Virus record (IMG/VR): IMGVR_UViG_2531839402_000001
DNA from: a virus
Lineage: Duplodnaviria > Heunggongvirae > Uroviricota > Caudoviricetes
DNA: 64,000 nucleotides
Reading direction: 5' to 3' (one strand)
Under the pieces are notes generated by a model. The model made no database searches. It was not told the origin of the DNA and was given only the letters and a program-made list of their open reading frames with translations. Positions 1 through 64,000 of the stretch are shown here, piece by piece. Position 1 is the first letter of the stretch. Each line of letters starts with the position of its first letter. Made by a program: the position numbers and the translations under genes.

Positions 1-350
1 GCATTAATTTGAAGGGAGCAGAACACATGAGCCAAGAACGAATTTCTGCGAAATTTTTTTCGTGCACCGCGGAGGTGAAAGGTCATAAATGGTACGCCAG
101 CACCGACTTTACCTAGCTTTTTTTAAGTTCAGCAGCAAAACCTGCCTTGCAGGTTTCCTGCGTCGGGATAATCGATACTGAACCTTGTGCATACCGTTCT
201 CATCAGTTAAATTAAAGATTCCACACTCTTTACCGATATCACCTTGGTTCTTGCTTGTGATGCGTTCAGTGTTCAGCGCTGTTTGCTGTAGCCCTCCAGA
301 CTGATTACAGACTGCCTCTTAAAAGCCAATCCTTACTCTAAAGGGAACTT

Positions 351-1292
351 ATGAGATTAAAATACTCAGCACTCTTACTCGCCGTTGCCATTACAGGCTG
401 TGATAACAAAAAAGACGTGATCGGTTGTTCCTCTGAAATGACCCAGTCAGCTCTCATGGATTTAATAAAAAAATCTGCTTATGAAGATCTCTCTGAACAG
501 GTCGACAAATACCCTGACGTCACTAATCAGACCAAACGAAGCGCTTTGGACAAGATTAAACTGACCATCTCTGAAATCTCCACAACTTCAAGTGACACGG
601 GCAGCACAATGAAAACTTGTGAAGGGACCGTGACGATGACCCTACCTGCGAACGAGTACGCACAGCTTTCTGATGCTTACAGAAAGAACTTTAACCGTAA
701 TCTCGACAAGCAAATGGAAAGCCTGTCTTTGGATAACAACGCAAACGCCTTTTCAAAACGCATCTCCTACACCGCACAGGCAACCGACGATCAGAAAAAC
801 GTTTTTGTGAAAGCTACTTCTAACAACCCAATATCAGTGGGTGCCGCTGCACTGACATCGCTTTCCATCATCAACCCGATCGTTGAGCAGCAAAAAATCC
901 AGCAGGCTAAGGATGCCCAGCGAAGTCAAATTGAAGCGGAACAACAAGCACAACTCAGGGCGCAGCAACAGGATAAATATGAGGCGGAGCAGCAGGTTCA
1001 GCAAACCATTCAACAACAATCCTACCAGCAGCCTCAGCAACAAAAAGCTGACAACCTTGATCAGTCCCGAATGGCTTTTGCGAATGCTGACTCTGATTTG
1101 AATACCGCTTGGAGCACATTAACACCAGAGAAGAAAAAAGAGTTGCTGCCTTCTCAGCGCCAGTGGATCAAAACTAAGGACGCTATGTGCGGCAAAGTTT
1201 CAATGCAGGGAACAGATGCTGAAGTCAAGAAAATGGTCGACTGCCAGACGCAAATGACCCTTTCAAGGACCGCGTTCTTCAGAAATCAATAG
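351..1292 (+). CDS. Lipoprotein with Q-rich coiled coil and C-terminal DUF1311/LprI-like domain
   Basis: Signal peptide plus lipobox (LLLAVAITGC); Gln-rich repeat region; C-terminal WIKTKDAMCG...CQTQMT pattern typical of the LprI/DUF1311 lysozyme-inhibitor-like fold. Confidence 0.55.
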   Translation: MRLKYSALLLAVAITGCDNKKDVIGCSSEMTQSALMDLIKKSAYEDLSEQVDKYPDVTNQTKRSALDKIKLTISEISTTSSDTGSTMKTCEGTVTMTLPANEYAQLSDAYRKNFNRNLDKQMESLSLDNNANAFSKRISYTAQATDDQKNVFVKATSNNPISVGAAALTSLSIINPIVEQQKIQQAKDAQRSQIEAEQQAQLRAQQQDKYEAEQQVQQTIQQQSYQQPQQQKADNLDQSRMAFANADSDLNTAWSTLTPEKKKELLPSQRQWIKTKDAMCGKVSMQGTDAEVKKMVDCQTQMTLSRTAFFRNQ

Positions 1293-1790
1293 CGGAAACT
1301 CCCTTCAATCTGGTGGCCAAGGCTAAGCTGGCGCCAGCGTAATGCGGGATAATTTCAGCCGTTGTTCCATGATGCCCCACGCCGGATATTTTACTCGCGG
1401 TTAGAACGGGATTTTGGGACGTAAATATTTCATTAAAGGCGATGACCATCATAGTCATCGACTACATGAATTTTCTGTTAAAGATATGCAAGTATTAAGA
1501 CATCTTACTTTCCGTGATTACCAATGATGTTAATCGTTGCAGGCACTCAAAACCGTCCACATGAGTCTTGCCCAACCAATAGCCGCCACCATACTCTCTC
1601 TCGCTGGAAAAAGACGCACTGGCCAGGTTTGAAATGTTTAAGTGTCTCGCCTCTGTAGACGATCTGATAACTGGTGTCTTTTCCGCCCATTTTATCATCC
1701 CAAAATACTGTATATTTAAACAGTTACTCTTTGATGAAATGCAGTCAAGTTTGACAGCGGGGATAATAACTTGTTGGTGAAAACAAATTA

Positions 1791-1815
1791 TTTAAGGCTA
1801 TATCAATAGCCTTAA
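1791..1815 (-). terminator. Inverted repeat (aaggctat/atagcctt) downstream of the minus-strand gene 1841..2569
   Basis: Perfect 8-bp inverted repeat with 6-nt loop immediately 3' of the minus-strand ORF. Confidence 0.3.
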
Positions 1816-1840
1816 ATTGGTGAAACCAGTTACGACCTCA

Positions 1841-2569
1841 TCATGATTCGGTGGCGTGTGGGTTTTGCCGCTGCAGTGTCTTGACCTGTTCTTCAAGCTC
1901 ACGCACATACTCAACGAGAGATCCGCCTGGCGGTATTTGGCACTCTTCCATGAGTTGATAGTAAACGTCGGCTGCCGCGCGAATGTTTGAGCCTTTGGTT
2001 AACTGATCACTGAGCAGTTCGTCACGCTCTTTCATAAGCCGCACGCATTCTCCATTGCGTTGGTCGACTACAGCCTCAAGCTCTGCGATGCGCTCGCCTG
2101 GCGTTTTGCCATCCTTACGTTGAGTCGTAACCGTGAAACATCCAAGTTCAGGAACGTCGTAGTTCAATTCCAGATAGTTTTTTGCACCGTGTCGAACAAA
2201 TTCGCCGGCGAACATGGTGGCGAACATGGCAGAGGCCAGCTCTCCGTTAAACAACGACTCCAGATCTACAGGAGTGCCAGCAGCAAGAGCGGCGCGCGCA
2301 GCCTCTATGACATGCATAAACTCATCATAATGTCTGGCGCGCTTCTCCAGCTCTGCCCACTGCTGACTGTTTCGACGCACCAGGTACTCAATAAAAATCA
2401 GCGCTGATTCGTCGGCGTCGCCTTCAAATGAGACCTTACCCTTATCGACAATAATCGTGCCCACAGCGGTTGGGTTGTTGCCCTGAAGGCAAAATCTGAA
2501 AGGAGTCCCCGTGTTCATCGGTGATACAGCCTGTATATCCATAGAAGTGGCTTTATTCCTGCTTTCCAT
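1841..2569 (-). CDS. Hypothetical phage protein
   Basis: 242-aa ORF, RBS GAGGGAAA upstream, preceded by a copy of the conserved 20-bp palindrome. Confidence 0.5.
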   Translation of the reverse strand: MESRNKATSMDIQAVSPMNTGTPFRFCLQGNNPTAVGTIIVDKGKVSFEGDADESALIFIEYLVRRNSQQWAELEKRARHYDEFMHVIEAARAALAAGTPVDLESLFNGELASAMFATMFAGEFVRHGAKNYLELNYDVPELGCFTVTTQRKDGKTPGERIAELEAVVDQRNGECVRLMKERDELLSDQLTKGSNIRAAADVYYQLMEECQIPPGGSLVEYVRELEEQVKTLQRQNPHATES

Positions 2570-2630
2570 GTGTTTTTCCCTCTAAGTATCGCGTCATTAT
2601 TCTTACATAAAATAAGTATGTGGTTACCTA

Positions 2631-4314
2631 TTATTTTATGCGTTTGAAGACATACACACTGACAGTTATCCCCGTGTCATCAAACTCGCCTGTGAACGAC
2701 TTACCTTTGGCGTAGACGAAATTCTCCAGCATCATCCAGTTCAGGGTTGGTGAGTCCCCCGGCAAAACAGCAACAAGGCGCCCGCCGACTTTAAGATGCT
2801 CCAGCGCGGCCAGCGTATGCTCTCTGTGACGGCCAAGAGAGTAGGGCGGGTTCATGACGATTTTGTCGAACTGATAGCCTGCGTTGTCCTCAGACCACTT
2901 CATGAAGTCACAGCAGACCGTATTTGTGTACCCCTTGCCAAGCAGGATATCAGCGAAGAGAGGTGCGACTTCTATGCAGGTAACGTCTTCCGGATTGGCG
3001 TCGATGCAGGCCAACAGATCTCCGCGCCCGGCTTCAGGCTCCAGCAGCTTCTCACCTGGCTTCAGCTCGATGGCTCTGGCAACGTACTCCGCTATCAAAC
3101 GTGGGGTAGGGTAGAACTGGTGTGATTTTGTATCCGGTATTAAGCCGGTGGCCACAATCGTATTGAGCGTATGGCCGATCTCATACGGGAACTGCCAGTG
3201 CTTTTTCTCCTGCACGCCGCCAATGAAGTTCAGTGTGCGCTCAAGCTCTTCCACCTGTGACTTCTGTAGGTTGGAATCAGAGAAGTACCAGACGCCTTTG
3301 TCTTTGCTGAATCGCCCGTCGCGCAGCGCGGTACGAACCGGCTCGGAGATCGTCTTCTGGATTAACCCGAACTCTTTTGGTGCCCGTATTTTGGGTGCAG
3401 TACGGCATGGCGCCGGGATTGCTGCAGGCATACTGTAAGCCAGCACCTCATTCAGCTTCCAGGCCACGTCAGGATGTATTTCAAAGTGAACGTTGCCGTT
3501 CTTGAACATCTTCACGCGCATCAGGTTTCCGTCGACATTCATCCAGTCACCGGTCTGGCAGTCGTTTGCCCGGTACGCAGCTGATAGCATCTCAGTTGTG
3601 CGGTTGATGGTGATGAACTCTTTGTGTGCGAAGAAATGAAGCATGACGCGCAGGTCGTCGATGTAGTCCTCTTTCCGGTAGTTCACGCTGACGCTGTCCC
3701 GCCAGAACTCGGAAATGCAGTTGGCGATGATCAGACGCTCGCTAAAGCCGTTCGTCTTATTGGTCTTGTGGGCAGGACTCAGCGCTTTAAACAAGCCATA
3801 CACGCGCTCAGAGAGATATTTGTGCCTGTCATTCAGCAGATTGAGCATCGTTGGGATGACCGTTTCTGCTTTGAACTCCGGCACACCAACGAACTCCTTC
3901 ACCTTCATCTGGTAGCCGGTTCTGTCTGTTTTGATGGTCTCCTGCTTGCCCTCGATGAACTGCTCACGCCACTCGTCGCGGCGGGAAGCTGGCATGATCA
4001 GCAGAACGTTTGTCATATCCGTGACCTTCTTCCAGTACTCGGCCCAGATATTCTGTTTCACCCATTCCAGGTCGACTTTGTCCAGCCAGGCTCTGTTAAA
4101 GCGTGTGCGCTCGTCATCCGGCCGGTGGTTGAGTCGCAGCAGGCGGTTAATCATGTTGTGGCGTTCGTCGCCATAAACGAAGTCGTGAACCTGATGCATG
4201 AATGCGATCTCTTTCTCGCACTCGGCCACAATTTCGTGGATGACGTTCATTTCCTGCCGGTAGTCGATATCAGTGTTTGGGGTGATAGCGTCAATGATGG
4301 AAAGGGCTGTATTC
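2631..4314 (-). CDS. Orphan N6-adenine DNA methyltransferase with ~380-aa N-terminal extension
   Basis: C-terminal domain has the Rossmann SAM motif (LEPEAGRGDL) and the catalytic MNPPYS motif. The ORF track starts at a TTG (4334); the ATG at 4314 with GGTG RBS is more likely. The N-terminal 380 aa show no recognisable motif. Confidence 0.7.
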
Positions 4315-4705
4315 ATGATCACACCATTAAACAAATTGTTTTCTTATTGGTGTTATTTTCCCAAAGTTGAAAAGGCGTAAAAGCAGTATTCACAGGGGTT
4401 GTAGAGACGCTTAGAGACGCTAAATTGATAGTGTTCAAAGTTAATTGGTAATTCAATAAATTAAGAACGTAACCACCTTAAAATCTAAGGCTACAACCGC
4501 TGTCATTCATGCTTATTTTTTTCCTGAAGAACGCTCAGCTCCTAGATTAAGAAGTCATATTCTTGTGTAACCCGTTAAAAATGATACATTAATCTCCCCC
4601 CTCTTCGGGAAAACGGAAGAAGTTTGATGAGGATGGCATCAGGCAAATGGAACTCAAGTCTACAAAGGCCATTGCCCCCTCCTTTTAACGCTAAAAGGGT
4701 AATAC

Positions 4706-6775
4706 ATGAAAGGTAACGTTCTAGGGGATATCAGAGCAGAACACGATGCCAAAATGCTTGAAGCCTCATTCTGGCAAACAACTGATTATAAAGCTCTTTT
4801 AGAGTCGTATGATCGATGCATAGTTGTAGGTCGCAGAGGCACTGGCAAAAGTGCATTAGTGCATATGCTGTCAAAACATTGGCACGCAAAACCTAAAACG
4901 CATGTGATGACCATTAGCCCTATTGAAGAACAAATTATTGGTCTAAGAGATGTTGTCTCACTTTTCGGTGAAAATTATTTGCATATTAAAGCCGGAAGCA
5001 AACTAGCTTGGCGCTATGCGATTTATATGGAATTACTTTCCGAAATAGCAAGCCACTATAAGATGAAAAATGATCTAGACTATAAAAGTGTAGAGAAACA
5101 CTTATTATCTTGGGGAGCTAAAAGACAAAACATAAGTGGTAAAATAAGGAAAAAATTAATATCTATCCTTGATACTGGAAAAGATGTTAAACCGGCTACA
5201 AGAATATCAGATTTATCAGATAATTTTGAATTAGATTTACTAGAAGAGGTTTTATTCGAAGCTATTTCAAAATCAAACCATCAATTCGTTATTTTTGCTG
5301 ACAGGCTAGATGAAGGATACACTCCAGATGATTTAGGGGTTGCTATCGTTGACGGTTTCATTCAGTCTGTTATTGATATAAAACAAAATTTGCAAGAAAA
5401 AGTTATCGCATTTGCTTTCGTTAGAGACAATATCCATAGAGCCATATCTAAAATGGACCCTGATTTTACCAGAAACATTGAAGGACAGGTATTAAGATTA
5501 CATTGGGACGAATACAATCTCTTCAATTTGGTTTGTAACAGAATGAGAGTTGCATTTAACTCAACCATAGAAAATAACACGCGAGTTTGGAATGCGTACA
5601 CCGCTAATGAATTACAGTCAAATACGGGTTTTAAAGAAGCACTTAAGCTTACATTATATAGACCGAGAGATATCTTGGTATTATTAAATGATGCTTTCCT
5701 GAGGGCCGCAACTCACGATCGCACAAAAATAATAATTGATGACATAAAAGCCACTGCAAACACAATATCTCAAAACAGGCTTAACGACTTACTAAAAGAA
5801 TATGAAAATGTATTCCCTGCACTAGATATATTTACATCGCTTTTTGGCAATAAAAGACCAGATTTTACCATCGCGGAAGCCTCTGAAATAATAAGCCAAG
5901 CATTTGATATAAAAGAAGTTAATGACAAAATGAAATTACAGGACATCCTTTTGTTTGAAGGTCCTGTTCAGGTGATCCAACGTTTGTATAGTGTTGGTTT
6001 TTTTGGATTATACAATCAGCAGTCCTCATCATATGTGTTTTGTCATGATGGAAAAGAACCAGAAAAAGAGTTTACACCAGGCTCCAAGCTTCTGCTACAT
6101 CCTTGCTATTGGCTTGCATTAAGTGTACATGAGTCAGACATTACTCCTGAAACAGCTGACGATATCCACGATGAATACGATATCGAAGTTAGCTCCGTAT
6201 CAGAAGAACAACGAAAACAACGGATCGGTGCTCTTCTTCAAGAATTAAATAATATCCCAGAAGGTAAGGAAGGGGCTGTTGATTTTGAAGCATGGGCTTT
6301 GAAAGCTATTAAAATATTGTTTGCGACGAATTTGACCAATATTGAACTCCATTCAAACAAAAATGGTCTACAGCAGCGAGACATTATTGCAACAAACCTT
6401 GCCGACACACCTGTCTGGAAAAGGATATTGACTGATTACCAATCTCGACAAGTTGTATTCGAAATCAAAAACTACAAAACGTTAGGTGCTGATGAATATA
6501 GACAAGTAAATTCATATTTATTTAAAGATTATGGTAGGCTAGCTTTCATTATAAATAGGGATCACTCTGAAAACTTAGAAAAACATAAAGAGCTAATCTG
6601 GGTAAAAGAACTTTATGACAACCATAACAAATTGGTTATAAAGTTGCCTTCAAAATTTCTTGAGCGACATCTTTCTAAAATGCGTAGCCCTCAAAAACAT
6701 GATGAAGTTAACAAACAGCTAAGCAAGTTGCTTGATCTATATATTAGAAGCTATTTAAATAACAAGTGTAAGTAA
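4706..6775 (+). CDS. STAND/ORC-like P-loop ATPase fused to a C-terminal PD-(D/E)xK-like nuclease; candidate single-gene defence protein
   Basis: Walker A VGRRGTGKSAL near the N-terminus; Walker B FVIFADRLDEG. C-terminal ~150 aa contain QRDIIATN...VVFEIKNYK (D...ExK restriction-endonuclease-like core). Visibly AT-rich codon usage unlike the flanking genes; own promoter region and own terminator. Confidence 0.55.
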   Translation: MKGNVLGDIRAEHDAKMLEASFWQTTDYKALLESYDRCIVVGRRGTGKSALVHMLSKHWHAKPKTHVMTISPIEEQIIGLRDVVSLFGENYLHIKAGSKLAWRYAIYMELLSEIASHYKMKNDLDYKSVEKHLLSWGAKRQNISGKIRKKLISILDTGKDVKPATRISDLSDNFELDLLEEVLFEAISKSNHQFVIFADRLDEGYTPDDLGVAIVDGFIQSVIDIKQNLQEKVIAFAFVRDNIHRAISKMDPDFTRNIEGQVLRLHWDEYNLFNLVCNRMRVAFNSTIENNTRVWNAYTANELQSNTGFKEALKLTLYRPRDILVLLNDAFLRAATHDRTKIIIDDIKATANTISQNRLNDLLKEYENVFPALDIFTSLFGNKRPDFTIAEASEIISQAFDIKEVNDKMKLQDILLFEGPVQVIQRLYSVGFFGLYNQQSSSYVFCHDGKEPEKEFTPGSKLLLHPCYWLALSVHESDITPETADDIHDEYDIEVSSVSEEQRKQRIGALLQELNNIPEGKEGAVDFEAWALKAIKILFATNLTNIELHSNKNGLQQRDIIATNLADTPVWKRILTDYQSRQVVFEIKNYKTLGADEYRQVNSYLFKDYGRLAFIINRDHSENLEKHKELIWVKELYDNHNKLVIKLPSKFLERHLSKMRSPQKHDEVNKQLSKLLDLYIRSYLNNKCK

Positions 6776-6781
6776 ATCACA

Positions 6782-6818
6782 ACGCAGGCTATAATATCTT
6801 ATTAGCCTGCGTTTTTAT
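6782..6818 (+). terminator. Rho-independent terminator after the ATPase-nuclease gene
   Basis: acgcaggct...agcctgcgt stem followed by TTTTAT. Confidence 0.55.
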
Positions 6819-6943
6819 CGAAAGTTTTACGAAGATGAAAACTCAATAAAAAACAAATTACAAAGTCCAGCCGTCATAAGTAAAATACAATATTCAATCC
6901 ATATTATTAGGGTATTGAGGAAGCTCCATTTCATGCAATAGCC

Positions 6944-7438
6944 TCAGTCACAGCAGAAGGAAGATCCGGAGTTGCAGGTCGAGCTAGAATCGTGTCCAGC
7001 AGCATCCCATCCAGAGAGACAGGAGGTCGTTCTGGCAGGGGTGTCGTCTGCAAGGTTGTGGTGGAAGTAGTTGTGTCCGGTATCAACAGACTCTGACCGG
7101 CTGGTACGGCTACCGCTGCCAGGGTTGCTAAAATTACTCCGTAGGCCATTGGCTTCAGTCGATTTCGTTGAAAATTTTCCATGAGAACTGTCCTTGTGTG
7201 CTTGGGATTCACGCAACACACGAGAGGCGACGGAATCACGCACCTTCCCCATGCCTACTGTCGCACCCAGATTTGCTATGGCGGTAGCTTGCGCATCAAT
7301 GCGCTTCTCCAGCTCAAACACTCGTTCTTCCAGTTCCGCAAGGCGTGCAGAAACACGACCGCTAAACAGCTCGGCCAGAACCAGGCGAATTGAACGGGGA
7401 CGTTTATTGAAAGAAGTGAAAGGCGTTTGACGTGCCAT
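6944..7438 (-). CDS. Hypothetical protein (N-terminal coiled coil); overlapped out of frame by a signal-peptide ORF (6931..7182)
   Basis: N-terminal 80 aa look protein-like (ARLAELEERVFELEKRIDAQ); the distal half is low-complexity S/T-rich. A second frame encodes MENFQRNRLKPMAYGVILATLAAVAVPAGQ (signal-peptide-like). Which frame is expressed is unresolved. Confidence 0.3.
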   Translation of the reverse strand: MARQTPFTSFNKRPRSIRLVLAELFSGRVSARLAELEERVFELEKRIDAQATAIANLGATVGMGKVRDSVASRVLRESQAHKDSSHGKFSTKSTEANGLRSNFSNPGSGSRTSRSESVDTGHNYFHHNLADDTPARTTSCLSGWDAAGHDSSSTCNSGSSFCCD

Positions 7439-7568
7439 TTGGATTCCATTCAGTGTCAGAAAGAGTGGCGGCTGGCCAAGCCAGCCGCCTTTTAGCGTTC
7501 CATCCTGGAACAGTACCTAACCGGTACTTCGTCATCCTGACGAACGGTAAGATACCTGATTTAAAATG

Positions 7569-7588
7569 ATAGGTAAATACCTACCTAT
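7569..7588. promoter_or_regulatory. Copy of conserved 20-bp palindrome ATAGGTAAATACCTACCTAT
   Basis: Member of a ~19-copy family; seen in sequence. Confidence 0.5.
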
Positions 7589-8189
7589 CATTTTGTGACA
7601 AAAATCCAATGTCACGCTTGTGAGGCATATCAGCTGCGGAGTAGGCGGCGATCTTCGCCAGGCGGTCACACATTTCGTTCTCGCGATGACCGGCATGACC
7701 TTTAACCCACTTCCAGCGGACATTGTGACGGCTGGCGGCCGCATCGAGACGTTTCCAGAGATCGACGTTTTTGACTGGCTTCTTCTCAGACGTGATCCAT
7801 CCGTTACGCTTCCAGCCTTTCATCCAGAGCGTCATGCCGTTTTTAAGATACTGGCTGTCGGAATGCAGGATCACATTGCAGGGGTACTTCAGACGCTCCA
7901 GCGCAATCAGGGCGCCCATCATCTCCATCCGATTGTTGGTCGTGCTGTGGAAACCCTCAGAAAGCTCGCGCTCTTCGCCTCGATACTGGAGAACGATGCC
8001 GTAACCGCCCGGCCCGCCCGGATTTTTGAGGCAAGAGCCATCACTGAATACTTTTACGGTTTTGAGCTGGGGATTGAACTCGACTACGGGGGTTTTGAAG
8101 TTGGTACTGGATTGCTGGTGGGTTTGGTGTCTGGCTTTGGACTTTTGGCGGCAGCCAGTTTGTTGCCGGGCTGGGGTCTTGGTCGTCAT
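7581..8189 (-). CDS. rnhA: Ribonuclease HI
   Basis: RNase H domain motifs ([52 protein letters not shown]). ATG at 8189 with GGAG RBS is chosen over the longer track ORF. Confidence 0.8.
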
Positions 8190-8786
8190 TTTGGCTCCAG
8201 AATCGCGCGCCGCGACGATTTTTTTCCCCTCGCGCGTGTGCGCACGCGTGCGTGTAAATATTAAAAATTTTTTAGAAAAGAAAAACCTACTTCCCAGAAC
8301 AGGTTTTAATAAAACCTGAACTGAACGAACGAAGTGAGTGAAGTTCACCTCGAACGAAGTGAGAGGTTGTCTTTTCAGGTAATACTCTCCCAGGGAGGTG
8401 AGTACAAAATTTCCTCACCAACCTGGTCGTTACATAACCTGAAAAGTTATGACCTAAGTCTACTGCCAGCTTAGGCTTGGGAAGTTATGGATGACAGCAC
8501 CCCAGAACCGAGATCTTCCCACACTTTATGAAGGGGAGTACTGGATTCAACCTCTCGAAACACTCCAGACTCGACAATCATAAAGTGACCCTTCTCTCTG
8601 CTCACTTTGGTTCCCCCTTCCCCAACCCCTAAACGGTGCCGGTTCTACGCTGGTAGTGAGCTTTTTTTAAACCTGACGCCAGTGACGCTATCCCCCACCC
8701 ATCAGGTCGAGCTGCCGGAATCAATCCGGAAAGCGGGTAGATTTTATCACTGGCGATCTGCGTTTTAAATGGTAAGTACTTACCAA

Positions 8787-9017
8787 TTATTTCGATTGAT
8801 TATTTTCTCGACCATGAAGCTGGACGTTCAGGGCAAACACCTCATTGATGAGTTCCCCTAACAGCTGCTCCACCAGCTCTTTGTGCTCGCCTGAATGAAG
8901 ACATTTGAGCGACCATTCGTAGAGACTGAAAGCCTTATCGCGATCTTTCATCATGTCGCGCACTTTGGCCAGAAAATCGCTCTCAACGAGCGCTACGACG
9001 TTCGTCGGGTATACCAT
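8787..9017 (-). CDS. Hypothetical small protein
   Basis: 76-aa ORF in operon context. Confidence 0.4.
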   Translation of the reverse strand: MVYPTNVVALVESDFLAKVRDMMKDRDKAFSLYEWSLKCLHSGEHKELVEQLLGELINEVFALNVQLHGRENNQSK

Positions 9018-9219
9018 GATAGTTTTCCTTACTGTGGTTCATAAAATCGATTCTAGAGCGTCTGGAGAGGGACTCCAGTGGGTTCTGGAGGTGTAAAACG
9101 GTCTGGGAGTTGTTTGGAAATCACGTCTTAAAAAGCCTGCGTCTGTATATATTAATAATTAGTACTTAGTTATTTATATATACGGAAGCAGGTTCTCAAA
9201 CTAACTCCCAGACTGGTGT

Positions 9220-9813
9220 TTACGCTGCCTTTTTACGTGGTCTCTTCTTCCTGACAACATTGGCAGGATCATAACCACCCAGCTTTTTCATCACCGCCAG
9301 CGGTATCTTGCTGATGGTGTGCCCAGCTTCCTGACAGTAGCCACGGAAGATAAGCAACATGCTGCCACCAGGGTTGATGTTCACCTCCACCAGCCCAAGT
9401 TCAACATCCGGCTCAACGAACGCCACGCGGCCGCCAGACAAGATGACGGTTTCGTTGGCGCATTCAGCCGCACGTTCGTACCACTGCGTATCGAGGGATT
9501 GTGGTATCAGCATGACCGTCGTCACTCCACGCGCCTGCTCGCGAATGGCTGCGTCTATCCAGGGGGTGATTTTGGAGTAGGGCGGGTTAAGGAACGCCAC
9601 AGTGCCAGGTTCTCCCCAGCTGCACTTGAGCGCATCACGCTCAACACCGATAAAGTTCGGCAGGAGAGCATTATCTTTGTTGCAGGCGACGTCCACATCG
9701 AACTTTACGCCTATGTAACGTTGGATGGCGACAAACAACCACTGCGGTGTGCGCCAAAGGTCGCGAAGAGAGGCATCACGCTCTCGCTTTTTGATTTTTT
9801 CGGCTGCGATCAT
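9220..9813 (-). CDS. Phage Dam-like N6-adenine DNA methyltransferase
   Basis: RTPQWLF...DVACN...NPPYS motif set typical of the phage N6A-MTase family. Confidence 0.7.
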   Translation of the reverse strand: MIAAEKIKKRERDASLRDLWRTPQWLFVAIQRYIGVKFDVDVACNKDNALLPNFIGVERDALKCSWGEPGTVAFLNPPYSKITPWIDAAIREQARGVTTVMLIPQSLDTQWYERAAECANETVILSGGRVAFVEPDVELGLVEVNINPGGSMLLIFRGYCQEAGHTISKIPLAVMKKLGGYDPANVVRKKRPRKKAA

Positions 9814-9825
9814 TACTTTGCTTTG

Positions 9826-9845
9826 ATAGGTAAATACTTACCTAT
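9826..9845. promoter_or_regulatory. Copy of conserved palindrome ATAGGTAAATACTTACCTAT, 12 bp 5' of the Dam-like MTase start
   Basis: Seen in sequence. Confidence 0.5.
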
Positions 9846-9998
9846 TTTTTCATTTAATCCAACGGATAGCAAACAAAGAAGAACGCGCCAGATTCGCAAA
9901 CGGGAAGCTCTCTGGCGCGTTTTATCGATGCTGGGTATGCAACGAGCTTACCCAGCGTCCTAAAGCTCTCAGGGGGCTTTAGATCGGGTAGGGGAACA

Positions 9999-10841
9999 TC
10001 ATCCAATGGAATACTCCGCTATGAATTTTTTGACGATCGGCGACTCTTTATTAAGGGTTAGATTTCCACCTTCCCTGGTGGCGATGCCAGTGGCTGGAAA
10101 CACAGCCATCATCTGGCCAGCCTGAGTCGAAGCCGTGTTGAGCGGGTATGGTTTCTCCGGGTTGCTCATTAGCGACAGTTTAATGCTATTGCTGGTCGCT
10201 GTGTTCGCGTCAAGGATGTGGCGCATTGCGATTACCGTGTAGACGCTGATTTCCGGCCCACCACTAAACCAGTTCAAAAGGTTTAAGATCTTGTCTTTCG
10301 CTTTGACTGGCGCTCCTTCAAATGCGGCAGTAAAGCTCTCACTTTCCAGACCGGCTGTCGCATAGAACGATTCGTCCTTGCCTTCCAGCGTGAAGCGAGG
10401 TTTGGCCGGCGCACGCTCTGATTTTGCCTTCTGGCGTTTTGGCTGCTCTTCTTCAGGTTTAGGCTCTGACTCCACTGAAGGTAAAGGAGTTGGATCTGTA
10501 CCGGTAGTCTCAGTACTTCGAGCGTCAAGTTCAGGCACTGGCTCGTTCACCACCTCCGCAATAAGGTCACGTTCTGGTTCCTCAACCTTCACCGATTCGT
10601 GCTCAATCTCAAGCTCTTCCAGAACGCTACTCAGATCGCCGGTAGAGCAGGCATTCATGACCTCATCCGCCACCGCCTCGACTGGTTTTGCGATTGCATC
10701 GTCCAGACCAGAGAGAAGATCGTCGATCTCGTCGACACCGCTCGTTTTCGCAGCGTTCTGAACTGGTTCGTCGAGAGATTGCAGCATTGCTGTCAGTTCA
10801 TCCAGGTCATCGTTTTTAACAGTGTTGGTAACTGCGCTCAT
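9999..10841 (-). CDS. Hypothetical acidic protein
   Basis: 280-aa ORF, acidic/Pro-rich middle, no recognisable motif. Confidence 0.45.
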   Translation of the reverse strand: MSAVTNTVKNDDLDELTAMLQSLDEPVQNAAKTSGVDEIDDLLSGLDDAIAKPVEAVADEVMNACSTGDLSSVLEELEIEHESVKVEEPERDLIAEVVNEPVPELDARSTETTGTDPTPLPSVESEPKPEEEQPKRQKAKSERAPAKPRFTLEGKDESFYATAGLESESFTAAFEGAPVKAKDKILNLLNWFSGGPEISVYTVIAMRHILDANTATSNSIKLSLMSNPEKPYPLNTASTQAGQMMAVFPATGIATREGGNLTLNKESPIVKKFIAEYSIG

Positions 10842-11042
10842 TTTTAACTCCTTATGTTTTCGTTGGTGCGTTTCCGCGTTTGTGTTGAGCGTATTCTGGC
10901 AAAACCTATCAGGTAGAAAACGAATAAATTCAGGTAATTACAATAAATTACCTCACGCTTTTGAAGATTTTTTTTCATCCAAACCTCATATGATTTCCAA
11001 ATGTAAAATCAGCCGCTATGATGAGAGGATTCTGCTAAAGGA

Positions 11043-12158
11043 GTGATTAATGTGAACATTGATGTAAATGCCATTTTGAACGATGCAGTAAAAGATATGC
11101 CCATAGCTAACATCATCGTGATAGGAAAGACTGGTGTAGGAAAAAGTTCTCTCATTAATAGTGTATTTCGTGGAGACTTTGCGAGAACTGGGGTAGGCCG
11201 CCCTGTAACAGAAAATATAAAAGTAATTAAGAAAGAAGGCGTCCCATTACAAATCATTGATACTCAGGGACTGGAAGTCGCGGATTACGATAAAACCAGA
11301 TTAAACATTGAAAATTACATAAACGAACATAACAATAGTGAAGAATCAGAGAATTACGTCCATCTCGCTTGGCTATGTATTAATGACACCGGTCAACGTT
11401 ATGAAAAAGCTGAACTAAACATAGCCAAGTTTTTGATAAGTAAAGGAATACCGGTTATAGTAGTACTAACAAAAACAAACAGCTTCAAAAACAATGAATT
11501 TGCGAAAGAAGTTGAGATTGCATTTAAAAACTATAGCCATGCAGTCTGTCTGACTCGTGCGATTGAAGAAACGATTTATGATGAAGATGAACCAGATGAA
11601 ATCATAGGAAAAAGAAAGGTTAGAGGCATAGATGATTTAATCCAAACATCGTATGAGGTTATTCCAGAAGCACAAAAAAAGGCATTTTCCAATGCTCTTT
11701 CAATTAAGAACAAAAAAGCATTGGATATAAAAAAAGAGCAAGCTAGTAAAGAGGTTATTGCCGCAACAGTCCTCGCAGGTGCGGCCGCAGCAACCCCAGT
11801 TCCATTTTCAGATGCATTTACCTTAGTGCCAATTCAAGTCACAATGATTGCAAAAATCAGTTATACCTTTGGAATGGATGTATCTAAAGCGGCATTAACA
11901 ACAATGGTAACGTCTTTAATAGGTGCTGGTGGTGCAGTTTTTTTAGGACGAACAATTGTCACAGGGCTATTAAAGATGATACCTGGTGTAGGAAGCCTCG
12001 TTGGAGGGGCGATTTCTGCAACAACGGCAAGTGCAATCACAAAAGTCCTGGGTGATACATACGTTCTGGTTCTGTACAAGCTCGCAACAGAGTCTAAAAC
12101 CGGAGAAATTGATTTTGAAATGGCAGCCAAGTTACTGAAGGCAAAAGTTTCATTTTAA
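11043..12158 (+). CDS. Ras-like (MMR_HSR1-type) GTPase with C-terminal DUF697-like glycine/alanine-rich membrane-associated domain
   Basis: G1 GKTGVGKSS, G3 DTQGL, G4 LTKTN. C-terminal 130 aa are hydrophobic and Gly/Ala-rich (AGAAAATPVPF...IGAGGAVFLGRTIV...GVGSLVGGAISA). AT-rich, and the only plus-strand gene in a minus-strand module. Confidence 0.6.
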   Translation: MINVNIDVNAILNDAVKDMPIANIIVIGKTGVGKSSLINSVFRGDFARTGVGRPVTENIKVIKKEGVPLQIIDTQGLEVADYDKTRLNIENYINEHNNSEESENYVHLAWLCINDTGQRYEKAELNIAKFLISKGIPVIVVLTKTNSFKNNEFAKEVEIAFKNYSHAVCLTRAIEETIYDEDEPDEIIGKRKVRGIDDLIQTSYEVIPEAQKKAFSNALSIKNKKALDIKKEQASKEVIAATVLAGAAAATPVPFSDAFTLVPIQVTMIAKISYTFGMDVSKAALTTMVTSLIGAGGAVFLGRTIVTGLLKMIPGVGSLVGGAISATTASAITKVLGDTYVLVLYKLATESKTGEIDFEMAAKLLKAKVSF

Positions 12159-12162
12159 AAAG

Positions 12163-12190
12163 TTAAGCGGTGCAATTTATTGCACCGCTT
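12163..12190. terminator. Bidirectional rho-independent terminator
   Basis: aagcggtgcaatttattgcaccgctt perfect hairpin flanked by A/T runs, between convergent genes. Confidence 0.55.
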
Positions 12191-12196
12191 ATTAAA

Positions 12197-12739
12197 TTAA
12201 AAATCGAAAAAACCATATTTTTCCCGAGCTTTGAAAAAACATTGCATCATCAGCTCAGTATCGTAGAGGGCACTGTGGGCCTTCTCACGGTCGTAAGTGA
12301 AGCCAAGTGAGAACGCCAGCTCTTCTAGGCGTGGACGCTTCCCATCTTCGGTAGCCCACAGCCCATCTAGCATAGTGTCAACCAGAGGGATATCCGGCAA
12401 TTTCACCCCATAGCTGCCGAACTCGTGGCGAATGAACGGAAGGTCAAAAGCCTCTCCGTTATGGGCAACTAACGCGCTACATGCACCCATATATGCAGCA
12501 ATCTTGCCTGCGTGGTCAGCCAGTAGCGGTTCCGTCGCCAGATCTTCCAGTGAAATGCCATGCACCGCCTGCGCCTTCGGATCGATACTGCGACGCGGGT
12601 TGAAGCGCATCTCAAGGCTGTCGATGTGCTTCTGGGTTTCCAGTTCATAACGGGTTATCGCGATTTCGATAATTTTGTGGCCGGATGTGAAGTCCAGCCC
12701 TGTGGACTCAATATCGACGCCACCGACAATCGTGGTCAT
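12197..12739 (-). CDS. DnaQ-like 3'-5' exonuclease (DEDDh)
   Basis: Exo I VDIESTGLD, Exo II HNGEAFDLPF, Exo III HSALYDTE. Confidence 0.75.
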   Translation of the reverse strand: MTTIVGGVDIESTGLDFTSGHKIIEIAITRYELETQKHIDSLEMRFNPRRSIDPKAQAVHGISLEDLATEPLLADHAGKIAAYMGACSALVAHNGEAFDLPFIRHEFGSYGVKLPDIPLVDTMLDGLWATEDGKRPRLEELAFSLGFTYDREKAHSALYDTELMMQCFFKAREKYGFFDF

Positions 12740-12748
12740 TGGTACTCC

Positions 12749-13168
12749 TTACAGCTTCTTCGCGCCTTTCAGCAGTGCGCCACGCACAAACTGAGCAGCC
12801 TTTTTCAGTGCGTCCTCGCCACTTTCGCAGACGACCGGCTCGCGCCATTCGCCCGTTGATGTGTTGAGGATCTGGATTTGGTTGGTCTCCAGGCAGACGG
12901 ACACGTACAAAACCGTACCGCCTGAGAGTTTGAGGTGCATAGGAAACAGAGGGCGCTTGGTGCCGCCATTGAACTGCGACATCGCCACATTGATGGCTTC
13001 GCCAACCTCTTCCCCAACAAGCCCTTGAACGGACTCAAACACTGCGCGGATAGCCAGACGTGCTTCACGTTCACTCATCAAAGAGCGGGATTGTTCGTCA
13101 GCAATGCGGATCAGTGCTTCAATCGCTTTACGATCTAATTCATCCGAGAGGGGAAGTTCATCTATCAT
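12749..13168 (-). CDS. Hypothetical protein
   Basis: 139-aa ORF in operon. Confidence 0.4.
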   Translation of the reverse strand: MIDELPLSDELDRKAIEALIRIADEQSRSLMSEREARLAIRAVFESVQGLVGEEVGEAINVAMSQFNGGTKRPLFPMHLKLSGGTVLYVSVCLETNQIQILNTSTGEWREPVVCESGEDALKKAAQFVRGALLKGAKKL

Positions 13169-13231
13169 TCTGTTTTTCCTCGATTCATTTCGCGTGTCTT
13201 ATTGTCACACTGCCCAACAGGGGAGCAATAT

Positions 13232-13876
13232 TCAGTGGAAGGTCACTCGTCCTGTTATACGGCGCTCGATGTTTTCAGCGGCTCTGTCCAGCACTCGCAA
13301 TACCGATCTGGCTCGCGCTTCAACCGTGCGGCACTTTTCAGAGATAACGAACACCTGCAGATCGCCGGTTTGGGGAAGCGTGTTGATTTTCGTCAGCTCA
13401 CCGCACATAAGTGCATCGATGCGAGCAACATAGAGACGGTCAAGCGATCCTCGCTGGGGACGCGCGAGATCTTTGCTGGAAAGCTCAACGCCCGGGCGAA
13501 GTCCCGCTATAGCATTGAAGTTGGAAATGGCCGCTTTGTGGCAAAACTGCTCAATGTCGAGAGCCAGCTCGATGCAGCGGTCTTCGTTGGTCTGGCCGAC
13601 CAGGTCAAGCGTATAAGCCATGACATCGGCTGGCGTGCGGTCGATGACAAAACCTTCAACGCCGCGGGTGATCATCTCGATGTGTCTGGCAATCTCCATC
13701 TGAACCTGAAGACGTTCGTAAAGAGGCAAACGCTCGCCAACCTTCACCCCCAGACTGCTCATCAGCTTGCCAACACCGGCATCCACATACGGAATGCCAT
13801 AATGCGCATCGATGTATTTTGCCAGGGTTGTTTTTCCACTGCCCTGTGCGCCAGTGATTCCAATCCGGTAATCCAT
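13232..13876 (-). CDS. P-loop nucleotide kinase (dNMP-kinase-like)
   Basis: Walker A GITGAQGSGKTTLAKYI at the N-terminus; size and context (next to folA/thyA) fit a phage dNMP kinase. Confidence 0.5.
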   Translation of the reverse strand: MDYRIGITGAQGSGKTTLAKYIDAHYGIPYVDAGVGKLMSSLGVKVGERLPLYERLQVQMEIARHIEMITRGVEGFVIDRTPADVMAYTLDLVGQTNEDRCIELALDIEQFCHKAAISNFNAIAGLRPGVELSSKDLARPQRGSLDRLYVARIDALMCGELTKINTLPQTGDLQVFVISEKCRTVEARARSVLRVLDRAAENIERRITGRVTFH

Positions 13877-14352
13877 TACGACCTTCTGTATACGATCTGC
13901 AAAAAGCCAGGCTCATCCTCATTTGCACGTTGGGTATAAGCAGTTTCGACTGGTACGAACCCTAAAGAACGCATCATTGGCGCCGGGAAGAACGCATCCG
14001 CGCCCGGCACATCCACGCCAATATGCGACAGCCAGATCTCTTCTACGTGTGGCATAAAGAGCGAGTAAATCTGCCCGCCACCAATCACCCATACCGGATC
14101 TGGCAGTCTCAAAACGTCATCGATGCCAGCGGGGTAGAACCCATTGGGGATATACCCACGAGAGCGCGTCAAAACGAGGTTATGGCGCTCTGGCAGCGGG
14201 CGCTTGAGACTTTCCATCGTCTTGCGTCCCATCACGACAGTGGCGTTTTTGGTGAGTTGTTTGAACAGTTTCAGATCGGTCGGGCAACGCCAGGGAAGTT
14301 CGTTGCCAATGCCGATTTCATAGTTGCGGCCGACAGCTGCAATCATCTTCAT
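13876..14352 (-). CDS. folA: Dihydrofolate reductase
   Basis: MIAAVGRNYEIGIGNELPW...VMGRKTMESL...WVIGGGQIY, classical DHFR motifs. Confidence 0.8.
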   Translation of the reverse strand: MKMIAAVGRNYEIGIGNELPWRCPTDLKLFKQLTKNATVVMGRKTMESLKRPLPERHNLVLTRSRGYIPNGFYPAGIDDVLRLPDPVWVIGGGQIYSLFMPHVEEIWLSHIGVDVPGADAFFPAPMMRSLGFVPVETAYTQRANEDEPGFLQIVYRRS

Positions 14353-14762
14353 TGGCTTACCTCATAGATGGTTGGTCGCTGGTGAGAATCTGCCAGCGCA
14401 GAACGCAGACGCGGATCATGAACCAGTGCGGCGATAAGTAAGTCGCCTTTGTGCTCTGCCAGCGTGCGCTTGATATGGGTTTCAAAACTGACACCGCGCG
14501 GAACCAGGTGGAGCCAGTCATAATCAATGCCGAAGTCCTTCAGCCAGCGTTTGGTTGGGCCTTCGAGCGCTTCCGGACGACTACTGATAAGCACCACTTC
14601 AGCACCGGAGCGAGCAAAACCACGCAACATGCGGCTGGTGGGAAAGATGAGTTCATCACCGGCAATGAGAGCGCCTGCATCCGCATCAGACACTGCTTTG
14701 CGATTGCTGGCTCTCGCCAGCACACCTTCAATTTCACACAACACATACATCCCTCTGGCCAT
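14349..14762 (-). CDS. HAD-fold-like putative nucleotidase
   Basis: Weak HAD-like pattern (YVLCEIEGVL; VVLISSRPE; DYDWLHL). The first Asp of motif I is replaced, so function is uncertain. Confidence 0.3.
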   Translation of the reverse strand: MARGMYVLCEIEGVLARASNRKAVSDADAGALIAGDELIFPTSRMLRGFARSGAEVVLISSRPEALEGPTKRWLKDFGIDYDWLHLVPRGVSFETHIKRTLAEHKGDLLIAALVHDPRLRSALADSHQRPTIYEVSQ

Positions 14763-14763
14763 A

Positions 14764-15879
14764 TCACACCGCCACTGGAACCTTGATCCACGGAAGAGGG
14801 CTGTAGCCGCACACCTGCACACCTTCCCATTTGAAGTCGTCCAGTTCGACCCATTCATGCGGAAAAATGACAACCGGGTCGGACTCTTTGGGCGGCTCGC
14901 GCTTCATCAGCTCCTCAACGCCTTCCATGTGGTTGTCGTAGAGATGAACGTCAAAGCCAAAATGCACGAATGCGCCAGCCATATGGCCGGTGATCTTCGC
15001 GAGGAAGTGGGTGAGAATGCCGTAACCGGCGATGTTGAACGGCATACCAACAAAGGTATCGACGCTGCGTTGAACCAGGCATGAGTTCAGAATGCGTTTC
15101 GGGATGCCCAGCTCGTCCAGCATGTTCTCAGTAATGCCACCATCTCTTTCCAGAAGACACAGCATCTGGGTGTAAATGGACTCGTGGCCGTGGCGGTTGT
15201 GCTGGATGCCAATGTCGGTGGCCATAGTCAGTCGGGTCTCAAAGTCCAGCTCGCGACTCCACAGTGAAAACACGAAATGGCATGGCGGCAGCTTCATATC
15301 TTCCAGTTCGCCAACATTCCAGGCATTCAGCAGGATGCGACGATCTGTCGGGTTGGTGCGAAGCGTGTGAACGATACGCTGTAGCTGGTCGATTTCACGG
15401 GACAACACAACGCGATCTTCACTTACGCCCAGATACCCCTCGACCTTGTACCCGCGCTCACGGAACGTGTCGATTTTGCTCAAATACTCGCTATGGCTCA
15501 CGATGCGGGTATCTTCCCACCGACGCCATTGTTTGCCATAGACCGGGCCTAAATCGCCATTTTCATCAGCCCAGGCATCCCAGATTTTGACGCCATTGTC
15601 TTTCAGGAACTGGATGTTGCCCGTTCCTTTGAGATACCACTCCAGCTCAATCAGTAACGACTTCAGGTTGACGGCTTTTCCGGAGATAAGTGGAACAGAG
15701 CCGCCCGTCAGCATGTAGTAGGAAGGGACATATGAAACGCTTTTTGTGCCGGTTCCGGTGCGATCACCCGCGTGAACGCCAGTGTTGAGCACCGTTTCAA
15801 CCACTTTGGCATACGAACCACTGGCAAACTGACCGTTCGTAAAGTCTCGATTCAGTAGGGTAGACAAAATCAACCTCAC
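14764..15879 (-). CDS. thyA: Thymidylate synthase (ThyA) with two insertions
   Basis: DRTGTGT, WADENGDLGPVYGKQWR, NAWNVGEL, LPPCH, PFNIA and HLY signatures. 371 aa versus ~264 for E. coli ThyA. Confidence 0.85.
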   Translation of the reverse strand: MRLILSTLLNRDFTNGQFASGSYAKVVETVLNTGVHAGDRTGTGTKSVSYVPSYYMLTGGSVPLISGKAVNLKSLLIELEWYLKGTGNIQFLKDNGVKIWDAWADENGDLGPVYGKQWRRWEDTRIVSHSEYLSKIDTFRERGYKVEGYLGVSEDRVVLSREIDQLQRIVHTLRTNPTDRRILLNAWNVGELEDMKLPPCHFVFSLWSRELDFETRLTMATDIGIQHNRHGHESIYTQMLCLLERDGGITENMLDELGIPKRILNSCLVQRSVDTFVGMPFNIAGYGILTHFLAKITGHMAGAFVHFGFDVHLYDNHMEGVEELMKREPPKESDPVVIFPHEWVELDDFKWEGVQVCGYSPLPWIKVPVAV

Positions 15880-16056
15880 ACAAGATAAGTAAGTACATAC
15901 ATATTATTTTATACAAGTTTATCTGTCAGAAGTGTGTAAGGCTAGGAGGGGAGTAAAAAAAATGGTGGCTCTTAGGCCACCATTGCAATGAGCAATTAAG
16001 AACTTGGACAATAAAACACGCCCAGGCAATATATAATGATAAGTAGATACTTACAA

Positions 16057-16926
16057 TTATTTTTTTACCATCTCGTAAAGAGATGAGGCTTTCGCCTTCT
16101 CAACAAAGCGAGTCAGATCCACATCGCTGTAGGTTGGGGATTTGAGGATCTTGCCATCAGAAACTCTGAAGCCAATCATCATGTCAGTCCCTTCAGCGTG
16201 GCGGAAGCCCAGATCTTCCTTGTCGTATTTGCAATTCTCTACCGCCACACGACGCTCTTCGGCGTCAGCCGGCCACAGCTTGGTCATGTTGGAACGATGG
16301 ATTTCTGCCACCAGCTCAACAATATCGATACCGAGAAAATCAGCCAGGCGGTAGGTCATCATGCAGGCAACGTAGATTTTATTCATCACGCGGCGCAGCT
16401 CCTGCACCAATTCGGAATCGCTAATCGGCTTCGCTTCGAGTTTGTCAGCCAGCGCATTCAGCATTAATGCAGCTTCTTTTGCTTCTTCAAACGGGATGGC
16501 CATGTCGTCAAAGACCGTGTTGCCTGGAACCATGATGGTGTGGATGAAGCGATCAACACTCTGCTCTTGGGTGTAGTAGCTCATACCTGTAGAGATACCG
16601 CCTTTGATGGCCACCATTGTGCCGACGCCCACGTAAAGGAAGTCAGCCATCGCGTCCAGCAGTGCCGTGATATCCCCATTTTTGGCTGCCGGGATGCCCT
16701 CGGTAACTGCTTCTTCGTGGATCAGCTTGGCACGCAGACGCAGTAATGCCGGATCTGGAATGGCACGGCGTGGGTGCTGAAACAGTGTGTGGAACTGGTC
16801 AACCATCAAGTAGATGCTTTCCGTTGCCTTGCCAAAACCAGGATTCAACTCGTAAGGCTCAGGCTTAAATCCCACGAGTTTGTCTGCGGCAAGTTTCAGA
16901 TGATCGGTCAGTTTCGTAAATTTCAT
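16057..16926 (-). CDS. MazG/HisE-like all-alpha NTP pyrophosphohydrolase (putative)
   Basis: EExxE...D helix pattern (LIHEEAVTEG...DAMADFLYV); a copy of the conserved palindrome abuts the 3' end. Confidence 0.4.
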   Translation of the reverse strand: MKFTKLTDHLKLAADKLVGFKPEPYELNPGFGKATESIYLMVDQFHTLFQHPRRAIPDPALLRLRAKLIHEEAVTEGIPAAKNGDITALLDAMADFLYVGVGTMVAIKGGISTGMSYYTQEQSVDRFIHTIMVPGNTVFDDMAIPFEEAKEAALMLNALADKLEAKPISDSELVQELRRVMNKIYVACMMTYRLADFLGIDIVELVAEIHRSNMTKLWPADAEERRVAVENCKYDKEDLGFRHAEGTDMMIGFRVSDGKILKSPTYSDVDLTRFVEKAKASSLYEMVKK

Positions 16927-17008
16927 GTCTTCTTTCTTTCCTTTGGACTTCATTTGATGCGTCAATTGTGACCCAGCAGCGCCAGGCCACAAAGTGGTTA
17001 AACTCGGC

Positions 17009-18151
17009 TTAAAGGTCTGCGAACTGGCTCAGTCCGGAGCGATCGACAGCGGAATCAATCTGGCCGACGAGGTAGTTGCTTTGTTCAGCTTCCTGCGGAG
17101 CTATCTGCAGGGTGTCTGACAGCAGCCATTTGTTCATCCATACCAGTGGATCGTCTTTAATTTCCGGGAACAGCGGTCGCAGCCCCAGACGACGCATTGC
17201 CAGGTTGGTGCGGTATTTCACATAGCTTTTGAGGATGTCGGCATTCAAGCCAATCATTGAGCCGTCTTTAAACAGATAGTCAGCCCAGCGCATTTCCTGT
17301 CCGGCCACGTCCATCATGGTCTGATAGATGAAGCTCTCTTCTTCTGCGGCAATCATCTTCCACATCAGACCTTCACGACCGGTACGCATAAAGCGGATCA
17401 TGCGTTCAGTACCTTCGCAATGCAGAGCCTCGTCGCGCGCGATAAAGCGCATGATCTTCGTGTTGCCCTCCAGCAGCTTCCGCTCACCAAAGGCGAACGT
17501 ACACGCAAAGCTCACGTAGAAGCGAATCGCCTCCAGTGCATTCACCGACACCAGTGTTCGGAACAGCTGGCGCTGGAGAGGGTAGGGCTTGCCATCAAAC
17601 TCGCTGACATACAGCCGTTCAAATTCGTCTTCGCCAAGATGCTGGCGAGCGCAGGTCATTTCGTACAGTCTGTCATATTCGCTTGAGATGCTTACAGCCC
17701 GGCTGATGATCTCTTCGTCCGTGACGATGCCGTCGAAAACGATGCTCGGGTCATCCACCATACCGCGGATAATGTGCGTATAGCTGCGGCTGTGAATCGT
17801 CTCGGAGAACGACCAGGTCTCGACCCATGTCTCCAGCTCAGGAATGGAGATCAGCGGCAGCAGTGTTGCGTTAGGACTGCGACCCTGAACGGAATCCAAC
17901 AGCGTCTGGTAACGCAGGTTGCTCAGGAAAATATGGCGCTCGTGCTCTTGCAGCTTGGTATTGAAGTCGATGCGGTCAGTGGTAATGTCGACTTCTTCAG
18001 GGCGCCAGAAGAACGAAAGTTGTTTCTCAATCAGCTTTTCGAAGTCACGGTACTTTTGCTGATCGTAGCGTGCTACGTTGACAGATTGGCCGAGGAACAT
18101 AGGTTCCTTCGTTGCGTCGTTAGCGCCCAAACGGAAAGTAGAATAAGTCAT
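17009..18151 (-). CDS. nrdB: Ribonucleotide reductase class Ia beta subunit
   Basis: Full-length similarity to E. coli NrdB as remembered (FFWRPEEVD, iron-ligand E/H helices, C-terminal tail). Confidence 0.9.
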
Positions 18152-18258
18152 GTGTTTCCCTCTGAATGTTATCGAGTTGCTTTAAACAAATTGTTATCTT
18201 ATTGGTTTAAACAAGGTGCTCAACTCAAGGAAAAGGTGGGGATTTCTCCCCACGCTCA

Positions 18259-20574
18259 TCAGATTTTGCACGCGCCATCGCACTCATCTTCTGGCTCAAC
18301 AACCTCCGCAACTGAAGGTTCGGACACCTGATCGTCGTCGTCACGCTTACCAGCGCCATCACGCGTGTTGTGGTAATAAAGCGTCTTCACACCTTGCTGA
18401 TACGCAAACAGCAGATCTTCCAGCAGCTTCATCATTGGAACCTTGTCGCCAGGGAAGCGAGTCGGGTCGTAGTTGGTGTTCGCAGAGATGGCCTGATCGA
18501 AGAACTTCTGAATGATGGCCACCTTAGTCAGATAGCCGCGGTTATCCGGCATATCCCACAGGTACTCGTACTGGTCTTTCAGTTGCGCGAAGTCCGGAAC
18601 GACCATCTTCACGATGCCGTCTTTGGAAGACTTCACGGACACCGGGCCGCGGGGCGGCTCAATACCATTGGTGGAGTTGGTGATCTGGCTGGACGTCTCA
18701 CACGGCATTTGAGCGGTCAGAGTGGAGTTACGCAGACCATGCTCACGGATACGGCCACGCAGCTCTTCCCACGGCATTTTCAGCTCGAAAGAGGTCTCCG
18801 GGTTGGTATCCAGTGTTTTGCGATAGTGGTCGACTGGCAGCTGGCTCTGTGCGTATTTGGTGTGGGAGAACCAGTCACATGCACCCTTCGCTTCGGCCAG
18901 TCGGCAGCTCGCATCGAGCAAGTAGTACTGAATGGCTTCGAAGGTCTCATGCACCAGCTGGTTGCCTGCAGCGTCAGAGTAGTTAAAACCATTCTTCGCC
19001 AGATAGTAGGCAAAGTTTGTCACGCCAATACCCAGACTACGACGAGCTTTAGCCGGGATTTCTGCAGCAGCCATCGGGTAGTCCTGATAGTCGAGCAGAG
19101 AGTCCAGTGCCGCCACAGCGTAAAACGCCACGTCTTTCAGTGAGTCCAGCGTGCGGATCGCGCCCAGGTTGAACGCAGACAGAGTGCAAAGCGCGATTTC
19201 CCCGTTCGGATCGTCAGTGAACGCCAGTGGCTTGGTCGGTAGCGTGATCTCCATACAGAGATTGGACTGGTGTACCGGTGCAATTTCCGGAACGAATGCG
19301 CCGTGATCGTTCATGTGGTCGACGTTGGCAATGTAAACGCGACCAGTAGAGGCACGCTCCTGCATCAGCGTAGAGAACAGGTCGACGGCCGGGATAGATT
19401 TCTTCCGAATGCTCTCGTCGGCTTCGTACTTCAGGTACAGCTCTTCGAACTTGTCCTGATCAACAAAGAACGCGTCGTACAGGCCCGGCACATCGTGTGG
19501 GCTGAACAGCGTAATATTTTCGTTGCGCACCAGGCGGCGATACATCAGACGGTTAATCATCACGCCATAGTCGAGATGACGAACGCGGTTCTCTTCAATG
19601 CCACGGTTGTTTTTCAGTACCAGCAGACTTTCAACTTCCAAGTGCCAGATCGGATAGAACGCTGTAGCAGCGCCGCCGCGAACACCGCCCTGAGAGCAGG
19701 ATTTCACAGCTGTCTGGAAGTGTTTCAGGAATGGAATAACGCCAGTGTGGGTGGCCTCGCCATTGCGGATCTCACTTCCCAGCGCACGCAGACGCCCAAA
19801 GCCAATACCAATGCCCGCGCGACGTGACACGTAGTCAATGATTGCGGAAGACGCAGCGCTAATCCCTTTCAGACTATCAGCTGCTTCAATCAGCACGCAG
19901 CTGGAGAACTGGCGAGTAGGGGTGCGCACGCCGGCCATAATTGGCGTTGGCAGAGACAGCTTGAATGTACTGGTCACATCGTAGAAGCCTTTGACCATCT
20001 CCAGACGCGTCTTACCGGCGCAGCCATCTTCCCAATTCTGGAACAGGCACATGCCGACCAGCATGTAGAGTTGCTGTGGCCCTTCGTAGATAGCGCCAGT
20101 TACTCGGTTTTGAACGAGATACTTGCTCGCCAGCTGCACGGTGGCGGCATAGCCGAAGTATTCGTCGCGCTTAGGCTTGATGTACACGCCCAGCTCGGCA
20201 ATTTCTTCCTGAGAGTAGTACTTGAGAAGGTCTTCATCGTAAACGCCACGACTGACGTTGCTGACGATGTGATTGTAGAAATTCGGGTAGTCATACTGGC
20301 CGAAGGCGTCCTTGCGGATCTTGAACAGGCTCAGTCGCGCGGCAACCTGCGAGTAGTTCGGGGTTTCCGGAGAGATCAGATCGGCAGCGGACTTTACCAG
20401 CGCCTCATGCAGCTGGCAGGTGGTCATTCCGTCGAAAATGCTGGCAGCAGCGCCCATAGCGACAGCAGACGCGCTAACGTTGCGAATGTTTTCGACTCCC
20501 CACATCACAACGCGGTTGTATTTTTCCTCTGACAACGGCTCAGTGGAACCGTTACGTTTTACGATGCTTATCAT
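18259..20574 (-). CDS. nrdA: Ribonucleotide reductase class Ia alpha subunit
   Basis: Near-colinear with E. coli NrdA (ATP-cone, VRTPTRQFSSCVLIE, NLCLEI, C-terminal CxxC tail). Confidence 0.9.
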   Translation of the reverse strand: MISIVKRNGSTEPLSEEKYNRVVMWGVENIRNVSASAVAMGAAASIFDGMTTCQLHEALVKSAADLISPETPNYSQVAARLSLFKIRKDAFGQYDYPNFYNHIVSNVSRGVYDEDLLKYYSQEEIAELGVYIKPKRDEYFGYAATVQLASKYLVQNRVTGAIYEGPQQLYMLVGMCLFQNWEDGCAGKTRLEMVKGFYDVTSTFKLSLPTPIMAGVRTPTRQFSSCVLIEAADSLKGISAASSAIIDYVSRRAGIGIGFGRLRALGSEIRNGEATHTGVIPFLKHFQTAVKSCSQGGVRGGAATAFYPIWHLEVESLLVLKNNRGIEENRVRHLDYGVMINRLMYRRLVRNENITLFSPHDVPGLYDAFFVDQDKFEELYLKYEADESIRKKSIPAVDLFSTLMQERASTGRVYIANVDHMNDHGAFVPEIAPVHQSNLCMEITLPTKPLAFTDDPNGEIALCTLSAFNLGAIRTLDSLKDVAFYAVAALDSLLDYQDYPMAAAEIPAKARRSLGIGVTNFAYYLAKNGFNYSDAAGNQLVHETFEAIQYYLLDASCRLAEAKGACDWFSHTKYAQSQLPVDHYRKTLDTNPETSFELKMPWEELRGRIREHGLRNSTLTAQMPCETSSQITNSTNGIEPPRGPVSVKSSKDGIVKMVVPDFAQLKDQYEYLWDMPDNRGYLTKVAIIQKFFDQAISANTNYDPTRFPGDKVPMMKLLEDLLFAYQQGVKTLYYHNTRDGAGKRDDDDQVSEPSVAEVVEPEDECDGACKI

Positions 20575-20620
20575 GTATCACCCAATAAAAAAGGCCACTA
20601 AATATAGTGACCTCATGTTA

Positions 20621-20640
20621 ATAGATAAGTACTTACCTAT
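20621..20640. promoter_or_regulatory. Copy of conserved palindrome ATAGATAAGTACTTACCTAT, ~45 bp 5' of nrdA
   Basis: Seen in sequence. Confidence 0.5.
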
Positions 20641-20651
20641 CAATTACCGAC

Positions 20652-21221
20652 TTATAAAATTCCTGCAAGAACATCGCGAACCTGACGGAATTGATCTGTT
20701 TGCATACCGGTGTAAATCGACGCGACAGCGTCCGCAAGGTGCTCGTTTTTATTCACCAGCACTTCCTTACCAGATTGCTTACGGCGCAACCACGGGGCGT
20801 TTGGCTGCTTCTGCGTAGCCCACTGAATGATCTCTTCCTTCGACGTGGTCAGCTTATTCCCGACATAGTGCTTAATCTCGTTTGGCGTGACCTGTATCAG
20901 TGGCTTATCCACGCACGCCAGTACGCCAATACAGATGCCGTATGAGGTCTGAGAGCGACTCGATTGGCTACCAACCGGCAATTCGCAAAACACCATATGA
21001 GCCTGCTCGATTATGGGCTTGGCGGTACGCCAGATTTCATTAGCGCGGCGCAGATCGTCGCTGTTTACGCGAACAGTCTTCTTGTTGCCGCCAGCTTTGG
21101 TTTCCACCAATGTCAGGCCATGAATGTCCAGCTTATCCGTTTCCAGATCCAGCGTGCCAATCGCCAGGCCAAAGTTGCTCATTGAAGGGTCGACGCCGAC
21201 CACACGAATGGTTTTACTCAT
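20652..21221 (-). CDS. RuvC-like Holliday junction resolvase
   Basis: VGVDPSMSNFGLAIG N-terminal motif and RNase H-like fold pattern. Confidence 0.6.
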   Translation of the reverse strand: MSKTIRVVGVDPSMSNFGLAIGTLDLETDKLDIHGLTLVETKAGGNKKTVRVNSDDLRRANEIWRTAKPIIEQAHMVFCELPVGSQSSRSQTSYGICIGVLACVDKPLIQVTPNEIKHYVGNKLTTSKEEIIQWATQKQPNAPWLRRKQSGKEVLVNKNEHLADAVASIYTGMQTDQFRQVRDVLAGIL

Positions 21222-21232
21222 TTTTGGTCTCC

Positions 21233-21979
21233 TTACCACGTAGCCCAGGTTGGGCATTCCATTAGTTTCTGTTCAAGTGTCTTTTCCGGCTCGCGAGTTG
21301 GCGGCTTCGGAATGTCGCTAACAACGTGAATGCTATCGTTGGTTAGAACGCCTGCAGCAATGTCTGCATCGATCATGCTCTGGCCGATGAAATGCCGCAT
21401 GATGTCGATCAGATGGCGTGCAGCCGTTTCATTCGCGCTGAATACATGGGGGAGAAGTACTTCAATAATCGCTACTTCACATCCCTCCTCGTAAAAGCAG
21501 AGTTTCGCCCGCTTTGAAATTGGCGCGTGTCGGTCATAGTCAACAGAGAAGCTGGCGAAAGCAGCACCCGGCATTGCAACGTGATCCGCGCGTGCGTTAG
21601 CGTGTCGAATCAGATTAGTGAATGCGGTGCTGATGTGCGTCTCCATCGCATTGAAGAGCGCATTTTCTTGGATGTTCAGCGTTCCGGTTTCAGGAATCAC
21701 AACGAACCCCGGCCCAGAATGTGGGAGATATCCACCTTCCGTAAATGGATTAATAAGGATCGGCGCAGTGCTTCCTGACGGCAGCATAGACAAACTCGGC
21801 ATCAACGGAGTCGATGACAACAGACTGGTTAATACCGAGAACTGGTCGTCATTGATGTTTTCGTTTTTCCACAAAAGTGCAGGCGCAGCTGCTTTTGCCG
21901 TATGGTGGTTTATCAGCTTTATAGACTGCATCACGGCAAACATCTGCAAAAACTGCGTTCGGCTCAAGTTAAACGACAT
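21233..21979 (-). CDS. Hypothetical phage protein
   Basis: 248-aa ORF, no motif. Confidence 0.4.
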   Translation of the reverse strand: MSFNLSRTQFLQMFAVMQSIKLINHHTAKAAAPALLWKNENINDDQFSVLTSLLSSTPLMPSLSMLPSGSTAPILINPFTEGGYLPHSGPGFVVIPETGTLNIQENALFNAMETHISTAFTNLIRHANARADHVAMPGAAFASFSVDYDRHAPISKRAKLCFYEEGCEVAIIEVLLPHVFSANETAARHLIDIMRHFIGQSMIDADIAAGVLTNDSIHVVSDIPKPPTREPEKTLEQKLMECPTWATW

Positions 21980-23885
21980 AGCTGCGACCCTCTTTGACTT
22001 CGACTGTGATGGTTTCCCGGAACCACGATTTCATCTCTTTGTGGGAAATGATCATCACTGTGCCGCGTTCACGCGCTTTGGCTTCCAGAATCCCCATGAG
22101 ACGCTCCAGACCGGCAGTGTCGAGCGCGTCGTCAATTTCATCCCCGATAAACAGCTCGATATTCTTACTGGCGCGACTGGCAACCAGATCCTGCAAAGCA
22201 AGAGAGCACGCAATGCGTACCTTACGCTTCTCGCCACCAGACAACGTCTGGAAGGATTTGCTGGAGCCTGTTTTGGTTACGCTGATATTGAATTTGTCGC
22301 GATACTCGCCTTTCTTCGTTGTCTCCATTGTCGACCATTCGGCAACGATGTTGCCGTCCGACAGCGTGTTGAGATACTCCGCAGTTCTGATGTTCAGGAA
22401 AGGCGTAACAGAGGTCAGGATGTGTGAACGCACACCAGCTGGGGAGTAAACCTGGCGAGCTTTCTCCAGCAACAGAGCCTGCTCCTGAATACTCTTTAAC
22501 TCATTTTTAAGTACTGAATGATTAGATTTATTGGCAGCAAGGTTGTCTTCATGACGTTTAATAACGGCCAGAAATGGGTTTACCTCTGCCATAATGCGAT
22601 TCATGTCGGTACGTGCCCGCGCCACCATCGCTTCGACGGCCACAACTTCACGTTCTCGATGACGCAGCGCACTTAGCTCATTGGTCAGGCGTTCGATTCT
22701 GGCGATGATTTCTGATACGTCGGGTGTGGCTGCGACCAGTGCAGACTCGATGTCGAGCGCTTTCTCAAGACGAGCTTTGTGTTGAGCCACTGCCGCTGCT
22801 GATGCCTGCGCCTGGCCGATCTCATTACGCGCTTGTTCAATGAAACTCTCCTTTACGGTGGACAAATCTTCTTCGCAGTAGGGCTTTCCGCACGTAACAC
22901 AAGGTGCTCCGACCTTTGTGCCAACCTCTTCTGCTTTGGTTTTAAACGAGCGAGCACGGTTCATCGACTCGTTCTGTGCTGCTTCTGAAGTGCGGATGCT
23001 TGAGCGGATCTCCGTAATCGCACCGCGCACCTTCAGCAGTTTGGCGTCATGCTCTTCTTTGGAGGCCAGCTTGCTGCGTTCGCCAGCAATCGCGTTTTCC
23101 GTATCCCGGATCTGTTCCGGCAGCGAGCGAATTTCCATCACGACTTCGGACAGCGTTACCTCCGCGCCAGCCAAATCGACGCGGGCCTTGTCCAGACGTT
23201 CGCCGCGATCGCGCTCCCAACTATCAGAGGACGCTTTGGCCGCCTCAATCTCTGACTGCGCGGTCTCGATAAGCGTGAGACAGGCGTCCATTTTGGATTT
23301 GGTAACATCCATGCGTGCGGCAGCTGCATTAGCACGCTCGCGAGCAATGGCATAGGCTCGTGTTAACCGGTCGACGCCAGCGGCTTCTTCAACGATGGTT
23401 TTGAGGTTCTTGTCGGACATACCCGGCAGATCAGGCATTGCTTCCTGACTGGCGTAGATGGACGCCATGAACACCTCTTTCGATGCACCAATCAGGCGTT
23501 CAACGAACTCCTGCGTCAGTGTGTCTTTGCCTTTGGTCATATCACCGTCTTCGCCACGGACGATCAGCCGGTTCTTGAACTCTTTGTGTTTGCGGTGGCG
23601 AATGATGGCGTAACGCTTTCCTTCATCCTCAACAGTCACCATCACACGACAGTTTTTCTCGTGACCTGTAGACAGCACGTCGTCACCTTTGACGCCATGC
23701 GCAGTTTCGCCATACAGACACCACATCAGGCTGTTCATCAAAGTCGATTTGCCCGCACCATTGCTGGCAGCAGAAGAGTCGCCACTGTTAACACCCTGAA
23801 TGAGCACCAGACCGCGTTGGTCTAACTCAACTTCGGCGCTGGCTAACGCCATGAAGTTCTCAACCTGGAGCTTTAGAAATTTCAT
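21969..23885 (-). CDS. SbcC/Rad50-like recombination ATPase
   Basis: N-terminal Walker A NGAGKSTLMNSL, long coiled coil, C-terminal signature/Walker B (LSGGEKRKV...LFIGDEIDDALD). Confidence 0.7.
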   Translation of the reverse strand: MKFLKLQVENFMALASAEVELDQRGLVLIQGVNSGDSSAASNGAGKSTLMNSLMWCLYGETAHGVKGDDVLSTGHEKNCRVMVTVEDEGKRYAIIRHRKHKEFKNRLIVRGEDGDMTKGKDTLTQEFVERLIGASKEVFMASIYASQEAMPDLPGMSDKNLKTIVEEAAGVDRLTRAYAIARERANAAAARMDVTKSKMDACLTLIETAQSEIEAAKASSDSWERDRGERLDKARVDLAGAEVTLSEVVMEIRSLPEQIRDTENAIAGERSKLASKEEHDAKLLKVRGAITEIRSSIRTSEAAQNESMNRARSFKTKAEEVGTKVGAPCVTCGKPYCEEDLSTVKESFIEQARNEIGQAQASAAAVAQHKARLEKALDIESALVAATPDVSEIIARIERLTNELSALRHREREVVAVEAMVARARTDMNRIMAEVNPFLAVIKRHEDNLAANKSNHSVLKNELKSIQEQALLLEKARQVYSPAGVRSHILTSVTPFLNIRTAEYLNTLSDGNIVAEWSTMETTKKGEYRDKFNISVTKTGSSKSFQTLSGGEKRKVRIACSLALQDLVASRASKNIELFIGDEIDDALDTAGLERLMGILEAKARERGTVMIISHKEMKSWFRETITVEVKEGRSYVV

Positions 23886-24114
23886 ACAATGCCTCTAACT
23901 TTTTGATTCAAATGCTGGCCTTTTCGCAGTTGAAACTCTGTGTGGGCCGGGAAAGATCTCCGTTTCAGTACGCCTTGTTTGCTCAGTCTTCCCAGATAAA
24001 ACGCCACAGGGTTTCCGTTGGGTGGGTAGGGCTTGTGGAACATCACCGTCTGGCCTCGTTCAAGTCTTTTCATCGTGGAGATGAAGTCCCGAAAGCTCCC
24101 AGAATGGCTCGTAC

Positions 24115-25200
24115 TCACATTGCCTCCGCACTCTCCGCTTCGGTCAGGATCTCCTGACACAGCATGTCCAGCTTGCTCAGGTCGAAGCCGCCGTCAGTGT
24201 CGTGAACGATCTTGCAGTACGCCGCGACGGACTCGCCCAGGCTGTCTATTTTGCTGGTCTCCGCAGTACTGGCAGTGCCTTCCATCATCGATGCCTTGCG
24301 GATGAAGTTGCAGACGACACCCTTCGCGCCCATTGTTTTCAGGACGTTCTGGATTTTGATGCCCTCTTCATCGCTCTCCACAACGGCACGGAAGCGCACG
24401 TAGTTACCACGAATTTGGTCGTCTTCCACATCGTCCTCAAGGTTGACGAACTTGGGTGCGGAGGTTTCGTGGTGGGTGAATGTGCCGTCAGGGTTGACGA
24501 TCATGAAGCCAGCCAGCGAGCCAACATCGCCCCAATTCTGGTGCGTCAGCGCCCCGATGCTAACCACTCCAGGCAGCACTTCTTTGTGGTTGTGGTAGTG
24601 TCCGGACAGCAACAAACGGAAGCCGATATCTTTCAGTTCCTGTGCGTCGATGCCGACATCAGGCATGGTGGGGATCGCTTTGTTGATTGAGGTATGCACA
24701 ACGACATCGTGGTTGTCGCCATCCAGCCCGGAACGCAGTGTTTTGAGGTCGCTGATAAGCTCTGCGTGGTTATTGCGCCAGCTAATCAGATGGACGGTAA
24801 CGTCGCCCACTTTGATGGAGTGAGGACGTTTGCCGCAGACGATTTCCACACCGATTGAGCGCAGAGAGGCCGCTGCATTGGCGCTGTATACGGAATCGTT
24901 GGTTTCGAGGTCGTGGTTGCCGGCCAGCATAACCACTTCGAGGCCCAACTCTTTGATGATCCACTCGTAAGTTTCAGTCACGAAATGCAGGACGGAAGGT
25001 GATATAGCACCACGAACATGGAAAGTATCACCAGCCACCAGCATGTACTTACAGCCCGCAGCTTTCATGGCTTTGGCTGCTTCTTTCGTGGCGTCCAGTT
25101 GGATCTCCAGTCGAGAGTTCAGCCCGTCAGCGTTTGTTGTCGCAAAAGCATCCCAACGATGATAATGGGGATCTGATATCACCCCGTATGGCAATGTCAT
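24115..25200 (-). CDS. SbcD/Mre11-like nuclease
   Basis: Calcineurin-like phosphoesterase motifs (DPHYH, GDTFH, GNHD, GHYH). Confidence 0.75.
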   Translation of the reverse strand: MTLPYGVISDPHYHRWDAFATTNADGLNSRLEIQLDATKEAAKAMKAAGCKYMLVAGDTFHVRGAISPSVLHFVTETYEWIIKELGLEVVMLAGNHDLETNDSVYSANAAASLRSIGVEIVCGKRPHSIKVGDVTVHLISWRNNHAELISDLKTLRSGLDGDNHDVVVHTSINKAIPTMPDVGIDAQELKDIGFRLLLSGHYHNHKEVLPGVVSIGALTHQNWGDVGSLAGFMIVNPDGTFTHHETSAPKFVNLEDDVEDDQIRGNYVRFRAVVESDEEGIKIQNVLKTMGAKGVVCNFIRKASMMEGTASTAETSKIDSLGESVAAYCKIVHDTDGGFDLSKLDMLCQEILTEAESAEAM

Positions 25201-25428
25201 GTGTCTTTTCCTTTGTGGTTATTTTGATACAGATGTTAAGCGTGTTTGAGAGGCGAGCAACCCAGACAACACGGCACAGAAGAAAATCTACAGGCACACG
25301 ATTATGACAAAATATATAAGTAAGTGAATACCTATTTTATGAAGCGGCATAGATTTCTAAATGTTACAAGCCACTCTATAATCGCAGTCACTCATTGATG
25401 ACAACTAAACGAAAAAGGAGAACGGACG

Positions 25429-25932
25429 GTGAAACGCGTAATTATAGGGACGATGGCCATTGCTCTGATCGGATGCGTGCCAAAGCCGCCTCAAGATGAA
25501 AAGTCAGCTGGCGGGTACGTTGATATTTATTCCACTTCAAGCGTAGCTATTGCCCAAGACAGAGCCGACAAATTGTGTGGAAGCCATGCCTATTATGTCT
25601 CCAACGACAATGATTTAACCAAAGTCATGGGTAAATACGCGCCTTCATTCCCAAAAATCCGTTTCAACTGTGATCTTGAAATGGCCGCTTATCTCGGTAG
25701 CAAAGAGGCAAAGGAGATCAAGATGAAGCGCATAGAGGAAGCCTACAAGGAGATGTACAAGGCCCAATATGAGCTGAAAGAAGTGCGCCGTAAGAACGCT
25801 GATCCGAAGAAGCTGGAGTCCTACACAGAACGCGATCCTGACGGCACTATTCGCAGCTACAGCTTCTTGAACGGCAAGTCGTGCGAATCCATCGTATACC
25901 CAGACGGCACTGGCAAAACAACTTGCGATTAA
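25429..25932 (+). CDS. Lipoprotein
   Basis: Signal peptide with lipobox LIGC. Confidence 0.55.
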   Translation: MKRVIIGTMAIALIGCVPKPPQDEKSAGGYVDIYSTSSVAIAQDRADKLCGSHAYYVSNDNDLTKVMGKYAPSFPKIRFNCDLEMAAYLGSKEAKEIKMKRIEEAYKEMYKAQYELKEVRRKNADPKKLESYTERDPDGTIRSYSFLNGKSCESIVYPDGTGKTTCD

Positions 25933-25935
25933 TTC

Positions 25936-25963
25936 TTCAGAAGCACCTCATATGGGGTGCTTT
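25936..25963. terminator. Rho-independent terminator between convergent genes
   Basis: aagcacctcatatggggtgctt hairpin followed by TTTT. Confidence 0.5.
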
Positions 25964-26458
25964 TTACTTTGGATCGCGAAACAGCATCTGCGTGCCTTTG
26001 GGTGACGTGTCGAAAAGGTGAAAACCTCTGCGTTTTAGCATGTCGGCCATTTGCGAGGATTTGACGTAGCACTTCGCCATCATCGGCTGGCTCGGGTTTG
26101 AATCGATCATGTCGGACACCAGCATTGACCCATAGCCTTTCCCGCGCAGCTCTTTGACGATACTGACGGCACGGAGTTCAAGTCGTGGCGCACCGGTTGG
26201 ATCGAGTGCGGCACAGAACCAGATTAGCCCTGCTTTTTTGTCATCAGAACGGCGCAGCAGGATGTAGATATAATGCCCGGAGTATTGGCCCTGCTCGTTC
26301 GTCTGGATGGCCAGCCTGGTCTGCTTCTCAAAGGTTTTACCACCCTTTGATGTGAGGATCTCTTCGTAGAAGTGACCCTTGCGTGCGCCGTCTTCGAACT
26401 CACCCATGATAAATGGCATGTCTGCCACAGTTGCTGCCCTTGAATAAAATTCACTCAT
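25964..26458 (-). CDS. GNAT family N-acetyltransferase
   Basis: Acetyl-CoA motif A (LRGKGYGSMLV). Confidence 0.6.
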   Translation of the reverse strand: MSEFYSRAATVADMPFIMGEFEDGARKGHFYEEILTSKGGKTFEKQTRLAIQTNEQGQYSGHYIYILLRRSDDKKAGLIWFCAALDPTGAPRLELRAVSIVKELRGKGYGSMLVSDMIDSNPSQPMMAKCYVKSSQMADMLKRRGFHLFDTSPKGTQMLFRDPK

Positions 26459-26533
26459 GTATTAATCCCTAAAGCTCTCAGTGTCTTTCTAAGACACCAT
26501 ATTTTATGCCCCGGTAAAACCATGAGTTTACGT

Positions 26534-27178
26534 TTAAAACGTCTCAGAGGGCTTCTGACGCGCTACGCTGATGTCGATTACCCCAGCTTTTGGGCGAGGG
26601 TCGACAAGATTCAACTCTTCAGCACTGTGATACTCCGTATCGAACTCCCGATCGACATGGCGAATGTAGATGGCCGTAAGAAGGCTGTCGTCGTTCAGGA
26701 AGTGTCCGTAGGATTTGCGGATCACTTCGCCAACCTTCTCGATCTTCTCTCCACCCATGCAGAGATGGTTAAACCGGCTGTGTTTCCGCAGCATCTCATC
26801 CACCGGGCCGGAGTAGACCTTATCGACTCTCCCGAACCGGATGATATTTCCAGTATCAGCCTCAACCAGACAAACGAGCTTGCCAGGTTCGACCCGGTCT
26901 CGCCATGTTACACCAGAGCGGAGTGTGTTGAAGTAGGGTGCGTCTAATCCGATGATCGGTTTACGAAATGCCAGCAGTGGCACGTAACGTATGCAGCTGT
27001 TCAGGTGGAAGTGCGCCCCGGCGTCGTGGAGTTTGAGCCGGGTTTCGTTAATCGGGCACTTCGACGCAATGCCGCACAGGTCGCAGAGCAACTTCTGTTT
27101 GTTCAGGCTAGTGTTCGATTCAATGGTGTAGGAGCCATCTTCAAGACGGCGAACCCAGCGCGTGCGTTTGAGATCCAT
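26534..27178 (-). CDS. Hypothetical protein
   Basis: 214-aa ORF immediately left of the origin region. Confidence 0.4.
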   Translation of the reverse strand: MDLKRTRWVRRLEDGSYTIESNTSLNKQKLLCDLCGIASKCPINETRLKLHDAGAHFHLNSCIRYVPLLAFRKPIIGLDAPYFNTLRSGVTWRDRVEPGKLVCLVEADTGNIIRFGRVDKVYSGPVDEMLRKHSRFNHLCMGGEKIEKVGEVIRKSYGHFLNDDSLLTAIYIRHVDREFDTEYHSAEELNLVDPRPKAGVIDISVARQKPSETF

Positions 27179-27264
27179 AATTCTTATTCAAATAGTTTTG
27201 TCCGGGGCAACGATAACTGACAAGGCGCACCGATGTTTGCAAATGCCTGTTTTACTTATACCCA

Positions 27265-27900
27265 TTATTCACAGGACCGATCCAATAATTAGATCCCCAG
27301 AGAGATCCTACAGAAGATCAAAAGAGATCCCCGATCGTCTCCAGCCGTTGCGGTTACTGGCCTGAGAGGGGTTTACTATCCACTATGGGGAGGAAAGTAA
27401 CCTCTGTAGAGAGCATAATAACCGCTATGAAGAGCAAAACAACCTCTCTGGAGAGTGGTCGGTATCCACTGTAGTGAGTAGGATACATTGTCTTAACTGG
27501 ATAACTCAGTGCCTGTTTTTCTACGTCAGGTGGCTGATATTCATAGAGATGTTGGAAGTTTTGCGTTCAGGCGTGTTTGTTTCGACCACACATTATCCCC
27601 AGAAGGGGAGTGATGGCTGGTTTTGCAATTACCTGATTTTTATACACAGGCCCGATCCAGTAATTCAGATCCCAAAGAGAACCAAAGAGACCCACAAAGA
27701 CCCAAAAAGATCCCCGCACCCCGCAAACCGTTGTGCCACATGGCCTTAGAGGTGATCGATATCCACTATAGAGAGAAGATCAGCCACTATGAAGAGCAAG
27801 CCAACCACTGTAGAGAGTAGAAAAACCACTATAGGCGGTAGGATAACCGCTGTGATGAGTGCTACTATCCACTGTAATCAGCAAAGGCCACCAAAGCGGT
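27265..27900. promoter_or_regulatory. Plasmid origin region: two DnaA-box/GATC-cluster modules, each followed by a block of ~21-22 bp iterons
   Basis: DnaA-box-like TTATTCACA (27265) and TTATACACA (27643). GATC-rich heptamer runs (agatccc / gatcc, six GATC in 27290..27340). Iterons with core CCACTGTAGAGAGTAG at 27374..27485 and 27753..27890. Confidence 0.65.
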
Positions 27901-27922
27901 CGAATAAAAAGAGACACTTGGA

Positions 27923-28978
27923 ATGAGCGAAAACGGCAATAAAAACATAGCGATCGTTGAAGCATTCTCAGAAACAGACAAAAAGACCGGTGAAGTTGTT
28001 ACGTTAGTTCCTAACACCAACAACACAGTTCAGCCTGTTGCTCTGATGCGTCTTGGTCTCTTCGTTCCGACGCTGAAATCGACCGCCAGGGGCAGAAAGG
28101 GGCAAATGGTCTCTATGGACGCCTCTGCTGAACTCAAACAGCTGTCTCTGGCCAAAGCCGAAGGGTACGAGGACATAAGGATCTCCGGCGTTCGTCTGGA
28201 TATGGATAACGACTTCAAAACGTGGGTAGGCATCATCCACGCGTTCGCCAAGCACAAGGTTGTTGGCGACACCGTCACGTTACCGTTCGTCGAGTTCGTC
28301 AGGCTCTGTGGCATACCAACGGCCAGATCGTCCGCGAAGTTACGCAAGCGCCTGGACAGTTCTCTAACTCGTATTGCCACAAACACTATCTCATTCCGCA
28401 GTAAAGGCTCTGATGAGTATTACGTGACGCACCTTGTGCAGACAGCAAAGTACAGCACAAAGAACGACACGGTCTCGCTGCAGGCTGATCCTAAGATTTT
28501 CGAACTCTACCAGTTCGACAAAAAGGTTCTTCTGCAACTCCGGGCAATTAACGAACTCTCCAGAAAAGAATCCGCGCAGGCGCTCTACACCTTCATCGAA
28601 AGTTTGCCACCTGACCCGGCACCAATCTCGCTGGCTCGCTTACGCGCCAGACTTAACTTAACCAGCCGCACCATTACCCAGAACGCGACAGTCAGGAAGG
28701 CGATGGAGCAGCTGCGTGAGATCGGCTATCTCGATTACACCGAAGTGAAGCGCGGCAGCTCGGTCTACTTCATCATCCACTATAGGCGGCCGAAATTACG
28801 CCCAGCACTGCCACCAACTAAAGCTGCGCCTGAAGAACCAGAAGACATCTTGCCTGGTGATGATCAGGAGGACATTATCGATGTTGTTCCTGAAGAAAAA
28901 GAGGGTGAGATGGTCATGTTGAGCAAGGAAGAACTGGCGATTCTCGAAGAGCTACGCAAGGCAAAAGCTCGCAAATAA
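27923..28978 (+). CDS. repA: RepFIB-type replication initiator RepA
   Basis: Strong similarity to IncFIB RepA as remembered ([27 protein letters not shown]; [15 protein letters not shown]; [20 protein letters not shown]; [14 protein letters not shown]; [14 protein letters not shown]; [14 protein letters not shown]). Confidence 0.85.
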
Positions 28979-28979
28979 C

Positions 28980-29535
28980 CCAACCACTGTAGAGAGTAGA
29001 AAGGCTCACTATCCACTGTAGTGAGCCTTTTGTTTATCTGAAATCCGCTATCCACTGTAGTGAGTAACAACAACCGAAGAGTAACCACTGTAGGCAGTAG
29101 CGCTCAAATAACGAAATAAATGTTAGTGGTTACAAACCTAGATGAAACAAGGGCTGCGAGGTTAGTGGTCACTGGGTATCTTGTTAAATCCTCTCTATAG
29201 TGGTTATCGTTGTTCCCGTCGTTATTGGCTATCCACTGTGGAGAGCAGAATCGGTTGGCCGGATTTACTAACCACTGTAGTGAGTAGATATCCGCTGAAA
29301 ACAGTGAAGGTTTACTCTCTATAGTGGATACCCGCTGGAGAGCGCATTCCATCACTCTCTATAGTGGTTGTTTGCTGCGAATGAACGCCTGTTTACTCCC
29401 TACAGTGGATAGCGACGTCGATAATCTCCACTTTACTCACTACAGTGGATACCGGATGTCACGGCAGGCGTTTTACTCACTACAGTGGTTATGGGCCGGA
29501 TACGCACGCGGTGAGCTGGCTACTCACCGCAGTGG
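28980..29535. repeat. Downstream iteron field (incA-like copy-control repeats)
   Basis: At least 12 copies of the CCACTGTAGTGAGTA-type iteron in both orientations with irregular spacing. Confidence 0.65.
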
Positions 29536-29544
29536 TTAGTGTTA

Positions 29545-29760
29545 TCAGTGGATTTTCTTCAGCAGACCCCAGAGTGTCCCGGCCTTCGTCGTGAGCTTAC
29601 CTGTTTCCGGATCGTACATGCGCCATTCGCGACGCTGGTGGACAATGACACCGTCCTCACGTTCCAGACGCTCCAGCACGCCGGTCTGCTTAAACCCTTT
29701 GGCACGCCAGTAGCCACTTGTTTTTTCGATTTCCAGACCTGCCAGTGTAACCGCCATCAA
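29545..29760 (-). CDS. Hypothetical small protein
   Basis: 71-aa ORF. Confidence 0.3.
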   Translation of the reverse strand: MMAVTLAGLEIEKTSGYWRAKGFKQTGVLERLEREDGVIVHQRREWRMYDPETGKLTTKAGTLWGLLKKIH

Positions 29761-30092
29761 CCAACCTCCTTGCAGTCATCGAAAAGGTAGCTGGCGTTCT
29801 TCGCGTGAACGCCGTAGACATCACCTGATTTGTTGTAAACGAACTTATCTTCACCCACGCCAGACAGTTTGCCGTTACGTTTGGTGAGATAGGGGGAAGA
29901 CAGGACGCGATCATCGCGAACAACATAAAACTGTTCGCCGCTGTCCACAACCATCGCGCCGTAGCTGGCTTTGACGACATTGCGGATCACGTCGTTTTTC
30001 ACTTCGGCCACTGACATCTCACACTCATAGACGTGCGTGTCCGCGTAGACAGGGAGGGAGAGCAGCGCCAGAGCCAGGGCTAGTTTCTTCAT
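29757..30092 (-). CDS. Secreted hypothetical protein
   Basis: N-terminal signal peptide MKKLALALALLSLPVYA. Confidence 0.45.
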   Translation of the reverse strand: MKKLALALALLSLPVYADTHVYECEMSVAEVKNDVIRNVVKASYGAMVVDSGEQFYVVRDDRVLSSPYLTKRNGKLSGVGEDKFVYNKSGDVYGVHAKNASYLFDDCKEVG

Positions 30093-30268
30093 GCCACGAC
30101 TCCTTTGATAACGCCGAATGCTGAGTCGAATACCAGCACTACGGCCAGCGCATTAACCATCGCGCCATTAACAGGCGCCAGCGCTTTACGGATTGCTCCG
30201 GTGAAGATGCAATCGAGCACAAAAGCTATCGAGACAATAAGTAATAAAGTGTCTAATACAGTTTTCAT
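30089..30268 (-). CDS. Small membrane protein (59 aa, below ORF-track cutoff)
   Basis: MKTVLDTLLLIVSIAFVLDCIFTG...; stop overlaps the ATG of the downstream gene (ATGA). A palindrome copy abuts the start codon. Confidence 0.3.
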   Translation of the reverse strand: MKTVLDTLLLIVSIAFVLDCIFTGAIRKALAPVNGAMVNALAVVLVFDSAFGVIKGVVA

Positions 30269-30310
30269 GATAGGTAGATACTAACTTATATATTTTTTTT
30301 GCTGTAAATA

Positions 30311-30586
30311 TCACTCAAAAGTGCTGATGCCTAAGATACGCTCAAGATGAGCCGCGTCTTCATCGCTTACCGGCATCGTGTCGTCGACGTACCAGCAACT
30401 ACCGTTGTGCCAACAAACACCGTCATCGTCGACATACACAGAATCTGCATCCATGCCAGTGTACTCAACGAGATTGCGCTCAATTGCCGCTTGAATTTCT
30501 TCATCGTTCAGCCCATCGCACTTGACCATGAATAGCGGGTAAACGTCATAGTCGGTGCTGGCTGAAATTCGAACCAAAATCTTCAT
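30311..30586 (-). CDS. Hypothetical protein
   Basis: Start MKILVRI chosen for its AAGGAG RBS. Confidence 0.4.
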   Translation of the reverse strand: MKILVRISASTDYDVYPLFMVKCDGLNDEEIQAAIERNLVEYTGMDADSVYVDDDGVCWHNGSCWYVDDTMPVSDEDAAHLERILGISTFE

Positions 30587-30654
30587 GTGTCTTCTCCTTG
30601 TTGGTAAGTACTTATTTATATTAATGTGCGCCATGCGGCGCACAATCATTGTGT

Positions 30655-31065
30655 TCAGGCTGGTGGAAAGAACTTCTCCAGGGTGCGGTCGACAGCTTTA
30701 TCGATGTGCATCAGATGCCAGACGACCATATCTTTACTTCCCATACCGCGGGTGTAGATCACGTCGAACTTACGCCAGGCGGCGTGAAACCAGTGCGGTG
30801 TATCATCAACCGGCAGATTCTCTCCAGCCTCCTTGAAGTACTTGAGCAGCATGGCCTGTTCAGCGGTGGGCGTCGGGCCAATCTCTTCCGCGTACATTCT
30901 GATGAAACGCTGCCAGTCGGCTTCATCTTCTGAAGGTTCCGGTGCGTTCATCTCTGCAATCGCCTCACGCAGCTGCGTCGCCCATTCTGGCTCCGGGAAG
31001 CCCTGGGCAATTTCGGTATCCACTACATCCAGCGCAGCGTTGGCCGCGTCATACAGTTTCTTCAC
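30655..31065 (-). CDS. Hypothetical protein
   Basis: 136-aa ORF. Confidence 0.4.
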   Translation of the reverse strand: MKKLYDAANAALDVVDTEIAQGFPEPEWATQLREAIAEMNAPEPSEDEADWQRFIRMYAEEIGPTPTAEQAMLLKYFKEAGENLPVDDTPHWFHAAWRKFDVIYTRGMGSKDMVVWHLMHIDKAVDRTLEKFFPPA

Positions 31066-31420
31066 GCTTTTTCTCCTGCATTAAAAGGAACACGGTCATT
31101 GCCGCTCTGAAAGGGTTAGGGTTCTGGATCAGATGTTGTGGCGTTGAGCTATCCACCTTTCTGTGGGCCGCTCTCCACTCGCCAGGCTGTCTGGCGGGGA
31201 TTACGCCGATTCTGTGTCGATAAATAATGTCCCACGCATCTTCCGGATCGTTACACCAGTCGAAGGTTCCGGCTCCGTTCGGGCCGATGGCGACCACTGC
31301 TGTGTAATCGCCTTCCTGTGAGCCTTTCCAGCCATATTGTGAGATAAGCGGTCGATGGCCGGTGGCTTCCGCGACCAGGCAGTTAATCTCAAAGTCCGTC
31401 ATCTCGCTGTAATTTTTCAT
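31049..31420 (-). CDS. Hypothetical phage protein
   Basis: ORF starting MKNYSEMTDFEIN. Confidence 0.4.
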   Translation of the reverse strand: MKNYSEMTDFEINCLVAEATGHRPLISQYGWKGSQEGDYTAVVAIGPNGAGTFDWCNDPEDAWDIIYRHRIGVIPARQPGEWRAAHRKVDSSTPQHLIQNPNPFRAAMTVFLLMQEKKREETV

Positions 31421-31582
31421 TCCCGATCTCCTTCTCATCCGTTGCCGAACAACTATGTGGCGTTGTCACTTTGTACTTCTACGGATGCTAATTCCGTATT
31501 AGTAACCAATTTGTTTTCTTGTTGGTGATAATACGGAAATAAAAAAGGCGTCCAAGTGGACGCCGTATCTTTGAAAAGGCTG

Positions 31583-32413
31583 TTACTTCAACGCGATAAA
31601 CGGAGTATTAGCCCCTTCAGTCATGTACTGAGGCAACTGGCCATTCCATTTGTTGATGGCTTCCAACTCCATGACGTTCGGGTTCTGACGTAATGCTTCA
31701 CCGCGCAACTTGATGGCATCAGCTTCTGCTTGAGCACGCTTGCGGATAGCGTCGGCTTCACCTTCGGCTTGTTCACGCAGCATGTTCGCTTCTGCCTTGC
31801 GCTGCTCAACTTCCTGCTGGCGCTGGAGCGTTTTCTGGTTCGCGGTCACTTTGGCATTGATAGATTCGATGACAGTGTCCGGGTAGTCTGGTTTGCCCAC
31901 CCATGACAGGCTAATAACCTCAATACCTACCGGTGACATTTCTGCCTGAATGTCTTTCAGCGCATTGTCGAGCAGAGACGCCTTGCCACCGTCGATGAAC
32001 GTGTCGGTAGTCATGCGGCTGGCCAGACGGTTCAGTGAGTCCGCAATCTTCTGGCGCAGATCAGTGTCGGTAATGTCATCAACACCTTTGCGATAGGTCT
32101 GGAATACGGTAGTTACTTTGTCGCGATTAACCAGATATGCCACACCAATTTTGTGGCCGATGGCTGTACCGTCGCTCATCTGGAATGTGAACGGCTCATC
32201 GTAGGTTTTCATCTGTTTGAAAGTGGGGAAGGTGTACAGCTCGGTATTCAGACCAGTCCACTGACGGCCAACGCCGACAACTTCACCGATACCTTTGTCT
32301 TCACCCAATTTGTTTACCTTAATGCCAACGTATCCCGGTTCCACGCGATCGCAGCCGGTCAGACCCATTGTGCAAATAGCAGCCAAAGCCACCGCCAGTA
32401 AACCTTTCTTCAT
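31583..32413 (-). CDS. SPFH/band-7 (prohibitin/HflC-like) lipoprotein
   Basis: Lipobox LTGC; SPFH core followed by charged coiled coil (QRQQEVEQRKAEANMLREQAEGEADAIRKRAQAEADAI). Confidence 0.7.
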   Translation of the reverse strand: MKKGLLAVALAAICTMGLTGCDRVEPGYVGIKVNKLGEDKGIGEVVGVGRQWTGLNTELYTFPTFKQMKTYDEPFTFQMSDGTAIGHKIGVAYLVNRDKVTTVFQTYRKGVDDITDTDLRQKIADSLNRLASRMTTDTFIDGGKASLLDNALKDIQAEMSPVGIEVISLSWVGKPDYPDTVIESINAKVTANQKTLQRQQEVEQRKAEANMLREQAEGEADAIRKRAQAEADAIKLRGEALRQNPNVMELEAINKWNGQLPQYMTEGANTPFIALK

Positions 32414-32416
32414 TAC

Positions 32417-32617
32417 TTACTTCTCCTTAGTTTTGTTGAGTGAGTTGATATACCTGCGGCCAGCTTTTAACAAGGCAACCGGGAAGACTACAGCGATGGC
32501 AAGTCCGATAAATAAGGCCAGATCGCTTTTAGCTGAGATAAGCGATGGAACCAGTAAACCGTAGATAAAGCAGACTGATATCACCGCTGAAACAGCCATG
32601 AGATAACCCTTGATCAT
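32417..32617 (-). CDS. Small two-TM membrane protein upstream of the SPFH gene
   Basis: 66 aa, two hydrophobic helices, AAGGAAA RBS. Confidence 0.45.
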   Translation of the reverse strand: MIKGYLMAVSAVISVCFIYGLLVPSLISAKSDLALFIGLAIAVVFPVALLKAGRRYINSLNKTKEK

Positions 32618-32707
32618 GTGTTTCCTTTTGTCGTTTTGGTGTAGAAATGATAAGTAAGTGCTTATATATTTTCAAGTATAAAAAGGCGTCCAACGGACGC
32701 CTTGTGA

Positions 32708-33784
32708 TTACGCTTCTTCTGTCTCTGCTGGGGACGACTCTTTCGCTCGCCGTTCGTCTATCGCCTGGAGTGCTGCGATGATTTCCGGGAGTGGCTTCTC
32801 GCGGTACATCTCGACGATCTGCGATTTGGTGTATTTCTTATCGCCAATTTCCACACGCCCGCTGGCGTTCTTGGGCAGGTATCCTTCCTCCAGCATGTAC
32901 TCAACCAGCGATTCGATGACGTCCAGCCCGCGAGTCGGGTCGAAGTAGAATTTCCATGAGCATTTGCCAAACGGAGGCGCGACTTTGTTTTTAATGCACT
33001 CGGCGCCAACGTCCTGTCCGATCTTCTCTTTGCCATCCTTCATAACGGATGCGCCCAGACGGATGCGCACCGACGCGTAGAACTTCGGAGAGTCGCCACC
33101 TGGAGACGTCGTCGGATCGCCAAACATCACGCCAATTTTGGTACGCACCTGGTTCAAGAAGATGATGCACGCGTTGTACTTACGCGCCCAAAGCGCCAGA
33201 GTAGGGAAGTTCGCACTCGTCGCGCGCGCCAGCGCCGTGTTGTCGTTCATGTTCAGCTGATCTTTGTCCTTCGCAGTGCCTTCTGCCATCTTGTCGAACT
33301 TCTCAGCCTTCGAGTTCGGAACCATCGACGCCAGAGAGTCGGCAACGATGCAGATAGGGGCTGTTTCCGGGATAAGCTCTTCGTCGCGCACCAGCTTGAG
33401 GATTGTGCCGATCAGCTCGACGGAGTCTTCGAAGGTATCCGGCTGTTTGTAGACCCACTGACCGTCGTCTTCGTCGGCGTTCAGTCCGTTCGCTACCGCC
33501 AGACCAACGTCGAAACTGTTTTCGTGGTCAAGGAATACGGCCAGACCATCCTGTTTCTGTGCTGACACCATTGCAGCCGTCGCCAAAAAGGTTTTACCGG
33601 CGCTTGGTGGCCCGAAGACTTCAACGATACGCCCACACGGAAAACCACCGTCGTAACGTCCGGAAATGGCTTTGTTCAGTGGAGGGAAACCGGAGTCAAT
33701 CCAGTGGGAGACCTTCTGGATCTCGTCATTGCTGCCGATTTTCTTTTTCAGCGCCAGTGCCAGTGCGGATTTGCCTTTTGCCAT
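32708..33784 (-). CDS. RecA/UvsX-like recombinase
   Basis: Walker A GPPSAGKTFLA in RecA-fold context; Walker B hhhhD (ICIVADS). Confidence 0.7.
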   Translation of the reverse strand: MAKGKSALALALKKKIGSNDEIQKVSHWIDSGFPPLNKAISGRYDGGFPCGRIVEVFGPPSAGKTFLATAAMVSAQKQDGLAVFLDHENSFDVGLAVANGLNADEDDGQWVYKQPDTFEDSVELIGTILKLVRDEELIPETAPICIVADSLASMVPNSKAEKFDKMAEGTAKDKDQLNMNDNTALARATSANFPTLALWARKYNACIIFLNQVRTKIGVMFGDPTTSPGGDSPKFYASVRIRLGASVMKDGKEKIGQDVGAECIKNKVAPPFGKCSWKFYFDPTRGLDVIESLVEYMLEEGYLPKNASGRVEIGDKKYTKSQIVEMYREKPLPEIIAALQAIDERRAKESSPAETEEA

Positions 33785-33786
33785 GA

Positions 33787-34053
33787 TTAGGCTCCTTTTG
33801 ATTCGTTGATTCGCTTCGAAGCAGCGGCTTCGTCAAACTTGATTGCGTCGTGGTTCAGGTGTTTGGCGACGCGAGCGATGATCTTCACGACCTGCTCGCT
33901 GACCAGCGCGAACTCACGCTCAGTAGCAGAAATGCCAGCAGCGCCCAGAATGTTCGGCAGCGCCACCACAGCGTGCTCGCCGTGGCAGAAGACAATCTCT
34001 TTAGCCAGCATGGTTGGCGTAGTTGCCCCGCCATTAATGATGGATTTCAGCAT
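33787..34053 (-). CDS. Hypothetical protein
   Basis: 88-aa ORF. Confidence 0.35.
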   Translation of the reverse strand: MLKSIINGGATTPTMLAKEIVFCHGEHAVVALPNILGAAGISATEREFALVSEQVVKIIARVAKHLNHDAIKFDEAAASKRINESKGA

Positions 34054-34997
34054 CAGCAGTACCTCTCAAATGGCAGAACAAACACTTCCAGATCTTCCAG
34101 AAACGACCGGAAATTCAGCTCGTAACACATCTGTTCGAAGGCATTCATGTCGCGTGCGCCTTTAATCGACTCGATTTCGCTGGGTGGGAATTTTGTGTCG
34201 ATAAGGTTCATCAGCATCATGTTGCGCTTAAAGGCTTCGAGCATCCGGCAGTCCGTCTTCTCGTTGAAGGCGTTCTTTGCCAGCTTGTTGAATGCCGTCT
34301 TATAGCGACCTTTGTTGATGACAATGGAGCCGTCGTTAATGCCGCGTACCATTGCGGCCACGCTTCCCCATTCATGAAGCAGCTCTTTCGCGCCACCATC
34401 ACCAATGCCGCCGACGCCTTTGATGTTGTCCGAGTTATCGCCCTGCAACGCTTTCGCTTCCAGAAACGCGCGTGGTGTTGGCAGACCTGTCAGCTCTGCG
34501 AACTGTTCGAAGTTCACCTGCTTGTGCTTGGCATCTTCACGCAGGCTTACCCAGCTCACATTCTCGCGAACCAGCTGGAGCCAGTCGCCATCGCCAGTCA
34601 GCAGGTAGATGTGATCGACGGTCGGCTGCGGAGCCAGGCGAGAGACCAGCATTCCAGCCAGGTCGTCCGCTTCTGCGTCCTTTGCAATGAGTTGGTTAAC
34701 GCCCAGCGCGGTCATCATTTTCAAGATGTACGGCTTCTGGATGGCAAAGCCTTCTTTCATCTTCTTCATATCCGGGTCGTCATCGCGATTCGCTTTGTAC
34801 TCCGGGTAGAAGTCGCGACGTTTGTCGCTGAATCCATCCCACAAGATCATTGGGCGGGCATGGAGAATTGAGGCGTAACGACGAACGTTCTTCACGAAGC
34901 CAAAAGCCGCCTGAACTTCCATCTCGCCGTTGTGTAATTTGTCGGATTGCTGGTGGTAATAGCCCAGGCTGTTACCGTCCACAAAGAGATAATTCAC
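34053..34997 (-). CDS. 5'-3' exonuclease / flap endonuclease (Pol I N-terminal-like, T5 D15-like)
   Basis: LFVDGNSLGYY, acidic-cluster motifs (AEADDLAG, LLTGDGDWLQL), H3TH region. GTG start with GGAAGGAG RBS at 34997 preferred over the longer track ORF. Confidence 0.75.
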   Translation of the reverse strand: MNYLFVDGNSLGYYHQQSDKLHNGEMEVQAAFGFVKNVRRYASILHARPMILWDGFSDKRRDFYPEYKANRDDDPDMKKMKEGFAIQKPYILKMMTALGVNQLIAKDAEADDLAGMLVSRLAPQPTVDHIYLLTGDGDWLQLVRENVSWVSLREDAKHKQVNFEQFAELTGLPTPRAFLEAKALQGDNSDNIKGVGGIGDGGAKELLHEWGSVAAMVRGINDGSIVINKGRYKTAFNKLAKNAFNEKTDCRMLEAFKRNMMLMNLIDTKFPPSEIESIKGARDMNAFEQMCYELNFRSFLEDLEVFVLPFERYC

Positions 34998-35057
34998 CGG
35001 TACACTCCTTCCAAAAAGTAAGGCGTCCGTAGACGCCTTACTGGTCACGTTATGGGA

Positions 35058-36086
35058 TTACAGAGCGTCCAGTTCAGCCAGCAGGTCGTCGAGACCTTCG
35101 TCAGCTGGTGCAGATGCAGCGGCAGCAGATGCTGAAGCACTTGCAGCTGCGGCGGCTTCCGGAGCTTTAACTTCTTCCGGTTTAGTTTCCGGCTTGAACT
35201 CAGCTTCAGCGGCACGCAGGATCTCTTCATCAACCAGGCTGGTGGACTCTGGAGCCGGAGTGTGTGCTGTAGCGACAGCAGCTGCACCTTCCGTATGACC
35301 AGTGATAGAGCCAAAGCCTGGCAGTTCAGCAGCAGCTGATTTTGCAGCGGAAGAAATGGCCGGAGAGGACATTGTTGCTGCCGGAGCCGCGATACCAATC
35401 AGACGACCCATAGTGCGAGCCGTAGACAGCAGACGGGTTTCGTCAGCCTGGTTCGCGTATGCGATCAGATCGTGTTGGGTAGTCCAGAGCTTCTCAGGAA
35501 TGTCGCCTTTGTAGACTTTACGTTTCGGGGATACGTCGTACTTGGTGTCACGACCGGAACCGGTACGCTTAATCAGGAACGCATAGCCTTCTTCTTTGCT
35601 CAGTGGGTTGCCGATATCATCCGCAATATCTTCGGACATCACTTTGCAGATATCGTCGAAGACCGTAGACGGCAGCTCAATCAGCTGGCATTTCTCTGCG
35701 TCCGCAAAGTCTTCACGCGCAGACAGAACACCGTTGACCAGATAACGCGGTGTAGCACGCATACTGTTAATGCGCTCTTCCATCGCTTTGTTGCCCTTAA
35801 AGCGAGCACGACCTTCCATAACCATCTCACACAGCTGGCAAGCGTGGCCGTGGGTGTGCTGTTCGCAGATGTAGGCGGTGGTTACATCTTTGCCTTCCTC
35901 ATTCTGATGCTTAACGTAGTGCATACCGAAAGTCTGGAAGAACACGCCATTCGGGTCGTCCTTGTTCGGAAAAATGCGCAGATAGTTATTGCCGTCTTTC
36001 AGACGGGTCAAATCAACGTTATTGCCACGTTTAGAAGCAATATCGCCACGGGTCTTGTTAAGCAGATCAAGTAATGACTTAGACAT
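35058..36086 (-). CDS. Putative gp32-like single-stranded DNA-binding protein
   Basis: Zn-binding-like cluster (CEQHTHGHACQLC), Ala/Pro-rich linker and acidic C-terminal tail (DEGLDDLLAELDAL) typical of SSB partner-binding tails. Confidence 0.45.
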   Translation of the reverse strand: MSKSLLDLLNKTRGDIASKRGNNVDLTRLKDGNNYLRIFPNKDDPNGVFFQTFGMHYVKHQNEEGKDVTTAYICEQHTHGHACQLCEMVMEGRARFKGNKAMEERINSMRATPRYLVNGVLSAREDFADAEKCQLIELPSTVFDDICKVMSEDIADDIGNPLSKEEGYAFLIKRTGSGRDTKYDVSPKRKVYKGDIPEKLWTTQHDLIAYANQADETRLLSTARTMGRLIGIAAPAATMSSPAISSAAKSAAAELPGFGSITGHTEGAAAVATAHTPAPESTSLVDEEILRAAEAEFKPETKPEEVKAPEAAAAASASASAAAASAPADEGLDDLLAELDAL

Positions 36087-36205
36087 GTATTTCTCCTTGT
36101 TGTGATTGTGGCCATTGGCGCTATGCGCGTTGGGCGTTCGTTTATTCGTGGCTCTTTCGAGCGAGAAGAATGATAGATCAGTACTTACTTACGATCTAGC
36201 ATAAA

Positions 36206-36637
36206 TTAACGGGGAGAGTGGAAACGTTCGGCGCCCAAACGTTCAATCTCCACGATAGCCATTTTGGACGCCTGGACAATCATGTCGCGGCGGTGAGAGA
36301 AGGCGGCTACAGCGTGCTTGTACAGATCTGCAATGTGCCGGGCATCGTCGAGTTTCTGGCGCTTTGCGAGGTATTGCGGGTTGGTTCTTACCTTCGCCTC
36401 CAGCACGGATTCATTGAACTTAATACCGTTCATACTCAGGTTCTTACGCTCATTGTCGTAGATTTTCGCCTCAATCGCATCGAGGGAGAGTTTTGCATCT
36501 GCGACTTCGCGTTCTGCCCGCGCCAGCTTAGAGCCGTACTCCATTAACAGGCGCGGTTGCTGACGCCAGACTTCCTCAAGATTGTCGCGGTCGAACTCCA
36601 GATCGGACATGATTTTTTCGTAGATATCTGCACTCAT
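36206..36637 (-). CDS. Hypothetical protein
   Basis: ORF from MSADIYEK. Confidence 0.4.
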   Translation of the reverse strand: MSADIYEKIMSDLEFDRDNLEEVWRQQPRLLMEYGSKLARAEREVADAKLSLDAIEAKIYDNERKNLSMNGIKFNESVLEAKVRTNPQYLAKRQKLDDARHIADLYKHAVAAFSHRRDMIVQASKMAIVEIERLGAERFHSPR

Positions 36638-36857
36638 TTTGATAGGTTCCAGCTTATTTCTATATATAAATTTTATCATGAAAGAAATGAAGGATGGAGC
36701 TTATAGAAGGAAGAAGTTAGGGGGTAGGGTAGGTAAGTTGATGAAAACAGGGAGTGTTCTGATAATCTATAGCCGTTTTCTGCGGCCGTAGACGTCAGAA
36801 AATAGACAGTGTTGACACGCGCTCACACTATACCTATCATAATGACATCGGAGGAAA

Positions 36858-37109
36858 ATGAAATCACATCCGAATAAGCATATTCAAGAGGCCATTGAAT
36901 ACGCGTTGAGTAAAGGCTGGGTTTGGGTTCCAGCAGGTAAGTCAGCACATTGCTTCTGCAAGCTGCGCTGCGGCGATAAATCAGGTGAACATACAAGTCA
37001 CCACAGAAGTGTATGGTCGACTCCAGATGTACCGGAGCACCATGCCACGCAAATCAGGCAAGCGGTCGACCAGTGTGGCCGTATCAAAAGCCAGATGAGC
37101 AAAAAATAG
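36858..37109 (+). CDS. HicA-like small protein (putative toxin)
   Basis: Pattern KGWVWVPAGKSAHCFCKLR...SVWSTPDVPEHHATQIRQAV resembles the HicA G-W...G-S-H...KL...SV-xP-H...IR motif order. Weak. Confidence 0.35.
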   Translation: MKSHPNKHIQEAIEYALSKGWVWVPAGKSAHCFCKLRCGDKSGEHTSHHRSVWSTPDVPEHHATQIRQAVDQCGRIKSQMSKK

Positions 37110-37181
37110 TAGTTAGTGGCGGTTTTGGCCGCCATTTGTCCCAAAGGTACATTAATACTTCACTTTAGATAAAGAGGTTTT

Positions 37182-37745
37182 ATGGCGCTTTATAACTTCA
37201 CTCTGACTCTCTCAGGCGTAACCTATGAGACCGAAGGATTGGAAGATGCGCTGTACGAAAGCGGCTGTGGCGATGCGATTGTTTGCGCATATGGAAACTC
37301 CGTCTATGTTGAGTTCGACCGCGAAGCCGAATCGCTGGATGCAGCCATTGCATCAGCGGTCGACAATATCGAATCTGCCGGTATCGGCGCGATTGTAGAA
37401 TCAGTCGACTCGGCCTTAGTTGGCCTGAGCGATGTAGCTGAAATGACGGGCATGTCCCGACAAGCAATTACCATGCTTAAAGATGGGCTTCGTGGTGGTG
37501 GCGACTTCCCTTGCCCTATCCAGAGAATCCAGGGACAGTCCCCGCTGTGGGATTGGGCTGATGTGGCTAACTGGCTTGAAGCCAATGGACGCCTTAAAGA
37601 AAACGCAGAGCTGGCACACAATGCTCGCGTATTAAGTAAGTGGAATTTGGCCCTTCGCAATAGCGTCTCAAAAGACTTTGTTGAGATTGAACATATCGCT
37701 TCTTCACTTATCGCACGTCGACGTCATCACGCCGAATGCGCATGA
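37182..37745 (+). CDS. Putative antitoxin/regulator: N-terminal HicB-like domain plus C-terminal AlpA/MerR-type HTH
   Basis: C-terminal LSDVAEMTGMSRQAITML...WDWADVANWLEANG is a typical AlpA/excisionase-type HTH. N-terminal ~100 aa are small and acidic. Confidence 0.4.
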   Translation: MALYNFTLTLSGVTYETEGLEDALYESGCGDAIVCAYGNSVYVEFDREAESLDAAIASAVDNIESAGIGAIVESVDSALVGLSDVAEMTGMSRQAITMLKDGLRGGGDFPCPIQRIQGQSPLWDWADVANWLEANGRLKENAELAHNARVLSKWNLALRNSVSKDFVEIEHIASSLIARRRHHAECA

Positions 37746-37772
37746 AAAAACCCGCCAATCGGCGGGTTTTTG
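37745..37772. terminator. Bidirectional rho-independent terminator
   Basis: aaaaaacccgccaatcggcgggttttt: GC stem flanked by A6 and T5. Confidence 0.65.
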
Positions 37773-37774
37773 CT

Positions 37775-38218
37775 TTATGCGACTTTCTTACCAAAAATGT
37801 TGGATAACGTGACTCTGGTCTGGCGTTTCAGCCTGTACTGTCTCACATCACCAATCTTGTTCACTTCCATAAACTCTTTGGCCACCTTCAGCACCAGCCG
37901 ATTGCGGAACACTTTGAACGCCTCCAGCTGTTCCGCTGGGTTATCCGATTCGTAAATCTCCAGCAGATACTGGCACGCCTTCGGATCTTGCGTTTTAAGC
38001 GCCAGCGCTCTGGCACATTTACGCAGACGACTGACTTTATCGGCGCCATCCAGCCCGGCGAACGCCAGCGCCAGATCTAACGTGACCGGGCAGTCGATGA
38101 TTTCCCAGAACTGCGACCGCATGGTGGCCGCAACTGCTTTATCCTGAAAATCCGCTGGGATAGCCGCCAGCGCTTGTGCAATCTTCTGTGCCTCGTTCAT
38201 GGTGTTCTCTTTATTCAT
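37775..38218 (-). CDS. Hypothetical protein
   Basis: 147-aa ORF overlapping the dnaE stop by 4 nt. Confidence 0.45.
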   Translation of the reverse strand: MNKENTMNEAQKIAQALAAIPADFQDKAVAATMRSQFWEIIDCPVTLDLALAFAGLDGADKVSRLRKCARALALKTQDPKACQYLLEIYESDNPAEQLEAFKVFRNRLVLKVAKEFMEVNKIGDVRQYRLKRQTRVTLSNIFGKKVA

Positions 38219-41200
38219 TTGCTAATAGTCTCCGCTACCTCTGCCAGAATTGCTTCCAGCTTTTCGCCTTCTTCTGGGCGAAAGTACAAAATGTTCGGGT
38301 TAAATCCGTAGAAAACGGTCACATCCAGCTCCGGCAGATACTCTTTGCGTCCAACCAGGTCGGATGGTTTGCTCTTGTTGTTGAAGAGTGACGTCGCCCG
38401 GCTGCCACACGTCAACACATAGGTCGGACGCACCAGATTGATCTCTTCACGCATAAAGTCGGTGAACTGACCGATCTCGTCTTTGGTGTAGTCCTTCTCT
38501 TTGTCCTTCACCTTTTTGCACACGCCGGTGACGTAGAGATCGCCCATGCGCAAATCGCCTGCAGTAAGCAACTTCGCCTTGAAGTCGTCGTAGCCATTCT
38601 CCATGAAGTAGCCGGTACGCCCATCATTGCCGTTCGCGTTGTCCAGAATGACCATGATTTTCGGCTTAATGCCAATGCTTGGGCGGATCAGGTCGTCTCC
38701 CAGACCCATTTCAGCCGCCATGCGAGTCATCAGTACATTCACTTCAGCAGAGCGCTTAGGGTTCATCTCGAACGGTCGAGAGGCTTTTACAGCGTCGATC
38801 ACCAGATTGCCCATCAACTCTGCCTGGTCGCGCAGTCGTTCCGGATCTGTCGCTGGCAGACTGCCAGGCTCAATCGATGCGAACGCACCTACTTTTTGCA
38901 GTGACTCGCGTACTCGGCTGTTACACGCACGCTTCTCGACCGCTTCCTCAAATTGCTCAAGTGACTCGAATTTGCCGCCAACTTTCTCACGCGCTCTCAT
39001 GATGGCCTGGCAACCATTCTCAGAGCAGCCTTTCACAGCAGAGAAGGGCGCATACAGAACCTGGCTGCCGTCTTCCAGCGTGCGGATCTCAATTCGGTTA
39101 GATGACACGTTAACGTCTGGTGGCAATACGCGAATGCCATAGGTCAGCGCATCCTTAACCAGCCCCTGGTGCTTATCCTCGCCCAGAATGGTGAGCGCAG
39201 CAGCGAAGAACTCAGCAGGGTAATGTGTCTTTAACCACATAGACTGATAGCTGATCAGCGAGTAGGCAACGGAGTGTGATTTGTTGAACTGATACGCACC
39301 GTTCTTCTCGAAGGCATCCCAGATCTCCTTAGCTTTCGTCTCAGACAAGCCCGGTTGTGACCCTGTAACGCGTACAGCAGCCATAGGCAATTTCACACCT
39401 GCCTCCAGCGCTTCTTCGACCGTCCGCAGTGCGCCGTCCTCACATTTGAAGTGTTCCGCGCGGTGAATACGCTGCGTTGTGCCGTCTTCCATCTCAACGT
39501 CGATCCAACCCGCTTGAGCCTGAACGACGAACTTCTCGCCCATGCTCTTCATCTTTTCCATATCCTTTTTACCGATCGCTTTACGCACACCATCTGCTTC
39601 GGCCATCGTGAAGCCGGCCAGCAATCGTGTCGCGTTCATCGTCTGTTCCTGATACAGAATCACGCCGTTGGTTTCCGCGGTAAGTTCGTCCAGTACCGGG
39701 TGCAGCGACTGTGGAGCCATGAAGCCTTTGGCCACCGAGACATAGTCGTCCAACATGCCGGATTGAATCGGGCCAGGTCGGAAGAGTGCGGTTGTGGCGA
39801 CAACGGTTTTGAAGCTCATTGGCTCAATGCCACCGCCCAGATCTTTAAGCAGCTTGCGCATGGGGCCGGACTCCAGCTGGAATACGCCCTGCGTGTACCC
39901 TGCAGCGAACCCATCCAGAACCTTGCGATCGTCCAGTGGGATAGCATCGAGATTGATGTCTTCCCCGGTACTCTCTTTGATGTAGCGTTTCGCGCTATCC
40001 AGCAGATCGAGCGTTGCCAGACCGAGAACGTCCAGCTTAATCAACCCCATTGCCTCGCAGTAATGTTTATCGAATGCAATACAGCGAGCATTGCCACGCA
40101 GCTCGACGGGCGTGCGCTCTACCAGTGGAACGCCAGCGACGATCATCCCCGCTGCGTGACGGCCAAAACCACGCATCAGGCTTTGCAGCTTACACGCCGC
40201 TTTGAACGCTTCCGGGTTTTTCGTGGCGTATTTGTCCAGGCTGGCCAGTTGCTCGCGCAGCTCTTCCAGCGACAGGCTATCGTCCTCCAGATTCTTGAAC
40301 TCTTTGGATACCGCCATATCCGCAGCGTCGACACCGTAAATACGCGCAGTGTCACGCAGCGCCGAAGCAGCGCCCAGATAGGTGAAGTTCGGAATACCGG
40401 CAACGTAATCTTCGCCATAGCGTTCATTCAGATACTCGATCACCTCATGACGACGTGCCTGGCTGAAGTCCAGATCCGCATCCGGCAAGTCGAGACGTTC
40501 AGGGTTAATGAAACGCTCAAACAGAAGACCGTGACGGATAGGATCAACGTTGGTTATGCCTATGCACCACGCCACCAGAGACCCGGCAGAGGAACCACGA
40601 CCTGGCCCGACAGGAATGCCAGTTTCACGACTGTGATTCATCAGGTCGCGCACCATTAGGAAGTAGCCACAGAAGCCCAGGCGGGTCAGAGTGTCCATTT
40701 CGTACTTCAGGCGATCAACATACACACGGTGCTCAGAAGCCGGTGGTGTGTAGCCAAACTCTTTGGTAGTAAGACGCTTGCGCAGCCCCGCGACAGCCAG
40801 CTTCATCAGCGTTGCAGGCTCGTCGTCTGCCATCTTAGGCAGTGCTGGTGGCAATTCATGCCAGCGCCATGTGCAGGCTTCAATAATGGTGTCCTGCGTT
40901 GTTGAGGCCATTGCAGCTGTTACCGGCACATCCATTCGAACGGAGAAGGCTTTCAGCGCTTCAAGGAGATGGCGGCGACCATTAACGGCGTTATCTCGCT
41001 GGTGGGGAATACGCAGACGATGCGGCTGGTCGATTTTGATGTTGTTCGTAACCATGTGCGCAATGTCTTTAATGTCAGCGTCGTCGACCGCTTCGTAATA
41101 AGCGGGATAGAACGCCACTGGCTCTATTTTCAGTGCGCTCGCCACTTTCATCGCCCGGACGTTAATCTGGTCGTAGAATGGGGTAGGGTGCGGATAAACC

Positions 41201-41733
41201 ACGCTGTAGAAGTTATCGCGTCCTCCAGCTGTCACCAGCGTCCCGATAATCTTTGCGAAGTCCCGGCGCTGGAATACACTGCCAATGTCAGACGTCAGCA
41301 GGATGATGTTGCCTTTGGCATATGCGGCCGCCAGCTGGTCAAGCGCCAGACGCGGGACAAAGTAGAATTGCTCGCGCTTGTTGGCTAAGGTCATCAGTTC
41401 GCACACGTCGCGATAACCTTGCTCGTTCTTTATCAGTGCCGTGAAGCAGTAGCTGCGATCACGTACCAATGATTCCATACATCTCCCTGACTCTTTCGCC
41501 AGGCGAGCGCGGTGCTCGTATGTCGGATCGTCGACAACATTCAGCTTAACACCACAAATAACCGCCATGTCGTCGCCAGCGGCACGCTGCAGGGGGATCA
41601 CACTGGCAATGTTCATGCTGTCAGCGGAAATGACAGCGGTGTAGCCAGCGTCTTTCGCGATTTTCACCGCGTTTTCTGCTTTAAGAGCCGACTCTCCCAG
41701 GGAGAAGTCAGTTCTGACCATCAGAGCCTTCAT
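38215..41733 (-). CDS. dnaE: DNA polymerase III alpha subunit
   Basis: N-terminal PHP domain, polymerase core motif GIPVGPGRGSSAGSLVAWCIGITNVDPI...LLFERFINPER, 1172 aa. Confidence 0.9.
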   Translation of the reverse strand: MKALMVRTDFSLGESALKAENAVKIAKDAGYTAVISADSMNIASVIPLQRAAGDDMAVICGVKLNVVDDPTYEHRARLAKESGRCMESLVRDRSYCFTALIKNEQGYRDVCELMTLANKREQFYFVPRLALDQLAAAYAKGNIILLTSDIGSVFQRRDFAKIIGTLVTAGGRDNFYSVVYPHPTPFYDQINVRAMKVASALKIEPVAFYPAYYEAVDDADIKDIAHMVTNNIKIDQPHRLRIPHQRDNAVNGRRHLLEALKAFSVRMDVPVTAAMASTTQDTIIEACTWRWHELPPALPKMADDEPATLMKLAVAGLRKRLTTKEFGYTPPASEHRVYVDRLKYEMDTLTRLGFCGYFLMVRDLMNHSRETGIPVGPGRGSSAGSLVAWCIGITNVDPIRHGLLFERFINPERLDLPDADLDFSQARRHEVIEYLNERYGEDYVAGIPNFTYLGAASALRDTARIYGVDAADMAVSKEFKNLEDDSLSLEELREQLASLDKYATKNPEAFKAACKLQSLMRGFGRHAAGMIVAGVPLVERTPVELRGNARCIAFDKHYCEAMGLIKLDVLGLATLDLLDSAKRYIKESTGEDINLDAIPLDDRKVLDGFAAGYTQGVFQLESGPMRKLLKDLGGGIEPMSFKTVVATTALFRPGPIQSGMLDDYVSVAKGFMAPQSLHPVLDELTAETNGVILYQEQTMNATRLLAGFTMAEADGVRKAIGKKDMEKMKSMGEKFVVQAQAGWIDVEMEDGTTQRIHRAEHFKCEDGALRTVEEALEAGVKLPMAAVRVTGSQPGLSETKAKEIWDAFEKNGAYQFNKSHSVAYSLISYQSMWLKTHYPAEFFAAALTILGEDKHQGLVKDALTYGIRVLPPDVNVSSNRIEIRTLEDGSQVLYAPFSAVKGCSENGCQAIMRAREKVGGKFESLEQFEEAVEKRACNSRVRESLQKVGAFASIEPGSLPATDPERLRDQAELMGNLVIDAVKASRPFEMNPKRSAEVNVLMTRMAAEMGLGDDLIRPSIGIKPKIMVILDNANGNDGRTGYFMENGYDDFKAKLLTAGDLRMGDLYVTGVCKKVKDKEKDYTKDEIGQFTDFMREEINLVRPTYVLTCGSRATSLFNNKSKPSDLVGRKEYLPELDVTVFYGFNPNILYFRPEEGEKLEAILAEVAETISK

Positions 41734-41911
41734 GTGTTTTTACCTTTCTGGTTTTCTTGATTTTGTCATTGGGGAAGCCAACGAACTTCCCATACATCGA
41801 AATCGCAACCTCTTTGGCTGACTGGTGGCACTCGGGCCTATCCGGACACGCCAGACAAGCCCGGCCAGTTTCAGACGCTGCGATAAGAGAGCCGAAACAT
41901 CCTTTACGCAC
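41708..41911 (-). CDS. Small Cys-rich hypothetical protein
   Basis: 67 aa with CxxC...CxxxxC spacing. Confidence 0.3.
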   Translation of the reverse strand: MRKGCFGSLIAASETGRACLACPDRPECHQSAKEVAISMYGKFVGFPNDKIKKTRKVKTHEGSDGQN

Positions 41912-41913
41912 GA

Positions 41914-43149
41914 TTAACCGAAGATCTTCTGAACCACTTCACGCGCTGCCTGTGCAGACGTGGATGGAAGTTTATTGATAAACGACTTTTCGATGCCGGC
42001 AGAGAAATCACCGCGCATCATTCCGATTTTTGCGGACAGCAGCAGCTCGCGAGGGCCGATTGGCTGGCTGATCAGATGCTGTTCATAACCTTCACGGACA
42101 AGGTTCGCGAATTTCACCATCTTCTCGGCGTATTCGCGGATAACACCAGCCTCAGCCAGCATGTTGACTTCAGCCTTAGTGCTCATGTACTTCACGTTCG
42201 AAACAATGCCGAAGCGCGAGAAGTTCGCCGCGTTCTGGATGTTCGTACCTTGATAGAGACCCGTTTCGTCGCCAGAGCCGTTAGTGTTGCCAGTGCCAAT
42301 GAAGGCAAAGCGTTTATGCGGAGTGATACGGCGCCAGTCCGGAGTTGCCTCTTTGATGATCAGCGGCTCTCCTTCAAGAACTGGCTGGTACACACCCAGA
42401 ATCTGCGGGAACGCGAAGTCATATTCATCAGCGAGGTACACCCAGCCATTTTTCATCGCCAGCGCCAGCAAACCAGGCTCGAAGTAGGTGGAACCATCGC
42501 GAGCGAGGATCTGGCCTGTAACGTGTGCCTCTTCCATAGACGCCGTATGCTGTGCGCGGATCAGTGGTCGATTCAGCAGGGCGCATAGCTGCGTAGGAAG
42601 AGAAGATTTACCGGTTCCTGCATGGCCCCAGAGATAGCCTGGGATTCCGATTTCCAGCATCATGAAGATGTCTTTAATCAGGTCGAAGTCGCCATACACA
42701 TAGTTCTTCTTCGCTTCCGGTACGAACTCCGGATATGGCGTGTTGACGTTGACTGTCACCTGTAGTGGTTTTCCGCGTGGCGTTCCCAGCTCTTTGATCG
42801 TTACGCCAAGCAGCTCGTGCGCGGCCACCAGTTCGGTCTTGTATTCGACCGTTCCTGCGTAGCCCGGATGTGCGCTAATGTCCGCCACTTTTCCTTCACC
42901 TGAATGCTTTTCGGCACGCTTCTCATTGAGTTTGGCCAGTGCCGTGCGAGAGATCGTTGGTTCATCCGGAAACGCAGTGGTGTACATTTTCACCACCTCG
43001 TCCACGTCCAGACCTTTCGCGGACTCAGGAATGTTCTCGCAGCGGCCCATAGAGATATGGGATTTCAGGTAATGAAAGGATTTGCCACACCACTTGCAGA
43101 CGATGGCTTCCGGCAAATGTTCTTCTTGCTGTAGTGCAGTAGCGGTCAT
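41914..43149 (-). CDS. CobS-like (MoxR-class) AAA+ ATPase
   Basis: Walker A GHAGTGKSSL, Walker B YLADEYD, N-terminal Zn-ribbon-like CKWCGKSFH; paired with the downstream vWA protein. Confidence 0.65.
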   Translation of the reverse strand: MTATALQQEEHLPEAIVCKWCGKSFHYLKSHISMGRCENIPESAKGLDVDEVVKMYTTAFPDEPTISRTALAKLNEKRAEKHSGEGKVADISAHPGYAGTVEYKTELVAAHELLGVTIKELGTPRGKPLQVTVNVNTPYPEFVPEAKKNYVYGDFDLIKDIFMMLEIGIPGYLWGHAGTGKSSLPTQLCALLNRPLIRAQHTASMEEAHVTGQILARDGSTYFEPGLLALAMKNGWVYLADEYDFAFPQILGVYQPVLEGEPLIIKEATPDWRRITPHKRFAFIGTGNTNGSGDETGLYQGTNIQNAANFSRFGIVSNVKYMSTKAEVNMLAEAGVIREYAEKMVKFANLVREGYEQHLISQPIGPRELLLSAKIGMMRGDFSAGIEKSFINKLPSTSAQAAREVVQKIFG

Positions 43150-43245
43150 GTGTTTTTCCTTACTGTTTGTCGTTCGTGGGGTATATCTTATATAAATATA
43201 TTAGACTGTATAGTAAGTGATTACTTATTTTTACGGGTAAATCCA

Positions 43246-45618
43246 TTACCCAAGAATGATACGAGATAGTTCTGTGACGACTGACGGCCCTAACTCTTCT
43301 ACGCTGTTTACCAGTGCGTAATTTTTGTAGTAACGCCGTGGTGCGTCGGTCAGAACGCCGATAGCCATCAAATCGATGTCACTCAACGTCTCAATTTCTT
43401 TGATGACGGTTCGCAAATGCTGATGGAACCCGTCGCCTGCAGCACATGGCGCCCCGTCGCTCATAACCAGCATGATCTTCTTGTCCTCCATTCGCCCTGC
43501 AAACAGAGTCGCCAGCTGCGCGACGCTCTCACCATCGACGTTATTGAGCAGGGGGAATGTCTCACACACGCAGCCCATGCGGGCGCGGATCTCTGGAGAG
43601 TTGGCTTTCTCATTCCAGTTTTTGATAATGGGCAGCATTAGCGCCTCGAAACGAGTAAACCCGCGCTTCGACATGGTTTCATAATCTGGGCTACCAAACG
43701 TGGTAAAGCCGGTGATGATGTTAGGCACATTGATACGATCCAGAGCATCCGCAATGGTGTAGGCGCTTGCGATTGCCAGCTGAATCTTCCTGCCGCCCAT
43801 TGAGCCGGACAAGTCGATCACCTGCTGGACGCACGCGTTCACCGCTCTGTGGTCTTCTTTCTTGCGGAATACGCGGTCGTCGTTCATTGCCAGACGATAC
43901 AGGTTCGCGCCATGTATCCGCCCACGTCTCTGGCCTGGGATAAACTGAACTCGGTTGCGGCTGGCGATAGCTCGCTCCAGGTCTTTGGCCAGAGTCGAAG
44001 AAACGCCTGCTGACAGATGTTTTTCGATTTTCAGTTCAAAGAGCTTTCTGCCTTCCGGAACCATGCGGTAGCGATCGACCGGTGAGTGCATCGGGATTGC
44101 GCCGAACGTCTTTCTGGTGCGCTTTACATGCTCTTCAGCCTCATCAATCAACCCGATAAAGTCGTATGAACGATCGTATGGGCGATACTCAGAAAGTGAG
44201 GTGCTCATAAGCTCTTTGCTGATGGTGGCCGACAGTGCGTCTTCGGTCATTTCGCCTGTTCCGTCTTCCATCTCGTCGAGCGCCTTGAGTGCGTCCTCCA
44301 GAGTCATTTCATCCGGAGCAGGAACAAAGCCTGACTCACTGTCTTCAGGCGCTTCCGCAGCATCCTCATTTTCTTTACCTTCGCCGTCTGTTTGATCGGC
44401 GGCATCATCTTCCTCTTCGCCTTCTCCTTCCGACTCCCCGTGACCGGCATCGGAGTCTTCGCCGTCATCACTATCACTATCCCCATCGCCAGCGGCGCCA
44501 GAGCCATAACCATCGGAGTCATCGGCGTCTTCGCGAATGCCATCACCAGGCGTTGGAGAGCCAGTGTCATCACTACCACCTTCGTCATCAGAATCACCTG
44601 ATTCCATGCCGGCATCATCGGATTCTGAGGTGTCTCCTGATTCCTCTTCGCCTGCTTCTGTATATTTACTTTCTGTATCACTAATTTCTTTATCTTCTGT
44701 AGGTAAGTTCTTATCTACTGATTCAGGCAAATCAGAATCCCCAGACTCTTCCTCTTCTGAGGCATCATCTTCTTGCTCTTCCTTGTCGTCGTCTTCGCCT
44801 TTGGTACGCTTTGGTGCTGATTCACTATGAGTCGGTTCGTCACCGGCTTCTGGGGTTTCCTCTGACTCATCCTCACTCTTCGACGGCTTCCTAGCAGACG
44901 ATTTAAGCTCTGGTAATTTGCCCTCTGGCTTGTCTTTCATATCCTGCATGATTTGGGCGATAGCAGCTGCTACCTTCACGCAGTCTTCTGTGTTCGACAT
45001 ATTGCGAACGGCCACGTCGATACCATGCTCTTTGAGCAAGGCCACAGGCTTCTCGATGAGGTGCCAGTGTTCTTCCATAAAGTCGATGAAAGGGCTTTGG
45101 CCATCCCAGGCGCGAACGACCGGGCAAAGGAAGAATTTCAGGAACAATTCACGCTGGTTGCCGTGGCAGATTGAAACCGCCTCTGAAACTTTGCCCTTGA
45201 AGTATTTGTCGATCACCACGTTCTGTGTGGCCAGCAAATTGCGACGAGTTCCGTTGAATACCTGTCCCATTCTGCGTTCAATAAAAACGTCTTCCAGCGC
45301 GTTCCAAAGCCCGGTAGACGGAGCCTTTCCTTTCTCGCGCATCTTCATTGCGACTTTCGGATCAGTAAAGAGGATATGGGCTACCTCATGGTCGAGAAAA
45401 CCACGTACTGCGTTCATGAGGGTTGGTGACGCGTCGTCCGGTATAGATGGGATGTTTACCAGCACTGGTTCGCCGCGCCGGTTGTAGCGGACATATGCTT
45501 CATTACCTCGCTCTGCAACAGGTATCTGTTTGCCTGATAGCATCGCTACAACTCGTTTTACGCAGTCGCGAAAGTCCTGTACCTCTTTCAGCACAGATCT
45601 GGTCATGGCTTTGGACAT
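43246..45618 (-). CDS. CobT-like vWA-domain protein with long acidic low-complexity insert
   Basis: C-terminal vWA/MIDAS motif (VIDLSGSMGG); D/E/S-rich central region. ATG at 45618 with AAGGAAA RBS preferred. Confidence 0.6.
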   Translation of the reverse strand: MSKAMTRSVLKEVQDFRDCVKRVVAMLSGKQIPVAERGNEAYVRYNRRGEPVLVNIPSIPDDASPTLMNAVRGFLDHEVAHILFTDPKVAMKMREKGKAPSTGLWNALEDVFIERRMGQVFNGTRRNLLATQNVVIDKYFKGKVSEAVSICHGNQRELFLKFFLCPVVRAWDGQSPFIDFMEEHWHLIEKPVALLKEHGIDVAVRNMSNTEDCVKVAAAIAQIMQDMKDKPEGKLPELKSSARKPSKSEDESEETPEAGDEPTHSESAPKRTKGEDDDKEEQEDDASEEEESGDSDLPESVDKNLPTEDKEISDTESKYTEAGEEESGDTSESDDAGMESGDSDDEGGSDDTGSPTPGDGIREDADDSDGYGSGAAGDGDSDSDDGEDSDAGHGESEGEGEEEDDAADQTDGEGKENEDAAEAPEDSESGFVPAPDEMTLEDALKALDEMEDGTGEMTEDALSATISKELMSTSLSEYRPYDRSYDFIGLIDEAEEHVKRTRKTFGAIPMHSPVDRYRMVPEGRKLFELKIEKHLSAGVSSTLAKDLERAIASRNRVQFIPGQRRGRIHGANLYRLAMNDDRVFRKKEDHRAVNACVQQVIDLSGSMGGRKIQLAIASAYTIADALDRINVPNIITGFTTFGSPDYETMSKRGFTRFEALMLPIIKNWNEKANSPEIRARMGCVCETFPLLNNVDGESVAQLATLFAGRMEDKKIMLVMSDGAPCAAGDGFHQHLRTVIKEIETLSDIDLMAIGVLTDAPRRYYKNYALVNSVEELGPSVVTELSRIILG

Positions 45619-45748
45619 GAGAATTTCCTTGTTATTAAAACAATTTGTTTTCTGATGTGCGTAATTTATCACTGTACGAACAGGCAACTAAGCTGTTCGT
45701 ACAGGCATCTAAGCTGTTCGTACAGGCATCTATAGGCAGGAATGTATT

Positions 45749-45961
45749 TTAAATGGTTCTCACGGCAAGGGAGCCGCAACCGGTATTGATGAGAGTGAAA
45801 TGTTTATTTTTTAGCTCAAAAGTGAAAACCGTCGTATCAACCATCTCCACGGGAAGCTCTTCAGATTCTAGTTCTGTCAGGATCGTCGCGACGCCATCCA
45901 GTCCAATCGCATATGCGTGTCCAACCTCAAGGGCGGTCAATTTAGAAGTTATATTTTTCAT
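45749..45961 (-). CDS. Hypothetical small protein
   Basis: 70-aa ORF. Confidence 0.3.
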   Translation of the reverse strand: MKNITSKLTALEVGHAYAIGLDGVATILTELESEELPVEMVDTTVFTFELKNKHFTLINTGCGSLAVRTI

Positions 45962-46224
45962 TTCATATCATCCAACTGAACACATTTGAAAGTTCGGCAA
46001 TACTACTACCTATTGTATCAATATGGAATGCACCTATATCAGATACGTCTTACTTTTTTCTGTAAGCGAATGGTGACAAATTGCTTAAAAACCATAGTAT
46101 AATGGCGGTACACCGGGGTTTTGTGCCTATCGAAATTAAATAGATAAGTCTTTACAACCCTGGCCTTTGCTGTAATATCAGTAAGCACTTACCAGAGATA
46201 AACAAAACACGCAAGGTTCACTAC

Positions 46225-46611
46225 ATGGCTACCAACGAAACAGAGATCAAACAAGGTCGCTACGCAGCTTACATTGACTCGTTAATCACAATCTCGCCTA
46301 AAAGTCAGGCTACCATTGCCAAAGAGGTTGGGTACAAGAACGCCAACAACCTCTCCCTCATCAAAAGCGGCAAAATCCCACTTCCAGTCGATAAGGTTCG
46401 AGCTTTAGCCGAAGCACTGGAGGCAGATCCGGTTCGACTGATGCTGATGGTTCTGGAAGAACGTCATCCTGAGCTGCTTGAGTTTTTTCGCGAAGAGGGC
46501 ACTGCACCTCTCTCCGCTGATGAAAAACTCGTTCTAGAAGCGTTCCGTAACCGTTTTGACGGTCAACAGGGTGCGTCAGAAAAGGTGGTAGAAGCCATCA
46601 AGTCACTGTGA
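46225..46611 (+). CDS. XRE-type HTH DNA-binding protein (putative repressor/regulator)
   Basis: HTH QATIAKEVGYKNANNLSLIKSGK. Divergent from the minus-strand module across an AT-rich promoter region. Confidence 0.5.
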   Translation: MATNETEIKQGRYAAYIDSLITISPKSQATIAKEVGYKNANNLSLIKSGKIPLPVDKVRALAEALEADPVRLMLMVLEERHPELLEFFREEGTAPLSADEKLVLEAFRNRFDGQQGASEKVVEAIKSL

Positions 46612-47709
46612 GAAATTTACACGAATAAGCTCCGTGGCTAGACGATCTCCCTTGAATTTGTGGTCTATCTCGTCTAAGTCTGTTTGATTAACGATAGATG
46701 CGATGTACGTTGAGAAGTTATTCAAGGCGTCTCGCATCTCATCCATATAATCGTGGCGATCATAGACGCGATCTATCCCTTCAAGACTGTGGTTCATAAT
46801 CTTACGGGCCACCTCCTGATTAATCCCCAGAGCAGGGAAATAACTACGCGCTGTACGTCTCAGATCGCGTGGGGTGAATGACTCAACCTCCATCAACTCA
46901 GGTCGTTCCAGTATCCTTCTCAGTGCCTGGGCAATGGCCACCTTAGACATTGGCGTATCCACGCCCTTCTTCTTATTCGAAGGAACGAGCCACTGGCTGC
47001 CTTTCCCGTACTCAAACAACTCTTCTACGCATTGGCGCATCAATGGGCTTAACGGCAGCGCGTGCTGTCTGGCCGATTTGTTTCGCGTACCTTGATTCCA
47101 TACATCACGTTGAAGGTTGAACTCATCCTTTCTGGCCCGGAGCACTTCATCGGGTCGTCTGGCGGCGACAAGACAGAGCCTGGCCGCCCACTTTGTGCCT
47201 TCGCACACATTGAAGTAATCCCAGACGTTCCAGAATACCCAGACCTCGGCGTCGGTCAGCTTACGTTCTCGCGGTACTGGCTTCGCGCCACCGGCAACTT
47301 TATTGAGCGACATATCATTCAACGGCGATGTATTAATCAGCCCCTGAAAAGCGCACCAGCTCAGGAACTGTTTCATTAGGGAGAATACGCGTCTGCCCTG
47401 GACGATCTTACCTTCCAGTATCAGTGGGTTCACCAGTTGGTTGACCAAGACCCTACTTATATCACTTACCTTTACTTCAGAGATATGCGGCATTACATGT
47501 ATCAAAACACAATGAACGGCTATTTCAGGTCGACGTCTCGTTATCAGTAAAGATAAGCGAGTGAATAACATGAAGGCGGAAGAAAACGACATGTCTCCGT
47601 CGAAATTGGCGGTCGACACTGCCGACAAACCGGAAGCGCGTTCGAGGTACTCGATGGCTTCCCGAGAGGTGTTTTCTGCTGCGCGTGCTTTATCAAAGGT
47701 GTTTTTCAT
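46603..47709 (-). CDS. Tyrosine recombinase / integrase
   Basis: C-terminal catalytic region with R...HxxR...Y (PRDLRRTARSY...HSLEGIDRVYDRHDY). Confidence 0.75.
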   Translation of the reverse strand: MKNTFDKARAAENTSREAIEYLERASGLSAVSTANFDGDMSFSSAFMLFTRLSLLITRRRPEIAVHCVLIHVMPHISEVKVSDISRVLVNQLVNPLILEGKIVQGRRVFSLMKQFLSWCAFQGLINTSPLNDMSLNKVAGGAKPVPRERKLTDAEVWVFWNVWDYFNVCEGTKWAARLCLVAARRPDEVLRARKDEFNLQRDVWNQGTRNKSARQHALPLSPLMRQCVEELFEYGKGSQWLVPSNKKKGVDTPMSKVAIAQALRRILERPELMEVESFTPRDLRRTARSYFPALGINQEVARKIMNHSLEGIDRVYDRHDYMDEMRDALNNFSTYIASIVNQTDLDEIDHKFKGDRLATELIRVNFSQ

Positions 47710-47881
47710 CGTCCACTCACTGAGTGAAACCTTTTACTGTATGTATGAACAGTATATTAGGCTTAAGTTTTTGTATGATCAACCATAAAATAGCCTGTTT
47801 TGTACAATGATTCCATACTTAATAGGTATGGAATCATTTAAGGCTGGAAATTTAAATTCTGAGATTTTATTAGCGTGATTG

Positions 47882-48292
47882 TCACGGATTAGTGAGAGCT
47901 TGAAATGCGGCGGCGTATGCAGCGATATCGGCCATGATTTTTGGATCTTTCGCATACTGATGTGCATTGCCCGGGAAGATTGCTAATAGACTATACACAT
48001 CTTGGAAATGTGCATGTTGACTGTAAACGAGTGCGCGGTCGCTTGTGCAATTGAATCTGTTGCGGCTGCTGGTTCGTTCTTGCTTCGTGAACAAGAGATG
48101 AACGTGATAAACGCGGGAGGACACGATAGCACCCGGAGCCGTATACGGGCCATCTTTGCCTAATACGGCTGGGCACATGCCTTGTTTAAGCGACGTGAAA
48201 TCGTCGAGTAACGTGATCTTTAAGTCAGGCTTTATATCGAAGGTCGGCTGTAAAAATTGGGCGTAACTATCACTGTTCCATGTGACCTTCAT
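47882..48292 (-). CDS. YafO-family toxin-like protein
   Basis: VYHVHLL and ALVYSQHAHFQDVYSLLAIFPGNAH align in order with E. coli YafO VAHIHL / AHLVYCQGAFDEQAWLLIAILKPEPH as remembered. Confidence 0.5.
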   Translation of the reverse strand: MKVTWNSDSYAQFLQPTFDIKPDLKITLLDDFTSLKQGMCPAVLGKDGPYTAPGAIVSSRVYHVHLLFTKQERTSSRNRFNCTSDRALVYSQHAHFQDVYSLLAIFPGNAHQYAKDPKIMADIAAYAAAFQALTNP

Positions 48293-48301
48293 CGTTCAAC
48301 C

Positions 48302-48910
48302 TCAATGGAATGAGAAGTTGGCGAAGACGTCCTCATCAATGAGGCCTGTCTGCGATTCGATGACGTCTACGTCGTTAAAACACTGATTTAAAATCAATAG
48401 CAGATCAGAGATAGCCAAACGATACTCAGTTACAGAATCGCTCAGGCGCTTCAAGTATGGATGAGGTTGCTCAGAGTCACGAATCAACTTGTTAACGAAT
48501 CCCTCCAAACCACGAATGGTCAGGTCAACGTTCTTCAGTTCTTCGTAACGGCTTTCACCGAAGCTGCTGCGAATCTTTTCCGCTTTCCATCCAGAGATGG
48601 CATTAGCCAGGCGAACGTGTTTCGCTGTCAATTCTGCGAGTTTGCTTTCGATCTCTGCCAGCTGTGCCGCATCGCTGTTCTCTTGAACAGGGATACCTGC
48701 GGTTCTCACATAGGCTTGTTCTTTGAATCCAGCAAATTTCGCAGAGTGCTTCACCGTGCCACGGAAGCGTCGATAGCCAAGCGGCTCAATAAAGGCACGC
48801 CCAGATTTAGCTTTAGGCTTTGTAGTTGAAAAGCGCGAGGCGTTAGAGGTCACAGTAGCAAGGGCATTGCTAATGACACTCATATCTTCCAGGCAATTTT
48901 CTAAACGCAT
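48302..48910 (-). CDS. Hypothetical protein upstream of yafO-like (candidate antitoxin of non-canonical size)
   Basis: 202-aa ORF, 9-bp gap to the yafO-like gene, not Phd/YefM/YafN-like. Confidence 0.4.
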   Translation of the reverse strand: MRLENCLEDMSVISNALATVTSNASRFSTTKPKAKSGRAFIEPLGYRRFRGTVKHSAKFAGFKEQAYVRTAGIPVQENSDAAQLAEIESKLAELTAKHVRLANAISGWKAEKIRSSFGESRYEELKNVDLTIRGLEGFVNKLIRDSEQPHPYLKRLSDSVTEYRLAISDLLLILNQCFNDVDVIESQTGLIDEDVFANFSFH

Positions 48911-49005
48911 AAAACCTCTTAACTACTCAATGGCTCGTAACTAAGTGTACGCTGTGTTGATGAAAGCGACAAATAATAAACGGCCCCAAAAGGAGCCGTA
49001 TTGTA

Positions 49006-49254
49006 TTACAGAGTGCTCGCAAAAGCAGCAAATTCTGTATAGCCGCCGATAGGTTCACCATTAACGAACACCTGCGGTATGGTTTCCACCGGTTTGCCAA
49101 CCAGGTCGCTCAACTTCTCTTTGTCGATGCCGGCAGACACAATATCGATGTATTCGTAATCGCCAAAGCCGTGGCCGTACAGCTGCTTCGCCAGCTCGAC
49201 CGCACGTTTGCAGTATGAGCAATTATCGCGTCCGTAGATAACGACCTTCATCAC
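49006..49254 (-). CDS. Glutaredoxin (NrdH/Grx-like)
   Basis: VVIYGRDNCSYCKRA CxxC active site; 82 aa. Confidence 0.75.
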   Translation of the reverse strand: MMKVVIYGRDNCSYCKRAVELAKQLYGHGFGDYEYIDIVSAGIDKEKLSDLVGKPVETIPQVFVNGEPIGGYTEFAAFASTL

Positions 49255-49616
49255 TTCACCCCGTGCAGCTGCTGCTTGAGAAGATAGCCTTCCAGGGGCC
49301 AGATTTTGGCAATTGCGTTCTGGCGTGCAATTTTACGCCCGATCTCCGGATCAAAGTTCTCCGGGCTGGCGCACGCAGACTCGCCGGTTACGGTGTAGCC
49401 GTTCTCCAGCACAAGAACGCAGAAGGTCAGCAGTTCGAGTGATTGCGGGGCCGGTTCAGGCTCTTCCTGCTTCAGCCACAACGGTGAGCTGCGATATCCG
49501 TCCGCGCCGGTAAAGTAAAACTCGCCTGAGATAACAGCTTCAATGCGTTCCGGGGTAACACGCGCGGCCGTTTTGCCTTTGGCCACAATCTCGTTTTCGA
49601 TATCCATATCGGTCAT
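49251..49616 (-). CDS. Hypothetical protein
   Basis: 121-aa ORF overlapping the glutaredoxin start by 4 nt. Confidence 0.4.
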   Translation of the reverse strand: MTDMDIENEIVAKGKTAARVTPERIEAVISGEFYFTGADGYRSSPLWLKQEEPEPAPQSLELLTFCVLVLENGYTVTGESACASPENFDPEIGRKIARQNAIAKIWPLEGYLLKQQLHGVK

Positions 49617-49631
49617 TTTGGTTTCCTTACA

Positions 49632-49835
49632 TTAAAAACGAGCGATCCGGGCACGAAGAATTATGTCATACGCCTTCATCGTGTCCAGCTGCTTAATGAG
49701 GATGATGCGGTCGACATACAGCAGGCGAGCAAACTCGTCGCCGGTAATGTACGCCTCCAGTTCTTGTATGCGGCCACACAGTTCTTCGTGTTCATCCATA
49801 ACACGTTTCTGGTGTGGCAGGTACTCTTTGGTCAT
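49632..49835 (-). CDS. Hypothetical small protein
   Basis: Start MTKEYLPHQ chosen to avoid the long overlap with phoH. Confidence 0.3.
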   Translation of the reverse strand: MTKEYLPHQKRVMDEHEELCGRIQELEAYITGDEFARLLYVDRIILIKQLDTMKAYDIILRARIARF

Positions 49836-49845
49836 TGGCTTTCCC

Positions 49846-50619
49846 TTACTGATAGGCTTCCAGAGCGACTTTGCATAGCTCAGAACGCACGCAGTCTTCG
49901 GCCGCAAACTCAATAAGGCCAACATGGGAGGAAGGTTTAAAACGCTCCAGTGCATCTTCCAGACCAGACTTAACATTGCCAGGCAGGTCGCATTGCGTCA
50001 CATCTCCGTTCACAATGACGGTTACGTTCTCGCCCATACGGGTCAGGAACATTTTCATTTGTGACGCTGTAACGTTTTGCGCCTCATCGAGAATGACTAC
50101 AGCGTTCTCGAACGTGCGCCCACGCATGTAAGCAAAGGGGGCAATCTCTACTTTGGCCACCTCTGGCTTTAAGCAATATTCAAGGAACGAGCCACCCAAA
50201 CGCTTCTGTAGCACGTCATAGACGGGCCGGAAGAACGGAGCGAACTTCTCGCTCATGTCGCCCGGAAGGAAACCCAGATCTTCTTCTGCTTGCAATACCG
50301 GACGCGTCACGATGATCTTCCCGACTTCCTTATCCAGCAGACGCTGCGCTGCGACGGCAGCAGCCAGGTAGGTCTTGCCGCAACCGGCTTCACCAGTGGC
50401 GAACGTCAGAGGTTTGGTATCGAGGGAGATAAGATAGTGGGCCTGGGCCTCGTTACGCGCTTCGATGGGAGAGTTGTCGCGTTTAGGTTTTGGTGGCAGA
50501 GTAGGGGCTGCAGCCAGCTCGTCAACGATGATTGTGTCAATTTCGTAGCCGTGGATGCGTGGCTTTGACTTCAGTGCCTGACGAGCTGCGCGACGCGCCT
50601 GTTTACGTTTGTTTCCCAT
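49846..50619 (-). CDS. phoH: PhoH-like ATPase
   Basis: Walker A GEAGCGKTYLAAA and PhoH core (IIVTRPVLQAEEDLGFLPGDMSEK...VVILDEAQN). Confidence 0.75.
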   Translation of the reverse strand: MGNKRKQARRAARQALKSKPRIHGYEIDTIIVDELAAAPTLPPKPKRDNSPIEARNEAQAHYLISLDTKPLTFATGEAGCGKTYLAAAVAAQRLLDKEVGKIIVTRPVLQAEEDLGFLPGDMSEKFAPFFRPVYDVLQKRLGGSFLEYCLKPEVAKVEIAPFAYMRGRTFENAVVILDEAQNVTASQMKMFLTRMGENVTVIVNGDVTQCDLPGNVKSGLEDALERFKPSSHVGLIEFAAEDCVRSELCKVALEAYQ

Positions 50620-50739
50620 ATTGAGTCCTTTCAAGTGAGTCACTGAAAGAACTATACCCGTAAATAATAGGTAAGTCATTACTTATTATTTGTGGTTCTG
50701 GACATCCCCATCTAGGGATGGGAAATCCCATCCAACGGC

Positions 50740-52131
50740 TTATGCTTCATGTTGCTTTTTGAGATCGCTTCTAGCATAGCTCCACTCAATAATGTTGTCG
50801 GGTCGTTGCTGATCGAAAAGGATTCGGGATTCAATACCATTACCTAAAAAGCTGGTATGCCCATCTACGTAAGAAGCTATCCCTTGCGAACCAACATGAA
50901 GAATATTTTCTAATGGTTGTTTTGTTCTCGCCGTATTGCTAAGGAGAAATAAACCTGGGTACGCTTTGTTAGCACGGTGAAAAAAAAGTTCATTGTCAAA
51001 ACACATGACGATGATTATTTGTCCCGACATGAGATCGGAGAGCATTTCAGTTGGCAGATGCAAACTCATAAATGGCCGAGACAAAGGGTCAAAGAATGAA
51101 TCGTTTATATTCACAACAGGGCTTTTTATATCGAGGCCATCCATCCATCCATTGAAGGCAACAAAACCCATTTTAGAATCACGGTACATACCTAAGAACA
51201 AACATTCATCAATAGTATCAATTGCCCAATTTTTTCCTCCGCGAATAATCTCCCACATTTTAACTAAACGGTGGGTATAAAACTCAGATGGATGGTCTAT
51301 CTCATCGATTTTAACTTTAGATTGATGAAGATTGTCAAAGCCCTCGCCAGTATTAATCGCCTCCAGCACATTCATACCACGAACGATTTGCCTTTTTATG
51401 CGATTAAATTGCTTAACATCATTTTCAGGCATATTGCTAATGAAGTTTTCTTCAAAGTTCGGACACTCTGAGATAACAGAAAATTCGGCAGCTTCATAAA
51501 GCTCATTATTCTTTTTGCCTGTTTTAACTTCCACGAGTTGAAAGCCATCCAGTGGATTAAAGGTGACTAAATCCCCCACATGAACAAATGTACTCATGTC
51601 AGAGACAATCGCTACGGCGTGTTTGTCCTGATTGATAAGATCGGCTGCGACCATAGAATCAATTATGTTATCTTCTGATAGATTGTCGTTGCCTGTATTA
51701 ATAGGTAAACGCCGCAAACTCGAGTGATCTTCATCAAGTATGCTCCAAATTAGTGAGTCAATACAACGGCGAAGAATAAGAATTTCAAATTTTTTTAAAT
51801 TTATTTCATCAATACACTTTTCTTTCTTTTCTTTATCCTTGTTTCGATGATGCTCTTTTTTTTCAACTTCCAATTTTTTTATATCTCGCAACCGAAAAAT
51901 AATCTCAAAAGATATAAGTTTCTGTGCGTCTTTCCAATTTTTGAGACAGATTTCATACTCTTCAAGAAAAATTTCATCATTGGAAGGTTGTTCTTGAATT
52001 GGGTCTTCACCCCTTATCATTTTGGCAAGTGAATGCAGTTGAAATACAAAGTGAGGTGATAAAATTGTCCAAAATTTTCTAAACGGTTTGTATTTTTCAA
52101 TAAAAGTTGATTCGTCAGTATAATTTATCAT
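50740..52131 (-). CDS. Hypothetical 463-aa protein; possible PD-(D/E)xK-like core; partner of the AbiH-like gene
   Basis: AT-rich codon usage. Central VHVGDLVTF...FQLVEVKTGK resembles a D...ExK nuclease core (weak). Lys/Glu-rich helical N-terminal region. Confidence 0.45.
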   Translation of the reverse strand: MINYTDESTFIEKYKPFRKFWTILSPHFVFQLHSLAKMIRGEDPIQEQPSNDEIFLEEYEICLKNWKDAQKLISFEIIFRLRDIKKLEVEKKEHHRNKDKEKKEKCIDEINLKKFEILILRRCIDSLIWSILDEDHSSLRRLPINTGNDNLSEDNIIDSMVAADLINQDKHAVAIVSDMSTFVHVGDLVTFNPLDGFQLVEVKTGKKNNELYEAAEFSVISECPNFEENFISNMPENDVKQFNRIKRQIVRGMNVLEAINTGEGFDNLHQSKVKIDEIDHPSEFYTHRLVKMWEIIRGGKNWAIDTIDECLFLGMYRDSKMGFVAFNGWMDGLDIKSPVVNINDSFFDPLSRPFMSLHLPTEMLSDLMSGQIIIVMCFDNELFFHRANKAYPGLFLLSNTARTKQPLENILHVGSQGIASYVDGHTSFLGNGIESRILFDQQRPDNIIEWSYARSDLKKQHEA

Positions 52132-52220
52132 AACTAAACTACCTCTTATCTATTTTTCTTAAGGTACAAACTGCCAGCCTTATTTTTTTACACAATTATA
52201 GTTATAATGTGAAGTCTCAT

Positions 52221-53093
52221 TCAGATATCTTCATACTGCACGTAAGAAATATTTGAGTCTCTGACATCATAATCTTCTAAGCTGCCTGACTTTTCCTCAC
52301 CTCTATATAAAGCAACTATCCATCGAGCATTTTCTTGGATGCTTTTATTTATTTCAGCGAAGTATTCACCGTCAACTTCGGCAAGCGAATGGCCTAAAAC
52401 AATGACCTCATCCACATTTTTAAGCGACGAGAAAAAAACGCTCTCTTCTTTAATTATGTTTTCGCTGGGCTTGAATGTATTACCGAAGTATTCGTCTATG
52501 CTGTCGTATGCTTCTGCTATTCTTGTATCTTGATCCGGCCCTATATATGGATTTAGTGACTTTTCAACCCTAAAACTGTGACCTAGTATGAGATCGTCAT
52601 CGTAAATACAATTGCCGTGAATATGCATGATTTGCGCGTCTGGAACGGCATAGATCTGCTGCAAGGTATTGGTATAATTAAATGAAAAATAGAGGCTTTC
52701 TCTTGATATGGGCGGGATGTATTGCTCAGAATTGCAAGCATCGGTTATGTTAATCCCTTTAACCCAATCAGCGAATTGCTCCTTCAAGCGAGCTGACAGC
52801 ATCCGTGTGATTTTATCTACTTCATATTGGTAATCGTGATGATAGGCATCGCTCCAATCATCGGTATTGTACGAAGCCAAAAACATCTCACTGTTTTGAA
52901 GGATAAGCTCATAATCAATTGCGCCTAAAGCACTTTCTAACTCGTTCCATTCGTCTCCAGCAGGCAGGTATTCTTCTATCGCGTCATATAGTTCTTGGTC
53001 ATGTTTTGCTACATACGACTTAAAGTGCTTGTATCCTGTTGGCAAGCCATGTCGAATATCAAATCCGTTTCCTATTATGTAAAGCCTCATCGT
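52221..53093 (-). CDS. AbiH-family abortive-infection-like protein
   Basis: N-terminal MRLYIIGNGFDIRHGLPTGYKHF matches the AbiH signature (LxIIGNGFDxxHGLxTxY). AT-rich. The start is chosen at this motif rather than the longer track ORF. Confidence 0.55.
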   Translation of the reverse strand, partial: TMRLYIIGNGFDIRHGLPTGYKHFKSYVAKHDQELYDAIEEYLPAGDEWNELESALGAIDYELILQNSEMFLASYNTDDWSDAYHHDYQYEVDKITRMLSARLKEQFADWVKGINITDACNSEQYIPPISRESLYFSFNYTNTLQQIYAVPDAQIMHIHGNCIYDDDLILGHSFRVEKSLNPYIGPDQDTRIAEAYDSIDEYFGNTFKPSENIIKEESVFFSSLKNVDEVIVLGHSLAEVDGEYFAEINKSIQENARWIVALYRGEEKSGSLEDYDVRDSNISYVQYEDI

Positions 53094-53385
53094 TTTTCCC
53101 TTAGTCGAATGGTAAAAAGATACTAACCGACTAAAGAAAAACATAAAACCAAAAGTCGCTATCAAATACAACCACGAATTTTCAATCTGACTACCAACCT
53201 CCATAGACGCAAAAAAGGGGCCGAAGCCCCTTTGGAATTTGCGCTAAAAAGTGTTGATACAATGCTAGGAATCAATGGTTAAGAACGTCTGCCGTGTCTA
53301 TCACAGCGCTGAACGGTCTGGCGACATTTGCGGAGTCTTTCCGTTCGGACGGTGGTGGCGAACTCCAAACCGTTCAGCGCTGTGT

Positions 53386-53460
53386 TGGCGATGGTGGGTG
53401 GACTCGAACCACCGACCAGTTGATTAAAAGTCAACCGCTCTACCACTGAGCTACACCATC
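53386..53460 (-). tRNA. tRNA-Lys (anticodon UUU)
   Basis: Cloverleaf folded by hand: acceptor GATGGTG/CACCATC, D-arm GCTC-AGTGGTA-GAGC, anticodon arm GTTGA-CTTTTAA-TCAAC, T-arm GGTGG-TTCGAGT-CCACC, discriminator G, encoded CCA. Confidence 0.8.
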
Positions 53461-53900
53461 ATTATTCGCGGCGGTACTTGTTCATGGACAACCAGGCAAC
53501 CAAGAACTTTCCCGCAACTTGCACTTTACGTTAGTGCCAGACGAGGCTTGTGGCTCGCTCACATAGAGCGAAGATCTGGAATCCTTCTCGGCGGTTGATG
53601 GCCGCCAGACTCTTCGATCTTATTGGATGTATGGAATCATCCATGTTGTGAAACCAGGGGCTACATAGGCAACAATGATTTCACCAGAGGGTTAAAGAAT
53701 CCTGCTTTCACAACGTTGAGGCCACTGAACCGATTTATGTTCGACCCAACATATTGATCAGTCACTACAGCTCTGTGGAATCACCTGTATGATTAAAAGA
53801 AAAACAGTGACCTCAACGTTGTGCGCTGGCTAACCAAGCCAGCCGGGTTACGTCGCCGCTTTTAACCCAAAATAAAACGACATAAGTAATGGAAATGACG

Positions 53901-53975
53901 TAACAGGATGGGCGGTCAGCTGTCTGAAACCGGGATGATGGAATGGAATGAGGAAACCAGCCGCCCATCCTGTTA
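53901..53975. other. 15-bp perfect inverted repeat (taacaggatgggcgg / ccgcccatcctgtta) with 45-nt loop in an ORF-free region
   Basis: Seen directly in sequence; lies within a 1.26-kb stretch without ORFs >60 aa. Confidence 0.4.
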
Positions 53976-54470
53976 CTTCATCGAATAGGGCATGGGTGGT
54001 GCAACATGCCCTATCCTGCGTTCTGCAAGGGGTGAGTTTGGAGATCGGAAATTATTGTACGTTAAGCCTGTTTTTTGAACAGATCGCGCTATCGCAATAG
54101 GGTGTACTCCTGCACTATACGGCATTTAGCCTGTATGTTTGGGTAATGAGAAAACCTAAATGCGACAGCGTGAGCGCAATAACTTAAATGCGATAGTCAG
54201 TGACAATAAATCAATCAGTTACCAATCAGAAACGGTTAAATTATGTTCTTAACGTACAATAATTTCCGTTTCCCAAACCGACCCCTGCAATCACACTCGC
54301 TCAGTGTGTCCCATTTCGGTGACGAGGCTGGAAACTGACCTCGCTGGTGTTTGGCTTCTTAGGCTACTGCCAGGTACGTATCTTCGTTTGCAGTTATATT
54401 TAACGTTCAAACAGTCGCGTCTCAACGAAAACAAATGAATCTTATACATAATAGATAAGTAAGTAAATAC

Positions 54471-54776
54471 TTATTTTTCTGTAACTCGTTCAGTTGCTAT
54501 CTTTTTGATCAAGCTCACCTTCTGTTCTGGCGTTCTCGTGATGATGGCCGTAAAACGCTTCGCTTGAATAGTGATAGTTTCGTTCTCCTTCAGTTCGCCG
54601 TAGTGAGTCTCCAGCAGAGAACCCAGGCGCCACAGACCGTCATCTATGCGTTTATGGCTGGCAAATCTGATCAGCAGTAGCTTTACGATTAACTGACCAA
54701 TGTAAAAGGCATATCCGAAGCCGGCCGCCACAAGGTAGGTTGCCAGCCACCAGTCGAATGAGGTCAAATTGCTCAT
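54471..54776 (-). CDS. Small membrane protein
   Basis: 101 aa with an N-terminal hydrophobic helix pair. Confidence 0.4.
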   Translation of the reverse strand: MSNLTSFDWWLATYLVAAGFGYAFYIGQLIVKLLLIRFASHKRIDDGLWRLGSLLETHYGELKENETITIQAKRFTAIITRTPEQKVSLIKKIATERVTEK

Positions 54777-54924
54777 TTCTGCACTCCCGTCTCGTGAACA
54801 ACCCGATACAGACGCTTACCGATGCGAAGCGTTTTGGTTTTCAGTTCCTGCCTGACCAGATCGCGACAGATACTGAAGCCGAGGGCCACGCCCCCAGCAA
54901 AAGATAATAGGATGTATGGAATCA

Positions 54925-55137
54925 TCAGAACGCCCCCGCCTCAGTCAATTGCTGCAACAGTGAGTGTCCTTTTTCAGTGAGTTGATAGTTCTCCACACAT
55001 CCCTTTGGCGAAACGTTAGCGACAAGATTCATACGTTCCAGTTTGGCGCGGGTCTTTGGCTTCCAGTTGGCATAGAACTCCTTCCACTGGCTGATTTCAC
55101 GCAGAGTTTCTTTCTCCCGTTTACTTAGCATGATCAT
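54925..55137 (-). CDS. Hypothetical small protein
   Basis: 70-aa ORF. Confidence 0.4.
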   Translation of the reverse strand: MIMLSKREKETLREISQWKEFYANWKPKTRAKLERMNLVANVSPKGCVENYQLTEKGHSLLQQLTEAGAF

Positions 55138-55296
55138 CCTTAATATCCTTCAGTGTGTACGTGATATCTACAATGCGGTAAATGCGGCCACGTCTCTGCA
55201 TGACACCGGCTTTTACGTAATCGTTGATGCAGCTGGACGTAACCAGACTGCCGATAACAATGCCGACGACCAAAAATACAATCATCCAGCCGAGCA

Positions 55297-56619
55297 TCAG
55301 TCTTTATCTCCAATACGGTCTTCGGTATCTCGCAGACATTTCGGCCACTTCAGACGTGGGTGGCGTAAGCTACCGTCTGGCGTTTTCTCATGGCAGTGAA
55401 CCTCAACGATGCGTCCACGATACTTCTCCTGATTGTTCCAGATCTCATCCAGGTACTTATGCTTGATACCGCTGGCACGAACGATGACGCCGTTCTCCAG
55501 ACGAATCACTATCTTACCCAGCGTATGCGCAAAGCCAGAGTCCGGGTCGCCTGGCTCGAAGTCGATGATTTCACCGTCTTCGGAATCCTCGTCTTTCAGC
55601 TTCCACCAGCTGCGGGTGCGTTTGAACTCGTAAACAGAATCCGGATCTTTGCCCATCTCCCCCTCTTCGTTCTCGTCCAGGCGCTTCATGAAGCGTTCGA
55701 TAAAGTCTTCATGGCTATGGATGATGTAGAACGGATGCAGGTGGACATCTTGCGCGTAATCTTCCCCGCAAGTGTTGCGGAACAACGCCACCAGCATAGC
55801 CAGGCGCTCTTTCAGCTTCATGCCGGTCTTCAGGTACTCTTTGCTTTTTGCCTGAGCACGCCACTCCGGTAAGAAGAAATCGAAGATGTGGTAAACGGCA
55901 CCAATGGCTTTCACGTTCTTCTTGCGAAGTGCCGACACGGACTGGTTGAACGTACCTGCAGTACCCTCACCATCGAAAAAGATATGCTTGAAACCGGAGA
56001 GTCTGCCTCGCTCAAGCATGGCTGGTTTAAGGTGATCGAGTGACGTAATCGGATTGCCGGTACGCGTCAGGAAGTTCACCTCTTCCTCGTCAACGATGAC
56101 TTCGCAGATAACCCGGAGACCATCGAGTTTGAGGCTGCCGATCATTGGCCACTTGGCCTTTGGATTTGGTTTAAATGGGTATTTGTCGCCTTTCTCCTTG
56201 TACGGAGACGCCAGCTGTACCTCAAACTTCGGAATTGGGTTTTCGAACACCTTGTTGCACAGGCTGATACCGACGCCGGCTTTCGGATCTTTCAGCAGGA
56301 AGCGACGAAACACGTCCTGCCCGTCAGCGCACATTGAGGCAACGAGTGATTCGACAGCAGTAATGGCCGCGTTCCCGGTCAGTTCGCGCGCCGCCAGCTT
56401 CTCCAGCAGCTCGACTACCTTCTGGTCGCTGGGTACGGAAGTATCGAGTGGCTCGGCCACTTTGTACTTCTTCACACCGAATCGAATGAATGGGTTGAGC
56501 ATTAGCGAGACCATGCTCTGCTCAAATTCATCAAGGTTGGCCAGTGCCTCTTTCTTGGCGTTGGTTCCCATCGTTTTTATGGCATCCAGCTTGTGCTTTA
56601 GGGCGATCAGTTTTTCCAT
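55297..56619 (-). CDS. ATP-dependent DNA ligase
   Basis: Adenylation motif I (SLKLDGLRVI), motif IV-like (IFFDGEG), motif V-like WWKLK. Confidence 0.8.
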   Translation of the reverse strand: MEKLIALKHKLDAIKTMGTNAKKEALANLDEFEQSMVSLMLNPFIRFGVKKYKVAEPLDTSVPSDQKVVELLEKLAARELTGNAAITAVESLVASMCADGQDVFRRFLLKDPKAGVGISLCNKVFENPIPKFEVQLASPYKEKGDKYPFKPNPKAKWPMIGSLKLDGLRVICEVIVDEEEVNFLTRTGNPITSLDHLKPAMLERGRLSGFKHIFFDGEGTAGTFNQSVSALRKKNVKAIGAVYHIFDFFLPEWRAQAKSKEYLKTGMKLKERLAMLVALFRNTCGEDYAQDVHLHPFYIIHSHEDFIERFMKRLDENEEGEMGKDPDSVYEFKRTRSWWKLKDEDSEDGEIIDFEPGDPDSGFAHTLGKIVIRLENGVIVRASGIKHKYLDEIWNNQEKYRGRIVEVHCHEKTPDGSLRHPRLKWPKCLRDTEDRIGDKD

Positions 56620-56625
56620 TAGTGT

Positions 56626-57141
56626 TTAACCTCCATCGGTCGCTCGGGAGTTTTCATGTGTTTTTTTGGTTGCTTCTTCAATGAGTGCCGCGTACACGTC
56701 AGTGACGGGCGCCAGTGAATCGGTGGACGTGGTTTCGGGTTTGGCTGATTCTGTTTTCTTCGTGCGTTTAACCAGACTGTTAATCGTCATGGTGTTGCGC
56801 TTCCGGGTAAGCGTTCTGGCGTGGTCGTTTTGCTCTTCCACTTCTTTGATAAGCGCAGCCATATCGATGAAGTAGAGTTGTTCGCCTTTGCGGATCTCTT
56901 CGACCATCATCTTCAGCGCCTGGCATTTTCCAGCAGCAATGGCCGCAGCGCAGGACTGGAACGATGTAGCCGGGAGACGCTTCTCTTTGTAGGCGAGGAT
57001 GGTGTGCTGGCAGACTGTATAGCTGCAATGGGCCTCATGGCCGTTGATCTTCACTTCCGGGCAGCGCAGCGAATAACCGTTGTTTCCGGAGATAGACGGG
57101 ATTTTCGACAAATCTGTTCTTGTGGACATGCTTCTAACCAT
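56626..57141 (-). CDS. Hypothetical protein (Cys/His-rich N-terminus)
   Basis: 171-aa ORF; a palindrome copy abuts its start codon. Confidence 0.4.
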   Translation of the reverse strand: MVRSMSTRTDLSKIPSISGNNGYSLRCPEVKINGHEAHCSYTVCQHTILAYKEKRLPATSFQSCAAAIAAGKCQALKMMVEEIRKGEQLYFIDMAALIKEVEEQNDHARTLTRKRNTMTINSLVKRTKKTESAKPETTSTDSLAPVTDVYAALIEEATKKTHENSRATDGG

Positions 57142-57209
57142 AGTCGTGTACTTACTTATTGAGCGCAGTTTAAAAAAGCCCCACCAGGGGCTAAATGGTT
57201 TATCGAGGC

Positions 57210-58004
57210 TTACCAGGTCGCCCAGCCAGTCATTTTGTCCTGAGCGGCTTCGAACCGGTATGGCTCCAATAAATCGTTGGCATGGTGGACGGCGTAGGAT
57301 TTTGCCTCCTGTTTAATCATCGGCAGCTCGTTGGCCAGGCGTGCCACCTGCCCTGCAAAACTGGCGAGTACACCGTCACATGCTTGACCCGCGTCGACAA
57401 TGATGCGCACCAGGTCTAAGTCGCTGCGGCACATATCGCAGATGATGCCGTATTCCACCTCACGAATGCGCTCAACGGCTTTTTTGGTATCACCACTGAC
57501 CACCAACTCCAGCAAACCAGGTGGTGTTGTCAGATCTGTAACGCGTTCGGTAACTTCAGGCAGTTCGACAATGCTCAGGAACGCCGCGATGGACGGGTCA
57601 TCATCTACACTGGCTCTGCCTTTGATCGCGCGAAGAGTCGCGTCGACAATATCCTCAAACCGTTCACCTTCATCGCACACCGCCTGATTGGTGTAGACAA
57701 CGCGGCCGTCGTACCATGCACCGGCGCGTACTTCTATCGTTGCATCTTTCATCTCGCGAGTGAACGTGACGAGTGCCGCGCGTTTCTGCTTAACACCAGG
57801 CAGCTCCGGGGACTCTCCAAAACGAACCCAGACCTGCATGTACTTCGAGCCTTCCGCAAGAGGTGCGGTACTCACAGACGTGGCGATGTGTTCCAGCGCA
57901 GTTTGGATCGCCTCATCGATAATGTTCTGGCGCTCTCCTGTATCAATTTCTACGCTTGATTTGTCGATAATTTCGGTAACGGACTTCTGAATATCTGCTT
58001 TCAT
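57210..58004 (-). CDS. Hypothetical protein
   Basis: 264-aa ORF. Confidence 0.45.
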   Translation of the reverse strand: MKADIQKSVTEIIDKSSVEIDTGERQNIIDEAIQTALEHIATSVSTAPLAEGSKYMQVWVRFGESPELPGVKQKRAALVTFTREMKDATIEVRAGAWYDGRVVYTNQAVCDEGERFEDIVDATLRAIKGRASVDDDPSIAAFLSIVELPEVTERVTDLTTPPGLLELVVSGDTKKAVERIREVEYGIICDMCRSDLDLVRIIVDAGQACDGVLASFAGQVARLANELPMIKQEAKSYAVHHANDLLEPYRFEAAQDKMTGWATW

Positions 58005-58084
58005 AAAGGTTCCTCAATTCCTTCTTCGCGCATATTCTTACAGAAAAATAAGTATGTATCTACTTATCATTAGCGGCGTGCAAT

Positions 58085-59206
58085 TTATACAAGAGCTTTA
58101 ATGCCGAGTACCTTGCTTTGTAGCTCCAACTGTCTGGAGTACGGCTTGGCACGATAATAGGCTTTGAGGATCTGCTCTGGCGTCGCGTCGCCAGGGTCGA
58201 GACCTTCCTCGCCCAGACAGGCCACTTTGACATTTAGTCCGATGCTGGTGAGACGTTTGGCCGCCGACATGGTGTTGCGAATTGCTTGTTTCTCGCTATC
58301 CCACATCATGATGACGTTGCGTAATCCACGCGCCTTGAGCGTCAGGAACGCGCCCAACTGATCTTCAGCGTCCTCATTCATATTTCCGGACAAGTGCATC
58401 CCGAACGTGCCAATTGGCTCCACGTAATCACGCAGCGTCTCTTCGTCGAAGATGGCTCGCTTCACGCCCATTACGTCAAATGCCCCTTCACACACAACGA
58501 CCGTTTGCTTTCCGACTGCGTTGTGGCCGTTGTAGAGAAACTTGCCCGACGCCGGCAACTGCATTGGGAAGAGATATCGGCGTTCTGCTGCGCCGGTGAC
58601 GTCACGCCCCTGGAATGTCTTCATCACCCCATTCAGATCGTAAATCGGTATCAGGATGCGCATATCGAATGCCTGCCCTTTAACCTGATCGGTATATGGG
58701 TCGACATAAGCATGTTTTCCCTCGACGCAGTAACGCAGGTCAAAGTATTTGGCCAGTTCCGGGCTAATGTTCCGCTCAACAAGATAGTCCGGCAGCCGAC
58801 CGTCAATTGGTAGTTCATAATGCCGCGGTAAAGCCACCGGGCCTTCAAGTTCCACAGCACTGGCCAGCACAACCTCTTCTTTTTTTGGCGCCCAACCTTG
58901 AGACAGGAGTGCGTTATGTACGTATTCCTCGAAGGCACGACGAGACTTACCGCTGTAGTGTTTGAGGAAAACCAGCTTATTAAATTGAATTTCTTCTGGG
59001 TGATCACCGGCGAAGCATTTCCCGACGTTGTTGGTCAGGTTGAAATAGACCTTCCAGTTAGTGCTTCCACATACCGGACATTCTTTGATATTCACTTCGC
59101 GGCCGCGGGCGCTTACACCGCCGCGACGATAGATGATGCCTTCCATATCCAGCCATTGTTCGAAATCCAGCTCGGACAGTAACTCTTTGAGGTCACTCAT
59201 TGTCAT
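58085..59206 (-). CDS. DnaG-like DNA primase (zinc ribbon plus Toprim)
   Basis: CPVCGSTNWKVYF...GKCFAGDHP zinc ribbon; Toprim-like VVVCEGAFDVMG; DxD (MWDSE). Confidence 0.7.
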   Translation of the reverse strand: MTMSDLKELLSELDFEQWLDMEGIIYRRGGVSARGREVNIKECPVCGSTNWKVYFNLTNNVGKCFAGDHPEEIQFNKLVFLKHYSGKSRRAFEEYVHNALLSQGWAPKKEEVVLASAVELEGPVALPRHYELPIDGRLPDYLVERNISPELAKYFDLRYCVEGKHAYVDPYTDQVKGQAFDMRILIPIYDLNGVMKTFQGRDVTGAAERRYLFPMQLPASGKFLYNGHNAVGKQTVVVCEGAFDVMGVKRAIFDEETLRDYVEPIGTFGMHLSGNMNEDAEDQLGAFLTLKARGLRNVIMMWDSEKQAIRNTMSAAKRLTSIGLNVKVACLGEEGLDPGDATPEQILKAYYRAKPYSRQLELQSKVLGIKALV

Positions 59207-59352
59207 TTACCGCAGTTTTTAAAAGGCAATATCTTGATAAGCCTCGTTTTTTGAATACCATAAAGGCTCATGTGTTTTTCCTTTTGTGATTAAACAAAAG
59301 GTAATTTTTAAGGGCGTGGGGCTGTTATCCGTCTTTGCCCCACGCCTATTTT

Positions 59353-60693
59353 TTAAAGAACTTCCATGATCCGCTCGATGAAGCGCATCTGTTCGAGGTT
59401 CTGCTTAACGCGAATACTCACCCCGCCCTTCTGGTTACGAGAACCAGCAAAATAGAGACGTGCTTCGCCTTTGGCTTCTTCCTCCTCAGTCTTGTTGATA
59501 GTGATGACTAAGTCGGCGATACGGACTTTTTCGATATTGTCCGCGGCGTGCATCATGGTGGCCACTTCGGATGAGCCACCTTCACGATTGGTCTGGGATG
59601 CCGTGATTCCTGCAACGTTGTGCTTATCGTAGAGAGCACGCAGATCGGTGTAGATAGAACGGATGTTCGCCCGGTCGTCACGGAGGTCGTAACTGGCACG
59701 CATCAAATCCGCATAGTCGACCACCACCATATCCGGGATCATGCCATTCGCTTTCATGCTATTGAGCATACGATCCAAATCTGCAGGCGACATGCTTCCT
59801 GACGGGCGCTCAACCACCCAGAGATTCCCCACCCCTTTCGTCGCGCCAAGCTCCGCGAGTTTCCGGTGAACGTCGTCACGCTGCTCTACCAGCTTTGACA
59901 TCTCCGTTTCAGACAGCCGCGCATCGAAGCGATCGGAGAGAATCGAGGTATGCACTTCGAGAGAAAGATACAAAACGTTGTAGCCGGCCAGCGTTGCGTT
60001 AATGGAGAACTCCCCCATCGCTGTCGATTTACCTGATTTCGCAAACCCCATGAAGAGCACCATCTCACGTTTCGCCCAACCTTTTTGATAGAGCATACGA
60101 TCCAGCAGCGGAAGACCGGTGGTGATGCTGTTCGGTACGTAATCATCAGAGGCTTCATATTCACGGGCCTTGTAACGTTCCGCTGCAGAGGCGTAATAGT
60201 CATAAATGCCCGTCGCTTCGTTAGAACCGATCTGCTGCACTTTGGCCATGATGGCCATCGCTCCCTGGAAGTCACCCTTCTCCTTCATCTCGGCCGCTTT
60301 AATCAACGCATCGTCGAACGCTACACTTTTAGCGAACGTCGCGACCTGGTCGACCATGTAAGCCGTATCAGAGAGTTTTTCCGAGAGCACCCGCTTAAAC
60401 GCCGCCACAACGTCCGGGAACATCTCTTCTCTGATCGTCTTATCGCGTTTAGCACGCTTCAACATATCGAGGATGGCCGCCGATGAAGGCGCGCTCTTAT
60501 ACATTCTGAAATAGCCCGATACCATGTTCACCAGTATGGCGTTCGCCGCATTGGAGAATTGGTTGGGGGCAACCAGATCGCCGGCACGAGTCAGAAACTC
60601 ATGATCGCGGCAAAAATACGCCGCCAGACGATTCTGGAAGTCGTCGTCGAACTCTTCAGACAACCCTCGTCCCGTGTGGCAAAGTTCGGTCAT
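59353..60693 (-). CDS. DnaB-like replicative DNA helicase
   Basis: RecA-fold Walker A FMGFAKSGKST, Walker B VVVDYADLM, N-terminal helical domain; sits beside the primase. Confidence 0.7.
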   Translation of the reverse strand: MTELCHTGRGLSEEFDDDFQNRLAAYFCRDHEFLTRAGDLVAPNQFSNAANAILVNMVSGYFRMYKSAPSSAAILDMLKRAKRDKTIREEMFPDVVAAFKRVLSEKLSDTAYMVDQVATFAKSVAFDDALIKAAEMKEKGDFQGAMAIMAKVQQIGSNEATGIYDYYASAAERYKAREYEASDDYVPNSITTGLPLLDRMLYQKGWAKREMVLFMGFAKSGKSTAMGEFSINATLAGYNVLYLSLEVHTSILSDRFDARLSETEMSKLVEQRDDVHRKLAELGATKGVGNLWVVERPSGSMSPADLDRMLNSMKANGMIPDMVVVDYADLMRASYDLRDDRANIRSIYTDLRALYDKHNVAGITASQTNREGGSSEVATMMHAADNIEKVRIADLVITINKTEEEEAKGEARLYFAGSRNQKGGVSIRVKQNLEQMRFIERIMEVL

Positions 60694-60757
60694 GTGTTTG
60701 TTATCCTTTGATGCTTAAACAAGTTGTTTTCTAATCGTAAAAATATGGAGCAGGCAA

Positions 60758-61483
60758 TCAACACAGTCGCCGTGCTTCTTCCAGTTCTTCCGGGTAATGG
60801 GCATAGATAACGCGCTCGGGCACCAGCTCCATCAACCAGACAGCAGAGAAGATGGTGCGGATACGCTTATCACGGGTGATGTGCTTCAAACGCTCCAGAA
60901 CCCATTCAAAGTAACGTTCCTGAATTGGGTCATGCTGCATGTCTCCTAAGTGCTTAAAACTCACTACAGAGTCATCCAGACGCGTTCCCGCACGATTGGC
61001 GAGTTTGCTTTCGAAGATCTCAATCAGTTCTGGCTGCCAGAGATGCTGAGGGCGAGGTAATTTGTCCCAGAGCCGGCGCGCAGCTGCAGAGAGAACAGTT
61101 GATATAAAATAGTCATAAGAGCAGCAATATCTATCTGCAAACTGGCGAGCTTTCCAAAGGGATGTTTTGTTCACCGCCGATAGCTCTTGGTAAGGCAAGC
61201 GTTTCAGGCCAGTACTAAATGGCGCCGTCTCGAAATGCTCGCGGCCATGAGACAGCATGATCTGTGAGTATGCACGCTTATAGGCTTCCGTGAACAGGCA
61301 GGTTGCCATCAGCGGGTGCATGTCGCGATAGTCAAACCACTTCGTATCAAAGAGCTCAGCCTCCCCCTGGCATCGTGAAAGACCGATGTTTTCCGCAACC
61401 CACTTGTCCATGGCCGCTGTGTCCCACTCCATCATGAAGTCGTACTGGCCGTTGTTTATGGTGTCAAAAAAGATCTGGCTCAT
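60758..61483 (-). CDS. Hypothetical protein
   Basis: 241-aa ORF. Confidence 0.45.
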   Translation of the reverse strand: MSQIFFDTINNGQYDFMMEWDTAAMDKWVAENIGLSRCQGEAELFDTKWFDYRDMHPLMATCLFTEAYKRAYSQIMLSHGREHFETAPFSTGLKRLPYQELSAVNKTSLWKARQFADRYCCSYDYFISTVLSAAARRLWDKLPRPQHLWQPELIEIFESKLANRAGTRLDDSVVSFKHLGDMQHDPIQERYFEWVLERLKHITRDKRIRTIFSAVWLMELVPERVIYAHYPEELEEARRLC

Positions 61484-61655
61484 GCTCTCACCGATAGGTA
61501 ACTACTTACTTATTGCTTGGTAGATCATAGCGACTGGGAAGCAGTTTGGAAAGAGGAATCAGAAGGGTGTGTACTGGAGTGTTCTTGTATCAAAGACCTG
61601 CTTCTGTATATTATTATACTTCCAGTATTAAAATTACTACAGAAGCAGGCAAATA

Positions 61656-63374
61656 TTAATCAATATCTATCTTTAACAATCTTTCAACTCTTATTTTATT
61701 CAATTGCGAAGTTCTTGCCACTCTTTTAATTGCAGCTATTGCTTTATCAGTTATTTGAGTCTGGCCAGGTATAGGATCAACGTGGTCGTCAAATTTAAGA
61801 AGGCCATGCCTAATCTTATCCAAAACATCTTCGTTACAGGTAACAATCCAGTTGTAATAATCATCTTCACTGTATGCATTTAAAGCATCAATATGTAATG
61901 AAGAGTAATTATTACTGCTCGATAACCGGCCAAGCAACTCATCTAAATCATATTCGGCCTTTCTTATTTGATTTAATTTATTATTAATCAATTCATATAA
62001 GCCTTTATGCTCAATGGTGCTGTTTATCAATAAATTATATTCTTTATTAAGTGAACCTCTACTAATAAGATCATCAACATATTGAGTAATATAACTATCG
62101 CAGTTAACGCCTAACTCCTCTAGAATAATAAAAATCGAGGAAACCTTGCTAAGAGGTATTCTCGACCTATACTCCTCTATTGCTCCTTTCAATGCATCAA
62201 CAAAATCATCTTGGTTTGTATTGAAAGAATCTCTAAAAACACTCCATATTTCATCTAACTTTCTATTTATCGCTATATCTTCATAATCTTTATTTTTAGC
62301 CTTCACCGCACTTTCAAAACTGAAGTTGGAAGGCAAATATCCATGCTTAAAGTAATAATCAATCCCGTAATCAAATAAATTATCAGAATTTGTAAATGAC
62401 ATATCTAACTGCTCTATGAATTTTTCAGTGGCTGACATTTCGTCATCATTAGTATGATAACTATCAGCCATTGCTCTGGGTTGTATTTTTTTGAAAAATT
62501 CATCATAGGGCAACTCATCAGCCCCTGAGTAAAATACATATGCAAAAAGAACAACTCTGAAAGTAAAATCTTTCCGCACTTCCCTGCACGCTGTTGTGAA
62601 TTCAGACTCATATGCGTAAAGAGTCTTTTTTATTTTATTCAATATTCTAATATTTTTTAAATTTAAAGCATCTGCCGCACTTTTTATAAATTCAAAATTC
62701 GGATCGTTATGTGGAAATATTTTTCTGACATTATCAATGACGTCAGGTTTATACATAATGTCACGATCGACAATTTTTTCTCGATATTCTATAAATTGTC
62801 TTTCTTCATCATTCTTAGTTAAGTTATTTTCATTGTAAATCAATATTATCTTACATGCTTTTGATCTTGCAAGGTCATCAACTAACCCCATGAAGTCTTT
62901 TATCTCTAAAGAGCTACCTTTTCTCTCAAGATCGTCAAAACAAATTAAATATTTACTTACATAATTATAACCATCAAAAATTGTAAATTCGGAGGATTTA
63001 AGGCCAAACCCGCTTATCCCTATGCTAAAGTTATTAAAGATCTTTTTACTTACTTTGTTATACCTTACGCACTTATATACTCCCGAGAAAAACCTCTCCA
63101 TCATTTGTTGTTTTTTCTCTAGTAAATCCTCTCTATAAAGTTTTTGATTAAGCGGTATAGTGGAAGGGAATAGTTTTTTCTTAATTTCTTCAATAGAATT
63201 AAGACCAAATAGAGAAACATATGAATATGCAATCTGATCAATTTCTCTTTTATTTCTTTTACCTTCGTAGTAACGGTTCCAAAAATGTGTTTTCCCTACT
63301 CCCCATTCACCTTTAATTACTGCAACCCTGTCATCAGAAGCCAAAAATTCATCTAAAATTTTTGTTATGGACAT
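61656..63374 (-). CDS. KAP-family P-loop NTPase
   Basis: KAP-type Walker A KGEWGVGKTHFW; Walker B FDDLERKG region. AT-rich. ATG at 63374 with AGGAG RBS chosen. Confidence 0.55.
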   Translation of the reverse strand: MSITKILDEFLASDDRVAVIKGEWGVGKTHFWNRYYEGKRNKREIDQIAYSYVSLFGLNSIEEIKKKLFPSTIPLNQKLYREDLLEKKQQMMERFFSGVYKCVRYNKVSKKIFNNFSIGISGFGLKSSEFTIFDGYNYVSKYLICFDDLERKGSSLEIKDFMGLVDDLARSKACKIILIYNENNLTKNDEERQFIEYREKIVDRDIMYKPDVIDNVRKIFPHNDPNFEFIKSAADALNLKNIRILNKIKKTLYAYESEFTTACREVRKDFTFRVVLFAYVFYSGADELPYDEFFKKIQPRAMADSYHTNDDEMSATEKFIEQLDMSFTNSDNLFDYGIDYYFKHGYLPSNFSFESAVKAKNKDYEDIAINRKLDEIWSVFRDSFNTNQDDFVDALKGAIEEYRSRIPLSKVSSIFIILEELGVNCDSYITQYVDDLISRGSLNKEYNLLINSTIEHKGLYELINNKLNQIRKAEYDLDELLGRLSSSNNYSSLHIDALNAYSEDDYYNWIVTCNEDVLDKIRHGLLKFDDHVDPIPGQTQITDKAIAAIKRVARTSQLNKIRVERLLKIDID

Positions 63375-63415
63375 AATTAATGCTCCTAAGAAAAAGGCGC
63401 CTAACGCGCCTTCAA

Positions 63416-63778
63416 TCAACTCTTTTTCATCAGCTCACGCTTTATTTCGTCAGTACGCATCGTCACATCAGCAGCGGTGATCGCCTCGTTCATCTTTACG
63501 ATGTCCTCAATTTCCTGCGGGGACTTCTCTGCCAGATGGAAAATGGCTGCTCGTATCACATCAGAACGGGTGAACTTCTCGAAGCGAGGGATGAACTTCA
63601 TCATCTCCAGTAATTCGAAATACTCGTCTTCAAGCGACATCGTGCGGCTTTTGATTTTCTCTTTACCACGTGTTGGACGGCCTTGTGGACGGACAGGCTG
63701 GCGCATCGGTGTGCTGCTTTTAGGCGCAGCAGCTTCCGCAGCCGGACGTTTTGCCAGATCACCCATTTTCATGGACAT
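63416..63778 (-). CDS. Small partition/centromere-binding protein (ParG/RHH-like)
   Basis: Immediately downstream of parA; basic disordered N-terminus plus short helical C-terminus, as in type Ib partition RHH adaptors. Confidence 0.45.
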   Translation of the reverse strand: MSMKMGDLAKRPAAEAAAPKSSTPMRQPVRPQGRPTRGKEKIKSRTMSLEDEYFELLEMMKFIPRFEKFTRSDVIRAAIFHLAEKSPQEIEDIVKMNEAITAADVTMRTDEIKRELMKKS

Positions 63779-63780
63779 TA

Positions 63781-64000
63781 TTCACCCTCCAAGGTCATTA
63801 CGTATTCTACTAATGCTTCAATCTCGGCCTCAGCCTTTTTGTCGCGTTCGGCTCCGGTCATCTCAAAGATTGAACGGCCCGCCTCTTCGGCATCGTCATA
63901 GACGTTGCGGTTGTAAAGGTTCACCGGTGCCGCCTCGATACCGAAGGTTTCGACAATTTCTTTTGCAGCGATAATGCGCGCCGCCTGTGAAGGCAGAGAC
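63781..64000 (-). CDS. parA: ParA/SopA-family partition ATPase (3' part only; continues beyond window)
   Basis: C-terminal translation ...NLYNRNVYDDAEEAGRSIFEMTGAERDKKAEAEIEALVEYV typical of the ParA C-terminal helix. Confidence 0.6.

Follow-up and report, generated by a model that had tools for sequence, protein, structure and literature searches.

A KAP-family NTPase gene as putative anti-phage cargo in a variable slot of SSU5-like phage-plasmids

PifA of the F plasmid, the founding member of the KAP proteins, excludes phage T7 by abortive infection, and a further KAP-family NTPase, QatA, multimerises and binds DNA. Transmembrane (TM) helices in or near the P-loop domain are common, but not universal, among KAP proteins. 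Recently, EF_KAP and three metagenomic relatives were described as single-gene anti-phage proteins in which a KAP P-loop NTPase is joined to a C-terminal unknown region (PLoS Biol 2026, PMC13552941). These proteins provide up to 6-log protection, for which Walker B and the C-terminal region are both required; the defence conferred by EF_KAP is not abortive, and a small serine recombinase served as the bait in that study (PMC13552941). In view of PifA, QatA, and EF_KAP with its relatives, the statement in the initial annotation of our locus that KAP NTPases are essentially without a characterised mechanism is now partly outdated.

The KAP gene studied here resides in a 64,000-nt stretch of DNA (the window), and its carrier is an SSU5-like Klebsiella phage-plasmid with a backbone GC content of about 50%. 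The following features of the locus are relevant to our analysis.

60758..61483, minus strand: left flank backbone gene (241 aa, PHROG 2500), conserved in all relatives
61524..61552, minus strand: weakly supported promoter-like site TTTCCA-17-TATGAT, from a consensus scan only, upstream of the PHROG 2500/helicase/primase genes
61585..61649, minus strand: backbone hairpin with a T-rich 3' tail at the left slot edge (folding, conservation)
61650..63415: variable slot (cassette), with limits set where the junction alignments of 11 related loci lose homology
61656..63374, minus strand: KAP-family P-loop NTPase gene, single-gene cargo, 572 aa (ORF, profiles, GC, model)
61659..62699, minus strand: putative sensor, the all-alpha C-terminal region (aa 226-572), which resembles a solenoid/helical repeat
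62922..62942, minus strand: KAP-type Walker B codons C145-F-D-D-L-E-R151 (sequence, PifA alignment)
62961..63146, minus strand: variable insert between Walker A and B, aa 77-138 (model, hydropathy, allele identity)
63288..63311, minus strand: Walker A codons G22-E-W-G-V-G-K-T29 (sequence)
63383..63387, minus strand: Shine-Dalgarno AGGAG of the KAP gene, 8 nt before the ATG (sequence)
63388..63413, minus strand: cassette-borne GC-rich hairpin with U-tract, between the parG-like stop codon and the KAP ribosome-binding site
63416..63778, minus strand: right flank, backbone gene for a small parG-like protein (120 aa, PHROG 5111)
63778..64000, minus strand: 3' part of the upstream ATPase gene, which runs past the window end, ParA-like by the annotation of relatives

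The KAP gene is thus found just after a parA/parG-like pair, in agreement with its initially noted position downstream of the partition genes. In SSU5, pJN2-26 and plasmids, the upstream ATPase gene is annotated as a ParA-like partition protein or AAA family ATPase, and its stop codon overlaps the ATG of the parG-like gene (TAATG). We refer to the latter as parG-like only on the grounds of its position, its small size and a sub-threshold match to a ribbon-helix-helix (RHH-type) profile. On the other side, the helicase-primase replication module begins with the PHROG 2500 gene. Another AT-rich island in the same window encodes AbiH.

RefSeq annotation of near-identical plasmids gives the same 572-aa KAP product, starting from the ATG at 63374. 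A TTG-started version of 587 aa reaching 63419 is unlikely because this ORF would cross the hairpin that follows the parG-like stop codon. The AT-richness noticed initially is evident from a GC content of 0.313, compared with 0.491 for the window, 0.50-0.51 for the two flanking genes and 0.39 for the spacer at 61484-61655. With 28.7 bits (E=1e-6, aa 3-223), the KAP protein lies above the 20-bit gathering cut-off of Pfam KAP_NTPase (PF07693); two diverged alleles reach 33.4 and 39.1 bits, PF07693 is precomputed on most homologues, and PHROG 4740 is matched with E=5e-162. A search of NCBIfam with the KAP protein returned no family. A Walker A motif of the type GxxGxGK[ST] is present as GEWGVGKT (aa 22-29; aa 21-32 read KGEWGVGKTHFW), and a Walker B segment of the hhhhDDLDR type as LICFDDLER (aa 143-151). 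Across 49 homologues, the Walker A residues G22, W24, G25, G27, K28 and T29 and the Walker B residues C145, D147 and E150 are invariant, with D148 and R151 conserved in at least 90%. Judged by the Pfam score, the DDLER-type Walker B and the insert that separates Walker A from Walker B, the product belongs to the KAP family of P-loop NTPases, as had been proposed from its Walker A motif.

The AlphaFold model (pLDDT 86.5) predicts an AAA+/STAND-like NTPase core followed by an all-alpha solenoid without an enzyme fold, and no effector domain is detectable in the KAP protein. The insert at aa 77-138 occupies the position at which KAP proteins usually carry their TM helices. In the model it consists of a long soluble helix (aa 77-115) followed by a disordered loop (pLDDT<50 at 115-131), and Kyte-Doolittle analysis of the KAP protein in 19-residue windows revealed no TM helix (best window 1.15), so that the suggested membrane insertion in the P-loop domain was not found. 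KAP alleles with 94, 54, 44 and 39% identity reside on backbones whose DNA identity is 97% or 82%. Their core is conserved (52-70% identity among phage-plasmid alleles) and the insert (18-56%) and the solenoid are hypervariable; such domain-specific divergence of the allele sequences implies selection in an arms-race pattern. The idea of the C-terminal region as a shuffled module was rejected, since its fusion point to the KAP core is constant among 466 representative clusters.

Alignment of the 11 related loci revealed sharp slot junctions; the island extends from about 61650, directly past a palindrome, to the stop codon of the parG-like gene at 63416. Among 728 related plasmids with the same flanks (PLSDB records), 61 possess the KAP gene. 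KAP alleles of at least 90% protein identity occur in 62 plasmid records; counting any KAP allele, the number of SSU5-type plasmids is about 100. Fragmented KAP matches were seen in a few records, e.g., H128 and H139. Besides KAP, the slot of sister plasmids accepts at least seven other cassettes, giving eight cassette types that are mutually exclusive, inserted in either orientation and all AT-rich relative to their flanks; cassette counts in the records are 135, 124, 95, 42 and 35, with 108 for KAP alleles. Because only 61 of the 728 plasmids carry the KAP gene and other cassettes replace it elsewhere, its distribution marks it as accessory cargo rather than as core. It is consequently not the conserved core gene of all related phage-plasmids that would have spoken against the initial annotation. 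One of the alternative cassettes encodes PD-T4-3 (profile E=1.3e-23), an experimentally validated GIY-YIG defence, and another a DUF2971 protein that corresponds to the PADLOC candidate PDC-S31; further cassettes comprise membrane-protein pairs of 136+214 aa and 136+255 aa and a 352-aa ORF. The slot hence combines conserved flanks, exclusive variable cargo and a known defence system among this cargo. This is suggestive of a defence hotspot, with several of the cassettes being functionally unassigned, and our literature search found no description as such a hotspot for this slot, bordered by the PHROG-2500/helicase/primase module on one side and the parG-like gene on the other.

The palindrome at the left slot edge has perfect 12-nt arms (CCTGCTTCTGTA / TACAGAAGCAGG at 61597-61608 / 61638-61649) that enclose an AT-rich loop of 29 nt (dG -22.8; z=-4.25 vs shuffles). 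The initial annotation had assigned the AT-rich spacer with its palindrome copy to the island. Both are real, but they are present in 11/11 related loci whatever the cargo and hence belong to the backbone. A second copy is found at 9136-9192, and the window contains five arm matches where 0.37 are expected by chance; further copies are located after the Dam gene in three genomes and ahead of the terminase region in pJN2-26. A half-site at 44651 and three looser regular-expression matches are chance occurrences. Every palindrome copy has a T-rich tail oriented like the gene upstream of it; changes in the arms are compensatory or G.U-compatible, with C/A mismatches in the DNA becoming G.U pairs in the minus-strand RNA. 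For these reasons, the palindrome looks like a member of an intrinsic-terminator family, which here would terminate the par/cassette transcription unit. We rejected the idea that it belongs to the island or serves the cassettes as a recombination site, as it is conserved backbone and its other copies are located inside conserved blocks.

On the opposite side of the slot, the hairpin at 63388..63413 (GAAGGCGC-GUUAG-GCGCCUUU-UUCUU; centroid energy -13.5 kcal/mol) appears terminator/attenuator-like, and a different GC hairpin occupies this position in the remaining KAP alleles and in the majority of the other cassettes. A consensus scan of the minus strand from this hairpin to position 64000 yielded no sigma-70-like promoter; from this negative scan only, the KAP gene is probably co-transcribed with the par pair by read-through. 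The weakly supported promoter-like site at 61524..61552 falls within the conserved spacer. Being AT-rich, the KAP gene might be silenced by H-NS.

The best match of the KAP protein in the defence databases is PADLOC PDC-S49 (E=1.7e-24), and two diverged KAP alleles match it as well (5.7e-25 and 1.5e-21). Since this match is accompanied by PD-T4-3 and PDC-S31 in the same slot, by the AbiH island and by published single-gene KAP defences, we favour an anti-phage role. The reduced phage plating on a strain with the SSU5-like Klebsiella plasmid p2 (see below) would, as a whole-plasmid effect, point in the same direction. The KAP gene is most likely a candidate member of the recently validated single-gene phage-defence class and not a plasmid-stability gene. 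We infer, as the probable reading, that its product is a single-protein anti-phage sensor/switch situated in a defence hotspot. Any blocking or killing step downstream of this switch is a guess. A wider proposal, which we consider conceivable but rather doubtful, is that soluble KAP-solenoid proteins of about 570 aa are effector-less, non-killing antiviral sensors, and that the par/rep slot of SSU5-like phage-plasmids is a hotspot whose unknown cassettes are new defence systems. Such sensors might stop the phage and spare the cell by capturing or remodelling one of its nucleoprotein complexes in an NTP-driven manner, the hypervariable insert and solenoid determining their specificity; the 352-aa ORF and the 136+214-aa and 136+255-aa pairs would be defence systems that circulate among clinical strains of Klebsiella, E. 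coli, Shigella and Salmonella.

The initial annotation had left the choice between anti-phage cargo and an addiction-like stability factor; our data favour putative anti-phage cargo. We consider it unlikely that the KAP protein stabilises the phage-plasmid in an addiction-like manner, or that it excludes competing plasmids or related phage-plasmids instead of lytic phages. Such a role would fit the placement of the gene directly behind the parA/parG-like pair and its probable read-through transcription, the location of pifA in the maintenance region of F, and the properties of the SSU5-like Klebsiella plasmid p2 of Kp1604 (CP085480). With this plasmid, the EOP of three lytic phages fell 10-100-fold, an effect seen for the plasmid as a whole, and transformation was reduced as well (PMC8969562). 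However, the KAP gene is solitary: it is the one ORF in the slot, lacks an antitoxin-like partner, and the 172-nt and 41-nt spacers hold hairpins and no ORFs. Between parG and the KAP gene lies a terminator-like hairpin, most relatives with identical par and rep genes dispense with the KAP gene, so that maintenance does not need it, and the cassette is interchangeable with a validated anti-phage nuclease. Distant homologues, moreover, are solitary genes in mobile or toxin-antitoxin (TA)-rich contexts, and full-length ones are also found as solitary chromosomal genes near TA modules or recombinases, away from par genes.

These chromosomal homologues likewise speak against a function in the life cycle of the phage-plasmid itself, be it counter-defence or that of a polymorphic accessory ATPase for replication or packaging, which we regard as quite improbable. 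The gene does abut the helicase-primase module, KAP N-domain proteins are encoded by temperate phages of Bacillus, Burkholderia and Campylobacter, and the NTPase core finds its structural neighbours among DNA-loading AAA+ proteins (Cdc6/Orc1, TnsC and MuB). Yet the initiator matches span the generic AAA+ core only, with 10-14% identity, and sister elements with the same replication genes carry unrelated cassettes in its place, the GIY-YIG defence nuclease among them. We give the lowest credence to a silent or neutral hitch-hiker, i.e., a foreign AT-rich gene that is kept by linkage, repressed and without a phenotype in Klebsiella. A 31% GC gene without a promoter-like site of its own and with a hairpin in front of it, in an element of about 50% GC, would suit this explanation; an intact frame, the invariant catalytic residues, the number of plasmids that carry closely related or other alleles, and the selection implied by the allele divergence do not.

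Clinical isolates of K. pneumoniae, E. coli, Shigella sonnei and S. Typhi commonly harbour SSU5-like phage-plasmids. Should the slot be a defence hotspot, knowledge of its allele (KAP, PD-T4-3, DUF2971, etc.) would help to predict susceptibility to therapeutic phages, and the slot would offer a small set of compact cassettes that are swapped in nature and could be screened for new defence functions. The four KAP alleles in near-isogenic backbones constitute a ready series for mapping trigger recognition in a family whose founder, PifA, has been known for decades.

Among the described systems, PDC-S49 resembles the KAP protein as a single gene of a similar length class. Its matches (E=1.7e-24, 3.4e-17 and 5.1e-12) cover positions 9-210, 26-78 and 5-390 of models of 619-629 positions, and the C-terminal half is unmatched; PDC-S49 is itself a computationally predicted single-gene defence candidate, of which our literature search found no mention. 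The KAP protein has the architecture of the EF_KAP type, namely a single gene with an N-terminal KAP NTPase followed by a region of about 320-350 aa without a known domain, and it shares the carriage on mobile elements. It differs in the absence of a flanking serine recombinase and of the two TM helices described for EF_KAP (PMC13552941). A KAP gene on an E. faecalis plasmid, neighboured by a small serine recombinase, MazF and Fic, is related to the KAP protein with an hhalign probability of 99.2%; we did not equate it with the published EF_KAP because it, too, has no TM helix. QatA of qatABCD, or a multi-gene system in general, was rejected as a counterpart: no Qat model is among the PADLOC matches at E<=1, QatA-type partner genes are absent, and the KAP gene is flanked by par and replication genes. 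The KAP protein resembles STAND/Avs proteins and RADAR RdrA in that an AAA+/STAND-like core is followed by fast-diverging alpha-helical repeats, and NOD2, NLRs, Avs4 and RdrA are weak structural matches; it lacks, however, an N-terminal effector domain and differs by its KAP-type motifs and insert, and sequence profiles of STAND families gave only a sub-threshold nSTAND3 match in one KAP allele.

PifA is likewise a plasmid-borne, soluble KAP NTPase without a TM helix (best hydropathy window at most 1.27) and with a large non-catalytic C-terminal part, and its gene lies near the maintenance genes ccdAB, repE and sopAB on F. Both share the Walker B segment DDL(D/E)R, with CFDDLER aligning to VVMDDLDR of PifA (hhalign, 69 columns, aa 139-208, probability 88%, E=3e-6). 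PifA differs by its length of 741 aa, its unrelated C-terminus, its Pfam score (148 bits vs 29) and the pifC repressor gene that precedes it, where the parG-like gene precedes the KAP gene. As the Walker B segment alone aligns and a pifC-pifA operon is missing, orthology was rejected. The slot itself resembles the P2/P4 defence hotspots of mobile elements in its conserved flanks, sharp junctions and exclusive cassettes, and defence genes are likewise carried by P1-like and SSU5-like phage-plasmids; the KAP gene was not flagged in published surveys of SSU5 phage-plasmids that used DefenseFinder.

By its sequence, the window belongs to an SSU5-like phage-plasmid of Klebsiella. Its par/rep segment (59300-64000) shares 97-99% identity with about 300 Klebsiella plasmids (about 110 kb each) and phage-plasmids such as pJN2-26 (about 97%), and about 82% with Salmonella phage SSU5. 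The opposite pattern is found in the nucleotide-metabolism/Dam/RNase H segment (6919-20000), which is 97.6-98% identical to SSU5 and only about 78% to pJN2-26; such a mosaic backbone points to recent inter-lineage recombination. In minus-strand order, the par/rep segment contains:

Window end, minus strand, truncated ATPase gene of which only the 3' part is inside; ParA-like by annotation in relatives
63416-63778, minus strand, parG-like gene, its own ATG overlapping the stop codon of the preceding ATPase gene (TAATG)
63388-63413, GC hairpin with U-tract between the parG-like stop and the KAP ribosome-binding site, -13.5 kcal/mol
61656-63374, minus strand, KAP ORF
172-nt spacer after the KAP ORF
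61597-61649, palindrome hairpin downstream of the KAP gene, perfect 12-nt arms, 29-nt loop, -22.8 kcal/mol, z = -4.25
Minus strand, PHROG 2500 gene after the spacer, 241 aa, function unknown; then DnaB-like helicase and primase

The ORF, the motif KGEWGVGKTHFW at residues 21-32 and the AT-richness to which the initial annotation had drawn attention were all borne out (31.3% GC, versus 49% in the window and 50-51% in the two flanking genes). Translation starts at the ATG at 63374, with AGGAG 8 nt 5' of it, and RefSeq gives the identical 572-aa product. Membership in the KAP family holds as well: Pfam KAP_NTPase matches aa 3-223 with 28.7 bits (gathering score 20), two diverged alleles from related plasmids reach 33 and 39 bits, and the Walker B motif, LICFDDLER, is of the KAP type and aligns opposite VVMDDLDR of PifA. 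Invariant among 49 aligned homologues are G22, W24, G25, G27, K28, T29, C145, D147 and E150, and further N181, E199, D203, P210, N241, R243, G345 and R562; with its catalytic motifs thus preserved, the NTPase looks intact.

In the AlphaFold model (pLDDT 86.5), a long helix and a disordered loop (aa 77-131) break into the P-loop alpha/beta core, after which comes an all-alpha region (aa 226-572). The position of aa 77-131 is the usual site of membrane helices in KAP proteins. Those transmembrane helices, suggested initially for the P-loop domain, are absent from the entire protein (best 19-residue hydropathy window 1.15), nor is any effector domain recognisable in it. By its sequence and model, the protein is soluble and combines an AAA+/STAND-like core with a helical-repeat C-terminus. 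A search of 1.84 billion representative proteins with the C-terminal half matched 466 clusters; its constant position in all of them, in proteins of 535-600 aa, rules out a shuffled module. Core and C-terminal region make up one coherent two-part family.

A consensus scan of the minus strand from the KAP hairpin to the window end found no sigma-70-like promoter, from which we infer that read-through from the par operon expresses the KAP gene at a low level. In the remaining KAP alleles and in most other cassettes, the place of this hairpin is taken by another GC hairpin. The palindrome that the initial annotation had placed in the spacer flanking the island is a real hairpin with other copies, but a backbone rather than an island feature, as it is present in all aligned loci. 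It belongs to a dispersed family of about 55 nt, with CCTGCKTCYGTATA...TATACRGAAGCAGG arms and alike AT-rich loops, located just past gene ends. In the window (9136-9192), pJN2-26 and SSU5 alike, a copy lies behind the Dam methylase gene, and pJN2-26 has one more ahead of its terminase region; outside the window, the coordinates are L020 15270-15326 and 38533-38587, and L021 13305-13361. All of them carry a T-rich tail, oriented as the upstream gene is, and in the slot copies C/A mismatches in the DNA become G.U pairs in minus-strand RNA. The palindrome is best read as an intrinsic-terminator-like element closing the par/cassette transcription unit, past which lies a promoter-like site for the replication genes (61524-61552); the family as a whole looks like a set of intrinsic terminators that SSU5-like elements have in common. 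A role as recombination site is ruled out by the second copy within a conserved block. A single exact half-site without partner arm at 44651-44662, among TCT/TCC/GAT-type repeats, is most likely a chance match.

The KAP gene is accessory cargo, as the initial annotation had considered, and not a core gene: only 61 of 728 flank-matching plasmid records contain it. In 11 aligned loci (the window, SSU5, pJN2-26 and plasmids of Klebsiella, Salmonella and E. coli), homology is lost directly past the conserved inverted repeat (about 61650) and returns at the parG-like stop codon (63416). All versions of this slot have a GC content of 0.31-0.46, versus 0.47-0.52 in the flanks.

Cassettes in the slot (PLSDB records with at least 80% of the given cassette covered; KAP alleles by tblastn)
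GIY-YIG protein, 255 aa, PADLOC PD-T4-3 match (E=1.3e-23): 135 records, mostly E. coli
DUF2971 protein, minus orientation, PADLOC PDC-S31 (E down to 7e-34): 124 records
KAP alleles, all: 108 records, about 100 of them SSU5-type plasmids by appearance
352-aa ORF, function unknown: 95 records
Membrane-protein pair, 136 + 255 aa: 42 records
DUF2971 protein, plus orientation: 35 records
DUF2971 protein with two small membrane proteins: SSU5, pJN2-26
136 + 214-aa pair

Experiments have validated PD-T4-3 as a defence consisting of a single gene (10.1101/2024.12.20.629700). With its sharp edges, exchangeable AT-rich cassettes and PD-T4-3 among its contents, the slot behaves as a defence hotspot. Uncharacterised cassettes occupy it in related plasmids (L004 2572-3616, L005 2568-3738, L006 2678-3736), among them the 136 + 214-aa and 136 + 255-aa pairs of predicted membrane proteins (hydropathy >2). 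These pairs and the soluble 352-aa ORF, for which neither Pfam nor PADLOC gives a match, are candidate genes for new functions in defence or exclusion.

Other AT-rich islands exist in the window. One (52221-53204 and 50740-52131, both minus strand; GC 0.36-0.38) encodes an AbiH abortive-infection protein (Pfam 2.2e-69, PADLOC 1.6e-28) and a 463-aa ORF without family match; judged from these matches, it is a second defence island. Two blocks are missing from SSU5 and pJN2-26. Block 4405-6918 (GC 0.34-0.36), which probably is one more slot for variable cargo, encodes a 689-aa AAA_16/ORC-CDC6-like ATPase (4706-6775, plus strand; PADLOC PDC-M36A, 1e-13), and block 10941-12205 (GC 0.38) a 371-aa GTPase with MMR_HSR1 and DUF697 (11043-12158, plus strand; weak PADLOC LeoBC match, 1.5e-5).

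We consider it probable, on sequence and analogy, that the KAP gene serves anti-phage or anti-MGE defence, the first of the two roles proposed initially; the slot shared with validated PD-T4-3 and the top PADLOC match, candidate PDC-S49 (E=1.7e-24, covering only the N-terminal 210-390 model positions), are consistent with this. According to a 2026 paper, proteins encoded by one gene and composed of a KAP NTPase and a C-terminal region of unknown function protect E. faecalis against phages by up to six logs; without Walker B or the C-terminal region the protection is lost, and that by EF_KAP is not of the abortive-infection type (PMC13552941). Over aa 8-483, the family of the window is homologous to a gene on an E. 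faecalis plasmid (hhalign probability 99.2%), a homologue that we do not equate with the tested EF_KAP-type proteins; in its neighbourhood are a small serine recombinase, MazF and Fic. Distant full-length homologues (25-32% identity) are solitary genes, one of them beside a Phd/YefM-type pair between housekeeping genes. Those of Pseudomonas and Neopusillimonas lie in mobile islands just downstream of a Phage_integrase-family tyrosine recombinase of about 206-208 aa (L012 7580-8200; L015 8999-9625 / L016 697-1323), and the two genes may form a mobile unit linked to a recombinase, much as a serine recombinase is the marker of other KAP defences.

The second proposed role, an addiction or stability factor, is unlikely: the gene stands alone, most relatives do without it, a hairpin insulates it, and a defence nuclease can be exchanged for it. 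This exchange, together with solitary homologues on chromosomes, makes a life-cycle or counter-defence role for the phage-plasmid itself more doubtful still, and a silent hitch-hiker, at odds with invariant catalytic residues and structured allele divergence, is the least probable reading. The phage-plasmid KAP alleles share 94, 54, 44 and 39% identity on backbones whose DNA is 97% or 82% identical. Their divergence is concentrated in the insert between Walker A and B (18-56% identity) and in aa 301-500 (20-51%), versus 52-70% in the NTPase core, a domain-specific hypervariability that would be expected of recognition surfaces in an arms race.

For a defence function, a phage-derived trigger might bind the variable insert and/or the C-terminal solenoid and switch the NTPase, probably by oligomerisation, which would then block infection. 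As last step we favour that the protein, using NTP, acts on nucleoprotein complexes of the phage and leaves the cell alive, because EF_KAP is non-abortive, QatA of qatABCD, a KAP-family NTPase, multimerises and binds DNA, and DNA-loading AAA+ proteins come closest in fold. The main alternative would be a PifA-like energy collapse via a host partner.

Single-gene KAP defences, PifA and defence cargo on phage-plasmids are already known kinds. The literature searched gave us no description of soluble KAP-solenoid proteins of about 570 aa as a defence subfamily, and none of a defence hotspot at the par/rep slot of SSU5-like phage-plasmids. PD-T4-3 and AbiH are among the systems listed in a survey of SSU5 elements based on DefenseFinder, which names no KAP gene and no hotspot. 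An SSU5-like Klebsiella plasmid, whichever cassette its slot may hold, is reported to lower phage plating 10-100-fold (PMC8969562). As a lead the KAP finding is sound and comes with a natural series of alleles ready for use; it will not surprise the specialist. PifA of F, one of the namesakes of the family, excludes T7 by depolarising the membrane and letting nucleotides leak out; it is reported to have no transmembrane helices, in likeness to the KAP protein of the window, also soluble by prediction. On F (L018 12446-15761), pifC-pifA lies a few kb from ccdAB, repE and sopAB, so that the founding plasmid KAP defence gene, too, resides in the maintenance region of its replicon.
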